NCBI GenBank assembly: GCA_047456305.1
Contig: CP179888.1
Coordinates: forward strand, 445,307 to 509,306
Reading direction: 5' to 3'
DNA length: 64,000 bases
Source of the DNA: Candidatus Nealsonbacteria bacterium
GTDB lineage: Bacteria > Patescibacteriota > Minisyncoccia > Minisyncoccales > CAZKCU01
In this document: piece after piece, positions 1 to 64,000 of the stretch
Numbering within the stretch: the first letter of the stretch is position 1
Layout of the letters: every line of letters begins with the position of its first letter
Translations under genes and position numbers: made by a program
The notes under the pieces: model-generated
Databases searched by the model: none
Told to the model about the DNA's origin: nothing
What the model saw: only the letters and a program-made list of their open reading frames with translations

Positions 1-47
1 ATCTAAGAACCTCACTTCGCGAGAACCTTGTTTTCTTCGAAATTAAT

Positions 48-263
48 ATGCCAAATGAACAAATTCCACCAATTCCTCCCGGAGGAAGATTTAGAGTCTC
101 TGGTCGTGGCGGCCGCGGTCGCCAACCCGGTGGCTTTGGTTTAGGACCCGGAAATTTCTGTGTATGCCCGCGATGTAAAACAAGAATTCCTCATAAGAGA
201 GGGGTTCCTTGTTATGAGGAAGTCTGTCTAAAATGTGGGACTCCAATGACTAGAGTCCGCTAA
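48..263 (+). CDS. small Gly/Arg-rich zinc-ribbon protein (DUF5320-like)
   Basis: ORF track; two CxxC pairs (CPRC, CLKC) after a G/R-rich N-terminus; heads the NifX-like/MinD-like cluster. Confidence 0.5.
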   Translation: MPNEQIPPIPPGGRFRVSGRGGRGRQPGGFGLGPGNFCVCPRCKTRIPHKRGVPCYEEVCLKCGTPMTRVR

Positions 264-271
264 AATTTTTT

Positions 272-691
272 ATGAAAATTTGTATTAGTGCTACTGGCAA
301 TAATTTAGATGCACCTTTAGATCCTCGATTTGGAAGAGCGATGTATTTTTTGATTGTTGATGATAAAGGAAAACTAATTAAGGCAATTAAGAATACTGGG
401 GTGCAGGCGATGAGGGGCGCTGGCATTACGGCTGCCCAAATCGTAGCTGCAGAGAAAGTTAACGTAGTGATTACTGGAAATATTGGACCTAACGCCTCTA
501 TGGTTTTAGGCAGTTCTGGAATAAAGATTTTTCTTGGTAGCCCAGGAATGAACGTGCGAGATGTTTTCCAAGAATATCAAAAGGGAAAGCTTCGGGAGGC
601 GACAGAATCTGTACCCTGTGGGCCTGGTTTTGGGCCAGGATTCGGTCAAAGAGGGAAAGGTCTTGGAGGTAGGGGTCGGGGAAGAAGATAA
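272..691 (+). CDS. NifX/NifB-C-terminal-like (FeMo-cofactor-binding fold) protein with G/R-rich tail
   Basis: MKICISA..LDPRFGRA.YF.IVD...ITGNIGPNA pattern typical of the dinitrogenase FeMo-cofactor biosynthesis domain family. Confidence 0.6.
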   Translation: MKICISATGNNLDAPLDPRFGRAMYFLIVDDKGKLIKAIKNTGVQAMRGAGITAAQIVAAEKVNVVITGNIGPNASMVLGSSGIKIFLGSPGMNVRDVFQEYQKGKLREATESVPCGPGFGPGFGQRGKGLGGRGRGRR

Positions 692-709
692 AGCCCCTTT
701 TAGCTGTCT

Positions 710-1951
710 ATGAACCCTCAGTCTGTTTCAATAGTTAGTACTTTTGTGAATCTTGGCTTAGGAATTTCTAAGCTAATTTTTGGTTCCTTAATTGGCAGTG
801 TAGCTTTAATTGCAGACGGAGTGCATTCTGGCTTGGATGTTTTTTCTTCTTTTATTACTTTTTTAGGATTGAAGACAGCCAGAAAACCAGTTGATGAAAA
901 ACATCCCTATGGTCATTGGAAAGCAGAAAGCTTAGCTGGTTTTTTAGTAGCTTTATTGCTGGCAGGATCTGGTATTTGGATTTTGTATGAAGCAATTATT
1001 GGGTTTTTTGGAGAAAAAATAGTCAAACTTAGTGTTGGGGCAATAGCGGTGGTAGTTATTTCCATTTTAATTACCGAAGTCTTAGCCAGATTAAAATTTC
1101 ATTATGGAAGAAAGCACCAAAGCTTAGCTCTGGTGGCTGATGCTGAACATTCAAGAGCTGATGCCCTTTCTTCAATTGGTGTTTTAGTGGGACTTAGCTT
1201 GGTTAAATATTTCAGTTCAGCTGATGCCATAATTGCTCTATTTATTGGCGGTTATATTCTCTATGAGGCATTTCAAGTAGGAAGAGAGATTACTGATTCT
1301 TTGCTGGACGTAGCTAATAAAGACGTGGAAGAGAGAATTAAAAAGATTTGTTCTTCCCATAAAATAGAAATCTCTCAATTAAGAACCAGAAGAATTGGAG
1401 CAGTCAATTTTTCTGAAATCAAAATTAAGCTTCCTCCAAAATTAAAAGTTGAAGATGTTCAAAAAATAACCGATACCTTAGAAGAAAGATTGCTCAAAAA
1501 TATTCCAGAATTAAAGCAGATAGTTATTTCTATTGAAGCTTATCAAATGGCCAGAACCGTTGTTTTACCAAAGCTCGGCAGAAGAATAGGGGAACTTGAG
1601 GGTTTTGAACAAATTGGACCTAAGAAGTTGGGAGAAAGGATTATTATCCCTCTTAAAGGAGAAAGAATCAGTTCTCTTTTTGGAGCAGATAAATATTTGG
1701 TTATAGATAAAAAAGATGAAAATATTTTAACAAAAGAAGTGATTAAGAATCCCTACTTTGAAGAAAATTCTCCCCATGGAGCAAGATTTGCCAAGGCAGT
1801 AAGAACGAATAAAGTTTTAACACAGCAGATTGGTGATAATGCCAAGCAAAATTTAGAAAATTTTGGCATCGAAGTTAAAATAATTCCTTCAGAGAAAAAC
1901 CTTGAAGATATTTTAGAAGAAGTTAAACAAGAAGATGAAAGAGAAAGTTAA
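710..1951 (+). CDS. cation diffusion facilitator (CDF) transporter fused to a C-terminal NifX-like domain
   Basis: TM-rich N-terminus with HSGLDV and DAEHSRADALSS CDF motifs. The C-terminal ~120 aa (FGADKYLVIDKKD...QQIGDNAKQNLENFGIEV) parallels the neighbouring NifX-like ORF. Confidence 0.65.
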   Translation: MNPQSVSIVSTFVNLGLGISKLIFGSLIGSVALIADGVHSGLDVFSSFITFLGLKTARKPVDEKHPYGHWKAESLAGFLVALLLAGSGIWILYEAIIGFFGEKIVKLSVGAIAVVVISILITEVLARLKFHYGRKHQSLALVADAEHSRADALSSIGVLVGLSLVKYFSSADAIIALFIGGYILYEAFQVGREITDSLLDVANKDVEERIKKICSSHKIEISQLRTRRIGAVNFSEIKIKLPPKLKVEDVQKITDTLEERLLKNIPELKQIVISIEAYQMARTVVLPKLGRRIGELEGFEQIGPKKLGERIIIPLKGERISSLFGADKYLVIDKKDENILTKEVIKNPYFEENSPHGARFAKAVRTNKVLTQQIGDNAKQNLENFGIEVKIIPSEKNLEDILEEVKQEDERES

Positions 1952-2774
1952 AAAGCTGGCCATAAGCGGAGGAAAAGGAGGGGTAGGGAAGAGTACGGTT
2001 GCTGTTTTGATGGCCAATAAATTAATTAAGGAAGGGAAAAAAGTTATTCTTTGCGATTGCGATGTTGAATGTCCAAATGATTATTTACTATTGGGTCAGA
2101 AATTAAGAAAACCTCAAAAGAGAGTTTATGCTGAATTCCCAAAGCTAAATAAAAGAAAATGTCAAAAATGCGGCTTGTGTACAAAAACTTGTCGAAGCAA
2201 TGCTATTTTCCAAGCTCCAGGGAAATATCCAATATTTATCAAAGATTTATGTTCAGCTTGTGGAGCTTGCTGGATTGTTTGTCCTTTTAGAGCAATTGAG
2301 CCCCAAAAAGAGGAAGTCGGACAAATTTTTGTTAATAAGATTTTAAAGAATTTCTGGTTGGTTACCGGAGTGGCTAAGGCGGGTTTAGAAGAAACAGGGC
2401 CAGTTGTTACTGAGGTTAAGAAATTTGCTCTAAAATTTGCCGAAAAAGAAAAGGCAGATTTTGTTTTATTTGATACAGCGGCTGGCACTCATTGCCCGGT
2501 AATTTCGGCTTTATTAGATTGCGATTTAGCTTATTGTGTTACCGAACCTACTCCAATGGGAAAGTATGATTTAAATTTAATTTTGGATTTATGCCGAAAA
2601 CTTAAAGTATCAGCTAAAATAATTTTAAATCAGGCAGATTTAGGGAACAAAAAAGGAATTGAAAAAATTGCTAAAAAATTTAAAATAGAAATAAAAGAAG
2701 AAATTCCTTATTCAAAAAAATTAGTTGAGGCCTATTCAAAAGGCAAACTATTAAGTTTTGATTTTTTAAAATGA
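1935..2774 (+). CDS. MinD/ParA-type P-loop ATPase with inserted 2x[4Fe-4S] ferredoxin domain
   Basis: GGKGGVGKST P-loop; CxxCxxCxxxC and CxxCxxCxxxCP motifs. Confidence 0.7.
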   Translation: MKEKVKKLAISGGKGGVGKSTVAVLMANKLIKEGKKVILCDCDVECPNDYLLLGQKLRKPQKRVYAEFPKLNKRKCQKCGLCTKTCRSNAIFQAPGKYPIFIKDLCSACGACWIVCPFRAIEPQKEEVGQIFVNKILKNFWLVTGVAKAGLEETGPVVTEVKKFALKFAEKEKADFVLFDTAAGTHCPVISALLDCDLAYCVTEPTPMGKYDLNLILDLCRKLKVSAKIILNQADLGNKKGIEKIAKKFKIEIKEEIPYSKKLVEAYSKGKLLSFDFLK

Positions 2775-3364
2775 TTACTTTAACCGATGAAAATTTTGAA
2801 AAGGAAATCACGAAAAGCGATAAGCCAGTTTTAGTTGATTTTTGGGCGCTCTGGTGTTCGCCTTGTTTTGTTCTTACTCCAATTTTAGAAAAATTGGCTG
2901 AGGAATATAAAGATAAATTTATTTTAGCTAAAGTTAATTTAGATTATGCCCCGATTGCTGCTCAAAAATATAGGATTGATAGGATACCGGCTGTTGTTCT
3001 TTTCAAAAATGGAAAGCCGGTTAGTGGTTTTATTGGAGTGAAGCCTGAGCCAGTAGTAAAAGATATAATCAGCCAAATGTTAGAAGATAGCGAAAAAAAA
3101 ATAGGAGAGATAGAAAATATAATTAAAAATTACCAGGAATATGCCCAGAAAAATGGGTTTAAGCTAAATCCAGATAAGGGAATAGTGGAGAGATTAGTTA
3201 AAGGGTTATTAGAGAATGAAAAAAAATACGGGGCTCGATATTGTCCTTGCCGAAGGATAACGGGAAATCCGGAAGATGATAAAGGAAAAATCTGCCCTTG
3301 CTATTGGCATCAGGAAGAACTTGAAAGAGACGGCCATTGCTTTTGTGGATTATTTGTAAAATAA
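2771..3364 (+). CDS. thioredoxin (WCSPC) fused to a ferredoxin:thioredoxin-reductase catalytic-subunit-like domain
   Basis: N-terminal VDFWALWCSPC thioredoxin motif; C-terminal YCPCR...CPCYWH...GHCFCGLF matches the CPC/CPC/CxC pattern of FTR catalytic chains. Confidence 0.65.
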   Translation: MITLTDENFEKEITKSDKPVLVDFWALWCSPCFVLTPILEKLAEEYKDKFILAKVNLDYAPIAAQKYRIDRIPAVVLFKNGKPVSGFIGVKPEPVVKDIISQMLEDSEKKIGEIENIIKNYQEYAQKNGFKLNPDKGIVERLVKGLLENEKKYGARYCPCRRITGNPEDDKGKICPCYWHQEELERDGHCFCGLFVK

Positions 3365-3376
3365 ATTATTTAAATA

Positions 3377-3973
3377 ATGCAGGATTTAGAAAAAATAAAA
3401 AATGAGGTTTTAAATTGTAAAAAGTGTCCACTTTATAAAACCAGAAAGAATCCTGTGCTCGGTTCCGGAAACTTAGATGCCAAAATAATGTTTTGTGCTG
3501 AAGCGCCAGGATATTGGGAAGATGTAAAAGGCAACCCATTTGTTGGAGCAGCTGGAAAAATTTTAAATGAACTTTTAGAATCCGTGGGTCTAAAGAGAGA
3601 GGAGGTTTATATTTGTAATTTACTCAAATGCCGACCTATAACTCCTGATTTTAAAAATAGAGCTCCAAATTTAAATGAAATAGAAGCTTGCATACCCTAT
3701 TTAGAGAAACAAATTGAAATTATAAAACCAAAAGTAATTTGCACTTTGGGAAATTATTCAACAGCCTTTATCTTTGAAAAATACGGATTAAAAAATCAGA
3801 TCCAGGGGATAAGCAAAATCCACGGAAAACTTTTTGAATCAAAAACTTTATTTGGAAGCATAAAAATTGTTCCTCTTTATCATCCGGCCGTAGCCACCTA
3901 CAACATAAATATGAAAGAAATCCTCAAAAATGATTTTAAGATTTTAGAGAAATTTAAAAAAGATGAACAATAA
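3377..3973 (+). CDS. uracil-DNA glycosylase, family 4
   Basis: CKKCPL, AEAPGYWED (GEAPG-type motif), LLKCRP and LYHPA motifs. Confidence 0.8.
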   Translation: MQDLEKIKNEVLNCKKCPLYKTRKNPVLGSGNLDAKIMFCAEAPGYWEDVKGNPFVGAAGKILNELLESVGLKREEVYICNLLKCRPITPDFKNRAPNLNEIEACIPYLEKQIEIIKPKVICTLGNYSTAFIFEKYGLKNQIQGISKIHGKLFESKTLFGSIKIVPLYHPAVATYNINMKEILKNDFKILEKFKKDEQ

Positions 3974-4676
3974 TTTTATCTTAAAAGTGAAAAATCTAAA
4001 TGTGGAATTGGATAACGAAAAGGTTATTGGTAATTTATCTTTTCAGGTAAAAAAAGGAGAAATTTTGACAATTTTAGGACCAAACGGAGCAGGAAAAACC
4101 GTATTGCTAAAAGCCCTGTTAGGAATTCTTCCTTATCAAGGAACGATTGAGTGGAAAGCAGGAATTAAGCTGGGCTACGTTCCTCAACGACTGCCGTTTA
4201 TAAAAGATATCCCGCTAAGTGTTAGAGAATTTTTAAAGTTAAAAATTAATTCAGAAGATGCAATAAAAGAAGTTTTGAAACTGGTCGGCATTAAAAATGA
4301 AATTTTAGAGAAGAGAATAGACGAGCTCTCTTCAGGCCAGTTTCAAAGAATACTGGTTGGTTGGGGATTATTAGGTAGTCCCCAAGTTTTGTTATTTGAT
4401 GAACCAATGGCTGGAATTGATATTTCAGGTCAGGAATCTATTTATGACCTTTTAAAAAATTTACAAAAAGAAAAGGGTTTTACTATTTTATTAGTTTCTC
4501 ATGATTTAAGCGTTGTTTATAAATTTTCTTCAAATGTTCTATGTCTTAATAAAAAAGTTTTATGCTATGGCCCGCCGCAAGAGATTTTGACCCCGGAAAA
4601 TTTAACCCGGCTTTATGGAGGCGAAATAAAATTTTATCAACACTATCACCGATATGGAAATTCATTATCTTCTTAG
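3963..4676 (+). CDS. metal (Zn/Mn-type) ABC transporter ATP-binding protein
   Basis: Walker A GPNGAGKT, signature LSSGQFQR, Walker B LLLFDEP; followed by a ZnuB-like permease. Confidence 0.75.
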   Translation: MNNNFILKVKNLNVELDNEKVIGNLSFQVKKGEILTILGPNGAGKTVLLKALLGILPYQGTIEWKAGIKLGYVPQRLPFIKDIPLSVREFLKLKINSEDAIKEVLKLVGIKNEILEKRIDELSSGQFQRILVGWGLLGSPQVLLFDEPMAGIDISGQESIYDLLKNLQKEKGFTILLVSHDLSVVYKFSSNVLCLNKKVLCYGPPQEILTPENLTRLYGGEIKFYQHYHRYGNSLSS

Positions 4677-5421
4677 TTTAATAGTTGGAATTTTTATCGG
4701 AGCTGCATCCGGCTACCTGGGTTCTTTAATGTTGTCAAAAAGAATGGCTTTGGTAGCTGGTCCTCTCGGCCATTTAACTTTACCGGGAATTGCCTTGGCT
4801 CTTATTTACGGCTTTGATGTTTCTTTAGGCGCTTTCCCTTTTGTTATCTTGGGAATAATTGTGATTTGGCTGTTTGAGATGAGAACAAAATTGCCAATGG
4901 AGGCCTTAACAGCCATTATTTTTGCTTCCGGCGTAGCTGTCGCTTTTTTGTTTTTACCAATTGCCCAAGCCGAAACTGCCTTAGTTGGCGACATTTCTCA
5001 GGTAAGTTTTTGGGATGGAGTGATTTCCATCTTTTTGTGCCTTTCTCTCTTTTTAGTAATAAGAAAAATTTATCCGAAAATGACTCTAATAAGCATTTCT
5101 GAAGATTTAGCCAAAGTTGAAGGAATAAATATTAAAAAATATAATTTTATTTATTTAGCAGCAATTGCTATAATTGTGGCTTTGGGAGTAAAAATAGTTG
5201 GCGGTCTTTTAACCGCAGCTTTAGTAGCCATTCCTGCCGCTACGGCCAGAAATTTAAGCAAAAATCTTTCTCAGTATACTTTTGGAGGAATGATAATTGG
5301 GAGTTTAAGTTGTCTTTTGGGTATTTTACTTTTTAAACTAACCGGATTTCCGGCCGGTCCTTTAGTCATTTTAACTGCTACCTTCTTTTTCTTAATTTCT
5401 TTAATTTTTAAGAAAAAATAA
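4654..5421 (+). CDS. metal ABC transporter permease (ZnuB-like)
   Basis: polytopic membrane ORF overlapping the preceding ABC ATPase gene. Confidence 0.7.
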   Translation: MEIHYLLSLIVGIFIGAASGYLGSLMLSKRMALVAGPLGHLTLPGIALALIYGFDVSLGAFPFVILGIIVIWLFEMRTKLPMEALTAIIFASGVAVAFLFLPIAQAETALVGDISQVSFWDGVISIFLCLSLFLVIRKIYPKMTLISISEDLAKVEGINIKKYNFIYLAAIAIIVALGVKIVGGLLTAALVAIPAATARNLSKNLSQYTFGGMIIGSLSCLLGILLFKLTGFPAGPLVILTATFFFLISLIFKKK

Positions 5422-5459
5422 ATTAAGTGTTTAACATCATAAGTTAAACATGAGAGGAA

Positions 5460-6341
5460 ATGAAAAATTCAAAATTAAAATTAGTAATTACTTCAGGGAA
5501 AGGCGGAGTTGGAAAATCTATGTTGACTTCGGTTTTGGCAATGCTCCTTTCACAAATTAAAAAAGTGGTGGCGGTAGATTGTGATGCCGACGCGCCTAAT
5601 TTAGCTATTTGGTTGGGTGGGGTTAAAAAATGGGACAAAACCATTCCGGTTATTACTTCAGCTAAACCGGAGTTTGATTATAGAAAATGTAATGGCTGCG
5701 GCCTTTGTGCTAAAAATTGCCGATTTTCAGCCATCGAGATGGTAAATAGTAAACCTCAGCTGAACCCTTTCTTATGTGAAGGTTGTGGGGCTTGTGAAGT
5801 TGTTTGTCCTCAAAAAGCAATTAAAATGAAGCCAGTTCAAAATGGAGAGATTCAAATCAAAAAAACAAAATATGGTTTTCCCTTAGTTTCTGGCCAACTT
5901 TTTCCAGGAGAATCAGGTTCTGGTAAAGTAGTCGCCGAGATTAAAAAAGAGGCAGAAAAATTCAATTATAAAGTAATGTTAATTGATTCTGCTCCGGGAA
6001 CTGGTTGTCCAGTGATTGCTTCTTTACAAGATTCAAATTTTGCTATTTTAATTACCGAACCAACTCCTTCAGGATTTTCGGATTTAAAAAGAGTTTTAGA
6101 GGTAGTTAATCATTTTAAAATTCCCTATGGTATAGTAGTTAATAAGTGGGATATTAACTTCCAACTGAGCAATAAAATTAAAAATTTTGCCAAAAAGAAA
6201 TTCTTAGGTAGAATATCTTATGATAAAAAGATATTTAAAGCCATTGCTAATCTAACCCCAATTTTAGAAACAAATCTAAAAGCAAAAAAGGAAATTAATA
6301 ATATTTTTAAAAAAGTAAACAAACTATGGCTCGACCAATAA
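5460..6341 (+). CDS. second MinD/ParA-type P-loop ATPase with 2x[4Fe-4S] ferredoxin insert
   Basis: SGKGGVGKS P-loop; CNGCGLCAKNC and CEGCGACEVVCP motifs; paralog of 1935-2774. Confidence 0.7.
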   Translation: MKNSKLKLVITSGKGGVGKSMLTSVLAMLLSQIKKVVAVDCDADAPNLAIWLGGVKKWDKTIPVITSAKPEFDYRKCNGCGLCAKNCRFSAIEMVNSKPQLNPFLCEGCGACEVVCPQKAIKMKPVQNGEIQIKKTKYGFPLVSGQLFPGESGSGKVVAEIKKEAEKFNYKVMLIDSAPGTGCPVIASLQDSNFAILITEPTPSGFSDLKRVLEVVNHFKIPYGIVVNKWDINFQLSNKIKNFAKKKFLGRISYDKKIFKAIANLTPILETNLKAKKEINNIFKKVNKLWLDQ

Positions 6342-6610
6342 AACCAAGGAGGGTTCTTTTTGATCCAAATGTCACTTATTTCAAACCAAGGGCAGTGCCT
6401 CTTTCGATGTTAGAAGAGATGGATTTGGGAGTTGACGAATTAGAAGCTTTGCGGCTTTGCGATTTTAAAAATTTAGATCAAATTACAGCAGCCAAGAAAA
6501 TGAAAATTTCCCAAAGCACCCTTCAACGCATTTTGGCCTCAGCCCGGAAAAAAGTGACCGAAGCTTTAGTTGAAGGAAAAGCAATTAAAATAAGAAAAAA
6601 GCAAATATGA
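6326..6610 (+). CDS. DUF134/UPF0251-type small DNA-binding protein
   Basis: MARPIKPRRV...F.P.......L..DELEALRL.D..nL.Q..AA..M.ISQST..R.L pattern of the DUF134 family. Confidence 0.6.
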   Translation: MARPIKPRRVLFDPNVTYFKPRAVPLSMLEEMDLGVDELEALRLCDFKNLDQITAAKKMKISQSTLQRILASARKKVTEALVEGKAIKIRKKQI

Positions 6611-7761
6611 ATTCGAAAAAAGCCTTAGCTTTATTTTTTATAATTATCTTTTTAGGTTTAGTAGTGAAGGCTGATTTCGTTTTTGCTCAGCAAAATTCGA
6701 TTGGGGTTTATTTTTTTTATAGTGCCTTTTGTCCCCATTGTGAGGAGGAAAAAGAATTTTTGAAAGATTTGGAAAAAAAATATCCAGAAATTGAAATAAA
6801 AAAATACGAAATTGTTTATAACTCAGAAAATCAAAAAATTTTAAATGACTTCTATGAAAAACATCAGGTACCAAAAGGAGAACAAGGATGGGTTCCGGTT
6901 ACTTTTACTGCCAATAGATATTTTGTTGGCTTTAATCAACAAATCGGTAAAGATATTGAAAATTGTTTAAAAAACTGTCTGGTGGAAGAAAAAGCCACTC
7001 CTCAAAAAATTAAGATTCCATTTTTCGGCAGCATTGATTTTTCAAAAATGTCCTTGCCAGCTCTGACCATTACTCTGGGAGCTTTAGATGGATTGAATCC
7101 CTGTGCAATGTGGATTCTGTTGTTTTTGATTGTTCTTTTGATAAATACTCGTTCAAGAAAAAGAATGTGGTTAATTGGTGGAACTTTTATTTTAGCTTCG
7201 GGTATTGTCTATTATTTAATTTTGACTGCTTGGCTAAATTTATTTTTGGCAATTTCTTATGTAAATTTAACTAGAGTTTTAATTGGAGTTTTTGCCTTAG
7301 GGGTTGGAGCTTGGCAGATTAAAAATTTTATTACTTATCATCCCGGAGTTTGTAAAATTCTTGGTATAAGTTCAAAAATTGAGCGGGGATTAAAATTAAA
7401 AGAGAGGGCTGAAAAAATAATTGCTTCTCCATTTACTTTGGCAACAATAGGGGGTTTGATTATTTTAGCTCTGGGAGTAAATTTAATTGAAGTTTTCTGT
7501 TCAGCCGGTCTGCCAGCGATTTTCACCCGAATTTTAGCCCTAAACGAACTCTCGGCTTTAAGCTATTATCTTTATCTTTTGCTTTATACTTTTATTTTTA
7601 TGCTCGATGATTTAATTATTTTTACTCTTGCAGTAATTACTCTAAGCAAAATCGGCTTTACTGAAAAATACAATTACTGGGCTACTTTAATTGGGGGATT
7701 ACTGATGCTTGTTTTAGGATTATTGTTAATATTTAAACCGGAGTGGTTGATGTTTGGATAA
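6607..7761 (+). CDS. membrane protein with N-terminal thioredoxin-fold (CPHC) domain and polytopic Cys-containing domain
   Basis: signal/TM helix, then FFYSAFCPHCEEE. About 6 TM helices with LNPCAMW and FCSAGLP, reminiscent of CcdA/DsbD-type electron-transfer cores. Confidence 0.4.
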   Translation: MNSKKALALFFIIIFLGLVVKADFVFAQQNSIGVYFFYSAFCPHCEEEKEFLKDLEKKYPEIEIKKYEIVYNSENQKILNDFYEKHQVPKGEQGWVPVTFTANRYFVGFNQQIGKDIENCLKNCLVEEKATPQKIKIPFFGSIDFSKMSLPALTITLGALDGLNPCAMWILLFLIVLLINTRSRKRMWLIGGTFILASGIVYYLILTAWLNLFLAISYVNLTRVLIGVFALGVGAWQIKNFITYHPGVCKILGISSKIERGLKLKERAEKIIASPFTLATIGGLIILALGVNLIEVFCSAGLPAIFTRILALNELSALSYYLYLLLYTFIFMLDDLIIFTLAVITLSKIGFTEKYNYWATLIGGLLMLVLGLLLIFKPEWLMFG

Positions 7762-7845
7762 AAGGGGGGCTTGACTACCCTTCTTACTTAAATTAAGCTA
7801 TAATAAAATTGAAGTTCTATAGAAAAAGGTCGAGAATTAAATAAT

Positions 7846-7937
7846 TAGATACCCGAGCCGCAGGCGAAGAAAACAGAGTTTTCTTCTTTACCTTCGCTTT
7901 CATAAATGAAAGCTCGGTGGATGATGAAGGTATCTAA
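7846..7937. repeat. composite box-hairpin repeat (small-element family) closed by a 9-bp inverted repeat
   Basis: TTAGATACC...GGTATCTAA flank ACCCGAGCCGCAGGCGAAG and ACCTTCGCT-TTCAtaaaTGAA-AGCTCGG boxes shared with the copies at 54874, 40571 and 49914. Confidence 0.6.
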
Positions 7938-7970
7938 TATCTATAACCTTATAAACCACAATCTAAAAAT

Positions 7971-8126
7971 ATGGAAGCTTATTGTGTAAAATGTAAGGCG
8001 AAAAGGGAGATAGAGAATGAGAAAGAAATAACAATGAAAGGAAAAGGAGGAACAAAAAGAAGAGCTATGACTGGAAAGTGTCCAAAATGCGGGACAAAGA
8101 TGTTCAGGATTTTAGGAAAGGCATAG
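7971..8126 (+). CDS. 51-aa zinc-ribbon protein (DUF5679-like)
   Basis: hand-translated MEAYCVKCKAKREIENEKEITMKGKGGTKRRAMTGKCPKCGTKMFRILGKA; two CxxC pairs; followed by a strong terminator. It is below the ORF-track length cutoff. Confidence 0.5.
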   Translation: MEAYCVKCKAKREIENEKEITMKGKGGTKRRAMTGKCPKCGTKMFRILGKA

Positions 8127-8156
8127 GAAAGTAAACCTGCAATACAAACCAGTTGA

Positions 8157-8192
8157 CCCAAAACCACCAGTGGTGGTTTTGGTTGTTTATTT
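8157..8192 (+). terminator. rho-independent terminator
   Basis: CCAAAACCACC-agt-GGTGGTTTTGG followed by a T-rich run. Confidence 0.6.
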
Positions 8193-8211
8193 AAAATGAG
8201 AGAAGTGAGAA

Positions 8212-8363
8212 ATGAAAGTCAGAACTAAAAATTTCAGCTTTTTTATTTTAGGAGTTTTGTTTTCTCTAAATATTTTAGCCTGGATTGCAGTTTATAATTT
8301 GAGTAAGCCCCAACTTCTCGTGGTTAACTTTTTTGATGTTGGGCAAGGTGATGCTATCTTTAT
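8212..8363 (+). pseudogene. 5' fragment of a ComEC/Rec2-like MBL-fold gene, interrupted by the element
   Basis: TM helix then VNFFDVGQGDAIFI. After ATCTTTAT the frame runs into 8 unrelated codons and a stop at 8394. Confidence 0.8.
8356..8363. other. attL core (ATCTTTAT)
   Basis: identical to 20563-20570; lies at the point where homology to MBL/ComEC proteins breaks. Confidence 0.7.
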
Positions 8364-8453
8364 TGAATGCTCTATGCTGGAATGCGGAATTTGAAGAAAT
8401 AATCAGAGTTTGAAACGCTTGACCCTTTGCCATTAAATTATTAAGCTAAAATA

Positions 8454-8612
8454 ATGGAAGAAAAAAGAGCCAGAAATTTAGAAATAATTAAAATGCGAAG
8501 GAAGAAAATCACCCTCGCTGAAATTGGAAAAGAATATAAAATAAGCCCTGCGAGGGTTTGGTATGTAGTAAAAAATACAAGGAGAAAGTTAAGAATAGAA
8601 AAGAGGACTTGA
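8454..8612 (+). CDS. 52-aa HTH regulator (sigma-70 region-4/LuxR-like)
   Basis: hand-translated MEEKRARNLEIIKMRRKKITLAEIGKEYKISPARVWYVVKNTRRKLRIEKRT; paralog of 14778-14954. Confidence 0.5.
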   Translation: MEEKRARNLEIIKMRRKKITLAEIGKEYKISPARVWYVVKNTRRKLRIEKRT

Positions 8613-8636
8613 CTTGAATTTTGTAAATGTTAAAAT
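8609..8636 (+). promoter_or_regulatory. sigma-70-like promoter upstream of the rep leader
   Basis: TTGACT, 16 nt spacer, TAAAAT. Confidence 0.45.
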
Positions 8637-8669
8637 AGAAGAAGAAAATAAAAATAAATATAGCGATTA

Positions 8670-8748
8670 TTGAGGTTTGGATAGAGAGACCTCAAGTCCA
8701 AAATAAGAATAAGAATAAAAAAATTGCTGGACTTGAGGTTTTTGTTTT
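8670..8748 (+). promoter_or_regulatory. mutually exclusive hairpins / attenuator-like terminator in the rep leader
   Basis: TTGAGGT(8670-76)/ACCTCAA(8689-95) competes with CCTCAAGTCC(8690-99)/GGACTTGAGG(8729-38), the latter followed by TTTTTGTTTT. Confidence 0.4.
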
Positions 8749-8864
8749 GAAAGAAATGAAGAAAATGAAAAAACCAAAACTCATTATTCAAACAATAAAA
8801 TCCTCCCAAAGAGAGTGGGTAGATTTTATTGATAAAATTTTAAATTGGAAACCAAATAAAGAAA

Positions 8865-10157
8865 ATGATAGAAAAAAAAGAAAATAGAAGTTCATCAAGT
8901 TCCTCATCAAGCTCAAGTTCCAGTGGTTCAATTCAAGAATTAAAAGAAGAATTAAAGAGAACCAAAGAAGAATTAGAAAGAATCAAAATTGAAAAAAAAG
9001 GCAAAGAGGTTGGAGGAGTGCTTTCTAAAAAATTCCACAAACCTATAAGACAGATAGCTAAAACAGGAAAGATGACCTATCGGGAAAAAGAGAAAACGAA
9101 GGAGGGCAAGCTCTACAAAGAGAGAAAATTCTCAATAAGCAGAGAGAAGAGTTTGACTTTGAGCTTTCCTGTTTTTAATTTAGAAAAACTGAAATTAAAA
9201 AATCCTAATTTAGATGTTGATGGACAGCGAGCTATATTTTGGATAACCGGACAAATGAAAAGGCAAAAAACCATAGCACCAGTTTTTACAAAAGAAGAAT
9301 TTTTGAGGGGGCTTGGTTTCTCTAAAAAACAGATAAGGCAGGGCGGTTATTATTCTGACAAAGCGTCTGACATTCTTCAAAACTTGTGGGACAACGAATA
9401 TGTTTTTGAAGATGAAAAAGGAATGATTCTACAATTAAGAATTCTGAAAGCTATAAAAAGACCAAAAGGAAAAGGCAAGAAAGGGGACTTGATAAAGTTA
9501 GGGGTGAATGATTTAATCGTCCCTCAACTGGTGATAGCTGGGACTTTAGACCCGAAGCTCTTGGCAAAAAGTCCCTATGTTTCTTATCCCGCCAAAATCT
9601 ATCAGGACAGAAGTTTGAGAGATGACGAGTTCAAGTTTTTGATTTATCTGTGCGGGATACAGGGGTTTGACAAATTCTATTCCATAAAAGCGACAAGCAT
9701 TCTAAAAGAAGCCGGCTGTTCAACAAAAACAGAAGCAAGAAAAAAAGACCGCAGGGAAATGCTTAATCGTCTTTTAGAGAAGGCAAAGGCAAAGGAACTC
9801 ATACAGGGTTGGAAGGTTGAAAAGGAGGATCAGGGTTTTGAAGAATGGAGGGTTGTATTGAGCTTGCCACCGCGAAAGAGAAAGCAACTGCCACAATCCG
9901 AGCTAAACAAAGAAGCGAATGAGCTTATAGAGGAAATCTTAAGGTGGGTTAAGCAGTGGGAAAAGATTGAGGGATATGAAATAACTTTTTCTGAAAAAGA
10001 AAGAAGGAAGTTCTTGGGCGATTGCGTAAAAAGATTAGGCATAGAAAGGGTGGAAGAGCTGTTTGACATAGAGAGGCAATCGCTTTACCCCAACGCTCTA
10101 CAATTTTTAACACAAGAGCTGTCTGCTGAATTACAGATAAAAGGATTGGATTATTGA
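8865..10157 (+). CDS. candidate replication initiator (Rep) of the element
   Basis: 430-aa orphan ORF with poly-Ser and coiled-coil N-terminus; its stop overlaps the first of five iterons. No family recognised by eye. Confidence 0.4.
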   Translation: MIEKKENRSSSSSSSSSSSSGSIQELKEELKRTKEELERIKIEKKGKEVGGVLSKKFHKPIRQIAKTGKMTYREKEKTKEGKLYKERKFSISREKSLTLSFPVFNLEKLKLKNPNLDVDGQRAIFWITGQMKRQKTIAPVFTKEEFLRGLGFSKKQIRQGGYYSDKASDILQNLWDNEYVFEDEKGMILQLRILKAIKRPKGKGKKGDLIKLGVNDLIVPQLVIAGTLDPKLLAKSPYVSYPAKIYQDRSLRDDEFKFLIYLCGIQGFDKFYSIKATSILKEAGCSTKTEARKKDRREMLNRLLEKAKAKELIQGWKVEKEDQGFEEWRVVLSLPPRKRKQLPQSELNKEANELIEEILRWVKQWEKIEGYEITFSEKERRKFLGDCVKRLGIERVEELFDIERQSLYPNALQFLTQELSAELQIKGLDY

Positions 10158-10331
10158 TGATTTGGTCAGGAATTGTTGATGATCTGGTCAAAATTATTGA
10201 TGATTTGGTCAAAATTATTGATGATTTGGTCAGGATTTTTGCCTCCTGATTTTTGGAAAAAATAAGGATATTTTCCAGATTTTGTTCTTAAAAATAGTGG
10301 AAATATGCCAAAATTACTGATGATTTGGTCA
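10153..10331 (+). repeat. iteron array (5 direct copies of RTTGATGATYTGGTCA)
   Basis: copies at 10153, 10175, 10196, 10217 (21-22 bp spacing) and 10316; followed by AT-rich DNA with AAGTATAAA and GAACGAACG duplications. Confidence 0.8.
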
Positions 10332-10628
10332 GAGAAAAAACAGCAGACCAAAGGAAAGTATAAAGTAAAGTATAAAAAACTTTACAAAGTTTATTAAAGT
10401 TTTTGTTTTATTTTTTTAAAAGCGAACGAACGGGCTTATAAGAAACGAACGAGGCAACAAAGATAGTTAGCTAAAAATTCCGAAAACCCTATATGAATCA
10501 TAAAGAGTTTTCTTCCGATGTCGGAAAATACAAACAAAAAAAAAGCTGTTCTTACAAACAGCACAAAAAAACACTTTTTTTAGTTTTAATGCTTAATTTC
10601 TTTTTAACACGATTTTAAAAAAGGTCAA

Positions 10629-10644
10629 GTGAACCCAGGTTCAC
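10629..10644. promoter_or_regulatory. palindromic operator-like site GTGAACC-ca-GGTTCAC
   Basis: 15 nt identical to 14595-14609; sits just upstream of the PC4-like gene promoter. Confidence 0.45.
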
Positions 10645-10685
10645 AACTCTTGACCCTTCTTGTCAAGAGTATAGAATTAAAATCA

Positions 10686-10922
10686 ATGCCTGAAAATAAC
10701 AAGGAAAAAGTCGTTGGAGAGATAGCCAAAAATTCCCTTGAGAAAGTGATTATTTCGCTTCGTGAGTATCGGGAAAGGCAGTTGGTAGACATTCGCACTT
10801 ATTATCAGAATGACAAAGGCGAATGGCTTCCTACCAAGAAGGGAATTAGCTTGAATTCCGAGAATTATCCCGAGCTGAAACAAGGAGTTTTGGCTTTAGA
10901 GGAAGCAATTAAAGATTTTTAA
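10686..10922 (+). CDS. PC4/p15-like (YdbC-like) ssDNA-binding protein
   Basis: SLREYRERQLVDIRTYYQNDKGEWLPTKKGISL matches the PC4 family core. Start moved to the ATG at 10686, which follows a TTGACC-16-TAGAAT promoter. Confidence 0.6.
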   Translation: MPENNKEKVVGEIAKNSLEKVIISLREYRERQLVDIRTYYQNDKGEWLPTKKGISLNSENYPELKQGVLALEEAIKDF

Positions 10923-10925
10923 CTT

Positions 10926-11102
10926 ATGCGAATTTTTAAGACCAAAACGCCACCGGTAAAAGTTGAAAAAGAGGAAATAAAAAAGCCCCAACACAAGAGC
11001 GCATTTTTCTTTGTTGACCGATATTATCGCCAGAAAGAGTTTGAAGAAATGTTGGAAAAGGACATAGATGCGAAGGCGTTTTTTGGAGATAGTAAGTTTT
11101 AA
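10926..11102 (+). CDS. hypothetical 58-aa protein
   Basis: hand-translated MRIFKTKTPPVKVEKEE...; starts 3 nt after the upstream stop. Confidence 0.3.
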   Translation: MRIFKTKTPPVKVEKEEIKKPQHKSAFFFVDRYYRQKEFEEMLEKDIDAKAFFGDSKF

Positions 11103-11114
11103 TCTTGCGTTTTT

Positions 11115-11309
11115 ATGGCAAAATTTTTAATAACAATTCTTATCTTGATTCTGCTTTTTCTCTGGTTTTACTTTATGGCACAAAAGAAGAAAGAGCCAGA
11201 AACAAAAAAACAAGTTTTTCATTCTGAAGCTGAACGAAAATTTTTCCAAGTTCCGAGTGAGGAGGAGCTGGAACAAAGAGAAGAACAAGAAAAAAAGAAA
11301 ACTATTTAA
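11115..11309 (+). CDS. hypothetical small membrane protein
   Basis: ORF track; one N-terminal TM helix and an acidic tail. Confidence 0.4.
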   Translation: MAKFLITILILILLFLWFYFMAQKKKEPETKKQVFHSEAERKFFQVPSEEELEQREEQEKKKTI

Positions 11310-11345
11310 AAGGTCGCAGGAAACAATAAAATCGTCAAACTAATT

Positions 11346-11522
11346 ATGCCAACAATTAAGGAATTATTAGAACAAATCAAGGATAAAGCTGACGAAGTTG
11401 AAGAAAAACTGGAGGGAAAATACCCCCCACAAGGATACCCGACACCTCCGAAGGGCTATAAGCCACCAAAAGACGAGGTTGAAAAAGATGACGAAGAGGA
11501 AGAAGAGGAATCAGAAGAATAA
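11346..11522 (+). CDS. hypothetical 58-aa acidic protein
   Basis: hand-translated MPTIKELLEQIKDKADEVEEKLEGKYPPQGYPTPPKGYKPPKDEVEKDDEEEEEESEE; AAAAGGTCG motif ~30 nt upstream. Confidence 0.3.
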   Translation: MPTIKELLEQIKDKADEVEEKLEGKYPPQGYPTPPKGYKPPKDEVEKDDEEEEEESEE

Positions 11523-11574
11523 ATAAAAAAGAGATTCTAAAAGGTTGAATAATTAAAAATTAAGTTTTAAAAAA

Positions 11575-12063
11575 ATGGGAACATTCGTAAATTTTAGAAC
11601 CGAAAAAGACCCCGAAGAAAAATCTTTAGCACACCATTTAAAAATGGGAAAAAAGCGACAAGGCACTTCTCCTCCAGAGGAGCTTTACAAATTGGAAAAT
11701 CACCGAGAGGAAAAAAAAGTTGAACAAGCAAAAAATTTTGACCAGATAATAAATTCCCAAATGGGAGTCAGATTTGGGCAAGATGAGAAAATTTATCACA
11801 ATTTGTCAGAACTGAAAGTTGATCAAAAACTGAAAAGGGATTTTGGACTTTCCGAATTTGATGATAGCAATGAAGTGGAATTATCTGATTCCGAAGAAAA
11901 AATTGATGAGCAAAAATTTGAAAGGCAAACTGGTTTCAATTTGGCAGAATTAGAAGAAGATGAGCAACAAAAACAAAACTTGATGGAGGATTTTCAAGAA
12001 TTAGAAGACGAAAAGTTATGGGGTTCGCCAAGCGATTTGGAGGTTGAATTTGAAGAGGGATAA
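11575..12063 (+). CDS. hypothetical acidic protein
   Basis: ORF track; AAAAGGTTG motif upstream. It contains one inverted iteron-like TGACCAGAT sequence. Confidence 0.45.
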   Translation: MGTFVNFRTEKDPEEKSLAHHLKMGKKRQGTSPPEELYKLENHREEKKVEQAKNFDQIINSQMGVRFGQDEKIYHNLSELKVDQKLKRDFGLSEFDDSNEVELSDSEEKIDEQKFERQTGFNLAELEEDEQQKQNLMEDFQELEDEKLWGSPSDLEVEFEEG

Positions 12064-12080
12064 GAATTCAATGAGAGAGT

Positions 12081-12109
12081 TTGAAAAGCAGTTAAAATTC
12101 GCCTATAAA
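12081..12109 (+). promoter_or_regulatory. sigma-70-like promoter at the start of the ORF-free region
   Basis: TTGAAA, 17 nt spacer, TATAAA. Confidence 0.45.
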
Positions 12110-12115
12110 TAATAT

Positions 12116-12546
12116 ATCAATCCTTAAGAATTAAATTATACCCGGTTCAATCGCTGTTTCTAACTCTCGCCCGAGTTAAAAGCTAAAGAATTTCACCCAA
12201 GCTTTAAGTTTGGGTGAGAGTTGGAGGCAGTTTTGAGAGCCAGATGTTTTGACAGGGGGTTGGGTTTGACCACCTCTTCAAAATTGTCCTTTTACTCTGG
12301 CTTTCTAAACTGCCACGCGCAACTCACCAAAACAAAGTCCCATTCAAAAAATGGGGCTTTCTTCCTATTTCCCCTGACGGGAAATAATTGATTTATTCCC
12401 CATCACGGGAAATGGGCTTTCTTCCTCAAAGGGGACACCCGGGTGGCTTCAAAAACACTTCTCAAGCCATTTTAAGGCACTTCTGGGCTTATTTTAAGGA
12501 AGAAAGGATACAATCCCCGAGAAGCCCCTTTAAAAGGGCTTTTTAT
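12116..12546 (+). ncRNA. candidate ~430-nt structured non-coding RNA of the element
   Basis: no ORF on either strand; end-to-end pairing UCCUUAA(12121)/UUAAGGA(12495); long imperfect helix 12218-12243/12297-12325; several local hairpins; weak terminator at 12522-12546. Confidence 0.35.
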
Positions 12547-13190
12547 ATATAGAAACATAATTTAAAAGACCTGTATCAGACAGAGGTTGACAAACCAATG
12601 TAAAAGTGTGCTTATATTTGGTATTGGCTGACTAACATTACATAGAGGAGGACGGGGAGTTTCATTATTTAATTCTCTGTTTTTTTTATGGCTTTTGTTT
12701 TAAATGTCTATTCCTTGTAAGCTACGAACTATTGAATACAGCACAAAAACAAAAGATGTTTTTGGCTTGTTTCTGGTCTTTGTTTCTCGGCATTTGAGAT
12801 TGGCGTTTCTGGGCTTCGGGTCGTGGCTATGAGCTTTCACTTAATATCCTTTGTTTTTAAATATCAATAGCTCTGTGCTCTGTGCTTTGGTATCCCTGTT
12901 ATTTGCCTTTTAGTATTATTAAGCGCCAAAAAAAAACAAGCTTGGCGGATACAAAAGAGCCCATTTTATTATTGGGCTTAACTGCTCAACCCACTTAACA
13001 GCTCATACTCAATTTGTTCTTAACGAATGAATGCGCGAAATTGCTCAATAAAATGTTTTTTGAAAAATCCTGATTTTTGAAAACAAGGTTCAAAAGTTTT
13101 TTAAGAATTAAATTCAAATGGTGGAACTATGTTTCAAAAATGGTCTGTATTTTAGCCCTGAAAGTTATCCACAATTAAGCTCATTTGTGC

Positions 13191-13219
13191 TTGACAGAGT
13201 GCTTGGCTTTTGCTAAAAT
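13191..13219 (+). promoter_or_regulatory. near-consensus sigma-70 promoter
   Basis: TTGACA, 17 nt spacer, TAAAAT; preceded by TTATCCACAATTA at 13165-13177. Confidence 0.55.
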
Positions 13220-13374
13220 AGAGGTGTAAAGAGAGTTCATTTTAAAGGTCTATTTCAACAGCTTGCGAGATTTTTATTTTGGTATATTATTAAAATTGGT
13301 GGTTCTTCATTGAATCGCTAAAGTCCCTCGTTCTGCTCGCAAGCTGTCGGGGGGCTTTTAATTAAAATAAAACT

Positions 13375-13524
13375 ATGACTATTTCAGATTTCGTAAAAGA
13401 TTTAAAAAACGAAGGACTAAACAGAAAGGAGGCATTGGAGATTTTTGAAAGCTGGCTTGACGAGAATATCGGACTTGTCTTAAGAGATGAGGCGATCAAG
13501 TTATTTGAAAAACACTATGAGTAA
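13375..13524 (+). CDS. hypothetical 49-aa protein
   Basis: hand-translated MTISDFVKDLKNEGLNRKEALEIFESWLDENIGLVLRDEAIKLFEKHYE. A 36-aa hydrophobic ORF (13517-13627) overlaps its end. Confidence 0.3.
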   Translation: MTISDFVKDLKNEGLNRKEALEIFESWLDENIGLVLRDEAIKLFEKHYE

Positions 13525-13715
13525 AAAAATCCTTTATTGGGTCGGTCTGATTTTACTGGCAATGATTATCTTTCCCTTTTTCTACGGCTTCATCTACCTG
13601 TTTCTGTTGGCTGATTTAATTATTTAGTCCCTTCACTCCGTCAGCACCTTTGGTGCTGATCGGTGAGAGGATTAAAACTTAATGGCTGATGTCAGGGTCA
13701 GCACTTTAAAAAGCT

Positions 13716-13916
13716 ATGGCTAAAATAAACATTTACTTTCAGGATTTAAATGAAAATGCCCAACAGGAGGTATGGCAAGCTGTAAAAGAAGAATTAGAGG
13801 AAGATATTAAAAATGAGATTGAGTTTCAACCTGATTTAGATCCTCAAACTATTAAATCTGAAACGATTGAAAATCATATAAACTGCCACAATTTTGCCAA
13901 CGAGTTTGTAATATAA
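13716..13916 (+). CDS. hypothetical acidic 66-aa protein
   Basis: ORF track. Confidence 0.4.
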   Translation: MAKINIYFQDLNENAQQEVWQAVKEELEEDIKNEIEFQPDLDPQTIKSETIENHINCHNFANEFVI

Positions 13917-13991
13917 CCAATCAATTCAGCCCTTCAATATCCTGATATTTGGAGGTCTGAAATTGCTTGATTATCAGCTAACAAAAGAACT

Positions 13992-14198
13992 ATGCTAATT
14001 TTCTATACCCAAGTTTCAAATCCCGATAGCGAAAAAAAGAAAAGGTTTTTGAGAATGAAACAAGCCATAGCACGGGAGTTTAAAAGAATGAAAAAGTTTG
14101 ATGAAAAAATGGTAAGCTTGGGACATAAGAAACCGGAAAAACTGATTATGAAATGCGGGCAGAACTTTCTGGCAATCCACCAGTTTAGGAGCGCATAA
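13992..14198 (+). CDS. hypothetical basic 68-aa protein
   Basis: ORF track; Lys/Arg-rich. Confidence 0.35.
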   Translation: MLIFYTQVSNPDSEKKKRFLRMKQAIAREFKRMKKFDEKMVSLGHKKPEKLIMKCGQNFLAIHQFRSA

Positions 14199-14594
14199 TT
14201 TTGCCAATTCTTTTTGGGTCGGTGAGCTTTGAATTCTTGAAGGAGCTTATCTGTTTTAAAAAAACAGAGGAGAAAATCAAAGCGAACCGATGAGGTATGA
14301 GGATTTAGACGGAGGCAAAAATGAAAAAGGGGTTTAGCAAAAGTTAGACCTACCGAACCATAGGAACAGAGGGATATTCTTTCAAGAAAAAACTAACTAT
14401 CCCAAAGCTCTTAATCCGATTGATACATAATTTTTGTTTCAAATCTTTCCAGTAGTATTTGCCGAAGTTTAAAGAGCTGTATCTCTAATAATGGTAAGAT
14501 CCATTCCGAGTAGTCGGTCAAACTATGCTTTTACAATTTCAAGAGTTGGGAGAGCAAAAGAGTTTTTGTTAGTTTTTGCTCTTTTGCTGTCCTT

Positions 14595-14610
14595 GTGAAC
14601 CCAGGTTCAA
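14595..14610. promoter_or_regulatory. second copy of the GTGAACCCAGGTTCA operator-like site
   Basis: 15-nt identity with 10629-10643; ~135 bp upstream of the HTH gene promoter. Confidence 0.45.
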
Positions 14611-14743
14611 TTATCACTATTGACCGACCAAAACCCCATTTTTAAGGATTTAGCCCAAAAACAACGCACCAGATTGCGTTTTAAGAGGATTTGAGGGCTG
14701 GGCGGTGGTTTGATACCCGGTTGCCTGCCTTGATTTTGGGGGC

Positions 14744-14771
14744 TTGACACTATCTCTTGACTTGATAGAAT
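14744..14771 (+). promoter_or_regulatory. sigma-70-like promoter giving a probably leaderless HTH mRNA
   Basis: TTGACA, 16 nt spacer, TAGAAT, ending 6 nt before the ATG at 14778. Confidence 0.5.
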
Positions 14772-14777
14772 GAAATA

Positions 14778-14954
14778 ATGAAAGAAAATATAAAACGAAA
14801 AAAGAAGATTTTGGAATTAAGGGTGAAGGGTTATCAGTTGAAAGAGATCGGGGAAGCTCTTGGAATCTCAAAGCAGAGGGTTCACCAGATTATTAGGCAG
14901 TTTCAAAAAGACCAGCACGATTTGAGGCGCTTAAAACGGAAGAAGATATTATGA
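14778..14954 (+). CDS. 58-aa HTH regulator (sigma-70 region-4/LuxR-like)
   Basis: hand-translated MKENIKRKKKILELRVKGYQLKEIGEALGISKQRVHQIIRQFQKDQHDLRRLKRKKIL. Confidence 0.55.
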   Translation: MKENIKRKKKILELRVKGYQLKEIGEALGISKQRVHQIIRQFQKDQHDLRRLKRKKIL

Positions 14955-15101
14955 CAAAAAAAAAGCCCCCCAGCAGAGAGGAGAGCTAATTGAAAATAGT
15001 TTAATTTAAGCTAATCCAACTCAAAGAAAAATAAGTCAATAAAAATAAAGTCAAAAAATAGTAATTTAATTCACACTTTTATTTTACAAATTTTAAAAAC
15101 T

Positions 15102-16073
15102 ATGTCAAACAAATCTTTAATAATTCCTACAAGTTCAATCAATAATGACCTGATAAATCCTGATGCTTTTAAAAATCAGGAAATCTTGAGTATTGTCATT
15201 GATCCAAAAAAGACCTTCAATTACTTGGACATTTCCTCCGGAAGCCGGGCTGACTACAAATACCGGTTAGGTTTGTTTCTCAACTTTATGAGAAATAAGT
15301 CATTGAGTTTGAATTGCCTGTTGGAATACAAAAGGTATTTGAAGAACTTGATAAATTACAGCACCGCTACAAAAAACCATTACCTCCTTGTGGGCTTGAA
15401 GCTCCTGCGCGAATATCACAGGCAGGGAATTTTAAAAAGAGATATAACTTCCAACATAGAACTTTTTAAAGAAGAAAAGAATAAAATGAAGGTTGAGGAA
15501 TTTAATGAGCAAGAGATGACCAAAATCCTGAATGCCTTAAAGGAATTGCCGAACACAAAAGAGAATAGTCGCCTGAAAGCGATGATGAGCTTGCTGATAT
15601 TTCAGGGCTTGAGATTGATAGAGCTGACAAGGATTGATTACCCTGCTGATGTTGATTTTGGAAATAAAATCATTCAAATTCAAGGAAAGGGTAAGGAATA
15701 CAAACAACCGGTAGATTTACACCCCAAAACTATTGCCGAGCTGAAAAAGTATGTTTCAACCAATGGAATTAAAAGCGGGTCATTGTTCTTTTGTAAGAGC
15801 AACCGCAACCTCCACCAGAAAATAACCACCTCTGGAATTAGGAAGATTATCAAGAAATTTTTGAAGAGTTTGGGAATAGACAGGAATATCCACGCATTCA
15901 GGCACTCCTTTTGCGGTATGCTGGCTCTCAACAAAAACCTGACTACGCTTGATATGGCGCAGTTCTCACGACACTCAAATCCTGCTCAATTACAGGCGTA
16001 TATTGACAGAAGAAAATTCAAATCCAAAATTCCCGAATTCTATAAATGCTTTAGAGGGTGGAATATGAGATGA
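15102..16073 (+). CDS. tyrosine recombinase / integrase (XerC/D-like)
   Basis: GLRLIEL (Arg), HAFRHSF (His-x-x-Arg) and RHSNPAQLQAY (His...Tyr) catalytic motifs. Confidence 0.85.
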   Translation: MSNKSLIIPTSSINNDLINPDAFKNQEILSIVIDPKKTFNYLDISSGSRADYKYRLGLFLNFMRNKSLSLNCLLEYKRYLKNLINYSTATKNHYLLVGLKLLREYHRQGILKRDITSNIELFKEEKNKMKVEEFNEQEMTKILNALKELPNTKENSRLKAMMSLLIFQGLRLIELTRIDYPADVDFGNKIIQIQGKGKEYKQPVDLHPKTIAELKKYVSTNGIKSGSLFFCKSNRNLHQKITTSGIRKIIKKFLKSLGIDRNIHAFRHSFCGMLALNKNLTTLDMAQFSRHSNPAQLQAYIDRRKFKSKIPEFYKCFRGWNMR

Positions 16074-16126
16074 TTGAACCAAGTTCACTTAAAAGGTCGT
16101 TTAATCAAAATTAACTAACTAATAAA

Positions 16127-16489
16127 ATGAAAGAAGAAAAAGAGATTTTACAAGAGATATTAAAATTAGAAAAGGAAGAAAAAGAAGTTGATGAAAAAAT
16201 GGAAAGTGGAAGAGTTGAAAAATTGAATATATTAAAAGGAAAATTAAATGCTTTAAGGTGGGCATTGGGAACAGGTTTTCCTACCATAGACCCATATAAG
16301 GGAATGAAAACAAACAAACAGGTCAGCCACAAAATCAAGGAAATGTCAGCAATGAAGTTCCAGATTGAACCTCTTGAATGTATGAAAGATGCCCTTCGCT
16401 GGGTTTTAGGAGAAACAGATGAAACATATTTTTTTAATGATTGGTTCAAGGAACAACTGAAAGTAGCTGAAAGGGAAAAGGATAATTAA
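16127..16489 (+). CDS. hypothetical coiled-coil protein
   Basis: ORF track; internal repeat ALRWALG / ALRWVLGE; AAAAGGTCG motif 27 nt upstream. Confidence 0.5.
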   Translation: MKEEKEILQEILKLEKEEKEVDEKMESGRVEKLNILKGKLNALRWALGTGFPTIDPYKGMKTNKQVSHKIKEMSAMKFQIEPLECMKDALRWVLGETDETYFFNDWFKEQLKVAEREKDN

Positions 16490-16583
16490 CTTTTACTGAA
16501 TTCCTGATCTGGAAATCGGGGGTTCAGATAAGAGCTGATTTTAAAAGGTCGCAAGAAAATAAAAATTAAAATAAAATTATATT

Positions 16584-16772
16584 ATGGTTAAAGAATTAGA
16601 CAAGCGAAGATTAGAACTTTTGAATTCTTTAAATGAATATTTTTTGAATAACAAAGGAGAATTGAAGGTGTTGATAAATTTTCTTGATGAATCAGCAACG
16701 GGGTGGCGGGATACTCCCTCACCGCTTTTAGAAACCTTGGTTGCTCTGGCAAAGGGATTGGAGTTAAAATAG
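16584..16772 (+). CDS. hypothetical 62-aa protein
   Basis: ORF track; AAAAGGTCG motif 33 nt upstream. Confidence 0.4.
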   Translation: MVKELDKRRLELLNSLNEYFLNNKGELKVLINFLDESATGWRDTPSPLLETLVALAKGLELK

Positions 16773-16825
16773 AGGTAGAGATAAAATTTCAAAGGTCGTT
16801 TAATAAATTAAAATAAAATAAAATT

Positions 16826-17455
16826 ATGGGAACAGAAGAAGAAAAGAAAAAAATTGAGGAAGAAGAAAGAATACGAGCAGAAGCAAGGGTTAAGGCAGAA
16901 AAAGAGCTTAAGCAAAAAGAACAAAAGAAAAAGGGTATAGGTTGTTTGGTTGTTTTAGGGCTTATTATACTTTTTGTCGTTATTATTTCTATCGGTGGCA
17001 AAGAGGATAAAAAAGCAGAACCTACCTTAACCGAACCTCCTGCTAAATCAGAACCAGTACCTCTTACTCCTGAACAAAAACTGGAATCGGCTTATATCCA
17101 ATCTTTCACAGCGATCAACAAAAATGTCGTTGAGGCATCAAATTCTTTAGGTAATCTGGTTGGAGTTAAATCTCCTATCTTATGGACAGAAGAAGAAATA
17201 ATGCTGGTGGCATTCTCAACCGTAATGCTTGAAGAATCCTACACACAGGCGAAAGAGCTTGAACCTCCCGAAAAGTTTGAAGCCGTCCATTCCCTTTTCC
17301 TATCCGGATTGTCCAAATATGCCGAAGCTATGCCACTTTTGAGAGATGGCATAGATTATTCCAATGCTGATAAAATCAACCAATCAACCGATCTTCTTAT
17401 TGAAGGAGTGAAATTTTACGAACAAGCCACAGAGAAATTAAAACTTCTTCAATAA
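16826..17455 (+). CDS. hypothetical membrane-anchored protein
   Basis: ORF track; charged N-terminus, one TM helix, extracytoplasmic domain; AAAGGTCG motif upstream. Confidence 0.5.
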   Translation: MGTEEEKKKIEEEERIRAEARVKAEKELKQKEQKKKGIGCLVVLGLIILFVVIISIGGKEDKKAEPTLTEPPAKSEPVPLTPEQKLESAYIQSFTAINKNVVEASNSLGNLVGVKSPILWTEEEIMLVAFSTVMLEESYTQAKELEPPEKFEAVHSLFLSGLSKYAEAMPLLRDGIDYSNADKINQSTDLLIEGVKFYEQATEKLKLLQ

Positions 17456-17538
17456 ATTTACGAACCCAAATAAAACCAGAGACCGGATAAGCAAAAAAAA
17501 AGGTCGTTTAGTAAATTAAATTAAAATAAAATAAAATT

Positions 17539-17787
17539 ATGAGACCTATTTTTTGGGGCTTAATCTGTTTCCTGATTGGAATGGTTGGCTGGATTGCTTT
17601 TAGTGTTATAGGTGGTCTTGGAGAAGGAATTACTGGAGAAGCTGATCCTACATTCAAAGCTTTGGTGAGCTTTTTTGGAATGATATTCTTTTTCAGCTTG
17701 CCGGTGGCAATTATCTTTGAGATTATTCGCTGGGCAAGAAAGAGAAAGAGAAGGAAAAGAGAAGGAGAGCTAAACTTGAAAAATTAA
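17539..17787 (+). CDS. hypothetical two-TM membrane protein
   Basis: ORF track; AAAAGGTCG motif upstream. Confidence 0.5.
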   Translation: MRPIFWGLICFLIGMVGWIAFSVIGGLGEGITGEADPTFKALVSFFGMIFFFSLPVAIIFEIIRWARKRKRRKREGELNLKN

Positions 17788-17797
17788 AATTCTAACT

Positions 17798-18322
17798 ATG
17801 GCAAAAGAAAGATTAAGCATTTTACAAAAAGCCATTATCACTACCTTAAGAGCTTTAGATGAAGTAGAATATAAAACTAATAAAAAGCTATTCAAAAAGA
17901 AAGCCAAACAACCTCCATACTGGCACAAATTAAGAAAGACAACTGGTGATGGAAGTATGGTGGGATCAGGTTGGATTACAGATAGGGGTTTGAAATTCTA
18001 TGTAGAGAAATGTTTGAAAGCACACTACAAACTTCCGGAATTAGATTTTAGCAATTTAGACAAAGTCAATGCTCAAGAGGAAGAAAGAATGAAGCACCCC
18101 AAATACAATTATTTTGACCATAAGCCGACAGGAAAAGTTAGTCAGCGACTTGGCTATAATATCTATCGTTCCTCCTCTTTTGATATTTCATTCAGCAGGA
18201 GTTTAAAGAGCTTATGGGAAAAGAAGTTTATAGAATGTGATTTTATTAAAAATTGGAGGAATAAGGTAGCTCAAATAAGAACAATAAAACTAACAGAGAA
18301 GGGTCTTAATGTTAAGATGTGA
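17798..18322 (+). CDS. hypothetical protein, MAKERLS paralog 1
   Basis: N-terminus MAKERLSILQKAII shared with the next ORF; C-terminal KLTEKGLNV is suggestive of a winged-helix domain. Confidence 0.5.
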   Translation: MAKERLSILQKAIITTLRALDEVEYKTNKKLFKKKAKQPPYWHKLRKTTGDGSMVGSGWITDRGLKFYVEKCLKAHYKLPELDFSNLDKVNAQEEERMKHPKYNYFDHKPTGKVSQRLGYNIYRSSSFDISFSRSLKSLWEKKFIECDFIKNWRNKVAQIRTIKLTEKGLNVKM

Positions 18323-18367
18323 GCTTCCATAATTTAACAATAAGAAATTTGAAATAGAATTGTAAAT

Positions 18368-18823
18368 ATGGCAAAAGAAAGGTTAAGCAAACTTCAGAAG
18401 TGGATAATAAGGAATTGTAATCGCTGTAAATTCTCTGGCGGGGAAGCAACTGCTATGAGTCGCAAAGACATATTGGGGTTTTTTGCCTTTGATTATGAAG
18501 CCAATGAAGAGTATGAAGAAAGAAAAAACAGAGCAGAGGCAACCATAAGCAGGAGTATAAAAAACTTAAGGTGTAAGGGTTTTATAGAAGAGTTTAGTCG
18601 TGCTATCAAAAGAGGATTTTATATGAAAAAGGAAAATGGTATCTCTATAATGGAAGAACAAATAAAGGAAACTGGTTGTTTGGATAAAAAAGAAGGAAGA
18701 GAAGAAATAAAACAATCTTTTGGGAATTCAAGATTACCTGAATATACAAAATTGATTGAATTGACTGATAAAGGAATAAAAAAAAGGAAAGAACTCTTAA
18801 AGTTAAGTTCTGACAATAGCTAA
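18368..18823 (+). CDS. hypothetical protein, MAKERLS paralog 2
   Basis: N-terminus MAKERLSKLQKWII; C-terminal ELTDKGIKKRKELL. Confidence 0.5.
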   Translation: MAKERLSKLQKWIIRNCNRCKFSGGEATAMSRKDILGFFAFDYEANEEYEERKNRAEATISRSIKNLRCKGFIEEFSRAIKRGFYMKKENGISIMEEQIKETGCLDKKEGREEIKQSFGNSRLPEYTKLIELTDKGIKKRKELLKLSSDNS

Positions 18824-18910
18824 AACTTAACAATAAGAATTAGTTGATATTCTGAAACCCTGTTAAAATAGAAAAAGAGAAAAAAATAAAAAAGTTAATA
18901 AGAAAAAATT

Positions 18911-20572
18911 ATGACCAAAGTAGCAATATACATCCGGGTCTCAACCCAGCGTCAAGAAAAAGAAGAAACAGAAAAAACTCAACTATCTAAATTAAAAGAA
19001 TATTGTAAAAAAAATGACTATCAGATAGTCAAAGAATATTCTGATGTTTGTTCAGGTGCTTATCTATCAAGAACCGCCTTAAACCAATTAAGAGAAGATG
19101 TGAAGAAAGGAATCTTTGATGTTATTTGTGTTTATGCTCTTGATAGATTATCCAGAAAATTAGGACATCAAATAGCATTGCTTGATGAATTTGAAAAAGA
19201 AGCAAAAGTTAAAGTGGAAAGTTTGGAAGAAAAATTTGAAGATAGTCCTGAAGGAATGTTAAACCGAAATATGAGAGGAGCTTTCGCTGAATATGAAAGA
19301 TATAAAATAGCCAAGCGTCTAATGGACGCAAAATGGAGCAAAGTGAAGGAAAAAAAGCTAATTGGTTGTTATCCTCCTTTCGGCTATACTAATGTTAAAA
19401 AGACAGATGACACGCCGGCTCATTTTCTAATAAACCCAAAAGAAGTTTCAATAGTTAGGTTGATATTTAAGATTTATCTTGAAACAAATAGCACTTATCA
19501 AACAGCTATTCAACTTAAGGAAATGGGAATTAAAGGCAGAGGCAGAGGCAAGGGCAAAAATGGTAAGGACAAGCCGACATCTCTTCACCCAAAAACAATC
19601 CGAGAAATGCTGAAGAATGAATCATACATTGGTAATTGGTATTATGGCAAAACCTATTGTTGCGAGGCAAAGTATCACATTAAAGAGGAAAGGAAGCATA
19701 AAATAACCGGAAGAAAAATTAGACCCAAGTCAGATTGGAAACTGGTGAAAATACCAGAAATTATTGATAAAGAAATTTTTGATAGAGTTCAAGAAAAAAT
19801 GAATAAAAAGAAAAGTGATTATTTAAAACCATCAAAAAAGCATTTTTATCTTTGTCAAAGTTTAATTAAGTGTATTCATTGTAAAAGGACTTATAGTGGT
19901 CATAAGCAAACTAACAGAAAAAGAAAAAAACCTTTCTTCACTTATTATTGTGGGCAAAAATATCCAAGAAGAAATAAGCTTGATGAAGTTGCCTGTCCCT
20001 CAAGGTCAATGGGAAGAGACAGATTGGATAATGCTGTTTGGGATTATGTTAAATCTTTGGTTAGTGATGAGAATAAAGTCAAAAAGGGAATAAAAAAATT
20101 AGCAGAGAAAAGAGAAAAAGATAGGTCATTTAATCAGAAAGTTTATAATTCTCTGATAGCTGAAAAAGGGAAACTGGAAAAAAAGAAGCAGAGATTTATA
20201 GATCTCTATGGCGATGAAAACTTCACTCAAGAAGAGATAGATAATAAAGTTTCAGAAGTCAACAGCTTACAAGAAAATTTGAATAATCAAATAAGAGAAG
20301 TAGAAAAAGAATTTCAAAAGATAGAAAATCTTAAACTAATAGAAAAGGAAATTGAAAAACTTTGTTTTAGATATAAAACTAAAATAAAAAAGAATCCAAG
20401 CCCAGAATTAAAGAAATTTATTGTCAGAAGTTGGATAAAAGAAATAAATATACTTGATGACGGAAGAGTTTTTATCAAAGCAAAATTGCCGGAATTAGAA
20501 GAAATTTCAAGGGAGAAATTAGAATTTCCCTCTCAAAAGCGTATTCCAGCACAAACTCCTCAATCTTTATAG
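18911..20572 (+). CDS. large serine recombinase (integrase)
   Basis: VAIYIRVSTQRQ (catalytic Ser), YALDRLSR, recombinase domain, Cys-rich zinc-ribbon region (CIHC...C...C) and C-terminal coiled coil; ends in attR. Confidence 0.9.
   Translation: MTKVAIYIRVSTQRQEKEETEKTQLSKLKEYCKKNDYQIVKEYSDVCSGAYLSRTALNQLREDVKKGIFDVICVYALDRLSRKLGHQIALLDEFEKEAKVKVESLEEKFEDSPEGMLNRNMRGAFAEYERYKIAKRLMDAKWSKVKEKKLIGCYPPFGYTNVKKTDDTPAHFLINPKEVSIVRLIFKIYLETNSTYQTAIQLKEMGIKGRGRGKGKNGKDKPTSLHPKTIREMLKNESYIGNWYYGKTYCCEAKYHIKEERKHKITGRKIRPKSDWKLVKIPEIIDKEIFDRVQEKMNKKKSDYLKPSKKHFYLCQSLIKCIHCKRTYSGHKQTNRKRKKPFFTYYCGQKYPRRNKLDEVACPSRSMGRDRLDNAVWDYVKSLVSDENKVKKGIKKLAEKREKDRSFNQKVYNSLIAEKGKLEKKKQRFIDLYGDENFTQEEIDNKVSEVNSLQENLNNQIREVEKEFQKIENLKLIEKEIEKLCFRYKTKIKKNPSPELKKFIVRSWIKEINILDDGRVFIKAKLPELEEISREKLEFPSQKRIPAQTPQSL
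20563..20570. other. attR core (ATCTTTAT)
   Basis: identical to 8356-8363; MBL homology resumes immediately. Confidence 0.7.
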
Positions 20573-21279
20573 TAAGCCCTCAGAGGCATCAGATTCTGAT
20601 TGATGGAGGACCGGGGCCTGCTATTTTAGAAAAATTGGCAACTGAGATGCCTTTTTATGATCGCTCTTTGGATTTAATTGTTTTAACTCACCCTGAACAT
20701 GATCACATTGCAGGTTTAATTGAGGTTCTAAAAAGATACAAAGTAGATTATATTTTGTGGACTGGCATTATTAGAAATACCTCTGAATATGAAGAATGGT
20801 TAAAGACCATTGCCCGAGAGAATGCTCAAATAAAAATAGCTAAAGCTGGCCAGAGAATAATCGCATCGAGAATGGTTCTTGATATTTTACATCCTTTTGA
20901 AAATCTTGAGGACAAAAAAGTCAAAAATAGCAATAATACCTCTATAATTTCCCATCTAATTTTTGGTAATAACTCTTTTTTATTCACTGGCGATGCTTAC
21001 AAATCAGTAGAGAAAAAACTTATTGAAAGCAAGACCAATATTGATTCTGATGTTTTAAAAGTCGGTCATCATGGGAGTAAAACTTCAAGTGCAAAAGATT
21101 TTATTGAAAAAGTATCTCCGGCAATTGCTGTAATTCAATGTGGCAAAAACAATCCTTATGGTCATCCCCGCCCTGAAACTCTTGAAACTTTAGCCAAGTA
21201 TGATATAAAAATTTTAAGAACTGATTTAGATGGCGACATAAAAATAATTTCCGACGGCACAAAAATAAAAATAAAATAA
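20563..21279 (+). pseudogene. 3' fragment of the ComEC/Rec2-like MBL-fold gene
   Basis: open frame reads IFIVSPQRHQILIDGGPGPAILEKL...LTHPEHDHIAGL...GDA...HHGS. The ORF-track start at 20635 is an artefactual TTG. Confidence 0.8.
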
Positions 21280-21451
21280 TTCGCTCGGCAGGACATTCGG
21301 GGATAAACCGCTCGGCAACGAAGTTTTCAAAGTACCGACCCTCAAAATCCCAGCGAGATTTTGGGGTCTGCGTTCTCGGCTCGTCGTCCGCCTTCGGCGG
21401 AACCATGCCGACGAGCCTCCGAAAGCTACTTTGAAACTTGTTACCTCGCTT
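21280..21451 (+). repeat. family A structured repeat, copy 1
   Basis: CGCTCGGCA boxes, outer stem AAGTTTTCAAAGTA/TACTTTGAAACTT, hairpin with CCCAGCGA loop, nested hairpin then ACCATGCC, ends TTACCTCGCT. Confidence 0.75.
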
Positions 21452-21492
21452 ATTATTCGTATATTCGTACTTATTCGTAATTCGTAGGGTTT

Positions 21493-22557
21493 ATGAATTT
21501 TCCAATTTTTAAAACTAAAATCGAAGGCGTAAATCAGAAGTTTCAACTATCCAATCCTCAGGAGCGGCAGAGATATTTTGAGCTGAAAGCAGGATTAGAG
21601 ATTGAAAAGCTAAAGGAGTATCTCAAAGATAATACCTTTATTGCTTATCTCTTGGGCAAGAAGAATTCGGGTAAAGGTACTTATTCAAAAATGTTTGGAG
21701 AAGCTGTCGGGAAAGAAAAAGTTGACCATTTTTCCATTGGCGATATGGTTAGAGATATTGATAAGGAAATCAGAGACAAAAAAAAGAAAAAAGATTTAAT
21801 TACTTTTTTAGAAAAAAACTATCGGGGCTGGCTTTCTCTTAAAGAAATAAGTCAGACCTTAGAAGAGAGAAGTACCAAAACTCTCTTGCCAACCGATTTA
21901 ATTTTGGCCCTTGTAAAACGAGAAATTGCCAAAAGAGAGAAAAAAGCCGTTTTTATTGACGGCTTTCCTAGAGATTTGGGACAAATTTTTTATTCTTTAT
22001 TTTTTAGAGATTTAATTGGTTATCGTGACGACCCTGATATTTTTGTTTTGATTGATGTTCCTGAAGCAGTAATTGATGAAAGAATCAAGTGGAGAAGAGT
22101 TTGTCCCGTTTGCCAGACCTCAAGGAATTTAAAACTACTCCCGACCTCAAAGATTGGATATGATAAAGCAAAAAAAGAATTTTATTTAATTTGTGACAAT
22201 TCCGACTGTCGAGGAGTTAAGATGGTTTCAAAAGAAGGAGATGAATTTGGCATAGCACCAATAAGAGAAAGATTAAAAAAAGACACTGAGTTAATTCAGC
22301 GGGCTCTTTCTCTTTACGGTATCCCTAAAGTTTTTCTCCGCAATTCTATTCCAATAACAAAAGCAAAAGAATTCGTCGATGATTATGAGATTACCCCCGA
22401 ATATCATTATGAATGGGATGATAAGGAAGAAAAAGTAAAAATAGAAGAGTTACCCTGGATTATGAAAGATGATGAGGGTAATGCATCTTACAGTTTATTA
22501 GCTCCGCCAGTGGTAGTCTCTTTAATTTCCCAGATAGTTGAAGTGTTGAATCTTTAA
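21493..22557 (+). CDS. divergent adenylate-kinase-family protein with N-terminal extension
   Basis: P-loop GKKNSGKGT, DGFPR motif, Zn-lid CPVC...CDNSDC. The canonical adk is at 39914. Confidence 0.55.
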   Translation: MNFPIFKTKIEGVNQKFQLSNPQERQRYFELKAGLEIEKLKEYLKDNTFIAYLLGKKNSGKGTYSKMFGEAVGKEKVDHFSIGDMVRDIDKEIRDKKKKKDLITFLEKNYRGWLSLKEISQTLEERSTKTLLPTDLILALVKREIAKREKKAVFIDGFPRDLGQIFYSLFFRDLIGYRDDPDIFVLIDVPEAVIDERIKWRRVCPVCQTSRNLKLLPTSKIGYDKAKKEFYLICDNSDCRGVKMVSKEGDEFGIAPIRERLKKDTELIQRALSLYGIPKVFLRNSIPITKAKEFVDDYEITPEYHYEWDDKEEKVKIEELPWIMKDDEGNASYSLLAPPVVVSLISQIVEVLNL

Positions 22558-22599
22558 CTGAAAGCCAAGAGTTAAAAACAAAGAATTTTATTTTTGGAC

Positions 22600-22629
22600 T
22601 TGACTTAGTTCCAGGTAGGGAGGTATAAT
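22600..22629 (+). promoter_or_regulatory. sigma-70-like promoter of the candidate sRNA
   Basis: TTGACT, 18 nt spacer, TATAAT. Confidence 0.5.
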
Positions 22630-22635
22630 AAAAAT

Positions 22636-22808
22636 AGCCCTGCCAAAACTTCTGGTTATATCTGGTACAAACATTTTTTTCGGGAGTCTGATATGATTAT
22701 AGCCTTCGGGCTGTATCTTCGACACCCACATGGATTTTTTTCCGGATACGATTCTCTGGGGGTGGAAGCAGGGCTCCAAAAAATCTCGGAAATATCCGAG
22801 TTTTTTTG
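22636..22808 (+). ncRNA. candidate ~170-nt small RNA (class unresolved)
   Basis: promoter at 22600; 5'/3' closing helix AGCCCUGC/GCAGGGCU; internal helices UAUCUGG/CCGGAUA and UAUAGCC-uucg-GGCUGUA; terminator CTCGGAaatatCCGAG plus T7. Confidence 0.4.
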
Positions 22809-22839
22809 TTTTTCCCCAGATTTGACACGTACCGAATAG

Positions 22840-22911
22840 TCGGGGCGCTGAGAATCGAACTCAGATCACAAGACCCCCAGCCTTGCATACTAACCGTTGT
22901 ACTACGCCCCG
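22840..22911 (-). tRNA. tRNA-Pro (anticodon GGG)
   Basis: hand-folded cloverleaf: acceptor CGGGGCG/CGCCCCG, D stem GTAC/GTAT, anticodon stem CAAGG/TCTTG with loop CTGGGGG, T arm CTGAG-TTCGATT-CTCAG, discriminator A; no encoded CCA. Confidence 0.85.
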
Positions 22912-22913
22912 AT

Positions 22914-23135
22914 TTACTTCCTTTTTCCCATTGCTTTTATACATTTGGTGCAGGCTAAAATTCTTTTTCCAGCAAATTTTTTATAAGATTCTTTTTTTAT
23001 CCCAACAGGAATTTTAACTCGTTGTAAATTTGGGTATTTTCTTTTTTTGATGGTTGGATTATATTTCCCTCGAAGTTTTTTTAACTTCCAGACCATCCCT
23101 GATTTTTTACCGCAAATTAGACATTGCTTTGCCAT
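22914..23135 (-). CDS. rpmB: 50S ribosomal protein L28
   Basis: MAKQCLICGKK...YNPT.KKRKYPNLQ pattern. Confidence 0.85.
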   Translation of the reverse strand: MAKQCLICGKKSGMVWKLKKLRGKYNPTIKKRKYPNLQRVKIPVGIKKESYKKFAGKRILACTKCIKAMGKRK

Positions 23136-23200
23136 ACGTTTTCATTTTAAACTTTTTATTAATTTTTGCAAGGCATTTGTTAATATGTTATAAAAAAAAC

Positions 23201-23812
23201 ATGGATCCAACTATCATCTTTTTCTTAATCATTTTACTTTTTTCGATTGTTATTCATGAGGTTTCTCACGGAGCCATGGCTAATTTGTTGGGCGATCCTA
23301 CAGCAAAATACGCCGGTCGTCTTACTTTAAATCCAATCAAACATTTAGATCTAGTTGGGTCTATTTTTGTGCCGTTGTTTTTGCTCATCCTAAGAAGCCC
23401 CATTTTATTTGGCTGGGCAAAACCAGTACCAATTAATCCTTATAATTTTAGAAACCCAAAATGGGATGGAGCCAAGGTAGCCATAGCTGGCCCCGGAGCA
23501 AATATTCTGGTAGCCTTAATTTTCGGACTAGCTATTAGATTTTTCCCGTTACCTGCTTCAATTTTAACCATTTTTAGTATTATTGTTATTTTAAATCTCA
23601 TCCTAGCCATTTTCAATCTAGTTCCCATTCCACCTTTAGATGGTTCTCATATCCTTTTTACTTTTTTGCCCGAAAAATTTGCCAACATTAAATTATTTTT
23701 ACATCAATTTGGAATTTTTATTTTACTCTTTTTTATATTCTTTGCTCTGCGTTGGATATTCTCAGGAGTGATGATACTTTATTATTTAATTACCAGCCAG
23801 CCCTTTATTTAG
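23201..23812 (+). CDS. site-2 protease family (M50) membrane metalloprotease
   Basis: HEVSHG zinc motif in TM1, polytopic, NLVPIPPLDGS motif. Start moved to the ATG at 23201 because the track start overlaps rpmB. Confidence 0.7.
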   Translation: MDPTIIFFLIILLFSIVIHEVSHGAMANLLGDPTAKYAGRLTLNPIKHLDLVGSIFVPLFLLILRSPILFGWAKPVPINPYNFRNPKWDGAKVAIAGPGANILVALIFGLAIRFFPLPASILTIFSIIVILNLILAIFNLVPIPPLDGSHILFTFLPEKFANIKLFLHQFGIFILLFFIFFALRWIFSGVMILYYLITSQPFI

Positions 23813-23942
23813 TTGACATTTTTAGATTTATTTTATAATATAAAACATAAGCGCAAAGCGCTTTATATTTTTTAATTTTGATATTTGATTTTTAATTTTG
23901 ACTAAGCCCAAGCGAAGCGAAAGCGAGCGAGGGTGAAGGAAT

Positions 23943-24356
23943 ATGCCAACCATTAGACAATTAATTAAAAAAAGAAGAAAAAAAATCATTAAAGGTCACA
24001 AGATGCCGGCTTTGACATTTAGTTTTAACGTTTTAAAGAATCGACCCAAAAAACATCCCTCTCCATTTAAAAGAGGAGTTTGTCTTAAGGTTTTTACAGT
24101 AACTCCTAAAAAACCAAACTCGGCCTTAAGAAAAGTAGCAAGGGTCAAACTTACTAATGGGATGGAAGTTACTGCCTATATCCCTGGGGAAGGTCATGAT
24201 TTACAGGAACACTCAATAGTTTTAATTAAAGGAGGAAGAGTAAGAGATTTGCCCGGGGTAAGATACCATATTGTTCGTGGCGTTCTCGATACAGGGGGAG
24301 TGGAAGGAAGGAAACAGGAGAGAAGTAAGTACGGAACCAAGAAAGAGAAAAAGTAA
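23943..24356 (+). CDS. rpsL: 30S ribosomal protein S12
   Basis: MPTIRQLI...[10 protein letters not shown]...[10 protein letters not shown]. Confidence 0.95.
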
Positions 24357-24440
24357 CAACACGAAACCAATACACGAATGAGGCACCAATGTCACAAATA
24401 TTTATTCGTGTCATTGGTGTATTATTAGTGTCGAGCTCAT

Positions 24441-24908
24441 ATGAGAGGAAAAAAGAAAATAAAACAAGAAATTTCGCCTGACCCCGTTTACAATAACGTT
24501 ATTGTTGCCAAATTTATAAACCAGGTGATGCGCCGGGGCAAAAAGACTATAGCCAGAAAAATTGTCTATAGAGCATTTGACATTATTAAAACTAAGACCA
24601 AAAAGGAACCTTTAGAAGTTTTTGATTTGGCTTTTAAAAATGCCTCGCCTTTACTCGAAGTAAAACCAAAAAGAGTTGGCGGAGCAACCTATCAGGTTCC
24701 CAGAGAAGTAAAGGGGGAGAGAAGGTTAACTTTGGCTATGCGCTGGATAATTCAGGCGGCAAAATCAAAAAAGGGAAAGCCAATGAGAGAAAAGTTGGCT
24801 GAAGAATTAATTGCAGCCGCAAATAATACTGGAGCGGCAGTTAAGAAAAAAGAAAATACCCACCGTATGGCCGAGGCTAACAGGGCTTTTGCCCATTTCG
24901 CTTGGTAA
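24441..24908 (+). CDS. rpsG: 30S ribosomal protein S7
   Basis: [17 protein letters not shown]. Confidence 0.95.
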
Positions 24909-24934
24909 TTCACCTTTGCTTTAAAATTTTCATT

Positions 24935-27109
24935 ATGCCTCGTTTATATCCAATTGAAAAGGTCAAAGATATAGGAATTATTGCTCATATTGATGCCGGA
25001 AAAACAACCGTGACAGAACGGGTGCTTTTTTATACCGGAATTTCCCATAAAATTGGAGAAGTTCACGATGGCCAAGCTATTATGGATTGGATGGAGCAAG
25101 AAAGAGAAAGAGGGATTACTATTACCGCTGCTGCCACCACCTGTTTTTGGACTCCACAAGATTTGGACGCCACCCTCCCGCCACCCCGAAAAAAAGATTA
25201 CAACCCACCCACCGCGTCCTCCCATTCGCCTGTCGGCGAACGGGTCCCTAATGAATATAGAATAAATATCATTGATACTCCAGGCCATATTGATTTTACT
25301 GCCGAAGTTCAAAGGTCTCTAAGGGTCTTAGATGGAGCAGTTGTGGTTTTTGATGGGGTGGCGGGAGTAGAGCCTCAGTCAGAAACTGTTTGGCGTCAGG
25401 CTGATACCTTTAAAATTCCCAGAATCTGCTTTATAAACAAAATGGACAGAATAGGAGCCTCTTTTGAAAAAAGTTTAGAATCTATTTTGGAAAAATTATC
25501 TCCGAATGCTCTAGCCCTTCAGCTACCAATTGGCGAAGAAGATAAATTTGAAGGAGTGATTGATCTTTTAAATCTGAAAGCTCTAAAATTTGAAGGTGAT
25601 TTCGGTCAAATAGTAAAAGAAGAAGATATTCCCGCTAATTTATTGGAAAAGGCAAAGGAATGGCGGGCAAAATTAGTTGAGAAAATTGTTGCTGAAGATG
25701 AAAGACTCTTGGAGAAATTTTTAGCTAAAAAAGAAGTTTCTATTGATGAGCTAAGAAAAGTTTTAAGAAAAGCTGTTTTAGACTACAAACTCGTTCCAGT
25801 TTTTTGCGGAGCAGCTCTCAGAAATATAGGAATCCAACCCCTCTTAGATGGAATTTGTTATTATCTTCCCAGTCCTTTAAATCTTCCACCGGTTAAGGGA
25901 ATTGATCCTAAAGATGGAAAAGAAATTGAAAGAAAACCGGAGGATTCAGAAAAATTTTCTGCCTTGGTCTTTAAAGTTGCGGATGACCCTTATGTTGGAA
26001 CCCTAACCTATTTTCGAGTTTATTCTGGTTTCTTAACAAGAGGCTCTTATTTATTAAACTCAACAACAGGAGAGAAAGAAAGGATTGGCCGGATTTTAAG
26101 AATGCATGCTTCGGAAAGAGAAGAGGTAAAAGAAATTTTCACCGGGGATATTGCTGCCACTATAGGGCTGAAAAAAACGTCCACCGGACATACTCTCTGT
26201 GAGATTAATAATCCAATTGTTCTTGAAAAAATTAGTTTTCCTGAACCGGTTATCTCTATACGCATTGAGCCAAAAACCCGGGCTGACCAGGAAAAGATGA
26301 GTTTGGCTCTAAGAAGATTGTCAGAAGAAGACCCCACTTTTAAAACCAAAAGTGATTTAGAAACTGGAGAGACGATTATTTCTGGAATGGGAGAATTGCA
26401 CCTTGAGATTATTGTTGATCGTATGAAAAGAGAATTTAAAGTGGAAGGCCTGGTGGGAAAACCTCAGGTAGCTTATAAGGAGACTATCAAACAGACTGCA
26501 GAGGCTGAAGGAAAATATATTAGACAATCGGGAGGACGAGGTCAATATGGTCATGTTTGGCTAAAGGTTTTACCAAAAAATAGGGGAGAGGGATTCGAAT
26601 TTATTGATGAAATCAAAGGCGGAATTATTCCCAAAGAATTTATTCCGGCAGTAGGAAAGGGAGTAAAGGAAGCTATAGAGAAAGGAATTCTGGCTGGATA
26701 TCCGATGGTTGATATGGAAGTTAGGCTGTATGATGGTTCTTTCCATGATGTAGATTCTTCAGAGGTCGCTTTTAAAATTGCAGGTTCTATAGCTCTTCAA
26801 GAAGCTTCCAAGAGAGCAAAACCAGTGATCCTCGAGCCAATTATGCGGCTTGAGGTTATTGTTCCTGAGGAATTTTTTGGTGATACTATCGGAGATTTAT
26901 CAGCCAGAAGGGGAAAAATTGAAGAGACTAAAGATAGATTAAATCTAAAAGTTATTGATGTTATTGTTCCTTTAGCTGAAATGTTTGGTTATGCCACTGC
27001 CCTACGTTCCTTGACTGAAGGCAGAGGAACCTTTACAATGGAATTTAATTACTACGAGGAAGTACCGGCAAATATTGCTCAGGAAATTATCGAAGGGCGA
27101 AGAAGATAA
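24935..27109 (+). CDS. fusA: elongation factor G, with a ~30-aa GC-rich insertion in the G domain
   Basis: [26 protein letters not shown]. Start taken at the ATG at 24935. Confidence 0.95.
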
Positions 27110-27190
27110 ATCTTCTTCTTGACCCTTCGCTAACGCTCGGGTGGCCGAAGAAGATAAATCTTCTTTTTTTCCCTTCGCTATCGCTCGGGA
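27091..27190 (+). repeat. two tandem small hairpin-box elements overlapping the fusA stop
   Basis: CGAAGGG-c-GAAGAAGA-taaa-TCTTCTTC-ttga-CCCTTCGCTAACGCTCGGG, then GAAGAAGAtaaaTCTTCTT...CCCTTCGCTATCGCTCGGGAG. The fusA TAA lies in the first hairpin loop. Confidence 0.8.
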
Positions 27191-27228
27191 GAAAGAGGAG
27201 ATGATTTTTATCCACAATTAGAGAACCA

Positions 27229-27257
27229 TTGACTTTATTTTAAAAATTTAATAAAAT
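27229..27257 (+). promoter_or_regulatory. sigma-70-like promoter upstream of tuf
   Basis: TTGACT, 17 nt spacer, TAAAAT; preceded by TTATCCACAATTA at 27208-27220. Confidence 0.5.
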
Positions 27258-27353
27258 AATAATATAGTTAATCATATAAATAAACATTTAAACATAATAA
27301 CATTTAAACAAATATGTTTAGATGCTAAAATGCTTAAATGTTAAAAGGAAATT

Positions 27354-28553
27354 ATGGCAGAAAAAGAAAAATTTGAGAGGGTAAAACCTCATATTAATGT
27401 GGGGACCATCGGCCATGTTGACCATGGTAAAACCACCTTAGCAGCAGCCATTCTTAAAATTTTGGCTATGAAAGGGCTTAGGGCCTCAAAAAAAACGGTT
27501 GAGGAAATTGATTCAGCTCCCGAAGAAAGGGCTCGGGGCTTGACCATTTCTGTTTCCCATCTTGAATACGAAACAGAAAAAAGACACTATGCTCACATTG
27601 ATTGCCCTGGTCATGCCGACTATATCAAAAACATGATTACCGGAGCTGCTCAAATGGATGGAGCAATCTTAGTGGTTTCTGCTCCTGACGGTCCCATGCC
27701 CCAGACCAGAGAGCACGTTTTATTAGCTCGCCAGGTAGGACTACCTTCAATTGTTGTCTTTTTGAATAAAGTTGATATGGTGGATGATCCAGAAATTATT
27801 GATTTAGTTGAGTCTGAAGTAAGGGAGCTCTTGAAAAAATATGGTTATTCAGGAGATAAAATTCCGATAATTCGGGGGTCTGCTCTAAAAGCTTTGGAGG
27901 CAAAATCTCCAGATGACGAGGTAGCTCGACCTATTCTGGATTTGGTTAAAGCTATAGACGAACATATACCTGAACCAGTTCGAGAGGTTGATAAACCTTT
28001 CTTAATGTCTATTGAAGATGTTTTCTCAATTGCCGGACGTGGTACGGTGCCTACTGGAAGAATTGAAAGAGGAGTAGTCCACCCTGCAGAAGAGGTTGAG
28101 TTAGTTGGTCTCCGGCCTACTGTCAAAACTGTGGCAGTGAGTATTGAAATGTTTAATAAAATGCTTGATGAGGGAAGGGCAGGAGATAATGTTGGAGTTT
28201 TGCTTAGAGGTCTTAAAAAAGAAGAAGTAGAAAGAGGTCAGGTTCTGGCAAAACCAGGAACTATTACTCCTCATACTGAATTTGAGGCCGAAGTTTATAT
28301 CTTGACCAAAGAGGAAGGTGGTCGGCATACCCCTTTCTTCTCTGGTTATAAACCTCAGTTTTATATACGAACTACCGATGTGACTGGAGATGTAACCTTG
28401 CCAGAAGGAACAGAGATGGTTATGCCTGGTGATACGGCTAATTTAAAAGCTAAATTAATTGTCCCAGTTGCTCTTGAGGAAAAACAGAGATTCGCCATCC
28501 GTGAAGGAGGAAAGACAGTGGGAGCAGGAGTAGTAACTAAAATTGTTAAATAA
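27354..28553 (+). CDS. tuf: elongation factor Tu
   Basis: [21 protein letters not shown]. Confidence 0.97.
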
Positions 28554-28622
28554 ATAATGCGAGATATCGTGCGTTCATCGTGCTCAAAATCTTGTGTTCA
28601 TTATTAAAAAGCTTCTTTTAAG

Positions 28623-28973
28623 ATGCCAGTAAAAACGGAAGTGAAGAAAAAAGAAGTCGAAGAAGAAGTAAAATCCAGGCTTCGGATTAAACTCCGTGCC
28701 TATGACCACAAAGTTATTGATAATAGTACTCGACAGATTGTTGAGGCAGCTTTGCGCTATGGGGTTGAAATTTTAGGGCCGGTTCCCCTTCCAACCGAAA
28801 CTCATAAATATACAGTGAATAGGTCCTCTTTTATTCATAAAGATTCGAGAGAACAATTCGAAATGAGAGTTCACAAAAGATTGGTTGATATTTTAAATCC
28901 TACTCCCAAAGTTATTGATGCCTTAATGAGCCTGACTCTGCCAGCAGGAGTTGATATTGAAATAAAAATGTAG
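28623..28973 (+). CDS. rpsJ: 30S ribosomal protein S10 (N-terminal extension)
   Basis: [13 protein letters not shown]...; position after tuf. Confidence 0.9.
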
Positions 28974-29070
28974 TATAATTAAAATGTTGAAATTATTAAG
29001 TTTTTAGAATTTAAGTTATATAAATAGTCACGGAAGAAAACCGGGCTATGCCCGGTTTTTAATTACCAAA

Positions 29071-29694
29071 ATGGCAAAGTTTATTTTAGGATTAAAATTA
29101 GGAATGAGTCAAATCTTTGATGAGAAAGGAAATGTTATTCCGGTAACAGTTATTGAAGCAGGTCCCTGTTATGTTACCCAAATAAAGACAAAGGAAAAAG
29201 ATGGATATTCAGCTGTTCAGATTGGTTTTGGTGAAGCAAAAAAAATAACCAAAGCTTTGGCTGGCCATCTTAAAGGAGCAAAAGTTGGAAAATTGATGTT
29301 TTTGAGAGAATTTCGAAACGAAACACCTAAAATTGATGATAAAGAGCTAAAAATAAAGGATAAGATTGATGTTTCAATTTTTAAAGAAGGGGATAAAGTT
29401 AAAATTTCTGGAATCTCAAAAGGCAAAGGTTTTCAGGGAGCAGTTAAAAGATGGGGATTTTCAGGAATGGGGGCTAGCCATGGAGTAAAGCATGAGCACC
29501 GAACCTTGGGTTCGGTCGGAAGCAGCTTTCCGGAAAGAGTAATCAAGGGCAAGAAGATGCCCGGTCGGATGGGAAACGAAAGAGTAACGGTCAAAAATTT
29601 AAAAGTAGTTAAAATTGATAAAGAAAATAATTTATTAGCAGTAAAAGGAGCTGTGCCGGGTAGAAAGGGTATATTATTAGAAATTAGAGGATAA
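29071..29694 (+). CDS. rplC: 50S ribosomal protein L3
   Basis: G.KLGMSQIFDE.G...PVTVIE; FQG..KRWGF.G. Confidence 0.95.
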   Translation: MAKFILGLKLGMSQIFDEKGNVIPVTVIEAGPCYVTQIKTKEKDGYSAVQIGFGEAKKITKALAGHLKGAKVGKLMFLREFRNETPKIDDKELKIKDKIDVSIFKEGDKVKISGISKGKGFQGAVKRWGFSGMGASHGVKHEHRTLGSVGSSFPERVIKGKKMPGRMGNERVTVKNLKVVKIDKENNLLAVKGAVPGRKGILLEIRG

Positions 29695-29838
29695 TCGCTC
29701 GGCAAGCTGGTTTCAGGGTCGTTCGCTCGCCCCAGCGAGGCTCGCTCACTCAGGTAAAGACCTTCGCTCTTCGAGCTAAAGCTCGAAACCATGCCCGCTC
29801 AGGCCTTTAACTGTCCCTGAAACCACTGCCTCGCTTAA
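29695..29838 (+). repeat. family A structured repeat, copy 2 (between rplC and rplD)
   Basis: CGCTCGGCAA..., outer stem TGGTTTCAGGG/CCCTGAAACCA, CCCAGCGA, hairpin TTCGAGC-taaa-GCTCGAA then ACCATGCC, ends CTGCCTCGCT. Confidence 0.7.
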
Positions 29839-29858
29839 GGGAAGGGGATTAAAAAATT

Positions 29859-30488
29859 ATGCTTATTGAGACTTATGACCAAAACGGAAAAAAAATTGGA
29901 CAGGCGAGATTGCCCTCGGAAATTTTTGATGTGAAAATAAATCCTGATTTGGTTCATCAGGTGGTTCGCTCCCAGATAGCAAATCGAAGACGAATTATTG
30001 CCCATACTAAAGGTCGGGCTGAGGTTCGCGGCGGGGGCAGAAAACCCTGGCGGCAAAAAGGAACTGGAAGGGCAAGAGCAGGTTCAATTCGTTCCCCAAT
30101 TTGGAGAGGCGGGGGAGTAACCTTTGGGCCTACAACTGAGAAGGTTTTCAAGAAAAGAATTCCTAAAAAAATGAGAAGGAAAGCTTTATTTATGGTTTTA
30201 TCAGCTAAGGCAAAAGAGAATTTACTTTTAGTTTTAGATAATTTAAAGATTGAAAAACCTAAAACAAAATTGATGAGAGAGATATTAGATAAATTATTCT
30301 TGAAAAAAGGTTCGGGTTTAATTGCCTTGGCCCAGAAAGATGAGAATATAATTAAGGCAGCCAGAAATATTCCAAAAACTGAGACAATGCAAGCTAAAGA
30401 TTTAAATGTTTTAGATTTGCTTAGTTTTAAATACTTAGTGATGCCAAAAGAAGTAATAAAAGTAATAAAAGAAACATTTATAAAATAA
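29859..30488 (+). CDS. rplD: 50S ribosomal protein L4
   Basis: GGGRKPWRQKGTGRAR. Confidence 0.95.
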   Translation: MLIETYDQNGKKIGQARLPSEIFDVKINPDLVHQVVRSQIANRRRIIAHTKGRAEVRGGGRKPWRQKGTGRARAGSIRSPIWRGGGVTFGPTTEKVFKKRIPKKMRRKALFMVLSAKAKENLLLVLDNLKIEKPKTKLMREILDKLFLKKGSGLIALAQKDENIIKAARNIPKTETMQAKDLNVLDLLSFKYLVMPKEVIKVIKETFIK

Positions 30489-30498
30489 GTGAAAAAAT

Positions 30499-30945
30499 AT
30501 GGCAATTTTAGATATTTTCAAAAGAAAAAAACCAGAGAAGAAAAAGGAAGTCAAAAAACCCGCCGTCGTTAAAGCTTTGACGGGCAAGGAGGTTAAAAAG
30601 ATCCCCGAAGTTAAAGGGAAGCCGTCTAAAAAAATTTCTGAATTACCAGTAAAAAAAGGCTTTAATGTTGCCTATCGTACTTTAAAGATACCCCACATTA
30701 CAGAAAAAGCGGGAGATTTGGCTAAAAAAAATCAATACGTTTTTAAAATTTGGCCAGGGGCAAATAAAACTGAAATAAAAAAAGCGATTCAAGATATTTA
30801 TGGAGTAGATGTTTTAGATGTAAGAATTATTAAGATTTCGAGAAAACCCAGAAGATTGGGAAGGCAAAGAGGTTGGAGAGAAGGATATAAAAAGGCTATT
30901 GTAAAGATAAAAGAGGGACAAAAAATTGAGGTGTTACCGAGATAG
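30499..30945 (+). CDS. rplW: 50S ribosomal protein L23 (Lys-rich N-terminal extension)
   Basis: operon position; L23-like core ITEKA......YVFKI....NK.EIK.A. Confidence 0.85.
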   Translation: MAILDIFKRKKPEKKKEVKKPAVVKALTGKEVKKIPEVKGKPSKKISELPVKKGFNVAYRTLKIPHITEKAGDLAKKNQYVFKIWPGANKTEIKKAIQDIYGVDVLDVRIIKISRKPRRLGRQRGWREGYKKAIVKIKEGQKIEVLPR

Positions 30946-30975
30946 CAGTTTGGTAGGTTTGTTTCCCTTAAGGAT

Positions 30976-31755
30976 ATGACACAAAAAAAATTACTCACAA
31001 AAAAAGAACCGGAAAAAAAGCTGCTAAAATTTATAAAAAAGAAAGCAGGAAGGGCTCGTTCAGGCCGGATAACTGTTCGTCATCGGGGGAAAGGAGCAAA
31101 AAGACTTTATAGAATCATTGATTTCGGACAGGAAAAACTCGGTCTCCAGGCTAAAATTGTTGCTTTAGAATACGACCCTTACAGAACCAGTTTTATTGCT
31201 CTTTTGGAATACCAGGATGGAGAAAAAAGATACATTTTAGCCCCCCAAAATTTAAAGATTGGGGATGAAATTATTATTTCAGAAAAAGCTGAAATCCGGC
31301 CGGGGAATCGAATGAAACTAAAAAATATTCCAGTAGGAACTCAGCTCTATAATATTGAGATTGAGCCTGGCAAAGGAGGAAAGTTGGTCAGGGGAGCAGG
31401 AACTACTGCAAGAATCTTGGCTCAGGAAGGAAAGTTCGTCCATTTGGAGATGCCCTCTTCAGAAATTAGGCGGATTTCTCAAGAATGTTTTGCCTCAATT
31501 GGGATGGTTTCCCGACCCGAGCATAAATTTACTACTCTTTCAAAGGCAGGCAGAGCTCGCCATATGAGACGGAGGCCAACTGTTCGAGGAACAGCTATGG
31601 TTCCTGCTGACCATCCTCATGGAGGAGGTGAAGGTAAAGCCCCAATTGGATTAAAACACCCAAAGACTCCCTGGGGAAAACCAGCTCTAGGGAAAAAAAC
31701 AAGAAAGAAAAAGTGGACGGATAAATACATTATTAAAAGAAGATCAAAGAGATAA
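30976..31755 (+). CDS. rplB: 50S ribosomal protein L2
   Basis: [17 protein letters not shown]; HPHGGGEG. Confidence 0.95.
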
Positions 31756-31797
31756 ATCTCTTTTCTCCCTTCGTTCCGCTGTGTGGCGGAACTCGGA
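31745..31797 (+). repeat. small hairpin-box element overlapping the rplB stop
   Basis: AAAGAGA-taaa-TCTCTTT with the rplB TAA in the loop, then CCCTTCG-TTCCGC-tgtgt-GCGGAA-CTCGGAG. Confidence 0.65.
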
Positions 31798-31819
31798 GAA
31801 AAAAGAAAAAGAAATAATT

Positions 31820-32140
31820 ATGGCAAGGTCACTTAAAAAAGGTCCATATGTGTCAGAAAAACTTTTAGGAAAGATTAAGAAATTAAAACCAGGCACAAAG
31901 GAAGTTATAAAAACTTGGTGCCGGGCTTGTGTCATTACTCCAGAAATGATTGGTTTTACTTTTGGCGTCCATAATGGAAAAGAACACATCCCTGTTTATG
32001 TAACTGAAGATATGGTTGGTCACCGACTTGGGGAATTTGCTCTGACGACTAAATTTTCAAGGCATGGCGGAAGAATGCAGAGGGAGTTAGAGCAAAAAAC
32101 AACTGAAAAGGAAGTAGAGAAACTTAAAAAATCTGAGTAA
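31820..32140 (+). CDS. rpsS: 30S ribosomal protein S19 (C-terminal extension)
   Basis: [11 protein letters not shown]...; start taken at the internal ATG at 31820. Confidence 0.9.
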
Positions 32141-32196
32141 AGGAAACAGCTATCATAACTCTTATTATTAATGCTAAATGTAATTTTTTTAATAAT

Positions 32197-32694
32197 ATGT
32201 CAGTACTTGCTAAATTAAAATATTTACGGATTGCTCCTCGAAAAGTTCGCTTAGTCGCTAATCTCATTCGAGGAAAATCAGTTGAGGAAGCTCAAACTAT
32301 TTTAGATTTTACTGTAAAAAAAGCGACCCAGCCCCTTTTAAAACTCTTAAAATCTGCTCTTTCTAACGCTAAACATAATTTCCAGTTATTAGATGAATCA
32401 AATCTTTATATCTCTAAAATTATAGTTGAGGAGGGACCAAAATTAAAAAGATGGAGGGCTCGGGCCCGGGGAACAGTTGCCTCAATTCAAAAAAAGACTT
32501 CTCATATAACAATAATTCTTGATGAAATTTCAAAAAAACCCAAAAAAGTAAAAAAGGTTAGAAAGGTTGAAAAAGCTAAAAAAGTGAAAAGAATTCCCCG
32601 GCTGAAAAAACCAAAACTAAAAGCTGAGATGGAAATATCCAAACCCAAAATTGAAAGGGGAGTAAAAAGAATATTTAGGCGAAAAGCCTTTTAA
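32197..32694 (+). CDS. rplV: 50S ribosomal protein L22 (Lys-rich C-terminal extension)
   Basis: A..K.LRI.PRK.R.VA..IRGK.V.EA..IL. Confidence 0.9.
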   Translation: MSVLAKLKYLRIAPRKVRLVANLIRGKSVEEAQTILDFTVKKATQPLLKLLKSALSNAKHNFQLLDESNLYISKIIVEEGPKLKRWRARARGTVASIQKKTSHITIILDEISKKPKKVKKVRKVEKAKKVKRIPRLKKPKLKAEMEISKPKIERGVKRIFRRKAF

Positions 32695-32698
32695 TTAT

Positions 32699-33337
32699 AT
32701 GACTCATAAGGTTCACCCAAAAGCATTTAGAATAAAAGAAGCAACTGACTGGGATTCTCGTGGATTTTATAAAAAAAACTTTCCAGAATACCTGAAAGAG
32801 GATTTTGAAATTAGAGAATTTTTAAGAAAAAAATTAAAGAATATGGGGGTTGAAAAAATTGAAATTGAAAGGTTTCCAAGGAAATTAAATATTATTATTT
32901 CGACAGTTCGCCCGGGTCTTATCATTGGCCGAGGAGGAGGAGGAGTTGAAGTATTAAAAAAAGCATTAGAAAAAGTTGTGACTACGCCCTCTTCGGAATT
33001 AAGAATTGAGATTAGAGAAATTAAAAATCCTTGGCTTTCCGCTGTCTTGGCTGCAGAGTGGATTGCTCAACAAATCGAGAAAAGAGTTCGCTACCGAAGA
33101 GTATTAAAACAGGCTTTAGATAAAATTACAGCTCATAAGGCTGCCCAGGGAGCGAGGGTAGAGGTTGCCGGTAGATTAAACGGAGTAATGATTGCTCGAA
33201 CTGAATGGTTAAAGAAGGGTCGTCTTCCTCGCCAAACTCTGAGAGCTGTGATAGATTATGGGAAAGCAAGAGCTTATTGCTCTTATGGAGTGGTGGGGGT
33301 TAAGGTCTGGATATATAAAGGAGAACGCTTTGAGTAA
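32699..33337 (+). CDS. rpsC: 30S ribosomal protein S3
   Basis: HKVHP..FR......W.S; KH-domain GRGG. Confidence 0.95.
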   Translation: MTHKVHPKAFRIKEATDWDSRGFYKKNFPEYLKEDFEIREFLRKKLKNMGVEKIEIERFPRKLNIIISTVRPGLIIGRGGGGVEVLKKALEKVVTTPSSELRIEIREIKNPWLSAVLAAEWIAQQIEKRVRYRRVLKQALDKITAHKAAQGARVEVAGRLNGVMIARTEWLKKGRLPRQTLRAVIDYGKARAYCSYGVVGVKVWIYKGERFE

Positions 33338-33385
33338 GTTATAGTTGTTCTAAATGTTTTAATGTTATAATTGTAATTTTTAGAC

Positions 33386-33796
33386 ATGGCTCTATTAATT
33401 CCACGAAAAGTTAAACACCGGAAATGGCAAAAAGGAAGAAGTAAAGGGAGGGAGACTCGGGGGACTGAGCTGGTTTTTGGCAGTTATGGTTTAAAAAGTC
33501 TACAAGAAGGGTGGATTAGTTCTCGCCAAATAGAAGCAGCTAGAAGAACTATCATTAGATATCTAAAAAAAGGAGGAAAACTCTGGATTAGAATTTTTCC
33601 TCAAAAACCAATAACTAGGAAAGGAACAGAAATTCCCATGGGGGGAGGAAAAGGGAGTGTAGATCATTATGTTTTTCCAATAAAGCCTGGCCGAATTATT
33701 TTTGAATTAGAAGGAATAAAAATAACTGAAGCTCAGGAATCCTTAGAGAAAGCAGCTGGCAAATTACCGGTTAAAACAAGATTTATTAAAAGATAA
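33386..33796 (+). CDS. rplP: 50S ribosomal protein L16
   Basis: P...KHRK...GR; MGGGKG. Confidence 0.95.
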
Positions 33797-33857
33797 ACCC
33801 CGTTAGAGATTACAAAGACATAGAGAAAGCACAAAGAGAACAAATCTCTAACGGGGT
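33797..33857 (+). other. perfect 15-bp-stem hairpin between rplP and rpmC
   Basis: ACCCCGTTAGAGATT ... AATCTCTAACGGGGT with a 31-nt loop. Confidence 0.7.
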
Positions 33858-33872
33858 AAATCATTAATTTTT

Positions 33873-34058
33873 ATGAAATCTGCAGAATTGAGTCAAAAGC
33901 CAAAAAATGAATTGCAGGCTTTACTATCTGAAAAAAGAGAGAGATTGCGACAATTAAGATTTAGCATATCTTCAGGTAAAGTTAAAAATGTCAGAGAAAT
34001 TAGAATAGTAAAGAAAGATATCGCGAGAATATTAACAATATTAAAAGAGATTAAGTGA
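33873..34058 (+). CDS. rpmC: 50S ribosomal protein L29
   Basis: size and position; L.....L...L..LRF. Confidence 0.9.
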   Translation: MKSAELSQKPKNELQALLSEKRERLRQLRFSISSGKVKNVREIRIVKKDIARILTILKEIK

Positions 34059-34145
34059 AGCAAGTGATTAAGAGATTAAGTTTAAGATTTTTCTCTATTT
34101 ACTTAATTAGCTTAATCGCGTAGTCAACTTAATTAGCTTACCACT

Positions 34146-34379
34146 ATGTCAAAAAAACAAATAGCTGGGGTAGTTGTTTCTAATAAAATGAAAAAGACGG
34201 TAGTAGTTAAAACAGAGAGAATAAAAGAACACCCGAGGTACAAAAAGAGATACAAAATTCACAAAAAATATAAAGCCCATGATGAAAGCGGAGAGTGCAA
34301 AGTAGGAGATAAGGTTATTATTGAAGAATGTAGGCCAATGAGCAAAGAGAAAAGGTGGAGAGTAATTAAGAAGTTTTAA
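34146..34379 (+). CDS. rpsQ: 30S ribosomal protein S17
   Basis: G.VVS.KM.KT.VV......H..Y.K......K..AHDE. Confidence 0.9.
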
Positions 34380-34384
34380 AATGT

Positions 34385-34756
34385 ATGATTCAGCCCCGAA
34401 CAATGTTAAAAGTTGTCGACAATACCGGAGCTAAAGTCATCCAGTGTTTTCGAGTTTTGGGTGGTAGCCGCCGGCGTTATGCTCAAATTGGAGATATTAT
34501 AGTTGCCACCGTGAAAGAAGCTGAACCAAGGAGGATTGTTAAAAAACACGATGTAGTTAGAGCAGTAATTATTCGGCAAAAAAAAGCCTACAGGAGAAAT
34601 GATGGTTCTTATATTAGATTTGAGGAGAATGCAGCCGTAATTCTTGAAGGGAAAACAAAAGATCCAAAAGGAGGAAGAATTTCCGGACCCCTACCAAAGG
34701 AATTAAAAGAAAAGGGATTTGAAAAGATTGCCGCCTTGGCCGAAGAATTAGTATAG
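34385..34756 (+). CDS. rplN: 50S ribosomal protein L14
   Basis: MIQ..T.L.V.DN.GAK...C..VLGG. Confidence 0.95.
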
Positions 34757-34926
34757 CAGCTTTTGGAAGATAATTTTTGGTACACGCAAATTTTTCCAGC
34801 GAAAATTTGCTCCTACTCGCGAATTGCTCGCCGCGAAGCGGCGAGACCAAGCCAATTCGCTGCGGACTCCACCCACCCGCCACCCTCCTAAGAGGCACCT
34901 GTCCCAAAAATTACTTCCCTCGCTTA
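34757..34926 (+). repeat. family A structured repeat, copy 3 (between rplN and rplX), carrying an extra CCACCC-rich ~33-nt insert
   Basis: about 90 percent identical by eye to copy 5, except for CTCCACCCACCCGCCACCCTCCTAAGAGGCACC at 34868-34900. Confidence 0.8.
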
Positions 34927-34987
34927 GAGTTTTTTTATTCGTATATTCTTATTAATTCTTAATTTACAAAGAGATGAAAATAAAAAT

Positions 34988-35293
34988 ATGAAGATTCATA
35001 AAGGCGACCAGATTCTTATAATTTCCGGTAAAGACAAAGGTAGAAAAAGTAAGGTTTTAGAGGTTCTTCCTAAAGAGCAGAGAGTTGTAATAGAAGGCGT
35101 TAATATAAGAAAAAAACATGTCAGACCGAGAAAGACGGGGGAGAAGGGTCAAATTATAGAAACACCCGGTCCCGTCCATATTTCTAATCTAAAGCTTATT
35201 TGCTTGAAATGTGGAAAAGCAACGAGGGTGGAATATAAAATTGTAGAAAAGAAAAAATATCGAGTTTGTAAAAAATGTGGGCAAGAAATATGA
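34988..35293 (+). CDS. rplX: 50S ribosomal protein L24
   Basis: KGD.V.II.GKDKG..G.V; ends at TGA at the expected length. Confidence 0.9.
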   Translation: MKIHKGDQILIISGKDKGRKSKVLEVLPKEQRVVIEGVNIRKKHVRPRKTGEKGQIIETPGPVHISNLKLICLKCGKATRVEYKIVEKKKYRVCKKCGQEI

Positions 35294-35850
35294 TTACCAA
35301 ATTACCAGAAAAATATAAAAAAGAGGTTATACCTCAGATGAAAGAAAAATTCGGGTATACTAATAAGATGGCTGTTCCAAAGATTGAAAAAGTTGTAGTT
35401 AATACTGGCTTTGGTAGATTGATTGCTGATAAAGCTTCAGAAGAACAGAAAAATTTTTTTGAAGCTATTTTAGAAGATTTTAGCTTAATCACCGGCCAAA
35501 GACCTGTTTTAACAAGAGCAAAAAAGTCAATTTCCGGCTTTAAAATTCGTCAAGGCCTTCCAATCGGGGCTCAGGTTACATTGAGGGGAAAAAGAATGTT
35601 TGATTTTTTAGAAAGATTAATTAATATTGGTCTTCCCAGATCTCGCGATTTTCAGGGGATTGACTCAAAATCATTTGATAAAAAGGGAAATTTAACTATT
35701 GCTATTCGAGAACATATTACCTTTCCCGAAATTTTAATAGAAAAGGCAAAAAATATTTTTGGCCTTGAAATTACCGTGGTAACTACGGCGAAAAAAAGAG
35801 AAGAAGGGATAGAATTATTAAAGTTACTCGGCTTTCCAATTAAGGCTTAA
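35290..35850 (+). CDS. rplE: 50S ribosomal protein L5
   Basis: operon position; L5-like P.I.KVVVN.G; start taken at the ATG at 35290. Confidence 0.9.
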
Positions 35851-35854
35851 AAGT

Positions 35855-36040
35855 ATGGCGACGAAAGCTAAAATAGTAAAATCTAAAAAGAAACCTAAAT
35901 TTAGTTCGAGAATAGTTCGGCGTTGCTTTAGATGTGGGAGAAAAAGAGGATATATGAGAAAATTTGGATTATGCCGGATATGTTTTAGAGAGATGGCAAA
36001 CCAAGGATTAATTCCCGGAGTAAAGAAATCAAGTTGGTAG
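35855..36040 (+). CDS. rpsN: 30S ribosomal protein S14, zinc-binding type Z
   Basis: 61 aa; CxxCGR...CRIC. Confidence 0.9.
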
Positions 36041-36090
36041 TTATAAGATTAAGGTTGAAAATTCTTTAATCTTTAATCTTTAATCTAACT

Positions 36091-36600
36091 ATGACTGACC
36101 CTATCACCGATATGCTCAATCGAATAAGAAATGCTCAAGCTGTTTTAAAAGAAACGGTTGATATTCCTTTTTCTAATTTAAAATATGAAATTTCTAAAAT
36201 TTTAGAAAAGGAAAATTTTATTGAGAAGGTCGAAAAAAAAGGAAGGAAAAGTAAAAAATTCATTAAAATTAGCTTAAAATACTTGCCCTCCCGAGCGATA
36301 GCGAAGGGGAAAGAAGAAAGCTTGCTTTCTTCGCCCTCCCGAGCGACAGCGAAAGGGGAAGAAAAGGATAAATCCTCTTCGCCCTTCCAAGTTTTGCAAG
36401 ATAAAATAAAGGTGGCAGCAATTTCTGGTTTAAAAAGAATTTCCAAACCAGGCCAAAGGATTTACCTTTCAGCTAAAAAAATGCGGAGAGTGAGAGGGGG
36501 TTATGGAATAGCAATAATCTCAACACCAAAAGGATTGATGACTGATAAAAAAGCGAGGAGGCAGAAATTGGGAGGGGAAGTTTTATGTGAAGTCTGGTAA
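36091..36600 (+). CDS. rpsH: 30S ribosomal protein S8, with a ~35-aa repeat-derived insertion
   Basis: DPI.DML.RIRNA at the N-terminus and GGE.LC.VW at the C-terminus; 169 aa against ~130 aa typical. Confidence 0.9.
   Translation: MTDPITDMLNRIRNAQAVLKETVDIPFSNLKYEISKILEKENFIEKVEKKGRKSKKFIKISLKYLPSRAIAKGKEESLLSSPSRATAKGEEKDKSSSPFQVLQDKIKVAAISGLKRISKPGQRIYLSAKKMRRVRGGYGIAIISTPKGLMTDKKARRQKLGGEVLCEVW
36286..36388 (+). repeat. two tandem 48-nt small hairpin-box elements inside rpsH, in frame
   Basis: CCCTCCCGAGCGATAGCGAAGGGGAAAGAAGAAAGCTTGCTTTCTTCG followed by CCCTCCCGAGCGACAGCGAAAGGGGAAGAAAAGGATAAATCCTCTTCG. Confidence 0.85.
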
Positions 36601-36605
36601 ATATT

Positions 36606-37151
36606 ATGTCCAGAGTAGGTAAAAAACCAATTTTAATACCAGAACGTGTAGAAATTAAAATAGAGAACCAGAAAGTGATAATTAAAGGTCCCAAAGGGGA
36701 ACTCGAGAGAGAAATTCGCCCGGAGATTAGAGTTGAGTTAAAAGAAGGCAAAATTTTTGTTTTACCAAAGATCGAAACTAAAAAAACCAAGGCTTTTTGG
36801 GGTTTAACTCGGGCCCTCCTCGCCAACGCAATAGAAGGAGTAACCGCTGGTTATGAGAAGAAATTACAGATAGAAGGGCTTGGTTTTAGAGCAAGTTTGG
36901 AGGGAGATAATTTAGTATTGCAAGTTGGGTTTACCCACCCTGTTAAATTAAAAACTCCAGAAGGTATAAAATTTTCAGTCGAAAAAAATATTATTACTGT
37001 TTCTGGAATTAATAAAGAATTAGTGGGCCAAGTTGCTGCCAAAATAAGAAAAGTAAAACCTCCTGAACCCTACAAAGGAAAAGGAATTAGATATTTGGGA
37101 GAAGTAATTAGGAAGAAGGTAGGAAAGAAAGTAGCAATTACTACAGAGTAA
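36606..37151 (+). CDS. rplF: 50S ribosomal protein L6
   Basis: MSRVGKKPI.IP. Confidence 0.95.
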   Translation: MSRVGKKPILIPERVEIKIENQKVIIKGPKGELEREIRPEIRVELKEGKIFVLPKIETKKTKAFWGLTRALLANAIEGVTAGYEKKLQIEGLGFRASLEGDNLVLQVGFTHPVKLKTPEGIKFSVEKNIITVSGINKELVGQVAAKIRKVKPPEPYKGKGIRYLGEVIRKKVGKKVAITTE

Positions 37152-37172
37152 CAGCTTAGCTTATTTTTACTT

Positions 37173-37215
37173 ACCCGAGCGTAGCGAAGGGTGAAGAAGA
37201 GGATTTATCCTCTTT
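37173..37215 (+). repeat. small hairpin-box element (between rplF and rplR)
   Basis: ACCCGAGCGTAGCGAAGGGTGAAGAAGAGGATttatCCTCTT. Confidence 0.75.
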
Positions 37216-37222
37216 GACTAAA

Positions 37223-37642
37223 ATGTTAAAAAAACAAGAAAAACGCTATAGACGTCATAAAAGAGTAAGGGCCAAAATTTTTGGTAGGGCTTCTCGACCA
37301 CGACTTTGCGTTTTCAGGTCTCCAAAACATATTTACGCTCAGTTAATTGATGATGAAAAAGGAATAACCTTGGTGTCAGCTTGTGACCTGGAATTAGTCC
37401 CTCAACCTAGGATTAAAAGAGAAGCCAAGGCAAGAGCCGGAATCAGGCGGAAAAAAAACCAAAAAGAGACAAAAATTTTTAAGGGAAAGATTGCTTTAGC
37501 TTCCGAGGTCGGAAAGTTAATTGCTAAAAAAGCCCTGAAAAAGAAAATTGAAAAAGTGGTCTTTGACAGGGGAGGGTATACTTTTCATGGAAGAGTTAAG
37601 GCCCTATCAGAAGGGGCAAAGAAAGGAGGTTTAAAATTTTAA
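37223..37642 (+). CDS. rplR: 50S ribosomal protein L18
   Basis: RHKRVR.KI.G...RPRL.VFRS.KHIYAQ; start taken at the ATG at 37223. Confidence 0.9.
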
Positions 37643-37660
37643 ATTGCAAATTGCAAATTT

Positions 37661-38131
37661 ATGATTAAAGAAAAAGAAGCAAGAATTGAAAAAAAGGAGG
37701 AGTTTGAATCCAAACTGCTTGATTTGGCTCGGGTAGTTCGGGTGGCAGCCGGCGGTCGGCGTTTTCGCTTTCGCGCGGTAATGGTAATTGGTAATAAAGA
37801 GGGGAAGGTTGGAGTGGGGGTAGCAAAGGGAGCAGATGTTGCTCAGGGAGTTGAGAAAGCGACAAGGATGGCTAAGAAAAATTTAATAGAGGTTCCCATT
37901 ATAAATGATTCTATTCCTCATCAGGTGGAAGCAAAATTTGGACCAGCTAAAGTTTTACTCAGACCCCAAAGAAAAGGAAGAGGATTAGTGGCTGGAGGAA
38001 CAGTTAGGGTTATTTGCAATTTAGCCGGAATAAAAAACATTTCTTCAAAAATTCTAGGAAGAACGAGTAACAAATTAAACAATGCCAGAGCAACCATCAA
38101 GGCTCTACAAAAATTAAAAATAAAAACGTAA
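37661..38131 (+). CDS. rpsE: 30S ribosomal protein S5
   Basis: V.RV..GGRRFRFRA.VV.GN..G.VG.G. Confidence 0.95.
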   Translation: MIKEKEARIEKKEEFESKLLDLARVVRVAAGGRRFRFRAVMVIGNKEGKVGVGVAKGADVAQGVEKATRMAKKNLIEVPIINDSIPHQVEAKFGPAKVLLRPQRKGRGLVAGGTVRVICNLAGIKNISSKILGRTSNKLNNARATIKALQKLKIKT

Positions 38132-38138
38132 AACCACT

Positions 38139-38570
38139 ATGCAGTTACACGAATTACGTCCAAAATATAAATTAAAACGACGAAAAAGAGTTGGTCGTGG
38201 AGGTAAAAGGGGGACCTATTCTGGTAGAGGCCAAAAGGGCCAAAAATCTCGGGCAGGCAGAAGATTTAAGCCGGCTATTCGGGGATTGATAAAAAGATAC
38301 CCAAAGTTAAGAGGATACAAATTCAAACCCTTAAAATTAAAGCCAGCCATAATTAATATAGAAGCCCTTGGAAAAAAAATTAAAGGGGGTGAAATTATTA
38401 ATCCTCAAGTCTTGATTAAACAAGGCCTAGTTCATAGAATAAAAGGAAAGACGCCAGAGGTTAAGATTTTAGGGAAAGGAGAGCTAACCAAAGCTTTGAT
38501 TGTTGAAGGATGCGAAGTGTCGAAAGGAGCAAAAGAGAAAATAGAGAAAGCCGGAGGCACCATAAAATAA
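38139..38570 (+). CDS. rplO: 50S ribosomal protein L15
   Basis: L..L.P......R.KRVGRG...G...GRG.KGQK.R; directly follows rpsE, so no rpmD is present. Confidence 0.9.
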   Translation: MQLHELRPKYKLKRRKRVGRGGKRGTYSGRGQKGQKSRAGRRFKPAIRGLIKRYPKLRGYKFKPLKLKPAIINIEALGKKIKGGEIINPQVLIKQGLVHRIKGKTPEVKILGKGELTKALIVEGCEVSKGAKEKIEKAGGTIK

Positions 38571-38571
38571 T

Positions 38572-39852
38572 ATGCAGTGGTTAAATAAAATTACCCAAAT
38601 ATTTAAAATCCATGATTTAAGAAACAAGATATTATTTGTTTTAGGAATTTTTGTGGTTTTTCGAATAATGGCTAACATTCCTATGCCTGGAATTGATGCT
38701 CAAAAAATGCGGGAATTTTTTGAGGGATTTCAGATTTTCGGTCTTTTAAATATTTTTACTGGCGGCGCTTTAGACAGACTTTCCATTATTATGCTTGGCT
38801 TGGGTCCTTATATTACGGCAGTTATCGTTATCCAGCTTCTAACCATGATATTTCCCAAACTTGAGCGAATGTACAAAGAAGAAGGAGAGCAAGGCCGCCA
38901 AAAATTTAATCAATATGGAAGATTGCTGACTGTTCCATTTGCCATGCTTCAGAGCTATGCGATGTTAGTTTTATTCCAGAGACAAAATGTCATAAGTAGC
39001 CTTTCTCCTATTTTACTTTTAACTTCAATTTTAACAGTTACAGCCGGAGCCGTATTTTTAATGTGGCTCGGGGAGCTAATTACTGAAAAAGGGATTGGCA
39101 ATGGAATTTCGCTCTTAATTTTTGCTGGAATTGTTTCTGCCGTTCCAAATAATATTCGGCAGCTAGCTTTAACCTGGGATCCAGCTAAAATCCCGGCTTA
39201 TTTGCTCTTTTTTAGTATGGCTTTGATTATTATTGCCGGAGTAGTTTTAATTAACGAGGGTAGGCGAAATATTCCAGTTTCTTATGCCAAGCGAGTCAGG
39301 GGAATGAAAATGTATGGCGGTGTCTCTACTTATTTACCTTTAAATGTTAATCCAGCCGGAGTAATCCCTATAATTTTTGCCTTATCGATTTTACTCTTCC
39401 CTGGGATGATAGCTAATTTTTTGGCCGGAACAGAAGGAGCAGTTGGAAGGATAGCTCAGGGAATAGGGGAATTCTTGCAAAATGTCTGGGTTCATGGAAT
39501 TTTGTATTTTCTCTTAGTTTGTCTCTTTACCTATTTTTATACCGCCGTAACTTTTGACCCCAAGGCTATTGCTTCTAATTTAAAAAAAATGGGTGGATTT
39601 ATTCCTGGTATCAGGCCCGGAGACTCAACTGCCAACTTTTTATATTATATTTTAAACCGAATTTTACTTATCGGAGCCTTATTTTTAGGGACGATTGCTG
39701 TCCTTCCATCAATTATTGGAGGAATAACCGGAGTGATGGTTTTTCAATTTTTAATTGGAGGAACCTCTCTGCTTATTGTAGTAAGCGTAGTTCTTGAGAC
39801 CCTTCGCCAAATTAATGCCCAGCTTCAGATGAGAGAATATGAAACATTTTGA
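38572..39852 (+). CDS. secY: preprotein translocase subunit SecY
   Basis: 10-TM protein; GI.PYIT..I..QLL; position. Confidence 0.95.
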   Translation: MQWLNKITQIFKIHDLRNKILFVLGIFVVFRIMANIPMPGIDAQKMREFFEGFQIFGLLNIFTGGALDRLSIIMLGLGPYITAVIVIQLLTMIFPKLERMYKEEGEQGRQKFNQYGRLLTVPFAMLQSYAMLVLFQRQNVISSLSPILLLTSILTVTAGAVFLMWLGELITEKGIGNGISLLIFAGIVSAVPNNIRQLALTWDPAKIPAYLLFFSMALIIIAGVVLINEGRRNIPVSYAKRVRGMKMYGGVSTYLPLNVNPAGVIPIIFALSILLFPGMIANFLAGTEGAVGRIAQGIGEFLQNVWVHGILYFLLVCLFTYFYTAVTFDPKAIASNLKKMGGFIPGIRPGDSTANFLYYILNRILLIGALFLGTIAVLPSIIGGITGVMVFQFLIGGTSLLIVVSVVLETLRQINAQLQMREYETF

Positions 39853-39910
39853 CCCTACGAATTGCCCACTGTTTACAGACAGCGAGTTATTACGAATATA
39901 CGAATAAAAA
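39853..39910 (-). repeat. TTATTCGTATATTCGTA...ATTCGTAGGG repeat, inverted copy
   Basis: the reverse complement shares TTATTCGTATATTCGTA and AATTCGTAGGG with 21452-21490; 34937-34950 shares a 14-mer. Confidence 0.5.
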
Positions 39911-39913
39911 TTT

Positions 39914-40573
39914 ATGAAAAAACCTTTAGTGATAATTCTTCTGGGGCCGCCGGGTTCTGGTAAAGGAACCCAGGCCAAACTGCTTGTTAAAAAATTTGGG
40001 TTCGAATATTTCGGGTCAGGTGATGCTCTCAGAAATAGACAAAAAGCAGCTGATTTTACTGGAAAGAAGCTTATAAAAGTTATGAATTGCGGGGAGTTAG
40101 TTCCTTCTTTTGTGATTTCTAAGCTCTGGATAGATAAATTAGAAAAATTTGGGCAGAGGACAAAAACCAACGGTTTTGTTTTTGATGGTACTCCAAGAAA
40201 AATCATTGAGGCTAAATTTTTTGATGAAGCTTTGATTTGGTACGAATTGCAAAAAAAAGTAAAATTTATCTTCATTAATATTTCAAGAAAAGAATCGCTC
40301 CATCGTTTAATAAGAAGAAGGATATGTAAAAAATGTGGCAGACAAATTCCTTGGATTGGGAAATTTAAGTCACTTAAAAAATGCGACAAATGCGGAGCAA
40401 AACTTATAGTTAGAGCTGATGATGAACCAAAAGCCATAAAAAAGCGCTTGGAGGAATTTAAAAAAGAGGTGATACCAGTAATAAATTATTACAAAAAACA
40501 AAGAAAATTAATTGAAATAAATGGAGAGCGAAGTATTGAGACTATTTTTCAAGATATTTTAAAAGCGCTATAG
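39914..40573 (+). CDS. adk: adenylate kinase (Zn-lid type)
   Basis: LLGPPGSGKGTQA; DG.PR; CKKCG...CDKCG. Confidence 0.95.
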   Translation: MKKPLVIILLGPPGSGKGTQAKLLVKKFGFEYFGSGDALRNRQKAADFTGKKLIKVMNCGELVPSFVISKLWIDKLEKFGQRTKTNGFVFDGTPRKIIEAKFFDEALIWYELQKKVKFIFINISRKESLHRLIRRRICKKCGRQIPWIGKFKSLKKCDKCGAKLIVRADDEPKAIKKRLEEFKKEVIPVINYYKKQRKLIEINGERSIETIFQDILKAL

Positions 40574-40668
40574 TCGAGAGAAGAAGCTTGCTTCTTCGAA
40601 CCCATCTGCGCTAGTCGATGAAGCTAAAGCTTCATCTCCATCTTCGCTTCCACAAGTGGAAGCTCGAT
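40571..40668 (+). repeat. three consecutive box-hairpin units (between adk and map)
   Basis: TCGAGAGAAGAAGCttgcTTCTTCGAACCC; TCGATGAAGCtaaaGCTTCATC; CTTCGC-TTCCAC-aa-GTGGAA-GCTCGA. Confidence 0.6.
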
Positions 40669-40670
40669 AA

Positions 40671-41435
40671 ATGATTACAATAAAATCAAAAGAGGAAATC
40701 GCTATAATTGCAGAAGGTGGTAAAATCCTGGCAAAAATTATGGCTGAGATAGAAAGAGAAATTCAGCCAGGAATTAAAACTCGCGAATTAGACAGGCTTG
40801 CTGAAAGCCTGATTTTAAAATCTGGAGGAAAATGTTCTTTTAAAGGATATCAAAAATTTCCGGCTTGTTTATGTACATCAATTAATGAAGAAATTGTTCA
40901 CACAGCTCCCTCAGACCGGCAATTAAAGGAAGGCGATATAATTTCTCTTGATTTGGGGATTTGTTTTAAAGGTTTTCATACCGATATGGCGGTTACCCTT
41001 CCGGTTACGAAACCCGGCAATGTAGGGAAAATTGACCCAGAGGCTTTAAGATTAATTCGGGTAACAAAAAAATCTCTAAAAAGAGGAATTAAAAAAGTTC
41101 ACCCGGGAAATACTTTTGGTGATATTGGAAATACTATTCAAAGATATGTTGAGAGCCAGGGATTCAATGTTGTCCGTGATCTTTGCGGTCATGGTATAGG
41201 AAAAGAGATTCACGAGGAACCCCAAATACTTAATTACGGAAAAAGACACACAGGTCCTAAAATTCAAGAGGGGATGATTTTTTGTATTGAACCGATGGTA
41301 ACAATAGGGGATTGGAAAATAAAAAAAAGCAAGGATGGTTACGGATTTGAAACAGCCGATGGTTCCTTGTCTTGCCATTTTGAACATACAATGGCTGTAA
41401 CAAAAGATAGTTGTCAGATCTTGACAGAAATTTAA
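40671..41435 (+). CDS. map: methionine aminopeptidase, type I
   Basis: operon position after adk; size and overall type I MAP pattern (..HG...D..L..GDI...D) by eye. Confidence 0.95.
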   Translation: MITIKSKEEIAIIAEGGKILAKIMAEIEREIQPGIKTRELDRLAESLILKSGGKCSFKGYQKFPACLCTSINEEIVHTAPSDRQLKEGDIISLDLGICFKGFHTDMAVTLPVTKPGNVGKIDPEALRLIRVTKKSLKRGIKKVHPGNTFGDIGNTIQRYVESQGFNVVRDLCGHGIGKEIHEEPQILNYGKRHTGPKIQEGMIFCIEPMVTIGDWKIKKSKDGYGFETADGSLSCHFEHTMAVTKDSCQILTEI

Positions 41436-41556
41436 TAAAGATATAGTCCAGGAAGGAAGGTTAATAATAGGAACTCCTAACTATTTTTGTTATAATAAGC
41501 TAATTTTGTTATAATCTATAAAGATTTCAAGCTTTGCTTATAATAAAGTAAAATTT

Positions 41557-42306
41557 ATGTACTTATCCGTCATCGTTCCTGCCTATAATGAGGAAAGGAG
41601 GTTGCCAAAAACTTTGCGAGAAATCGACAAATATTTAAGGGCAAAAACTTACGATTACGAAATTATTGTTGTTTCCGATGGTTCAAAAGACAGAACAGTT
41701 GAAGTTGTTAGGAATTTAATGGCCGAAATTAAGAATCTGAAAATCCTTGATTTTAAAGAAAATCAGGGTAAAGGTTTTGGTGTCCGCCAGGGAATGCTGG
41801 AGGCAAAAGGGGATTTTCGGCTTTTTACCGATGCCGACAATTCCACTTCGGTCGACCAAGTTGAAAAAATGTGGCCAGAATTTAAGAAGGGCTATGATAT
41901 TGTTATTGGGTCAAGAGATGTGAAGGGAGCGGTTTTAGATCCGCCCCAATCCTGGCTTCATGGATTTTTGGCTGACATTTTTAAGTTATTACGAAAAATA
42001 ATTGCTGGCCTTTGGGAACTTGAAGATACTCAATGTGGTTTTAAATGCTTTACTAAAAAAGCAGCTGAAAGCATTTTTCCCAAGTGTAAAATTAATCGTT
42101 TTGCTTTTGACCCAGAATTTTTAATTGTAGCTAAAAAATTAAGATATAAAATCAAAGAAATTCCAATTTATTGGAAAAATGACCCAGAAAGTAAAGTAAA
42201 GTTCAAAAGCATGGTAAAAATGGGAATTGATTTGTTAAAAATAAGGTGGAATTTAATAACTGAAAAGTATGATGAAACTAAAGTTTCATCAACAGCTTCG
42301 TTTTAA
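41557..42306 (+). CDS. family-2 glycosyltransferase (polyprenol-phosphate glycosyltransferase-like)
   Basis: SVIVPAYNEE, VVSDGSKD and DADNS motifs. Confidence 0.8.
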   Translation: MYLSVIVPAYNEERRLPKTLREIDKYLRAKTYDYEIIVVSDGSKDRTVEVVRNLMAEIKNLKILDFKENQGKGFGVRQGMLEAKGDFRLFTDADNSTSVDQVEKMWPEFKKGYDIVIGSRDVKGAVLDPPQSWLHGFLADIFKLLRKIIAGLWELEDTQCGFKCFTKKAAESIFPKCKINRFAFDPEFLIVAKKLRYKIKEIPIYWKNDPESKVKFKSMVKMGIDLLKIRWNLITEKYDETKVSSTASF

Positions 42307-42324
42307 TAAATTAAAACTCGCTAT

Positions 42325-43362
42325 ATGAATAAGAAAATTAATCAGAAGAAATTTCCTTCTGAATTACGGTTTGATTTGACTTCAAAAGATTGGGTTGTCA
42401 TTGCTACAGGTAGAGCAAAAAGGCCGGAAACTTTCAAGAGAGAAAAGCGGAAAAAAGAGGAATCCCCCAAAGCTCTATGTCCTTTTTGTCAAATTTCCAC
42501 TCAAGAAGCTCCTGTTTTAATTTTTTCTCATGGAAAAAAAATACCTTTAGAAAGGGGAATTCCTAAAGATTGGACTACTATTTCTATTCCTAATAAATTT
42601 CCAGCCTTTCTCCCTTCTAAAAAATTAAATCCAAGAGTTGAAGGAAAATTTTATAAAACAATAAATGCGGTAGGTTTCCATGAAGTAGTAATTACCAGAG
42701 ACCATAAAAAATCAATGGGTCAATTTTCAATTAGTCAGGTTAAAGAAGTACTTGATGTTTACCAGGAAAGATATTTAGAATTAATGAAAGAAAAATTTGT
42801 TAATTACGTTTCTATTTTTCATAACCATGGAGTTGAAGCTGGAGCTTCGATGTCGCATCCTCACTCCCAAATTATAACTACCCCTTTAATTGATGTTGAC
42901 CTTAAAAAAGCTCTCTTTAATTCAAGAAAATATTATAGAGCCCATCGAAAATGTATTTATTGTCAGATGAATAATTGGGAAAAGAAAAATAAAAAAAGAG
43001 TAGTTTTTGAAAATAAAGATTTTTTAGTAATTTGTCCCTTTGCTTCAAAAGCTGCCTTTGAAGTTATTATTTCTCCCCAAAAACATTTAGCTTATTTTGA
43101 GAAAATAACCGAAAAAGAAAAAGAGCTTTTATCTGAAGCTTTCCAGATAGCCTTAAACAAACTTTACAAAGCCCTGAATGATCCGGCTTATAATTTCTAT
43201 TTGCATACTTCCCCTTGCGATGGGAAAAAATATCCCTTTTACCACTGGCACTGGACAATATTACCAAAAACCGCTACCTGGGCTGGTTTTGAAATCGGCA
43301 CCAGAATGGAAATTTCTACCATTGAACCTAAAAAAGCTGCTGAATATTTAAGAAAGCAATAA
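42325..43362 (+). CDS. galactose-1-phosphate uridylyltransferase-like (GalT/HIT superfamily)
   Basis: CPFC zinc motif; HPHSQI (HxHxQ) active site. Confidence 0.7.
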   Translation: MNKKINQKKFPSELRFDLTSKDWVVIATGRAKRPETFKREKRKKEESPKALCPFCQISTQEAPVLIFSHGKKIPLERGIPKDWTTISIPNKFPAFLPSKKLNPRVEGKFYKTINAVGFHEVVITRDHKKSMGQFSISQVKEVLDVYQERYLELMKEKFVNYVSIFHNHGVEAGASMSHPHSQIITTPLIDVDLKKALFNSRKYYRAHRKCIYCQMNNWEKKNKKRVVFENKDFLVICPFASKAAFEVIISPQKHLAYFEKITEKEKELLSEAFQIALNKLYKALNDPAYNFYLHTSPCDGKKYPFYHWHWTILPKTATWAGFEIGTRMEISTIEPKKAAEYLRKQ

Positions 43363-43364
43363 AT

Positions 43365-43558
43365 ATTGCTCGGCAATGAAGTGTTAAAGTACCGATAGTT
43401 CAAATCCCAGCGCGAAGAGGATAAATTCTCTTCTTCCCCCTTCGCTATCGCTCGGGAGCGAGATTTGACTATCTACATTCTCGTCCCGTCGCTCCGACTT
43501 CGTCGGAGACCGTGCCGACGGGACTGCGAAAGTTACTTTAAAACTTATTGCCTCGCTT
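43365..43558 (+). repeat. family A structured repeat, copy 4, with a small hairpin-box element nested in its first loop
   Basis: TTGCTCGGCAA...TTGCCTCGCT. CCCAGCG[43413-43460 insert]CGAGATTTG; GTCCCGTCG/CGACGGGAC around CTCCGAC-ttcg-GTCGGAG then ACCGTGCC. Confidence 0.8.
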
Positions 43559-43565
43559 GATTATA

Positions 43566-44354
43566 ATGAAGCCCTTAATCGTAGCAAATTGGAAATGTAA
43601 CCCCACGACATTAAAAGAGGCAAAAGCCCTCTTTAATTCAGTTGGGAAAGGAATAAAAAATATCAAAAATGTGGAAGTAGTAATTTGTCCGCCCTTTGTT
43701 TATCTGCCGGTATTAATAGGTGCTTCCGCCTCCGCTCGCCGCAAGGAGAACTTCAGTAGACTCGCCTTTGGCTCGCAAAATTGTTTTTGGGAAGAGAAAG
43801 GAGCTTTTACCGGAGAAATTTCTCCCCGAATGCTTAAAGATATAGGGGTGAAGTATGTTATTTTAGGTCATTCTGAACGTCGGATTTACCTTAGTGAAAC
43901 CGACCAAATGATAAATAAAAAAATAAAAGCAGTTTTGAAAGCAAAATTAAATCCTATTTTATGTGTTGGAGAAACTAAAGAGGAGAGAAATCAAGGAAGA
44001 ACCCAGGAGGTTTTAAAAAATCAATTAATATCTGCCCTTTTGAACATTTCTAAATCTATAATTCAAAGCTCAAAATTCTCAATTGCCTATGAACCAATTT
44101 GGGCAATTGGGACAGGAAAAGCTTGTGAAACTAACGAAGCTCAAACTATGGGTTTATTCATTCGAAAAATTATAGCCCAGCTTTATGGAGGTTTTATTTC
44201 TAAAAAGGTTCAAATACTATATGGAGGAAGCATAAACTCTAAAAATGCGCTGAGTTATATTAAAGAAGCAAGAATGCAAGGGCTTTTAGTGGGAGGAGCC
44301 TCTTTAAATAAGCAAGAATTTATCCAATTAGTTAAAAATGTTAGTAAGGGTTGA
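43566..44354 (+). CDS. tpiA: triosephosphate isomerase
   Basis: ANWKCN, GHSERR, AYEPIWAIGTG and GGAS motifs. Start taken at the ATG at 43566 because the track start lies inside the repeat. Confidence 0.9.
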   Translation: MKPLIVANWKCNPTTLKEAKALFNSVGKGIKNIKNVEVVICPPFVYLPVLIGASASARRKENFSRLAFGSQNCFWEEKGAFTGEISPRMLKDIGVKYVILGHSERRIYLSETDQMINKKIKAVLKAKLNPILCVGETKEERNQGRTQEVLKNQLISALLNISKSIIQSSKFSIAYEPIWAIGTGKACETNEAQTMGLFIRKIIAQLYGGFISKKVQILYGGSINSKNALSYIKEARMQGLLVGGASLNKQEFIQLVKNVSKG

Positions 44355-44387
44355 TTTTCTTTTTTATTTTTGTTATTCTAATAAAGA

Positions 44388-44554
44388 ACCCACATCGGAA
44401 GGGGGTCGGGGAAACCCTTCGGTTTCCCCGTGTAGGAAAATATTAAAAACCGAGGGTTTTTAAAGAGCGAGCCCGAAGCGAGGCTGAGCTTGTCGAAGCC
44501 GAGCGCCAGCCGTAAGGCTGGATGAGGGCGAGCGACTAACTTAGTAATACCACT
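44388..44554 (+). repeat. family B structured element, copy 1, ending exactly at the ATG of 44555
   Basis: shares ACCCAyATCGGAAGGGGGTCGGGGAAACCyTTCGGTTTCCCCGTGTAGGAAAATA, GAGGGTTTyTTAA(A)GAGCGAGCCCGAAG and GAGGGCGAGCGACTAACTTAGTAAyACCACT-ATG with 50574-50760. Confidence 0.8.
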
Positions 44555-45073
44555 ATGGAAAATTTTTCTAAAGGCCATTTTTATAATCCAACCCGAGGAA
44601 ATTTGACATTGCCAAAGGTAATTGAAGAGATATTAAATTATATTGCCGAAAAGCCAGAGAAATTTTATGACATTATTGTTGGCTGTGATTCATCCTCAAA
44701 CCAGGAACCTCATTTCCCCGTGGCAGTAGTTATTTTGAGAATAGGAGAGGGAGGGAGATTTTTTCTTAAAAAAATAAGTTATCCTTTTTCTTCAAAAAAG
44801 AAATTTTATAACTGGAAAGAAAGAGTTCTGGAAGAAGTTTTGCTATCTTGCCAGCTGGCCTTATTTTTGAAGGAAAGTTTAGAAAAACAAATCAAAAAGT
44901 TAGTTCCCCTACCTAATTATCAGTTTCGATATATTCATGCTGATATTGGAGAAAATGGGCAGACAAAAGATATGATAAAAGAAGTGACTGGTCTTATTCA
45001 GGGAAATGGGTTTGAGCCCAAAATAAAACCGGAATCTTTTGTTGCCTCAACAGTAGCAGATAGATATACCTAA
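44555..45073 (+). CDS. YkuK-like (DUF458) RNase-H-fold protein
   Basis: IIVGCDSS...FPVAVVI...IHADIG pattern; moderate recognition only. Confidence 0.45.
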   Translation: MENFSKGHFYNPTRGNLTLPKVIEEILNYIAEKPEKFYDIIVGCDSSSNQEPHFPVAVVILRIGEGGRFFLKKISYPFSSKKKFYNWKERVLEEVLLSCQLALFLKESLEKQIKKLVPLPNYQFRYIHADIGENGQTKDMIKEVTGLIQGNGFEPKIKPESFVASTVADRYT

Positions 45074-45082
45074 AAATAAAAG

Positions 45083-46870
45083 ATGAATTCAAAAAGGCTT
45101 CGTCAGAAATTTTTAGAGTTTTTTGAAAAAAGAGGGCATAAAGTAGTGCCCTCAAGTTCGTTATTATCAACTGACCCCAGTGTTTTGTTTACCAGTGCTG
45201 GAATGCAGCAATTCAAAGTCTATTATTTAGGCGAGAAATCACCATATGGGTTGGATGTTGTTTCCTGTCAGAAATGTTTCAGGACCTCTGATATTGAGGA
45301 GGTGGGAAATGAAAAACATTTAACTTTTCTTGAAATGCTGGGCAATTTTTCTTTTGGGGGATATTTTAAAAAAGAAGCGATAAATTGGGCTTATCAATTT
45401 CTTTTTGAAGAATTAAAATTGCCAATAGAAGAAGCTATTTTCACGGTTTTTAAGGGTAACAAAGATGTCCCAGAAGATAAAGAATCGATTGAAATTTGGA
45501 AAAAATTAGGAATTCCCGAAAATAAAATAAAAAAATGTGGAAGAGCAGATAATTTTTGGGGGCCGACCGGCGAAGAAGGTCCTTGCGGCCCAACAACCGA
45601 AATTCATCTTCGAGGCATTGAGGTTTGGAATTTGGTTTTTAATGAATATTATCAAGACTACAACCCGCCCACCACCCACTCACCACCACGAAACAAAAAA
45701 TTAACTCCTTTAAAACAAAAAGGAGTAGATACTGGAATGGGTCTGGAAAGATTAGCTATGGTTGTTCAAAATAAACCCAGCGTCTTCGAGACCGATTTGT
45801 TTGAGCCTATTATCGGCGAGCTCCAAAAATACACGGGTCCCACCCCTGCAAATTTAAAAGCAGAAAGGATTATTGCTGACCACATTAAGGGTTCGATTTT
45901 TTTGATAGCAGAGGGGATTTTTCCTTCTAATGTGGAAGAAGGTTATGTTTTAAGAAGGATTCTACGAAGAGCGATAAGATTTGGGAAACTTTTAGACTAC
46001 AACCCACCCACCACCCAATATAGTTTTTTAATTCCTTTGGCTCAAAAAGTTATTGAAATTTATCAAGACATTTATCCCGAAGTAAAATCCCGAGAAGCTG
46101 ATATCTTAACTGTTATTCAAAAAGAAGGAGAGAAATTTGAAAAAACTTTGGAAAAAGGACTCAAAGAGTTTGGGAAAATTGCAGCCAAAGGCGATATTAA
46201 GGGAGATGAAGCCTTTCATCTTTATGATACTTACGGCTTTCCATTGGAGTTGACCGGAGAGTTGGCTAAAGAAAAGGGGCTGAAAGTCGATGTTAAAGGA
46301 TTCGAGGAATCCTTTAGAAAACACCAAGAAATTTCAAGAGCAGGTGTAGAAAAAAAATTTGGCGGAGTAGGGAAGAAAGTAACTTACGAATCAACTAAGC
46401 TTCATACAGCCACCCATTTACTTCACTCAGCTTTGAGAAAGATTTTCGGTGAACATGTTAGACAAATGGGATCTGACATTACTCTTCAGCGCCTTCGCTT
46501 TGATTTTTCTCATCCACAAAAAATGACAATTGAGGAGATAAAAAAAGTTGAAGATTTAGTTAATCAAAAAATTAGAGAAAATTTGGAGGTAAGAAAGGAA
46601 GAGATGTCATTGAAAGAAGCTCTAAATTCAGGAGCCTTATCTTTTTTTAAAGAGAAATACCCGGAAAAAGTAACTGTCTATTCAATAACCGAGCTTCTGA
46701 AGGAAGCGAAGGTGAAGAAGAGGACGAAGTCCTCTTCGCCTAAAGCTTTTTCAAAAGAAATTTGTGCCGGCCCCCATGTTAAAAAGACATCCGAATTAGG
46801 CAGTTTTAAAATTATAAAGGAAGAATCTTCTGGAGCAGGCGTGCGAAGAATTCGAGCTATTTTAAGATAA
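45083..46870 (+). CDS. alaS: alanyl-tRNA synthetase, short form (no C-Ala domain), with three small in-frame insertions
   Basis: F..F..RGH..V.SS.L; DTGMGLERL; HTATHLLH; CAGPHV. Confidence 0.9.
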   Translation: MNSKRLRQKFLEFFEKRGHKVVPSSSLLSTDPSVLFTSAGMQQFKVYYLGEKSPYGLDVVSCQKCFRTSDIEEVGNEKHLTFLEMLGNFSFGGYFKKEAINWAYQFLFEELKLPIEEAIFTVFKGNKDVPEDKESIEIWKKLGIPENKIKKCGRADNFWGPTGEEGPCGPTTEIHLRGIEVWNLVFNEYYQDYNPPTTHSPPRNKKLTPLKQKGVDTGMGLERLAMVVQNKPSVFETDLFEPIIGELQKYTGPTPANLKAERIIADHIKGSIFLIAEGIFPSNVEEGYVLRRILRRAIRFGKLLDYNPPTTQYSFLIPLAQKVIEIYQDIYPEVKSREADILTVIQKEGEKFEKTLEKGLKEFGKIAAKGDIKGDEAFHLYDTYGFPLELTGELAKEKGLKVDVKGFEESFRKHQEISRAGVEKKFGGVGKKVTYESTKLHTATHLLHSALRKIFGEHVRQMGSDITLQRLRFDFSHPQKMTIEEIKKVEDLVNQKIRENLEVRKEEMSLKEALNSGALSFFKEKYPEKVTVYSITELLKEAKVKKRTKSSSPKAFSKEICAGPHVKKTSELGSFKIIKEESSGAGVRRIRAILR

Positions 46871-46879
46871 AAATAAGCC

Positions 46880-46924
46880 GAATTCTTCTTACCCCTTCGC
46901 TGGCGCTCGGGAATAAGAAGAATT
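46880..46924 (+). repeat. small element with arms flanking the box (after alaS)
   Basis: GAATTCTTCTTA-CCCCTTCGCTGGCGCTCGGG-AATAAGAAGAATT. Confidence 0.75.
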
Positions 46925-46958
46925 AGGGCAATTTTGCAATAATTGCTATAATCAAACA

Positions 46959-48278
46959 ATGAAGATTAGTTTTCTTAAACCCAAGAAGAAGGGGGAGTAT
47001 TTTTTAGTTTTAGATATCGGCACAGAAGCAGTAAAAGCTATAATTTTTTCTCTCTCAGAAAAAAAAGATAAAAAGATTACTATTTTGGGAAACTCTCTTT
47101 CCTACTTTGACAGTTACGGGCTATTTGACAGTCAGGATTTTGAAGCCGATGTTGTTAAAAAAACTATTTCAAAAACGATTAAAGAGGCTCAAGAAAAAGT
47201 TAATCAAAAGCCAAGCGAGGCGGAGCCGAGCGAGGCGGGAGATGAGACGAAGTCTCAGCGACCGCCTAACCTGACATTACTTGAATTGCCAGCTAACATT
47301 TTAAAAGGAAGAATTGCTTTTCAGTCTTTTAAAAGAAAAAATTCTCAATCGATTATTGACAAAAAAGAGAAAGAAGTGATTTATCAGAAGATTTTAAGCA
47401 AGGCTCAAAATGAAATTTCCCAGATTTTTGCCACAGAATCCGGCATTTTGCCAAAAGATGTTCACTTTATTAACCTAAAAATCCTGGAAATAAAAATTGA
47501 TGGATATGTAGTGCCAGTTCTTCAAGGGTATGATGGAAAAAATTTAGATTTTAGAATTTTAGCTATTTTTTTACCGAAATATTATTTAGAGAATATCAAA
47601 AAAATTATTCAGGCTTTAATTCCTACTGATTTTTATAGAGATAAATATATCCAGGAAGACTTTACCAAAAACGAGGAGGGATTAGAAATTCTCCACCTTG
47701 CGGAAGCCTTACCTTATTTCTTTACAAGGAGAGTGGTTGATGGAATTTTTCTTGATGTTGGAGGAAATTTGACCCAGATTTTTTTAGTAAACAATGGAAA
47801 ACTAAATAATGTCGATGAATTCGAAATAGGAGGAAAAACTTTTTCCCAAGCTCTTTCTCAGAGCTTGGGAATAGAAATTTCAGAGGCAAGAGTTTTAAAA
47901 GAAAATTATTCTAAAGGAGAATTATCAGAAGAAGTGAGAAAAAGAGTTAGAGAGATTTTTTCTCAATCTTTAGGAGATTGGTTCAAAAATCTAAAACTAA
48001 AATTAAAGACCCAAAGCATTTTTGGCAGAGGAAGGAAATCTGGAGGTGTACTACTTCCATCAACTTTTTTTCTTTTCGGGGGAGGAAGTCAACTGCCTGA
48101 AATTCAGGAAATTTTAGAAGAGGGGAATTGGGAAGACTTTTCTTTTTTTACTCCCCCAAAAGTAAAATTTATTTATCCAAATGATCTCAGAAATATTGAA
48201 GATATAACAAAAAAATTAAATAGCCCTCAAGACATCCCTGCCTTACTACTTTGTTATGCCTCCCAAATCTATGACTAA
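46959..48278 (+). CDS. actin-like ATPase (FtsA/PilM family)
   Basis: LVLDIGTEAVKA, FLDVGGNLTQI and FGGGSQLP motifs. Confidence 0.6.
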   Translation: MKISFLKPKKKGEYFLVLDIGTEAVKAIIFSLSEKKDKKITILGNSLSYFDSYGLFDSQDFEADVVKKTISKTIKEAQEKVNQKPSEAEPSEAGDETKSQRPPNLTLLELPANILKGRIAFQSFKRKNSQSIIDKKEKEVIYQKILSKAQNEISQIFATESGILPKDVHFINLKILEIKIDGYVVPVLQGYDGKNLDFRILAIFLPKYYLENIKKIIQALIPTDFYRDKYIQEDFTKNEEGLEILHLAEALPYFFTRRVVDGIFLDVGGNLTQIFLVNNGKLNNVDEFEIGGKTFSQALSQSLGIEISEARVLKENYSKGELSEEVRKRVREIFSQSLGDWFKNLKLKLKTQSIFGRGRKSGGVLLPSTFFLFGGGSQLPEIQEILEEGNWEDFSFFTPPKVKFIYPNDLRNIEDITKKLNSPQDIPALLLCYASQIYD

Positions 48279-49608
48279 AAAAATTTTTGATATTTTTCCT
48301 CCGGAAACTCCGACTACCTTTAGGCCGGAGGACTTTCAGGCTCCAAAATCTTCAGCTCAGCTAGAGATTTCTTCGCCAAAGGCGAACAAATTACCAACTG
48401 GAAAGTATCTGAGAGGGAAGAGGGGTTTAATTTTAGTTCTTGGAGTTTTAATTTTAACCGGGATTTTTGGTTATTTTTTATTACCTCGAGCTCAAATAGA
48501 AATTTGGCCGGAAACTCAAACTTTGAATTTTAAAGAAAAAATAGAGGTTTCTTCAGAAGTAATTCAGCCTAATCCCGGCTTTTGGCTAAAGCGTGGGGCT
48601 ATCCCTGGAAAAGTTTTTTATAATCAAAAATCTTCTTCTCAAGAATTTCTTTCATCGGGTAAGCTAATTAAAGAAGAGAAGGCCAGGGGTATAATTCGAG
48701 TTTACAATGCTTATTCTACCTCTTCTCGATCGTTAATACCTTCTCGTTTTATTTCGGCCGATGGAAAATTATTTTGGTCATTGAAAAAAGAGGTGATTCC
48801 CGGGGGGAAATATGAGAAAGAAAAGTTTATTCCAGGTTACGCCGACATTGAGGTTCAGGCAGCCGAGGCAGGAGAAGATTATAATATTAAACCCTCTACT
48901 TTTGCTCTTCCTGCTCTTGCCGGAAGTCCATTATACACTACCATTTATGGAAGATCTTTCTCTCCTATGACAGGTGGCTTTAAAGGTGAAGTTTCTCAGG
49001 TTACTCAGGAAGATTTAGAGAAGGCAGAAAGTATTTTAGCCACCAATCTTTTTGAAGAGGGGAGTAAAGCTTTAAAAAATGAGCTCCAGTCGAATAAAAA
49101 TTCCTCAGATTTTATCTTGCTTAATGAAGCTCAGAGTCAAGAAATTGTTGAGGCTTTATCTTCGGTCAAGCCAGGCGAGGAGGCTCAAACATTTAATTTC
49201 CAGGTTAAAGTTGATTCAAAGGCTTTAGTATTTAAAAAATCTGATTTAGAAAAATTTGCCAAAGAATTTATTCTTTCTCAAATACCTCAAAATGATTTAG
49301 AGCCAAATATCTTCTGGTTAAATAAAAAAATTCACAATGAAAGTCTAAAAATAGATTTTAGACCAGAATCAATAGATTTGAAATCAAAGAAGATTGTCTT
49401 AAATTTAGACATCACTGCTAAAGTTTATTCAGATATTAATGAGATTAGCCTAAAGAAAGCCCTTTTCGGGAAACCTTTAGAAGAAACCCAAATTCTTTTG
49501 GAAGATCAGCCTCAAATTACTAAAGTCCAGGTAAAATTTTGGCCATTTTGGGTAAAGAGAGTTCCCCAAAATATGGGAAGGATTAAAATAAAACTAAATA
49601 TTGACTAG
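48256..49608 (+). CDS. hypothetical membrane-anchored protein
   Basis: ORF track; one TM helix after ~60 aa; overlaps the preceding gene end. Confidence 0.5.
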   Translation: MPPKSMTKKIFDIFPPETPTTFRPEDFQAPKSSAQLEISSPKANKLPTGKYLRGKRGLILVLGVLILTGIFGYFLLPRAQIEIWPETQTLNFKEKIEVSSEVIQPNPGFWLKRGAIPGKVFYNQKSSSQEFLSSGKLIKEEKARGIIRVYNAYSTSSRSLIPSRFISADGKLFWSLKKEVIPGGKYEKEKFIPGYADIEVQAAEAGEDYNIKPSTFALPALAGSPLYTTIYGRSFSPMTGGFKGEVSQVTQEDLEKAESILATNLFEEGSKALKNELQSNKNSSDFILLNEAQSQEIVEALSSVKPGEEAQTFNFQVKVDSKALVFKKSDLEKFAKEFILSQIPQNDLEPNIFWLNKKIHNESLKIDFRPESIDLKSKKIVLNLDITAKVYSDINEISLKKALFGKPLEETQILLEDQPQITKVQVKFWPFWVKRVPQNMGRIKIKLNID

Positions 49609-49643
49609 TTTAGGAAAATTTGTTATTGTAAATAATTATCTTA

Positions 49644-49868
49644 ATGATAAATTCAAATAAAAAATTCTTACGAAAATCCGGTCAGGTGATAGAAGCTTTG
49701 CCCAGTATCCATTTCCGAGTAAAGTTAGATGATGGGAAAGAAATAATTGCTCATCTGGCTGGGAAATTAAGACTTTATCGAATAAAAGTTTTACCTGGTG
49801 ATCGGGTAACAGTAGAAATGAGCCCTTATGATGAAAAAAGGGGAAGAATAGTGTATCGTGGGAAATAG
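49644..49868 (+). CDS. infA: translation initiation factor IF-1
   Basis: G.V.E.LP...FRV.L..G....AH..GK.R...I....GD.V.VE.SPYD...GRI.YR. Confidence 0.95.
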   Translation: MINSNKKFLRKSGQVIEALPSIHFRVKLDDGKEIIAHLAGKLRLYRIKVLPGDRVTVEMSPYDEKRGRIVYRGK

Positions 49869-49968
49869 TCAAAGAAGATAAATCTTCTTCTTCACTCTTC
49901 GTTGCGGCTCGGGTAGTCAAAGAAGATAAATCTTCTTTTCCATCTTCGCTTTAATAAATTAAAGCTCA
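49866..49968 (+). repeat. two tandem small hairpin-box units starting at the infA stop codon
   Basis: TAGTCAAAGAAGAtaaaTCTTCTTCTTCACTCTTCGTTGCGGCTCGGG, then TAGTCAAAGAAGAtaaaTCTTCTTTTCCATCTTCGCT-TTAAtaaaTTAA-AGCTCA. Confidence 0.8.
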
Positions 49969-49972
49969 ATAA

Positions 49973-50086
49973 ATGAAGGTTCGCTCATCAGTTAAAAAAA
50001 TTTGTAAAAATTGTAAAATAGTTCGGCGAAAAGGCCGACTCTATGTTATCTGTAAAAATCCCAAGCATAAACAACGCCAAGGATAA
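49973..50086 (+). CDS. rpmJ: 50S ribosomal protein L36
   Basis: hand-translated [37 protein letters not shown]; below the ORF-track cutoff. Confidence 0.9.
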
Positions 50087-50162
50087 TTTTAACTATAAAC
50101 CTTAAACCATAAACATTTAATTAAGTTTAGAGTTTATTGTTTAAAGTTTTGCGAAACAAGAG

Positions 50163-50552
50163 ATGCCACGCATAGCTGGTGTAAACATACCAGAACAAAA
50201 ACAAATAGAAGTTGCCTTAACCTATATTTTTGGCATAGGACTGTCTTTGAGCAGAAAGATTTTAGCTACAGCTGGTATTGAAAAGCAGAGACTGGCATCT
50301 GAGTTAACTCCGGAAGAAATAAATCTGCTTAAAGAAATTATTGAAAAAAAATATAAAATTGAGGGGAATCTTAAAAGAGAGATAATGATAAATATTAGAA
50401 GATTAAAAAATATATCTTCTTTTCGAGGAATTCGTCATATTAAAGGGTTACCGGTGAGAGGCCAAAGAACCCGAACAAATACTCGGACTGTCCGGGGGAA
50501 TGTCAGAAAAACAGTAGGATCGGGAAGAAAACCACCGGCAGCCCCCAAGTAA
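50163..50552 (+). CDS. rpsM: 30S ribosomal protein S13
   Basis: MPRIAGV.IP; GIRH..GLPVRGQRT.TN. Confidence 0.95.
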   Translation: MPRIAGVNIPEQKQIEVALTYIFGIGLSLSRKILATAGIEKQRLASELTPEEINLLKEIIEKKYKIEGNLKREIMINIRRLKNISSFRGIRHIKGLPVRGQRTRTNTRTVRGNVRKTVGSGRKPPAAPK

Positions 50553-50573
50553 AGCTTCCTACTAAAACGACCG

Positions 50574-50760
50574 ACCCATATCGGAAGGGGGTCGGGGAAA
50601 CCTTTCGGTTTCCCCGTGTAGGAAAATAAGAGTGAGTTGCTAAAAGCAACGAACGACGTAAGAAAACGAGGGTTTCTTAAGAGCGAGCCCGAAGGTCGAC
50701 GAAGGCGACCGCTGGAGCAAAGCTCCAGAGAGGGCGAGCGACTAACTTAGTAACACCACT
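50574..50760 (+). repeat. family B structured element, copy 2, ending exactly at the rpsK ATG
   Basis: see 44388-44554. Variable helices differ but stay paired: GTCG-acgaagg-CGAC and CTGGAGC-aaa-GCTCCAG, versus GGCT...AGCC and CCAGCC-gtaa-GGCTGG. Confidence 0.8.
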
Positions 50761-51213
50761 ATGGGTAAAAAGAGAATCATCACTAAAACAGAAGAAGAGC
50801 TTTTGAAAGAAAGAGAAAAAGTAGAAGAGAGCCTAAAAAAAGAGGTTAAACTTAAACCCTCTCAAAAGATTAGAGAAGGCAGAATTTATGTTTTAGCTTC
50901 TTATAATAACACCATTATAACTTTAACCGATATTCGGGGAAATGTTTTGGCCTGGGCCAGTGCAGGCAATATTGGATTTAAAGGAACAAAAAAGGCTACT
51001 CCTTTTGCCGCCTCGAGGGTAGCGGAAGTTTTAGCTCAGGCTGCTAAAAAATTAGGAATTGAGAAGGTAGCCGTTTTAGTAAAGGGAATTGGGTCAGGCC
51101 GGGAATCAGCAGTTAGATCTTTGGCTGCCAGAGGTCTTGATATCATTTCAATTAAAGATGTCACACCGATTCCCCATAATGGATGTAGACCGCCAAAAGT
51201 TCGTCGAGTTTAA
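50761..51213 (+). CDS. rpsK: 30S ribosomal protein S11
   Basis: operon position between rpsM and rpsD; S11-like core AS.NNTI.T.TD..GN...W.S.G..GFKG..K.TPFAA. Confidence 0.95.
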
Positions 51214-51222
51214 TATCAATTT

Positions 51223-51855
51223 ATGCAGAATTCTAAATGTAAAATATGTCGCCGATTAGGAATAAAGCTCTTCTTGAAGGGTGAACGTTGTTTAACCCAA
51301 AAATGCCCAATGGTAAAAAGGTCCTATCCGCCCGGTCAGAAGAAGAAAAGGAGAATCAGGGCTCCTTCTGAATATGGGAAAGAATTAAGGGAAAAACAAA
51401 AATTAAAAAAATGCTATAATTTAGGAGAAAGGCAATTTCGGAAATACGTGAAAGAAATCTTAGAGTCTCATCGGGGAGAAAAAAAAGATGTCCTCACTTT
51501 ATTAATTAAAACTTTAGAAAGTCGTTTAGATAATGTGATTTTTCGGTTAGGAATTGCCGCTTCCAGATCTCAGGCAAGGCAATTAATCTCCCACGGTCAT
51601 TTTTTAGTTAACTCAAAAGCAGTTAACAACCCAGGATATCTTGTAAAAAAAGGAGACAAAATTAGAATCTCCCCGTCTTCTCGTAAAAAAATTATTTTTC
51701 AAAACCTCCCTACTTTATTAAAAAAAAGAGAGCTGCCTTCTTGGATTTCTTTAGATGTTGAAAAAATAGAAGGGAAGGTGATAGGTACCCCTTCTTTAGA
51801 GGAGGCTGTTCCTCCGGCTGAAGTTTCACTAATATTTGAGTATTATTCAAGATAA
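51223..51855 (+). CDS. rpsD: 30S ribosomal protein S4
   Basis: CK.CRR.G.KLFLKG.RC; S4 domain LESRLDNV.FR.G.A.SR.QARQL..HGH. Confidence 0.95.
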   Translation: MQNSKCKICRRLGIKLFLKGERCLTQKCPMVKRSYPPGQKKKRRIRAPSEYGKELREKQKLKKCYNLGERQFRKYVKEILESHRGEKKDVLTLLIKTLESRLDNVIFRLGIAASRSQARQLISHGHFLVNSKAVNNPGYLVKKGDKIRISPSSRKKIIFQNLPTLLKKRELPSWISLDVEKIEGKVIGTPSLEEAVPPAEVSLIFEYYSR

Positions 51856-51881
51856 ATTAACATAATCCCAATTATATTTAT

Positions 51882-52754
51882 ATGATTCCTTTACCGCTTC
51901 AACCAAAAATTATTGAAAAAAAAGGAAATAGGGCAATCTTTCAGATAGAGGCCCTCTACCCGGGTTATGGAGTGACCATTGGGAATTCTCTGAGAAGAGT
52001 TTTACTCTCTTCTTTAGCGGGGGCAGCGGTTACTCGAGTAAAAATCAGAGGGATTCAGCACGAATTTTCAACAATACCAGGAATTCTGGAAGATGTGATT
52101 GAAATCATACTAAACTTAAAACAGTTGAGATTTAAACTTTTTACTTCAGAAATCCAAAAAGCCAGATTAAAAGTAAAAGGCGAAAAGGAGGTGAAGGCCT
52201 CGGATTTTGAATTGCCCTCACAGGTTGAAATAGTAAATAAAACAGCTCATATCGCTACTTTAACTACCAAAAAAGCTGAACTTGAAATGGAAATCCAAAT
52301 TGAAAAAGGGCTGGGATATCAGCCAAGAGAATCAAGAGAGGAGGAAAAATTAGAAATAGGAGAAATTTCCCTTGATGCTATTTTTACTCCGGTAAAAAAA
52401 GTAAGTTATCAAATTGAAAATATGCGAGTGGGGAAAAGAACCGATTTCGATAGACTAAATTTAGAAATTGAAACCGATGGTCAGATTACTCCCGAAGAAG
52501 CTTTTAGCCAGGCTTCAGAAATTTTGGTAAAACACTTTTCTTTGTTTGCTGAAGTATTCAAAAAGCCAGAAGAGAAAGTAATAGAGGTAGCTCCAGTCAA
52601 AAAGAAAAAAACTATAGCTCGAAAAAAAATTCCCTCCAAAAAACATATCAAAAAACATATGAAGGCGGGAAAAAGGAAAAGACCTTCAGCTCGCCCGCCC
52701 AAATTTCGGAGAAACTTGGTGCGGACTCAGCGCCGTCGTACCTCCAAAAAATAA
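51882..52754 (+). CDS. rpoA: RNA polymerase alpha subunit: N-terminal domain only, plus a basic tail
   Basis: GYG.T.GN.LRR.LLSS..GAA; 290 aa; the last ~65 aa are Lys/Arg-rich with no alpha-CTD-like sequence. Confidence 0.85.
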   Translation: MIPLPLQPKIIEKKGNRAIFQIEALYPGYGVTIGNSLRRVLLSSLAGAAVTRVKIRGIQHEFSTIPGILEDVIEIILNLKQLRFKLFTSEIQKARLKVKGEKEVKASDFELPSQVEIVNKTAHIATLTTKKAELEMEIQIEKGLGYQPRESREEEKLEIGEISLDAIFTPVKKVSYQIENMRVGKRTDFDRLNLEIETDGQITPEEAFSQASEILVKHFSLFAEVFKKPEEKVIEVAPVKKKKTIARKKIPSKKHIKKHMKAGKRKRPSARPPKFRRNLVRTQRRRTSKK

Positions 52755-52764
52755 TTAAATAATT

Positions 52765-53115
52765 ATGCGGAAACGTAAACAAGGACGAAAATTAAGTCGA
52801 AAAAGGGATCAACGCCAAGCATTATTGAAGGCAGAAATTTCTGCTCTTTTATCGAGAGAAAAAATTAAGACCACTGAGGCCAAAGCTAAGGAAGTTTCTG
52901 AAATTTCAGAGAAATTTATAACTCGGGCCAAAAAAGGAGATTTATCTTCAAGGAGATTATTGGCAAAATTTTTTTCTCCAGAAATAGTTATAAAATTATT
53001 TAAAGAAATTGGACCAAGGTACAAAGAAAGGAAAGGAGGATATACAAGGATTATTAAACTTGGGCCGAGAAAAAGTGATGGAGCCAAGATAGCAATTATT
53101 GAATTAGTTAAATGA
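52765..53115 (+). CDS. rplQ: 50S ribosomal protein L17
   Basis: R......L.R....R.AL......L.....I.TT..KAKE; GGYTRI.K...R.GD.A. Confidence 0.9.
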   Translation: MRKRKQGRKLSRKRDQRQALLKAEISALLSREKIKTTEAKAKEVSEISEKFITRAKKGDLSSRRLLAKFFSPEIVIKLFKEIGPRYKERKGGYTRIIKLGPRKSDGAKIAIIELVK

Positions 53116-53118
53116 AAT

Positions 53119-53463
53119 ATGCGAAAAACTCATACAATAGATGCCACAGGCAAGGTCTTGGGCAGATTAGCGGCAGAAATCGCAATTTTGTTGCGAGGCA
53201 AACATAAGCCAGATTTCGTCCCTTATAAAGACATGGGTGACGTTGTTGTTGTTAAAAATATTAATAAAATAAAATTTACTGGTAAAAAATTTGAGAAGAA
53301 AAAATATTTCCGCCATTCAGGGTATCTCGGCAGCCTAAAAGAAATTCCTCTAAAAACACTTTTTAAGAAGGATTCTCCTAAAGTTTTGCAGAGAGCAGTT
53401 TTTGGGATGCTGCCGAAAAATAAACTAAGAGCAAAAATGATAAAGCGTTTAAAAATAGAATAA
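53119..53463 (+). CDS. rplM: 50S ribosomal protein L13 (short)
   Basis: IDA....LGRLA..IA..LRGKHKP.F.P..D.GD.VVV.N. Confidence 0.9.
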   Translation: MRKTHTIDATGKVLGRLAAEIAILLRGKHKPDFVPYKDMGDVVVVKNINKIKFTGKKFEKKKYFRHSGYLGSLKEIPLKTLFKKDSPKVLQRAVFGMLPKNKLRAKMIKRLKIE

Positions 53464-53474
53464 CGCAAATTAAT

Positions 53475-53999
53475 ATGAAGAAAGTTAAAAAGACAAAAAA
53501 AGCAGTTAAAAAAAAGCCTGCCGTCAAAAAAGTTAAGGAAGCAAAAGTTGTAAAAAAAGCCAAAAAGCCAACTCCTAAGAAAAAAGTTAGAAAACCAGCG
53601 CCGCCGCCAGCTCGCTATTTTGAAGCAGTTGGCAAAAGAAAAACAGCGGTAGCAAGGGTGCGTCTATTTACCCGGGGAGAAAAAGTATTTTTAGTTAATG
53701 AAAAACCTTTTACTGTTTATTTTCCCACATTTTACCTTCAACAAATTGCTACAGCCAGCTTAAGAAAGATGCGATGTCTTGATAAATTCAGAGTTTTAGT
53801 TAAAGTTAGGGGAGGTGGAGTAAATGCCCAGGCCGAAGCTTTAAGGCATGGGATAACTCGAGCCCTCACCCTTTTTAATCCTGATTTTAAAAAAAGATTA
53901 AGAAGAGCAGGTTATTTAACTCGTGATGCTAGAAAGAGAGAAAGAAAGAAATTCGGATTAAAACGAGCAAGACGTGCTCCTCAGTGGGCAAAACGATAA
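53475..53999 (+). CDS. rpsI: 30S ribosomal protein S9 (Lys-rich N-terminal extension)
   Basis: GKRK.A.ARV.L..G; GGG...QA.A.RHGI.RAL; C-terminus ARRAPQWAKR. Confidence 0.9.
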   Translation: MKKVKKTKKAVKKKPAVKKVKEAKVVKKAKKPTPKKKVRKPAPPPARYFEAVGKRKTAVARVRLFTRGEKVFLVNEKPFTVYFPTFYLQQIATASLRKMRCLDKFRVLVKVRGGGVNAQAEALRHGITRALTLFNPDFKKRLRRAGYLTRDARKRERKKFGLKRARRAPQWAKR

Positions 54000-54005
54000 A
54001 ATAAT

Positions 54006-54356
54006 ATGGAGACAAAAATTATAAAAGATTCGATAAGCAAAAAAGATCTTATTGATATTGCAAAAAAACAATTTGGCAATTTGGTGAAAGCAGTTGTTGA
54101 TGTTGAGCAGGGAATAATAGCTGTGGCTGGCGAATTGCACGCCGATGAGGAAGTAGCTTTGATTGAAGAGGAAGAATCAAAAAGAGAGCATACTTGGGGT
54201 ATTAATCTTTATCCCGAAAAACCAGAAAAAGAATGGATTGAGTTTGACTCCATTATTAATATCAAGCCTTCTTTTGGCAATCAGTCGCGAGAAGTAGAGA
54301 ACCCGGAAACAAGAGAAAAGATTAAAAACATTGTTCAAAAATTAGTTATTCAATAA
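54006..54356 (+). CDS. hypothetical protein (DUF5674-like)
   Basis: ORF track; family assignment from memory of the sequence pattern only. Confidence 0.4.
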   Translation: METKIIKDSISKKDLIDIAKKQFGNLVKAVVDVEQGIIAVAGELHADEEVALIEEEESKREHTWGINLYPEKPEKEWIEFDSIINIKPSFGNQSREVENPETREKIKNIVQKLVIQ

Positions 54357-54359
54357 AAA

Positions 54360-54707
54360 ATGTCTTTCACGATGCATCAAAATTTAGCTTCAGGTAGATG
54401 GCGAACACTTTCTTTAGTCGAGCAGCTCGCCAATATTGGGAGCGAAGTTGGCCGGGCACGGCGATGGGCTGGTAAAGATCAGAAGTTATATGAAGGAGCA
54501 GTTCAGAGGGCTTTGGAACTATTTGATTTAACGCTGGCTGATTCGCGCTGGAAGGGACGTCTACGAGAAATTGCTCGAGCCAGAGAATTATTTTGCGACG
54601 CTATCACTGGCGGCAGGGAATATAAAAGCTCGCTCAAGGACCTTGAACGTTACTTCTTTTATTACGCCTTAGTTGCCCGTCGAGCTCCCCAGTGGCAAAA
54701 GCGGTAA
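54360..54707 (+). CDS. hypothetical helical protein whose C-terminus duplicates the S9 tail
   Basis: ORF track; visibly GC-richer than its neighbours; ends VARRAPQWQKR against S9 RARRAPQWAKR. Confidence 0.5.
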   Translation: MSFTMHQNLASGRWRTLSLVEQLANIGSEVGRARRWAGKDQKLYEGAVQRALELFDLTLADSRWKGRLREIARARELFCDAITGGREYKSSLKDLERYFFYYALVARRAPQWQKR

Positions 54708-54710
54708 AGT

Positions 54711-54873
54711 GCTCAGGAAGTTAATTTTTGGTACACGCGAATTTTTCCAGCGAAAATTCGCTGCTACTCGCGAATTGCTCCGACTTCGTGGGAGACCAAG
54801 CCAATTCGCTGCGGATTGTCCCAAAAATTACTTCCCTCGCTCCGAAATTTACTCTGAAACTTGTTACCTCGCT
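54711..54873 (+). repeat. family A structured repeat, copy 5, plus a truncated 3' remnant of another copy
   Basis: AATTTTTGGTACA/TGTCCCAAAAATT, GCGAATTTT-tccagcg-AAAATTCGC, GCGAATTG..ACCAAGCCAATTCGC. The following CCGAAATTTACTCTGAAACTTGTTACCTCGCT matches the 3' end of copy 1. Confidence 0.8.
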
Positions 54874-54925
54874 TACCCGAGCCGCAGGCGAAGGGTGAAG
54901 AAAAGGACGAAGTCCTCTTTGCCTA
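54874..54925 (+). repeat. small hairpin-box element
   Basis: ACCCGAGCCGCAGGCGAAGGGTGAAGAAAAGGACgaaGTCCTCTTTGCC. Confidence 0.75.
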
Positions 54926-54936
54926 GTTGATAATTT

Positions 54937-54997
54937 ATGCTCAAAGAATTTTCAATTCATTTCGATCTTCAATAAATTTTCAATTTATTTCGATGTT
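54937..54997 (+). repeat. 61-nt leader repeat, copy 1 (includes the ATG of the Cas4-like gene)
   Basis: identical to 61090-61150 except for one base. Confidence 0.85.
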
Positions 54998-55685
54998 AAA
55001 AGAGTTAATTGATAAATTTTATTTAGACAGAAAAAAAGATAAAGAACAGCAGCATTTTTATATTAGCGAGGCAGGGAAGTGTCCCCGACAGATTTTTTTT
55101 AAATTTAAAAACGCCCCCCGGAAAGAAATGGAGGCAAATATTTTAAGGTTATTTGACCATGGCGACCACATGCACCAGCTTATTATGAAGCCTCTTTTAA
55201 GCACAAGGGAGGTACGAGTGGTATCAGCTGAAGTGGAAATTCCTCCCCAAGAGCTTGTGAAAGGGAGGGCGGATGCAGTAATTAGTGATGGTAAAGAGCT
55301 TTATGTTTTAGATATTAAAAGTATGAATAGTATGATTTTTAGAAATTTAACTTCTCCCAAAGAAGAAAACATTAATCAAATTCAACTCTACCTTCATTAT
55401 TTTAAAATAGCAAAGGGGATACTTCTTTACGTTGATAAAGATAAATTGAATTTGAAAGAATTCGTGATTGATTACAATAAGACATTAGCTGAGAAAATTT
55501 TAAGCGATTTAGCTTACCTAAAAAAACAAATTGATTCCAATATTATTCCTCCGAGAATCCCTGATTATTCAGATAACTGGCAGTGTTCATACTGCCAATT
55601 TAGAGAACTTTGCGATATAGGGGTTCCAGGCGAAATGAACTGGGAAGATTTTAAGAAAAAAATCGAAGCCCAAAATACAAAATAA
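54993..55685 (+). CDS. Cas4-like PD-(D/E)xK nuclease with Fe-S cysteines
   Basis: GKCPRQ near the N-terminus, D...DIK core, C-terminal CSYCQFRELC. Start taken at the ATG at 54993. Confidence 0.6.
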   Translation: MLKELIDKFYLDRKKDKEQQHFYISEAGKCPRQIFFKFKNAPRKEMEANILRLFDHGDHMHQLIMKPLLSTREVRVVSAEVEIPPQELVKGRADAVISDGKELYVLDIKSMNSMIFRNLTSPKEENINQIQLYLHYFKIAKGILLYVDKDKLNLKEFVIDYNKTLAEKILSDLAYLKKQIDSNIIPPRIPDYSDNWQCSYCQFRELCDIGVPGEMNWEDFKKKIEAQNTK

Positions 55686-55737
55686 ACGATTATTTGTTTA
55701 ATATTTAAAAAAAGCTCTTAGGGAGCTTTTTTGTAAA

Positions 55738-56307
55738 ATGAAACTAAAAAGACTTTCCCGAAAATTCTATACTCGCAAAACTTTAACTGTAGCTAAAGAC
55801 CTTTTAGGAAAATATATAGTCAGGAAAATCGGTTCAAAAAAACTGGTTGGTAAGATTGTTGAGACCGAAGCTTATATTGGGCCAAAAGATAAAGCCAGTC
55901 ATGCTTTTGGGGGAAAGTTAACTCTTAGAAATAAAACAGAATATTTAAAAGGTGGCCACATTTATATTTATCTCTGTTATGGAATGTATTGGCAGTTGAA
56001 TATTACAACTGAGAAAGCTGGGAAACCAGAGTGTGTTTTAATTAGGGCGTTAGAACCAATTGGTAAGGTGAAATCAAAAAAAATTGCTTCAGGTCCTGGG
56101 AAACTTTGCAAATGGATGAAATTAGATAAATCTTTTAATGGAGAAGATTTAGTAAATTCAAAAAAAATATGGTTGGAAGCCGATGAAAAATTAAAAAAGC
56201 AACAGATTATAGCTGCAAAAAGAATCGGCATTGAATATGCCGGCATCTGGAAAGAAAAACCCTGGCGTTTCTATCTCAAGAATAATCCTTTTGTTTCTCA
56301 TTTTTAA
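55738..56307 (+). CDS. mpg: DNA-3-methyladenine glycosylase (Mpg/AAG family)
   Basis: T..VAKDLLGK......G...GKIVETEAY.G..D.ASHA. Confidence 0.8.
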   Translation: MKLKRLSRKFYTRKTLTVAKDLLGKYIVRKIGSKKLVGKIVETEAYIGPKDKASHAFGGKLTLRNKTEYLKGGHIYIYLCYGMYWQLNITTEKAGKPECVLIRALEPIGKVKSKKIASGPGKLCKWMKLDKSFNGEDLVNSKKIWLEADEKLKKQQIIAAKRIGIEYAGIWKEKPWRFYLKNNPFVSHF

Positions 56308-56354
56308 TAAGCTGACAAAGTGGTTTAACCTTCTGTTTTTTTTAAAGGATGATT

Positions 56355-57782
56355 CTAAGGTATCAACTTTTCTGAGACATATAAATTTTCCTCAGCCAAG
56401 AGATATAATTTCTTATTTTTTTGATTAAAAAACATTTTTGGATTTTGAAATTCTGTTAAATCCCAGGTTTGAATTCTATCTCGGTCGTCAATTTCGGCGA
56501 TTTTTATTTTGTTCCCGGTATTAAAAACTAAATAATGACTTGTTAACCAAAAAACTTCCCCAATTTTTTCTGAAAAACGAGTTAAAAAAATTTCTTCTCC
56601 AACTTTTTTTTGAGGTTGATCCAATTTTTCTTCCAGAAATAAAATCCAGATTTCATAGTTGTTAAAATAAACAATTTTTTTGAGGTCTGGAGCAAAGCTA
56701 AAACTATTAGCCGGGGCAGAAACCTTTTTAAAATTCTTTAAATCTTGATCAAAAAAATAAAGATTGTCATTTTCTTTGAGTAAAATTTTAGGAAAATTTA
56801 CCAGAAGTTGATAATTAACCTCCTTTTTAATCGCAAATGGCAAGAAAGAAAGTTGTTCCTGTTTTTTTCCAGAAAGGTCGGTTCTAAAAAGAAACCCTTC
56901 ATTTGAAATCAAGAACATATTTCCTTCGGAAATCCCGTAAGTTACTAAATTACTTGAGATAGCTTGAGAAATTTCTTTGGTTTCCCAGTCACCTTCAAAG
57001 AGCTCTATTTGGGAAATTTTGTTTTCCTTAATTTTCTTTTCAGAAGATTTAGTAAAAAATATTTTTTTAGGAACTTGAGAATTAAAAGAAATATTCTCAA
57101 TGTCAGCTTCTAAGAAATCGAGGGAAATTAAGTCGGGAGGAGTTTTTTCCATGTCCAAAATAAAATATTTCTCTTCCTCTTTTAAGCTAACTTTTAATAA
57201 AATCCTTTTGGAATCTGGAGAAAATTTTAAACTAAGGAAATCAACTTTAGATTTCTCGCTTTTAGCAATGTCTTTTTCTCCAATCAAATAACTTTTAACA
57301 TTGTTTTTTAAATCATAAAGATTAATCTGCCAACCGTTTTCTCTGATTTCTTCAAGAATTATTTTTTTTTCATCAGGCGAGAAAAAGAAATCTTTTACTT
57401 CTTTACTCAAAACAGAAAAACCTAAACTTTCAGGGATTAAGACAATATTTTTTGCTTCAGTAACTTGTTTTTCTTTTATTTCTAAAGTTTTTTCCCAGGC
57501 GAGATATCCTTCCTTCTTTATTTGGATGTTATAGGTTTTGGGTAAGAGATTTTCAATCAGGGTTGAACCAAAGAGAAAATCAGTTTTCTTTTTTAGTTTG
57601 CCGCCAAAATAAATTTGGGTGCTTTTTGGCAAAACCTTAAAATAAAAAGCCCCGGTTTGGGTAACCTTTTTCTTTTCGAAGTCAAACCTATAACCCTGAG
57701 AATAAAAAACAACTGCTGGAGCAATTAAGAGAAATAAAAAGAGACAAATAAAGAATAAAATAGTTCGAGTTTTCCGAGTCAT
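56355..57782 (-). CDS. membrane-anchored PEGA-domain / TolB-like beta-propeller-repeat protein
   Basis: start moved to the ATG at 57782 (MTRKTRTILFFICLF...). The upstream 148 codons of the track ORF overlap murA on the other strand. Repeats FSPDEKKI, FSPDSKRI and FAPDLKKI. Confidence 0.6.
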   Translation of the reverse strand: MTRKTRTILFFICLFLFLLIAPAVVFYSQGYRFDFEKKKVTQTGAFYFKVLPKSTQIYFGGKLKKKTDFLFGSTLIENLLPKTYNIQIKKEGYLAWEKTLEIKEKQVTEAKNIVLIPESLGFSVLSKEVKDFFFSPDEKKIILEEIRENGWQINLYDLKNNVKSYLIGEKDIAKSEKSKVDFLSLKFSPDSKRILLKVSLKEEEKYFILDMEKTPPDLISLDFLEADIENISFNSQVPKKIFFTKSSEKKIKENKISQIELFEGDWETKEISQAISSNLVTYGISEGNMFLISNEGFLFRTDLSGKKQEQLSFLPFAIKKEVNYQLLVNFPKILLKENDNLYFFDQDLKNFKKVSAPANSFSFAPDLKKIVYFNNYEIWILFLEEKLDQPQKKVGEEIFLTRFSEKIGEVFWLTSHYLVFNTGNKIKIAEIDDRDRIQTWDLTEFQNPKMFFNQKNKKLYLLAEENLYVSEKLIP

Positions 57783-57849
57783 AATAAATAATTTTAACCT
57801 TTCTAAAAGGATTTGCCAAGTTTTGAATTTTAATATAAGATAAATTATA

Positions 57850-59124
57850 ATGGCTGAGAAATTTATAATTGAAGGCGAAAAGCCGCTTGAGGGAGAAATT
57901 GAGGTGAGGGGGTCAAAAAATGCTGCTGGAGCCATCTTAGCTGCAACTTTACTTACTTCAGAAGAATGCGTTATTGATAATCTTCCATTGGTTTCTGATA
58001 TCTTAAATTTAATTGATATTTTAAAAGAGATGGGAGCAGAGATTGAATGGCTTGAGAAAAGGAAAGTTAAAATCAGAGCCGGGAAGAGAATTGACCTCAA
58101 AAAACTGGATTTTGAAAAAATTTCCAAATCAAGAGTTTCTGTTCTTTTAATCGGAGCTCTTCTGCCGCGGGTTAAAGAATTTAGATTTTCCCGGCCCGGA
58201 GGTGATAGGATAGGTTTGCGCCCCATAGATACCCACTTAAACGCTTTAAGGGAATTAGGCGCCGAAATAGAGGAAGCTGGAGATTTTTATTATCTCAAAT
58301 CAAAACAGTTAAAAGGAAAAGAAATCGTTTTACCGGAATTCAGCGTTACTACTACTGAGAATTTAATAATGGCATCAGTTTTTGCTGAGGGGGAGACAAT
58401 TATTAAATTAGCTGCTCAAGAGCCCCAAGTTCAGGATTTAATTTTGATTCTGAATAAAATGGGGGCTAAAATTGAAGGTAATAGAACTCATACATTGAAA
58501 ATTCAGGGCGTTAAAAGACTAAAAGGAGTAGAGCATAGAATTATTCCCGATCCTAATGAAGCGGGGACATTTTTAACCATTGGAGCAGCTGCCGCTAAAA
58601 AACTTTTGGTGAAAGATTTAATTCCTGAACATCTGGATATTTTTTTACTGAAGCTTAAAGAAGCAGGAGTTAATTTTATTAGAAAAGGCGATAATTCAAT
58701 TGAAATTTACAAGCCAGAAAAGCTTTTTCCAACCAAAATTCAGGCGCTTCCTTATCCAGGATTTCTTACAGATATTCTTCCTTTAATTATTCCTCTTTTA
58801 ACTCAAGCAGAAGGGAAAAGTTTGATTCATGACACTCATTATGAGAATCGCCTGAACTTTATTCATCAGTTGAGAAAGATGGGAGCTGATATTGAAATTA
58901 TTGACCCTCACCGAGCCATTATTTTTGGTCCAACTCCGCTTACTGGGGTGACCATTGAGTCGTGGGATATCAGGGCAGGAGCTGCCTTGGTGATGGCAGG
59001 ACTGATGGCTCAAGGCAAAACTATAATTGAGAATGTGGAGCAAATTGATAGAGGATATGAGAGAATAGAGGAGAGACTACAGAAGTTAGGAGCGAATATA
59101 AAACGAGTTAAGTCTGAAGTCTGA
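57850..59124 (+). CDS. murA: UDP-N-acetylglucosamine 1-carboxyvinyltransferase
   Basis: I.G...L.GE..V.GSKNA; 424 aa. Confidence 0.9.
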   Translation: MAEKFIIEGEKPLEGEIEVRGSKNAAGAILAATLLTSEECVIDNLPLVSDILNLIDILKEMGAEIEWLEKRKVKIRAGKRIDLKKLDFEKISKSRVSVLLIGALLPRVKEFRFSRPGGDRIGLRPIDTHLNALRELGAEIEEAGDFYYLKSKQLKGKEIVLPEFSVTTTENLIMASVFAEGETIIKLAAQEPQVQDLILILNKMGAKIEGNRTHTLKIQGVKRLKGVEHRIIPDPNEAGTFLTIGAAAAKKLLVKDLIPEHLDIFLLKLKEAGVNFIRKGDNSIEIYKPEKLFPTKIQALPYPGFLTDILPLIIPLLTQAEGKSLIHDTHYENRLNFIHQLRKMGADIEIIDPHRAIIFGPTPLTGVTIESWDIRAGAALVMAGLMAQGKTIIENVEQIDRGYERIEERLQKLGANIKRVKSEV

Positions 59125-59182
59125 AGTCTGAAGATCTGAAGATTGCTTTGTTTCTTCATACTTCCTACTTCGTAATTCAAAC

Positions 59183-60190
59183 GTGTTTATTAAAAAAATC
59201 GGCATCGATCTTGGAACCTGTAATTCATTAGTTTTTATCCCTGGTAAAGGGGTGGTTTTAAAAGAGCCTTCAGTGGTAGCGGTGACTCTTTCTGAAAATA
59301 AAATTTTAGCAGTGGGGGTTGAAGCCAAAGAGATGACTGGTCGGACTCCTGATACTATCAGAGTTTACCGTCCCCTAAAAGATGGAGTTATTGCTGAATA
59401 CCGAATTACTGAAGCCATGTTGAGATATTTTATTACTAAAGCAAGTGGTAAGTTCCGGCTTTTCAAGCCTGAGTTAATGATTGGAGTACCGGCCGGTATT
59501 ACCTCCACTGAAAGAAGGGCGGTAATTGAAGCTGGCATTAGTGCTGGAGCTAAGGCTGTCTATGTGGCAAAAGAGCCAATTTTAGCAGCTATTGGGGCTG
59601 GTATTCCTATTAATTCTTGTTCCGGACATATAATTGTTGACATTGGTGGCGGGACATCCGAGGTGGCGGTAATTTCTCTTGGAGGAATAGTTGCCTCTAA
59701 TTCAGTAAGGACTGGTGGTGACAAAATGGATTCGGCAATCGCAGATTATATTAAGAAAAAATATAATTTAGCCATAGGTTCCCAGACTGCCGAGGAAATA
59801 AAAATAAAAATCGGCACTGCTTCACCCGAAGAAGAAGAAAGATATTTGGAAATTCGGGGGAGGGATTTAATTTTAGGGTTACCACGAACGATTAAAATTT
59901 CTTCTAATGAGGTCTGCGAAGCAGTTTCTGATGTCTTGAGTGAAATTATCCAGGTAGTTAAACAAGTTCTAAGAGACACTCCGCCTGAGTTATCTGCTGA
60001 TATTATGGACAAAGGAATGATTCTTTCAGGAGGCGGAGCCTTGCTTAGAAATATTGATGAGCTCATCGCCCAGACAACTGGCATACCCTGTTTTATAGCT
60101 GAGGGACCTTTGTTATGCGTGGCTAAAGGAACAGGAATCGTCTTGGAAAACTTAGAAGCATATAAAAAGAGCATAATGAGCAAAAAGTAA
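59183..60190 (+). CDS. mreB: rod-shape-determining actin homolog MreB
   Basis: IGIDLGT.N; RPLKDGVIA; VDIGGGT.EVAVIS. Confidence 0.9.
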   Translation: MFIKKIGIDLGTCNSLVFIPGKGVVLKEPSVVAVTLSENKILAVGVEAKEMTGRTPDTIRVYRPLKDGVIAEYRITEAMLRYFITKASGKFRLFKPELMIGVPAGITSTERRAVIEAGISAGAKAVYVAKEPILAAIGAGIPINSCSGHIIVDIGGGTSEVAVISLGGIVASNSVRTGGDKMDSAIADYIKKKYNLAIGSQTAEEIKIKIGTASPEEEERYLEIRGRDLILGLPRTIKISSNEVCEAVSDVLSEIIQVVKQVLRDTPPELSADIMDKGMILSGGGALLRNIDELIAQTTGIPCFIAEGPLLCVAKGTGIVLENLEAYKKSIMSKK

Positions 60191-60196
60191 CTGCTT

Positions 60197-61087
60197 ATGA
60201 TCATTGGTCACCAAAAACAATGGCAATTTTTGAGAAAATCGGCAGAAATCGGAAGAACTTCCCATGCTTATTTATTTGTCGGTCAAGCCCAATTAGGAAA
60301 AAAAACTTTAGCTATTGAATTTGTTGAATGGCTTTTTAATGAGAATATCCAGGCAAAACAACATCCTGATTTTATTTTTGTCGAGCCCCAAAAAGGGGAA
60401 ATCCAAATTTCTCAGATTAGAGAATTTATCAGAAGGTTATCTTTTAAGCCATTGCTATCTCCTTTCAAAGCAGCAATTATAGATCAGGCCCATTGTATGA
60501 ATCAGGAAGCTCAGAACTGTCTTTTAAAAACCCTTGAAGAGCCAAAAGGCAGAGCTATTTTAATTTTAATAACTGAATATCCAGAAATGTTATTTCCGAC
60601 CATTCTCTCACGATGCGAAATCATAAAATTCTATCCAGTAAGAAAAATAGAAATTAAAAAATATTTAGAAAGTCAAGGAATTCCCAACAAAGAGATTGAA
60701 GAATTGGTTCGCTCTTCTATGGGAAGACCGGGAGTAGTCATAGATTTTATTTCTGACCCTCAGAAATTAGAAAATCAAAGAAAAACGATAAAAGATTTAA
60801 TTAAATTTTCAAATTCAGAATTATCCACTCGTTTTCAATATGTCAAAGATTTGTCTCAAGACCCTCAGAACTTAAGAAAAATTTTAGATATCTGGTTGAG
60901 ATACTTTAGGAATGTTTTGCTGGCTCGGAGTACAGACAAAAAGCCTTCAAACAGTCTTCAATTTAATAATTACTCTTCCTTTAGAATAAGAAAAATTCTT
61001 AAACTTATTCAAAGAATAAATTTTTTAATTGAAAATACCAATGTTAATTCAAGACTGGCTTTGGAAATATTAATGATAGAGTTATAA
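60197..61087 (+). CDS. holB: DNA polymerase III delta-prime subunit
   Basis: HAYLF.G....GK..LA; LLKTLEEP; SRC. Confidence 0.8.
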   Translation: MIIGHQKQWQFLRKSAEIGRTSHAYLFVGQAQLGKKTLAIEFVEWLFNENIQAKQHPDFIFVEPQKGEIQISQIREFIRRLSFKPLLSPFKAAIIDQAHCMNQEAQNCLLKTLEEPKGRAILILITEYPEMLFPTILSRCEIIKFYPVRKIEIKKYLESQGIPNKEIEELVRSSMGRPGVVIDFISDPQKLENQRKTIKDLIKFSNSELSTRFQYVKDLSQDPQNLRKILDIWLRYFRNVLLARSTDKKPSNSLQFNNYSSFRIRKILKLIQRINFLIENTNVNSRLALEILMIEL

Positions 61088-61089
61088 TA

Positions 61090-61150
61090 ATGCTCAATGA
61101 ATTTTCAATTCATTTCGATCTTCAATAAATTTTCAATTTATTTCGATGTT
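61090..61150 (+). repeat. 61-nt leader repeat, copy 2 (includes the frr ATG)
   Basis: see 54937-54997. Confidence 0.85.
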
Positions 61151-61700
61151 TAAAGAAATTATTAACAAAATCAAACCCGAACTGGACAAAACCATTAATT
61201 TTTTAGATAGGGAATTAGCTAAAATTCGAACTGGACGGGTTTCAGCTTCCTTGGTTGAAGATTTAATGGTTGATTACTACGGAAAAAAAACTCCCTTAAA
61301 ACAAGTATCTTCAATTTCAACTCCTGGTCCTCGAACTCTTTGCATTCAGCCCTGGGACCATTCGATTCTTCTAAATATTGAAAAAGCCATCTTGGAATCA
61401 AATTTGGGGATAAATCCAATTGTTGAGAAAGATTTAATTAGACTTTCTTTGCCTCCTCTAAGTGAAGAATATCGAAAAAATCTTCTTCGAGTTTTAAATG
61501 AAAAATTAGAAGCAGCTCGTTTGACTCTCAGACGCTGGAGAGAGGAAGCCTGGCGCCAGATTCAAGAGGGGTTTAGGCAGGGAAAAATTCGAGAAGATGA
61601 TAAATTTCGGGCAAAAGACGAACTCCAAGAATTGATTGATGAATATAATCAAAAGATTAAAGAGATGGAGGAGAGAAAAAAGAAGGAGATAATGAAGTAA
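61146..61700 (+). CDS. frr: ribosome recycling factor
   Basis: R.GR..P..L....V.YYG...PL.Q...I; 184 aa. Confidence 0.9.
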   Translation: MFKEIINKIKPELDKTINFLDRELAKIRTGRVSASLVEDLMVDYYGKKTPLKQVSSISTPGPRTLCIQPWDHSILLNIEKAILESNLGINPIVEKDLIRLSLPPLSEEYRKNLLRVLNEKLEAARLTLRRWREEAWRQIQEGFRQGKIREDDKFRAKDELQELIDEYNQKIKEMEERKKKEIMK

Positions 61701-61704
61701 AAAT

Positions 61705-62832
61705 ATGATTCTTACAATTTTTATCGCTTTTATCAGCTTAATAAGTTTAATAATTTTACATGAGTTTGGCCATTTTATTGTAGCTAGGCGCTTTGGAGTG
61801 AAAGTTGAGGAATTTGGAATTGGCTATCCCCCTAGATTGTTTGGGAAAAGAATTGGCGAGACGATTTATTCTTTAAATCTTTTACCTTTTGGAGCATTTG
61901 TTAAAATTTACGGAGAGGAAAAGAAAATTGAGCACGAGCGAAGTTTTTCTCAAAAACCAATCTGGCAGAGAGCCTTCATTGTTTTAGGTGGAGTAGTATC
62001 TTTTTGGATAATTTCAGCAATTTTGTTGAGCATCGTGATGAGTTTGGGAAGCCCGACCGCTATTTCTGATGAAGAAAATGGTGAATTGATAGACCCGAGA
62101 GTTCAGATTGCCGCTGTCGCTCCAGGCTCGCCGGCCCAAGTCGCAGGAATAAAAGTGGGGGACACAATCGCTTTACTCAAATTAAAAATTAAAAATGACC
62201 CCGAAAAGAAATCAGAGACTTCTAACGGGGCAAGCAGCCAGCGATTAATAATTAATAAGGTAAAAGAAGTTCAAGAATTTACAAATTTACATAAAGGAGA
62301 AGAGATAACTTTAACGATTGAAAGGGGGAAAGAAGTTTTTGAGGTTTCTTTAGTTCCGAGAGTTTCACCGCCAGCCAGAGAGGGGGCAATGGGAGTAGCT
62401 TTAGTCAGGACAGCGATTAAAAGTTATCCCTGGTACAAAGCTATATTTCAGGGAATTTTGGCTACTGGGAATTTAACAATAGCAGTAATTCAGGGTTGGG
62501 CTCAGGCCTTAGGCAATCTAATAAAAGGATTACCAACCGGAGTTCAATTAATGGGACCGGTAGGAATTTTTTCTTTATTTGCCCAAGTTAGTCAGTTGGG
62601 AGTAATTTATTTTTTACAATTTATTGCCATTATTTCTATTTATATTGCTTTGTTCAACATCTTACCAATTCCAGCTTTAGATGGAGGAAAACTTTTATTT
62701 TTAGGAATTGAAGCAGTAAGAAGAAAACCAGTTTCTCAAAAAATTGAACAAAATATAACTTTTGCTTTCTTTATGATATTGATTGTTCTAATGGTTTTGG
62801 TAACAATAAAAGATATTGCCAGGCTATTTTGA
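61705..62832 (+). CDS. rseP: RseP-like M50 zinc metalloprotease with PDZ domain
   Basis: HEFGHF in TM1; PDZ-like GSPA..AGIKVGD; NLLPIPALDGG. Confidence 0.85.
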   Translation: MILTIFIAFISLISLIILHEFGHFIVARRFGVKVEEFGIGYPPRLFGKRIGETIYSLNLLPFGAFVKIYGEEKKIEHERSFSQKPIWQRAFIVLGGVVSFWIISAILLSIVMSLGSPTAISDEENGELIDPRVQIAAVAPGSPAQVAGIKVGDTIALLKLKIKNDPEKKSETSNGASSQRLIINKVKEVQEFTNLHKGEEITLTIERGKEVFEVSLVPRVSPPAREGAMGVALVRTAIKSYPWYKAIFQGILATGNLTIAVIQGWAQALGNLIKGLPTGVQLMGPVGIFSLFAQVSQLGVIYFLQFIAIISIYIALFNILPIPALDGGKLLFLGIEAVRRKPVSQKIEQNITFAFFMILIVLMVLVTIKDIARLF

Positions 62833-62876
62833 GCGAAGCGAAAACAAGGTTATAACAAATAGGCTCTTATTTTAAC

Positions 62877-64000
62877 ATGAGACAATCTCAACTTTTCACA
62901 AAAACAATTAGAGAAACACCGAGAGATGAAAAAAGTATAAATTCTCGTCTTTTAATTAAAGCTGGCTTTATTGATAAATTAACAGCCGGAGTTTATTCTT
63001 ATTTACCTTTAGGATTTAAAGTGCTCAAAAAAATTGAAAATATTATTCGAGAAGAAATGAATAAAATTTTAGGCCAAGAGGTTTTTTTACCAGCTCTTCA
63101 TCCTAAAAAAAACTGGGAGATAACAGACCGCTGGCATTATAAAGAAATGTTTAAAGTAAAAAGTCGGGGAGGAAAAGATTTTAGTTTGGGTTGGACCCAC
63201 GAAGAAATTATTACTCCTTTGGTCAAAAAATTTGTTCAATCATATAAAAACTTACCAGTTTTTGTTTATCAAATTCAAGATAAATTTAGGGACGAACTCC
63301 GAGTCAAATCTGGATTATTAAGGGGAGTAGAGTTTATTATGAAGGACCTTTACTCTTTCCATCGAGATGAAAAAGATTTGGATAAATATTATGAGAAAGT
63401 GAAAAAGGCTTATCTCCGAATTTTCGAGAGATGCGGTTTGGGGAAGCAAACTTTTTTAACCCTGGCTTCTGGAGGGACTTTTAGCAAATATTCTCATGAA
63501 TTTCAAACAATAACTCCTGTCGGTGAAGATGAAATATATCTTTGTCAAAAATGTAAATTAGCTGTCAATAAAGAGATTATTAAAGAAGAGAAATATAAAT
63601 GTCCAAAATGTAAAAGTAAAAAATTAGAAATTAAAAAAGCCATTGAAGTAGGAAACATTTTTAAATTAAAAGACAAATTTAGCAAACCATTTAATTTTAA
63701 ATTTAAAGATAAAGATGGAAAAGAAAAAATGGTCTTAATGGGTTGTTATGGTATAGGGCTTGGCAGACTTATGGGGGCTGTAGTTGAGGTTCATTATGAT
63801 AAAGATGGAATTATTTGGCCAAAAGAAGTAGCTCCTTTTGATTGTCATTTGTTAGCTCTATCTGGTAGTAAAAAAAAGTTTGAAAGAAAAATTGGAAAAG
63901 TTAGTGAAAAATTATACCAAGATTTACAAGGAGCTGACCTCAAAGTATTATATGATGATAGGAAAGACAAAACAGCTGGTGAAAAATTTGCCGAAGCCGA
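62877..64000 (+). CDS. proS: prolyl-tRNA synthetase (5' part; runs off the window)
   Basis: hand-translated MRQSQLFTKTIRETPRDEKSINSRLLIKAGFIDKLTAGVYSYLPLG...; no stop before 64000, so it is absent from the ORF track. Confidence 0.85.
   Translation, partial: MRQSQLFTKTIRETPRDEKSINSRLLIKAGFIDKLTAGVYSYLPLGFKVLKKIENIIREEMNKILGQEVFLPALHPKKNWEITDRWHYKEMFKVKSRGGKDFSLGWTHEEIITPLVKKFVQSYKNLPVFVYQIQDKFRDELRVKSGLLRGVEFIMKDLYSFHRDEKDLDKYYEKVKKAYLRIFERCGLGKQTFLTLASGGTFSKYSHEFQTITPVGEDEIYLCQKCKLAVNKEIIKEEKYKCPKCKSKKLEIKKAIEVGNIFKLKDKFSKPFNFKFKDKDGKEKMVLMGCYGIGLGRLMGAVVEVHYDKDGIIWPKEVAPFDCHLLALSGSKKKFERKIGKVSEKLYQDLQGADLKVLYDDRKDKTAGEKFAEA

Follow-up and report, generated by a model that had tools for sequence, protein, structure and literature searches.

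How does one and the same hexapeptide come to lie in extra loops of two unrelated essential proteins of an ultra-small bacterium? In a stretch of 64,000 nt from Candidatus Nealsonbacteria (CPR), referred to here as the window (GC content 35.6%), the sequence GAYTACAACCCRCCCACC occurs exactly three times, at 25196, 45656 and 45995, always on the plus strand and in the frame that is predicted to be translated as D-Y-N-P-P-T: two copies are located in alaS and one in fusA. In 100 dinucleotide shuffles, not a single match was found. A reading made from the sequence alone had reported these three sites, and our exact matches confirm them; it had considered either a selection of insertion sites and frames or a functional peptide. 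Our work suggests that the motif is probably the 5' head of short GC-rich non-coding mobile repeats in Nealsonbacteria and related CPR bacteria, and that target phase and selection act as filters on the copies.

Lineage-specific insertions in alaS and fusA

The alaS product is 100% identical to Candidatus Nealsonbacteria AlaRS and contains the Pfam domains tRNA-synt_2c and tRNA_SAD, and the EF-G homologues of fusA have the full set of EF-G Pfam domains. The features of the window are compiled in Table 1.

Table 1. Host genes and repeat copies in the window.
Feature	Position	Strand	Details
alaS (alanyl-tRNA synthetase, 595 aa)	45083..46870	+	ORF; carries three repeat insertions
fusA (elongation factor G)	24935..27109	+	host gene; homologues start at MPR
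DYNPPT copy 1, short form	45655..45688	+	alaS; head AGACTACAACCCGCCCACCACCC, tail ACTCACCACCA
DYNPPT copy 2, minimal form	45994..46023	+	alaS; head AGACTACAACCCACCCACCACCC, then AATATAG
DYNPPT full-length copy	25195..25251	+	fusA; head AGATTACAACCCACCCACCGCG, linker TCCTCCC, hairpin ATTCGCC-tgtc-GGCGAAC, end GGGTCCCTAA
Partial DYNPPT relative	25165..25188	+	GGACGCCACCCTCCCGCCACCCCG, read ATLPPP; directly upstream of the fusA full copy
Diverged intergenic relative	34866..34907	+	GGACTCCACCCACCCGCCACCCTCCTAAGAGGCACC; likeness to L238, L221 (...CCCACCACCCTCCTAAAAGGCACC) and L139 judged by eye, head profile gave no match
Complete box repeat in alaS (54 nt), inverted	46693..46746	-	read ..LLKEAKVKKRTKSSSPKA just before the CAGPH zinc motif, editing domain
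Two tandem box repeats in frame in rpsH (S8)	36288..36383	-	nhmmer E=4e-13 and 7e-14; read PSRAIAKGKEESLLSS PSRATAKGEEKDKSSS
Two tandem box repeats, fusA stop codon and fusA-tuf spacer	27096..27191	+	E=1.5e-16 and 3e-15; repeat family D1
Intergenic box repeat	43412..43458	+	E=2.4e-16
Two intergenic box repeats	49870..49950	+	E=8e-14 and 6e-7
Intergenic box repeat, rplF-rplR spacer	37173..37216	-	E=1.7e-14
Intergenic box repeat	54875..54923	-	E=4.6e-11
Partial box repeat just 3' of alaS	46883..46912	+	E=8e-9

The DNA-level comparison of orthologs identified the copies as lineage-specific insertions. At the first alaS site, a clean insertion of 30 nt (45659-45688) is found immediately 3' of the host sequence CAAGA(C); this site is empty in the orthologs P0002, P0005 and P0003, and the insertion is missing even in an ortholog with 94% nucleotide identity. 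The tail of this copy belongs to a class read THTPPP that is also represented by L170, L197, L201 and the EF-G gene of P0180. At the second site, 27 nt stand in place of 12 host nt after TTTTAGA: a decayed copy (GACTATAGTCCACTCACTACCCAATATAGT) is kept in P0003 and P0004, and the ancestral LPQG is present in P0002 and P0005. The full-length fusA copy lies in the loop between TTCFW and a stretch of 12 residues; relative to solved EF-G structures and to the majority of Nealsonbacteria orthologs, this loop has about 25-30 additional aa. Among the orthologs compared, only P0121 (98% identity) has this copy in common. P0122 (96%) carries a box element at the very same junction, and P0123 only a 3' remnant, GAGCGGGCCCCTAG. 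The residues in question are mostly not shared between orthologs; shared residues would have spoken against the recurrent capture proposed in the sequence-only reading. That reading had not noted that the fusA copy is full-length up to 25251, nor its partial and diverged relatives at 25165-25188 and 34866-34907 or the two box copies in rpsH; the partial relative upstream of the fusA copy resembles GGACGCCACCCACCCACCACCCTCCC heads in L190 and other loci. The host-insert junctions give predicted peptides such as ...YYQDYNPPTTHSPPR.

The earlier proposal that the sites lie in extra sequence and longer loops agrees with these alignments and with the structures. The insert positions are gaps relative to solved AlaRS and EF-G, and in an AlphaFold model of AlaRS, which is of moderate quality (mean pLDDT 67), all three inserts form coil with pLDDT below 50: residues 194-203 (copy 1) between two strands, 301-311 (copy 2) between two helices, and 540-552 (box) again between two strands.

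Further insertions were found elsewhere: the motif occupies three different EF-G sites and two AlaRS sites in different lineages. As compared to the empty sites, 42 nt have been added after AAAAAAGA at EF-G site 278 and 63 nt after CCAAAGA at site 253, and all five pairs of filled and empty sites preserve the host AGA on the left side of the insertion. Once inserted, the copies diverge rapidly. The inserts are 71-86% identical where the hosts are 96-98% identical, and mismatches amount to 20% in the inserts versus 3.4% in the host proteins, corresponding to an approximately sixfold faster divergence. The copies of P0003 and P0180 decay at synonymous and non-synonymous positions alike, the peptide drifts to DYSPLT, DSNPPA or DYNPST, and in P0003, P0123 and P0180 the head or the hairpin has been lost and the reading frame is still kept.

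A fixed head and a variable tail

The motif corresponds to the head of a dispersed repeat, 23 invariant nt with the sequence A-GACTACAACCCNCCCACCRCC-C. An exact-pattern scan of metagenomes for the head yielded at least 120 loci, and 114 copies after dereplication by flank similarity, a set in which some orthologous sites are counted twice (e. g. L139 and L140). All matches listed are on low-GC contigs (32-45% GC). Among them, the head varies only at position 11, its third codon positions are as conserved as the others, and an A is present at position -1 in 113 of the 114 copies (99%). The full form consists of the head, a variable self-complementary CCC...GGG hairpin and the end GGGCCCCT(A); the element measures about 24-60 nt, and head-only forms exist. 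The single hairpin lies about 21 nt from the left end and has RNA-like CTTCGG or GAA loops: 62 full copies contain 49 distinct hairpins, all of them paired, with a minimum free energy of -11.4 as compared to -5.0 in shuffles. The sequence has four C3 tracts (complement GGGAGGGTGGTGGGNGGG), the fourth of which is missing in short forms. Terminal inverted repeats are absent, as neither of the ends, AGACTACAACCC... and ...GGGCCCCTA, is the reverse complement of the other. Most copies have no detectable flanking duplication; a significant minority has duplications of variable length (11-32 nt).

The host genes are unrelated: in addition to AlaRS and EF-G, they encode an epimerase, ArgRS, the FtsZ linker, biotin carboxylase, PGA_cap, a Mur ligase, radical SAM, MurB, ADK-like and PilM proteins. 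Copies are also present beside tRNA genes and nested in other repeats, and in one class the head is fused to tRNA positions +1 to 22, which end in GGTAGA. A tRNA-like fold of the head itself was rejected by eye, and ARAGORN finds intact downstream tRNAs only; at gathering thresholds, a tRNA-Pro is the sole Rfam match in the window.

A separate scan of genome contigs with a 14-base core gave at least 120 loci, nearly all of them chance matches in high-GC genomes; among those listed, only three look genuine, namely L026 (Patescibacteria), L103 (Nealsonbacteria CG11) and L035, which is labelled Elusimicrobia (3-kb contig, 36% GC). No exact match to the head was found in viral contigs, and no account of repeats of this kind was found in the literature on CPR, Patescibacteria or Nealsonbacteria.

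A second, double-hairpin repeat family

The third insertion in alaS is, as judged from its sequence, a member of a second, double-hairpin repeat family. The sequence-only reading had recognised it as a copy of a hairpin-box element located at 46699-46740, and the profile match agrees with this (nhmmer with the box profile of the window, 46703-46740 on the minus strand, E=2.4e-8). That it is an insertion is also correct, but its size had been underestimated: a gap of 54 nt is found in P0005 and P0003 (the box is present in P0002), and the element extends from about 46693 to 46746, ending 6-7 residues ahead of the CAGPH motif. The consensus GGCGAAGA-hairpin-TCTTCNCCCTTCGCT-NCGCTCGGG is matched by this copy and at least 12 others. 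Of the at least 13 copies in the window, 3/13 are inside genes; the tandem pair in rpsH breaks the Pfam Ribosomal_S8 match into two stretches.

Reading frame and strand are preferences

Among the matches listed, 48 of the 114 copies are genic and read in the DYNPPT frame, 9 and 12 are genic in the other two sense frames (read TTTHPPP and RLQPTHHPP), and 22 are intergenic. The DYNPPT frame accounts for 48/69 genic sense copies (70%), far above one third (p=9e-10), in good agreement with the earlier suggestion of insertion-site and frame selection. Similar rates in all frames and between genes, which had been named as the opposite outcome, were not observed, although the motif does occur in other frames and in intergenic DNA. 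It is also found beside tRNA genes and within other repeats. The use of one frame is thus a preference rather than a rule.

The target itself would favour such a preference. The codon phases of AAGA are distributed 50/22/28, and 71-85% of AAGA is on the coding strand: as AAGA is commoner on this strand and half of it is in phase GA/N, the sense strand and the D-Y-N-P-P-T frame are favoured. The excess over the 50% expected from the codon phase is significant as well (p=8e-4). True antisense genic copies are rare among the matches listed; most copies annotated as antisense within ORFs are close to the 5' end of a gene or belong to spurious ORFs, and of those examined none is within a reverse transcriptase or transposase gene. 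A replication-coupled strand bias was rejected as an explanation for the excess of sense copies, since both orientations relative to the adjacent genes are found among intergenic copies (10 versus 7).

In the genic copies the host frame is open on both sides and in-frame stops are never present. The length from the head to GGGCCCC is evenly spread modulo 3 in intergenic copies (3/5/3) and differs between the frame classes; an element of fixed length was therefore rejected. Irrespective of the head frame, most genic copies have their 3' module in the reading xGG-GCC-CCT (R/W-A-P), for which the avoidance of stops alone does not account.

Origin and fate of the insertions

The reading that we favour, a mobile repeat filtered after insertion, can be put into steps. 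New copies land directly 3' of an A-rich host ...AGA, as shown by the five pairs of filled and empty sites and by the nearly constant A at position -1, and they enter genes at about the rate predicted by coding density. Selection would then purge copies that break the frame, add stops or encode poorly tolerated peptides. The survivors would have lengths divisible by 3 and lie in surface loops of otherwise conserved proteins, where they are presumably translated as Pro/Thr/Ser-rich linkers. For the excess of the DYNPPT frame over the target phase (70% versus 50%) we assume an additional filter, i. e. the tolerance of the peptide. After insertion, the copies may drift in a nearly neutral manner and be trimmed or replaced, as indicated by the EF-G loop, which in strains of 92-98% identity is occupied by a DYNPPT element, by a box element or by a remnant.

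It might be argued that D-Y-N-P-P-T(T) is a functional short linear motif for binding, modification or targeting that was recruited convergently, with the conservation of the DNA as a by-product. Its frame is indeed used more often than the target phase predicts, and it recurs at several EF-G and AlaRS sites in different lineages; however, the conservation of the third codon positions points to identity at the DNA level, the same DNA is read in two other frames and is present in intergenic, tRNA-adjacent and repeat-internal positions, and the hosts are unrelated cytosolic housekeeping enzymes. Given that the copies are lineage-specific, decay to several peptide variants and have about six times the divergence rate of their hosts, the functional-peptide option of the earlier reading is extremely improbable. 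We also regard it as highly improbable that removal of the element precedes or accompanies translation, comparable to a tiny intron or to ribosome bypass as with the Magnusiomyces byps, leaving the host proteins unaltered. GC-rich inserts with hairpins in essential genes of an AT-rich genome, preserved pairing with RNA-like loops, and the class that adjoins tRNA sequences would all fit such a scenario, but the genic copies are open and free of stops whereas intergenic lengths are spread evenly modulo 3, even the decayed copies of P0003, P0123 and P0180 are in frame, and the inserts coincide with structural loops: none of these constraints would be necessary if the sequence were removed.

Another group of explanations concerns the DNA itself. 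A dependence on DNA uptake is assumed for CPR bacteria, and the strict conservation of the head across many metagenomes as well as the G-quadruplex potential of the complementary strand could indicate an uptake sequence, a protein-binding site or a G-quadruplex that accumulated for its usefulness rather than by mobility. This is very unlikely: the copies are inserted extra DNA rather than the result of mutational convergence, some are flanked by duplications of the kind that insertion leaves behind, they decay after insertion, their density is low (3 heads per 64 kb), and the short forms do without the fourth C tract. A miniature derivative of an IS200/IS605-type single-stranded DNA transposon (Y1 HUH transposase or RAYT), recognised by its hairpin and inserted 3' of a short target without duplication, would explain why the left end always adjoins a retained host AGA, why a target duplication is undetectable in most copies, and why a conserved hairpin is present near a left end that has no inverted counterpart. 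We consider it unlikely, as a single hairpin is present instead of two, the right end varies strongly, down to head-only forms, a significant minority of copies has flanking duplications, intergenic copies have no preferred orientation with respect to the neighbouring genes, and no Y1 gene was noticed.

For the mobile repeat that we favour, the fixed head, the variable tail and the occasional long flanking duplications of variable length lead us to infer that copying is primed at the target rather than by cut-and-paste. It is tempting to speculate about a SINE-like retroposon of bacteria, or at any rate an element whose copying is primed at the target; this must be regarded as doubtful. In such a model, the host 3' end ...AAAGA would anneal to the ...GGGUUGUAGUCU end of a G-rich template with a hairpin and would be extended into CTACAACCC..., premature stops would result in head-only forms as in alaS, staggered processing of the second strand would generate the variable duplications of 11-32 nt, and the fusions with tRNA positions +1 to 22 would reflect priming or template switching with 5' tRNA fragments. 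A scan for reverse transcriptase motifs in 0.9 Mb of loci gave one match, a canonical reverse transcriptase of a diversity-generating retroelement in L143, located 5.6 kb from a copy; its TR (5511-5629) and VR (5021-5139), the IMH region and the hairpin are unrelated to the head.

Relation to known repeats

A close counterpart are the palindromic elements (RPE) of Rickettsia, a reduced genome rich in AT. These selfish repeats are inserted in frame in unrelated housekeeping genes, encode fold-compatible peptides and are also present in intergenic DNA and around RNA genes (PMC10969869). As with RPE, the DYNPPT element is in frame in unrelated protein genes at positions compatible with the fold. 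By description it is distinct from RPE-1 to RPE-10: RPE are about 100-150 bp long and have a conserved peptide and a Rickettsia host, whereas the element of the CPR bacteria has 24-60 nt, a peptide that varies with the frame, a fixed 23-nt head at a host AGA, a variable tail, and at least two co-resident families that share sites. Yeast mitochondrial GC clusters and the byps of Magnusiomyces are short GC-rich hairpins that spread in AT-rich genomes, including coding sequences. Both are organellar, and byps are skipped by the ribosome and need no frame, whereas genic DYNPPT copies always keep it.

The box family of the window resembles the MITE-like REP/BIME, BOX, ERIC and Correia-type repeats as modular small hairpins of high copy number, often between operon genes; but these are overwhelmingly extragenic, whereas about three quarters of the DYNPPT copies and 3/13 box copies are genic. 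Classical MITEs of DDE transposases differ from the DYNPPT element by their terminal inverted repeats and duplications of fixed length. The insertion 3' of a specific, unduplicated target is shared with IS200/IS605 and REP-RAYT, the single hairpin and the unconserved right end are not. Unlike USS/DUS, the copies have a low density (3/64 kb), are inserted, and are almost all in sense orientation when genic. One fixed end at an A-rich target, a variable other end, and variable duplications or small target deletions are features of LINE/SINE elements; to our knowledge, no target-primed retroposon of this type is known in bacteria.

Consequences for CPR proteins

The proteins of CPR bacteria and Patescibacteria are known for odd, lineage-specific differences in length. 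At least two families of tiny repeats provide a concrete source for some of these differences, on the time-scale of strain divergence, and the affected loops belong to EF-G, AlaRS, ribosomal protein S8, FtsZ, MurB, aminoacyl-tRNA synthetases and other core proteins. In annotation and phylogeny, such insertions disturb the alignments of the marker genes on which CPR trees are built, and strains can be sharply distinguished by whether they have a given copy. The junctions, with the head at AGA, variable tails and duplications and 5' tRNA fragments, are unmatched by characterised bacterial transposition mechanisms. After Rickettsia, this would be a second independent case in which selfish DNA gives rise to new loop sequence in essential proteins of a reduced genome.

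Results

The AlaRS of the window (GC content 35.6%) has a 100% identical counterpart in the annotation of a Candidatus Nealsonbacteria MAG (639,534-bp contig). In the window, the 18-nt sequence GAYTACAACCCRCCCACC was found at the three sites proposed by the sequence-only reading, each time read as DYNPPT. It did not occur in 100 shuffles of the window, and a profile of the head identified the same three sites and no others. The idea that the alaS stretches are extra sequence was borne out by an alignment of 28 AlaRS proteins of the Nealsonbacteria type: YNPPTTHSPP (site 1) is present in the window AlaRS alone, and DYNPPTTQYS (site 2) recurs only as a decayed DYSPLTTQYS in two orthologs that are 86% identical. 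At the DNA level, 30 nt have been cleanly inserted 3' of CAAGA at site 1, and at site 2, 3' of TTAGA, 12 nt are swapped for 27 nt. The third alaS insertion is indeed a copy of the box element, but it comprises 54 nt at about 46693-46746 rather than the proposed 46699-46740; it is missing in the orthologs P0005 and P0003. The box peptide is distributed patchily over the 28 proteins, and the family also occupies other AlaRS sites (a 16-residue peptide in ortholog P0010). The AlaRS P0066 ends in an 18-residue stretch. In an AlphaFold model of moderate quality (mean pLDDT 67), all three AlaRS inserts (residues 194-203, 301-311 and 540-552) are coil of pLDDT<50 flanked on both sides by regular secondary structure, and they are gaps relative to Aquifex AlaRS. 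When EF-G is aligned with solved EF-G structures, the insert divides the alignment in two. The motifs lie in lengthened loops, as had been suggested.

The EF-G loop between TTCFW and a 12-residue stretch is an insertion hot spot: Short in most orthologs, it holds the DYNPPT element in the window copy and its 98% relative, a box element at the identical junction (between AAAAAAGA and ATGAATAT) in the 96% relative P0122, and only a remaining GAGCGGGCCCCTAG in the 92% relative P0123. The box family occupies this loop in P0124 as well, and the distant EF-G P0224 has another copy, DYNPST. In other lineages, DYNPPT elements are present at two further EF-G sites, both clean insertions 3' of ...AAAGA.

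Coordinates of features in the window and in other loci
Feature	Sequence	Position	Strand	Remark
alaS	window	45083-46870
fusA	window	24935-27109
GAYTACAACCCRCCCACC	window	25196, 45656, 45995	+	exact pattern
Box in alaS	window	46703-46740	-	nhmmer E=2.4e-8
rpsH	window	36091-36600		S8, 169 aa
Box tandem in rpsH	window	36288-36383
Box sub-family D2	window	7862-7924, 40612-40674, 42266-42328, 49914-49976		repeat scan
~150-nt repeat	window	44386-44538, 50566-50743		directly 5' of start codons
FtsA-like ORF	window	46959-48278
GC-rich island	window	47203-47266		in FtsA-like ORF
Tyrosine recombinase	window	15102-16073		Phage_integrase
Large serine recombinase	window	18911-20572		Resolvase, Recombinase, Zn_ribbon_recom
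tRNA-Pro	window	22839-22911
tRNA-fragment/head fusion	L220	1498-1640
tRNA-fragment/head fusion	L150	7554-7717
tRNA-fragment/head fusion	L035	1837-1940	minus
tRNA-fragment/head fusion	L155	5786-5953
Diversity-generating retroelement (DGR)	L143	4254-6346		canonical
VR	L143	5021-5139		in target gene
TR	L143	5511-5629		followed by DGR-type RT (LGNITSQLFAN...YCDDF)

An exact-pattern scan of metagenome contigs gave at least 120 loci; among the matches listed, all contigs have 32-45% GC and come from many samples. The genuine matches in genomes belong to Nealsonbacteria or Patescibacteria. Copies aligned by the motif share the invariant head AGACTACAACCCNCCCACCRCC(C/T). Of 114 copies among the matches listed, 113 have A at position -1, a position that the search pattern did not cover. 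The head continues as (TC)CTCCC, a hairpin and then GGGCCCCT(A) in the full form (as in fusA), as CACACACCNCC (alaS site 1), as CAA only (alaS site 2), or as NNCAAGG... or an inverted relative. The 62 full copies among the matches listed contain 49 different stem-loops of 4-10 bp, all closed by CCC/GGG, with a mean MFE of -11.4 versus -5.0 kcal/mol in shuffles. Relatives with different heads (GGACGCC..., GGACTCC...) exist, and they account for window positions 25165-25188 and 34866-34907.

At the left junction, five filled/empty pairs and the tRNA cases retain the host AGA. No such regularity is seen at the right junction: alaS site 1 has no duplication, site 2 a 12-nt target deletion, and P0145 an imperfect duplication of roughly 20 nt. 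A direct repeat of the upstream flank is found 3' of copies at four to five times the frequency seen for control AAGA sites (among the matches listed, 16.5% versus 4.4% at a score >=10, p=5e-5, and 7.3% versus 1.4% at >=12). Clear duplications measure 11 to 32 nt, with a perfect 17-nt repeat at locus L137 and a 32-nt repeat spanning a gene start at L146. In L220, L150, L035 and, diverged, L155, the duplication covers tRNA positions +1 to 22, the last bases of which are GGTAGA; this partial copy is joined to the element head 60-110 nt 5' of the intact tRNA gene, and the duplication begins exactly at +1 in three independent cases.

Iterated nhmmer detected at least 13 solid box copies in the window, in both orientations (48-nt consensus GGCGAAGAAGATAAATCTTCTTCTTCACCCTTCGCTnnCGCTCGGG). 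Two in-frame tandem repeats in rpsH, read PSRAIAKGKEESLLSS and PSRATAKGEEKDKSSS, account for the extra length of S8, which matches Pfam Ribosomal_S8 in two stretches (residues 106-169 correspond to profile positions 63-126). The D2 repeats end in ...CTCGATAAATGA, and the gene that follows starts at the ATG of this end (e.g. ORFs at 40671 and 42325); several genes thus take their immediate 5' leader from a D2 repeat. The GC-rich island encodes KPSEAEPSEAGDETKSQRPP. Similar insertions (GEAGDGAKPQRPG) occur in further orthologs of AlaRS, and the island, with its GAGAC-gaa-GTCTC hairpin, probably represents a third family of repeats inserted in frame. The structured GC-rich ~150-nt repeat (GGAAGGGGGTCGGGGAAACCCTTCGGTTTCCCCGTGTAGG...GCGAGCGACTA) matches no Rfam family; at least ten metagenome loci contain relatives, with the DYNPPT head directly after their ...GCGAGCGTTA. 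Both recombinases are surrounded by ORFs that match no family, and there may be an integrated mobile element at about 8-21 kb, adjoining tRNA-Pro.

Discussion

Recurrence in one frame had suggested either selection of insertion site and frame or a functional peptide. Among the matches listed, the 114 dereplicated copies comprise 48 internal to ORFs in the DYNPPT frame, 9 in the +1 (TTTHPPP) and 12 in the +2 frame (RLQPTHHPP), 15 near ORF ends, 22 without an ORF and 8 nominally antisense, the latter mostly in spurious ORFs or 5' of true starts. The frame is therefore preferred but not exclusive. Genes are not avoided, since ~83% of the loci is taken up by ORFs of 100 codons or more. In window genes, the AAGA target is 71% sense (AAAAGA, 80%) and its G falls in codon phases 1/2/3 at 50%/28%/22%, which predicts a plurality of the DYNPPT frame; the observed share of 70% among the matches listed exceeds this prediction (p=8e-4), and the extra filter is likely selection on the encoded peptide. 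Among the matches listed, intergenic copies are found in both orientations with respect to neighbouring genes (10 versus 7), so the sense bias does not stem from insertion itself following the direction of replication or transcription. Among the same matches, head-to-GGGCCCC length modulo 3 is evenly distributed in intergenic and constrained in genic copies; for the 3' module, xGG GCC CCT is the usual reading. A functional peptide is not supported: EF-G inserts are 71-86% identical where their hosts are 96-98% identical, decayed copies are altered alike at synonymous and non-synonymous positions, and the host proteins are unrelated. The insert is not a conserved peptide. One FtsZ linker carries three or four elements in differing frames; the C-terminal FtsZ linker of L193 contains DYNPPTALPFAKGERAPKK, KKTTTLPPPSRLRRAPRKK and HTPPPPSRQGGPH plus a box, SEGEENRFSSSP. 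In L143, ORF 156-1640 (by eye resembling a PilB/GspE-type ATPase) and the adjoining ORF 2292-3287 both contain box and DYNPP copies.

As to mobility, the elements lack defining features of a classical MITE, since inverted ends and a fixed duplication are absent. They also depart from an IS200/IS605-type element in defining features: the hairpin is single, the right end is variable and some duplications are long. The junctions resemble those of target-primed copying; we consider this mechanism itself unlikely, because neither an RNA intermediate nor an enzyme is linked to the element. The only reverse transcriptase seen belongs to the ordinary DGR in L143, whose VR and TR are 81% identical, differ at TR adenines and are unrelated to the DYNPPT head. 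The searchable literature yielded no account of these elements. Their closest precedent is the Rickettsia palindromic elements (PMC10969869), from which they differ in size, sequence and host and to which family they do not belong. The data fit the idea that the DYNPPT and box elements are very short selfish repeats with recent activity, that they colonise a reduced genome rich in AT, and that genic copies persist solely as in-frame loop insertions.

Follow-up and report, generated by a model that had tools for sequence, protein, structure and literature searches.

The locus examined here raises a simple question: why does a protein unrelated to ribosomal protein S9 end in the tail of S9, a short distance downstream of rpsI itself? 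In the 64,000-nucleotide stretch of DNA that was analyzed (the window), rpsI at 53475-53999 ends ...RARRAPQWAKR-TAA, coded by KRARRAPQWAKR-TAA, and an open reading frame at 54360-54707, here called ORF3, ends ...VARRAPQWQKR-TAA, coded by LVARRAPQWQKR-TAA. The initial annotation had recorded both tails, and its coordinates and sequences are correct. The features of the locus, in order, are as follows.

53475 to 53999, plus strand: rpsI (uS9), intact (PF00380, E 2e-37; NF001099, E 1e-39), the last gene of the run rpsK-rpsD-rpoA-rplQ-rplM-rpsI.
53973 to 53999, plus strand: upstream, attL-like copy of the repeat, CGTGCTCCTCAGTGGGCAAAACGATAA, coding for RAPQWAKR and the stop codon, found by local alignment and probably supplied by the inserted DNA.
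54000 to 54680, plus strand: inserted block, consisting of a 6-nt spacer, the DUF5674 gene, and ORF3 up to its ARR codons, and missing in close relatives.
54006 to 54356, plus strand: DUF5674 gene (PF18924, E 5e-30), the first of a conserved pair, beginning 6 nt after rpsI.
54360 to 54707, plus strand: ORF3, 115 codons, beginning 3 nt after DUF5674; its last 7 codons and the stop codon very likely derive from the rpsI repeat.
54681 to 54707, plus strand: downstream, attR-like copy of the repeat, CGAGCTCCCCAGTGGCAAAAGCGGTAA, coding in frame for RAPQWQKR and the stop codon, and presumably the native rpsI 3' end, displaced.
54712 to 54925, plus strand: GC-rich, hairpin-forming dispersed repeat, MITE-like, lying after the putative integration scar.
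54993 to 55685, plus strand: Cas4-like PD-(D/E)XK nuclease gene (PF01930, PF12705).

The S9 protein encoded here is full length, with a PF00380 match that spans positions 1-121 of 121, and the target gene is therefore intact after the insertion. The insert measures 681 nt and contains only DUF5674 and ORF3.

The resemblance of the two tails stands out from the background of the window. The window has 149 ORFs of at least 60 aa, and in a comparison of their last seven residues with one another (11,026 pairs), rpsI and ORF3 had the same residue at 6 of 7 positions, or 8 of 9 with the RR counted, and the next-best pairs had 4 of 7 in common. The duplication of the S9 tail on ORF3, as first proposed from the window, is thus real. 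The underlying direct repeat, 53973-53999 against 54681-54707, is short (24-33 nt) and 78% identical (21/27 nt), with both copies in the same orientation and both ending at TAA. A 27-nt match with 6 mismatches occurs once in the real sequence and just as often (once) in a null made by reversing it, and so the signal comes from the comparative data and from the position of both copies at a C terminus, in the same frame and with a common stop codon. That null-level DNA match is the one point in favor of a chance resemblance or an assembly chimera, an explanation that the independent assemblies and the comparisons with relatives in effect refute. At the protein level the pair is an outlier, at 6/7 residues against a maximum of 4/7 among 11,026 pairs, and the ORF3 tail, APQWQKR, is exactly the S9 tail of the relatives L003, L017, L019, and L022. 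The same arrangement recurs in three independent assemblies (L001, L002, and L048), which rules out an assembly artifact, and a decayed homolog is found in L003/L004.

Base composition proved less informative than it first appeared. The two-gene block had been described as GC-richer than its surroundings, which holds for ORF3 (0.48) and fails for DUF5674 (0.345), whose GC content is like that of the window and genome (0.356); the GC-richer DNA in this locus is ORF3 and the repeat element after it only. We considered the GC richness of ORF3 as a sign of foreign origin or recent import and rejected it, because ORF3 is richer in GC than DUF5674 at 80 of 80 loci elsewhere; the excess is a family-wide trait and hence no evidence of recent import. 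The DNA after ORF3 was also considered, as a homolog of the sequence after rpsI in L013, L014, and L026, and this idea was dropped since that DNA is a dispersed repeat with other copies in the window, a second one at 34763-34934 and partial ones elsewhere. The repeat (54712-54925) is missing in the 99%-identical L001 and has a fold z-score of -2.45, and a search of Rfam gave no match for this GC-rich stretch or for 50350-50800. It was inserted after the scar and is not part of the rpsI duplication; as a dispersed repeat, it is unusable as flank homology.

ORF3 is a member of a large, unnamed Patescibacteria family and the partner of DUF5674. A database search yielded 2,682 homolog clusters at an E value of ≤0.01. 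The best 120 of these 2,682 (64-98% identity, E 1e-42 to 1e-66, mostly 107-114 aa) typically end ...YFFYYAxxARR plus 0-2 residues, and APQWQKR occurs among them only in P0001, which is the window lineage itself. P0002 (L003/L004), which also adjoins rpsI, has a degenerate tail and ends AARRTPGNKK. The initial annotation had held that its reading would fall if tailed homologs turned up away from rpsI; APQWQKR was found in none of the other 118 best matches, and the S9 tail was found in none of about 70 distinct ORF3 loci at rpmG or elsewhere. A search with only the C-terminal 49 aa of ORF3, aimed at tail-bearing homologs, returned 2 candidates and was uninformative. The APQWQKR tail is foreign to the ORF3 family. 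An AF2 model of ORF3 is all-helical, a four-helix bundle with a pLDDT of 89 that falls to about 60 in the last residues. The fold has no match in the PDB, and no solved structure or curated family explains the function of the protein. The PF00380 profile detects no S9 domain in ORF3, and the likeness to S9 is confined to the last 9 residues.

The pairing of the two inserted genes is similarly general. DUF5674 lies directly upstream of ORF3 homologs at every locus with visible upstream DNA, except at L058 and L106/L107, where no DUF5674 match was found beside ORF3. The gene preceding the pair is rpmG (L33) at 38 of the 58 distinct loci with upstream context visible, rpsI at 5, and something else at 15; the 5 rpsI-adjacent loci are those of the window lineage and of L003/L004. 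A literature search found no paper that mentions DUF5674.

The rpsI neighborhoods of relatives, collected by an S9-based genome scan, include sites with and without the block. The DUF5674 and ORF3 pair is missing from L011 and L012, in which S9 is 95-96% identical to that of the window, and in L016, L017, L020, L021, and L022 a block-free rpsI is followed directly by the Cas4-like gene, which is the ancestral right-hand neighbor of rpsI. The gap between the two genes is 1-4 nt in four of the latter genomes and about 70 nt in L017. An indel at rpsI, expected from the initial annotation, is therefore seen in all of these genomes. The flanks of the window are 91-95% identical in nucleotide sequence to those of L011 and L012. 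On the left, homology breaks at 54000, the rpsI stop, against L011 and about 7 nt later against L012; it restarts at the Cas4 ATG (54993). An unoccupied rpsI site with breakpoints at the rpsI stop and the Cas4 ATG is present in related genomes. Among strains with near-identical flanks, the rpsI-Cas4 gap has four different fillings.

First filling: the DUF5674 and ORF3 pair plus the GC-rich repeat.
Second filling: the DUF5674 and ORF3 pair plus a 75-nt spacer.
Third filling: a terminator, a small reverse-strand ORF, and a remnant.
Fourth filling: only 43 nt.

The Cas4 gene itself exists as two alleles that are about 60% identical in protein, and the rpsI-Cas4 site is a recombination hot spot. 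In L003/L004, in which S9 is only 66% identical to that of the window, the pair again separates rpsI from the Cas4-like gene, and the reading frame of ORF3 continues into RRTPGNKK and a stop codon, a decayed version of the S9-like end. The ORF3 stop of L003 abuts the Cas4 start (TAACATG), the same junction that joins rpsI and Cas4 in unoccupied genomes, and L003 and the window have the same in-frame junction between ORF3 and tail.

The reading that we favor, with a probability of roughly 0.8, is that ORF3 owes its S9-like tail to integration at the 3' end of rpsI and that the locus is an att-type scar, now integrase-less, in which ORF3 reads in frame into the displaced gene end. That the block had inserted at the rpsI 3' end and duplicated this end was already the preferred reading of the initial annotation, and the empty sites and the tail-free homologs support it.

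Further remnants of rpsI ends are present in L011, L017, and L042, where they lie around different inserts at a distance of 35-460 nt past rpsI and on its strand. They were found by scanning all loci with a degenerate S9-end pattern, which, besides true S9 ends, ORF3 tails, and these remnants, gave one apparent chance match elsewhere. The L011 remnant is decayed, with an alignable length of about 45 nt, and belongs to the Q type, like the ORF3 tail of the window; the functional rpsI ends of both the window and L011 are of the A type. In L042 the duplication covers about 20 nt and the terminator that follows, and its sequence agrees with the WSKR variant carried by L042 itself. In comparisons of the window, L011, and L012, the final 30 nt of rpsI differ at 6-7 positions and 30-nt blocks elsewhere at 0-4, an excess with a post-hoc P of about 0.002. 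The duplicated rpsI end is not of one length in all genomes, being about 45 nt in L011 and about 20 nt plus terminator in L042, which counts against an att-type scar in that a single fixed att core does not predict it.

Variation within the tail bears on whether ORF3 might be keeping its S9-like C terminus under selection, either as a mimic of the P-site tail or as a competitor for a partner of the S9 tail. We regard this as highly improbable. The peptide is intact in four assemblies, and the eight tail codons of the window, L001, and L002, which are about 1% apart, carry 5 synonymous and 0 nonsynonymous changes across three DNA variants; this pattern could mean selection on the tail, and to that extent it speaks against a scar. 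The gene pair is, moreover, habitually linked to ribosomal-protein operons. However, exchange with functional rpsI ends would also account for purely synonymous variation, and the synonymous clusters in fact coincide with recombination breakpoints and match rpsI codons. Between L001 and L002, tail differences are confined to the last three codons, exactly where homology of the downstream spacer stops, which makes the tail itself a crossover point. The link to ribosomal genes is explained by the choice of att site, and the tail is modeled with low confidence in the predicted structure. Mimicry of the S9 tail, the alternative named in the initial annotation, finds no support in the family, where the tail is missing from the rest of the best 120 of 2,682 homologs and has decayed to RRTPGNKK in L003/L004, the only other rpsI-adjacent lineage.

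The same process acts at the 3' end of rpmG (L33) in related bacteria, where arrays of small cassettes lie between copies of the rpmG end. Loci fetched with ORF3 contain 2-3 copies each of the final 60-66 nt of rpmG, all in the same orientation, and these repeats bound cassettes between rpmG and tRNA-Trp (the tRNA was called by eye from its CCA anticodon loop). The cassettes carry a BsaWI-like endonuclease with a methylase, HigB/HTH and HicB toxin-antitoxin genes, and genes for NlpC/P60, NUDIX, NYN, YceG, and MazG proteins; no integrase was found in any rpmG cassette of the fetched loci. A partial rpmG end lies within 150 nt after ORF3 at 14 of 64 loci, and the partial copies in different cassettes have a common start position, TTGAAAAAATTC. 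Substitutions specific to a lineage are often found in all copies of a locus (CQWC in L081, KYC in L108, and, at rpsI, WSKR in L042), and such sharing fits local duplication or gene conversion as well as it fits import. An occupied and an empty site can be compared directly in L088 and L087. L088 has an extra 704 nt between flanks that are 94% and 99.3% identical to those of L087. This extra DNA consists of a new rpmG end, which has 10 differences in about 55 nt, and then an NlpC/P60 cassette; the native end, with 2 differences, has been displaced to the downstream side, where it forms a partial copy. The pair is decisive for this site and shows the classical signature of integration into the 3' end of a gene.

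Candidate catalysts were found on viral contigs. In the 64-kb window and in the other loci, all fetched rpsI loci among them, tblastn with the L129 and L130 integrases as queries detected no integrase homolog; since the insert has no integrase, we call it a scar or decayed remnant rather than an active element. The lack of an integrase weighs against the scar reading, as does the size of the insert, which at 681 nt is far below that of a self-sufficient element. The short direct repeat, not significant as DNA by itself, is a further point against it. Viral contig L129 has genes for a lysin and a PF00589 tyrosine integrase and a small NUMOD3/HTH gene, after which come a partial rpmG end, DUF5674, and ORF3, in this order; its att-proximal arm (...CATTAAGGAACTGC...TTATTAAAAAATCCGTGT) is common to the integrase-less cassettes L063 and L079. 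On viral contig L130, a PF00589 integrase lies about 370 nt from an isolated rpsI end, ...SAPQWQKR-TAA, which has no S9 body; a terminator and then queA come after it. At 30% identity (E 5e-40), the integrases of L129 and L130 are homologs. No S9 relative turned up when viral contigs were scanned for one, and the rpsI-end fragment of L130 was found only by its DNA pattern. The likeness to islands at tRNA genes that had been suggested for the window is backed by the end replacement in L087/L088, by the integrase contigs L129 and L130 that abut isolated rpmG and rpsI ends, and by a streptococcal precedent (PMC5357655).

A course of events can be proposed on these grounds. The ancestral order would have been rpsI followed by the Cas4-like gene, and foreign DNA would have integrated into the last ~27 nt of rpsI by att-type site-specific recombination, with a phage-type tyrosine integrase as the likeliest catalyst. 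The element would have brought a replacement rpsI end of the A type, leaving S9 intact, and the native Q-type end would have been pushed to the far side of the insert. This polarity of replacement at rpsI is suggested by the L087/L088 pair, the TAACATG junction of L003, and the context of the L130 fragment, and further by the Q-type remnant in the window and L011 and by the divergence of the rpsI end. The remainder of the element would have been lost by deletion, with the DUF5674 and ORF3 pair left behind. The deletion may have occurred at the GCC-CGN-CGN (ARR) microhomology of ORF3 and S9, and shared Ala-Arg-Arg codons used in this way would explain the in-frame join. Having no stop of its own at the junction, ORF3 would read on from ...ARR into the displaced codons of rpsI and terminate at the former rpsI stop, and the 7-residue APQWQKR extension would be a by-product. 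The block in the window would then be a decayed or trans-dependent remnant, and it may simply be an immobile remnant of the deletion.

Insertion and duplication might also have come about with no site-specific recombinase at all, through microhomology template switching, illegitimate recombination, or tandem duplication followed by deletion. Template switching or illegitimate recombination would have acted at the GCC-CGN-CGN (Ala-Arg-Arg) codons that ORF3 and rpsI share. The cassette may afterwards have been passed on by homologous recombination in the conserved flanking genes, rpsI and Cas4. Several features of the locus fit such an origin: the window contains no integrase, the ...ARR codons of ORF3 and S9 form an 8-9 nt microhomology exactly at the junction, repeat lengths differ between genomes, copies within a locus carry common lineage-specific changes, and recombination breakpoints fall within the tail in strains about 1% apart, next to a Cas4 gene that shows allele replacement. 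We nevertheless consider it unlikely. The rpmG cases consist of imported replacement ends and conserved element arms, not of local duplication, and the partial rpmG copies begin at one position, TTGAAAAAATTC, in different cassettes. Integrases stand directly beside isolated rpmG and rpsI ends, and the same in-frame junction is present in L003 and the window. Integration of the att type thus remains the preferred account of the tail.

Islands and prophages that integrate at the 3' ends of tRNA and tmRNA genes carry in their attP a copy of the 3' end of the target, so that the gene is restored and its displaced end becomes the repeat at the far border. The target here differs in being protein-coding, and a displaced end could consequently be read as the tail of another protein. 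Cis-mobilizable elements (CIMEs) of Streptococcus thermophilus are flanked by att sites and have no recombination genes. The block in the window resembles them as a small cargo with att-type repeats and no integrase of its own, and L063 and L079 share an arm with L129; it differs in that it may be an immobile deletion remnant, and mobilization in trans is putative here. There is also a likeness between integrons and the rpmG arrays, in which small ORFs run in one direction behind a strong promoter, for the most part with no obvious promoters of their own, carry toxin-antitoxin and restriction-modification cargo, and are separated by a repeated recombination sequence. In contrast to integrons, no IntI was found beside the rpmG arrays in the fetched loci, the repeats are rpmG and rpsI coding ends and apparently not attC hairpins, and the end of the host gene is replaced each time.

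The closest known parallel is provided by streptococcal IMEs and ICEs, in which tyrosine integrases insert into the 3' ends of rpsI, rpmG, rplL, and rpmE, and for which direct repeats, tandem accretion, and decayed elements are documented (PMC5357655, 2017). Common to those elements and the loci described here are the rpsI and rpmG 3'-end targets, the gene-end repeats, an intact target, tandem accretion, decayed integrase-less remnants, and tyrosine integrases as the catalyst family. The streptococcal elements belong to Firmicutes, whereas the host here is Patescibacteria-like. The insert in the window is only 681 nt and lacks integrase, relaxase, and mobilization genes, its last ORF continues in frame into the displaced gene end, and the integrase-bearing relatives L129 and L130 resemble prophages, with lysin and tail-like genes, rather than conjugative elements. 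The window case works like the known streptococcal integration at rpsI and rpmG, and it stands apart in its host group, in its minimal insert, in its prophage-like relatives with integrases, and in the in-frame capture. A paper on genetic exchange in Patescibacteria makes no mention of such insertion sites (PMC12455944).

A broader reading can be offered tentatively, as one that we hold to be possible rather than probable. In Patescibacteria, the 3' ends of terminal ribosomal-protein genes (rpmG, rpsI) may be general landing pads and serve as an integron-like platform for gene capture. Small cassettes, mostly integrase-less, would accrete there in co-oriented arrays, with a cargo of restriction-modification systems, toxin-antitoxin systems, nucleotide-sanitizing enzymes, and the DUF5674 and ORF3 pair. 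They would be expressed by read-through from the ribosomal operon and moved in trans by phage-type tyrosine integrases. If this is true, it is a platform not described for the phylum, and the chimeric ORF3-S9 tail is one visible product of it.

Explaining the S9 tail on an unrelated protein as a scar guards against its over-reading as ribosome mimicry. Patescibacteria have almost no genetic tools and a poorly charted mobilome, and the present loci point to defined att sites, the 3' ends of rpsI and rpmG, with matching tyrosine integrases. Such att sites help to delimit prophages and islands in metagenome-assembled genomes, help to explain strain-level variation beside ribosomal operons, and suggest integrase/attB pairs for genetic work. 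The window locus also indicates that a displaced gene end can become coding sequence of a neighboring gene.

The Cas4-like gene that follows the inserted DUF5674-ORF3 pair downstream of rpsI exists as two alleles, which share only about 60% protein identity and occur in strains whose flanking sequences are 92 to 100% identical. The copies compared were as follows.

window 54993-55685, Cas4-like gene
L048 3832-4521, Cas4-like gene (locus with the window's arrangement)
L012 5458-6147, Cas4-like gene (close relative without the pair)

Up to the start of the Cas4-like gene, L048 and the window share 100% identity; inside the gene the nucleotide identity is about 69%. From this sequence comparison, the two alleles look like the result of allelic replacement at a hot spot. 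Behind the Cas4-like gene lies a methylpurine-DNA glycosylase gene (55738-56307), found in the window, in L012, and in three further relatives compared at rpsI (L003, L017, and L022), and missing at the same position in L011, the other close relative without the pair, and in the near-identical L001 and L048. An AT-rich 80-nt segment, present twice with 91% identity (54937-55016 and 61090-61169), precedes both the Cas4-like gene and an ORF that resembles frr (ribosome recycling factor), as judged by eye only, and extends over the first codons of each. It may be a promoter or 5' UTR module common to both genes.

The interval after ORF3 holds a GC-rich dispersed repeat of approximately 170 to 215 nt (GC content, about 49%), which is absent there from L001, a locus 99% identical to the window. 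This and other repeats are listed below.

54712-54925 and 34763-34934, GC-rich dispersed repeat
near 21417, 36318, 37170, 43491-43558, 46706, and 49915, partial copies of that repeat
44388-44558 and 50574-50764, pair of GC-rich segments, 96 to 97% identical
7862-7924, 27100-27215, 40612-40674, 42266-42328, 43415-43482, and 49872-49976, short hairpin repeats

The dispersed repeat folds into a long hairpin enclosing two inner stem-loops, with a conserved CCAGCGA loop and ACCAAGCC motif, and the copies show compensatory differences in the inner stems. A search of Rfam gave no match to this repeat, which could be either a MITE or a structured RNA. One copy occupies the gap between rplN and rplX. 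The paired GC-rich segments likewise had no match in Rfam and could represent a repeated leader or structured element; one of them ends at the start of rpsK, and the sequence at 50574-50763 matches two positions in L011. The short hairpin repeats, scattered intergenically, belong to further families with the pattern AAGAAGATAAATCTTCTT...CTTCGCT...GCTCGGG. Structured intergenic repeats are unusually abundant in this small genome. Among the proteins, S9 has a Lys-rich N-terminal extension of about 50 residues (53475-53630), and RpoA has a Lys/Arg-rich C-terminal extension (52560-52754).

At the rpmG loci (L049-L127), cassette arrays lie between rpmG and tRNA-Trp, and the boundary of each cassette is a copy of the last 60 to 66 nt of rpmG.

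L102 1794-4377, L068 1961-8231, and L079 297-2386, example arrays
L065 ~2747-2811, L117 ~1023-1086, L057 3599-3663, and L112 396-460, partial rpmG repeats with hairpin inserts
L097 4342-4737 and L106/L107 4001-4309 and 5740-6051, second DUF5674-like gene or second ORF3 copy

Among the genes carried by the cassettes are those for a BsaWI-like restriction-modification system, HigB/HTH, HicB, NlpC/P60, NUDIX, NYN, YceG, and MazG, as well as for two peptidases, one of the M23 type and one trypsin-like. Some loci hold, close by, a second and divergent DUF5674-like gene (53% identical) or a further copy of ORF3 (62% identical). Most partial rpmG copies retain an open reading frame, and some are split or preceded by GC-rich hairpin inserts of 20 to 40 nt (for example, CCCGACTTTCGAGTCGAGGATCCTCGATAGCAATCGGGA), which are nested insertions inside the rpmG repeat.

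Isolated 3' ends of both ribosomal protein genes adjoin homologous tyrosine integrases on two IMG/VR contigs.

L129 8062-9570, integrase adjoining an isolated rpmG 3' end
L130 3536-4870, integrase adjoining an isolated rpsI 3' end

Each isolated end is a candidate att site for a phage or integrative element whose host is Patescibacteria-like.
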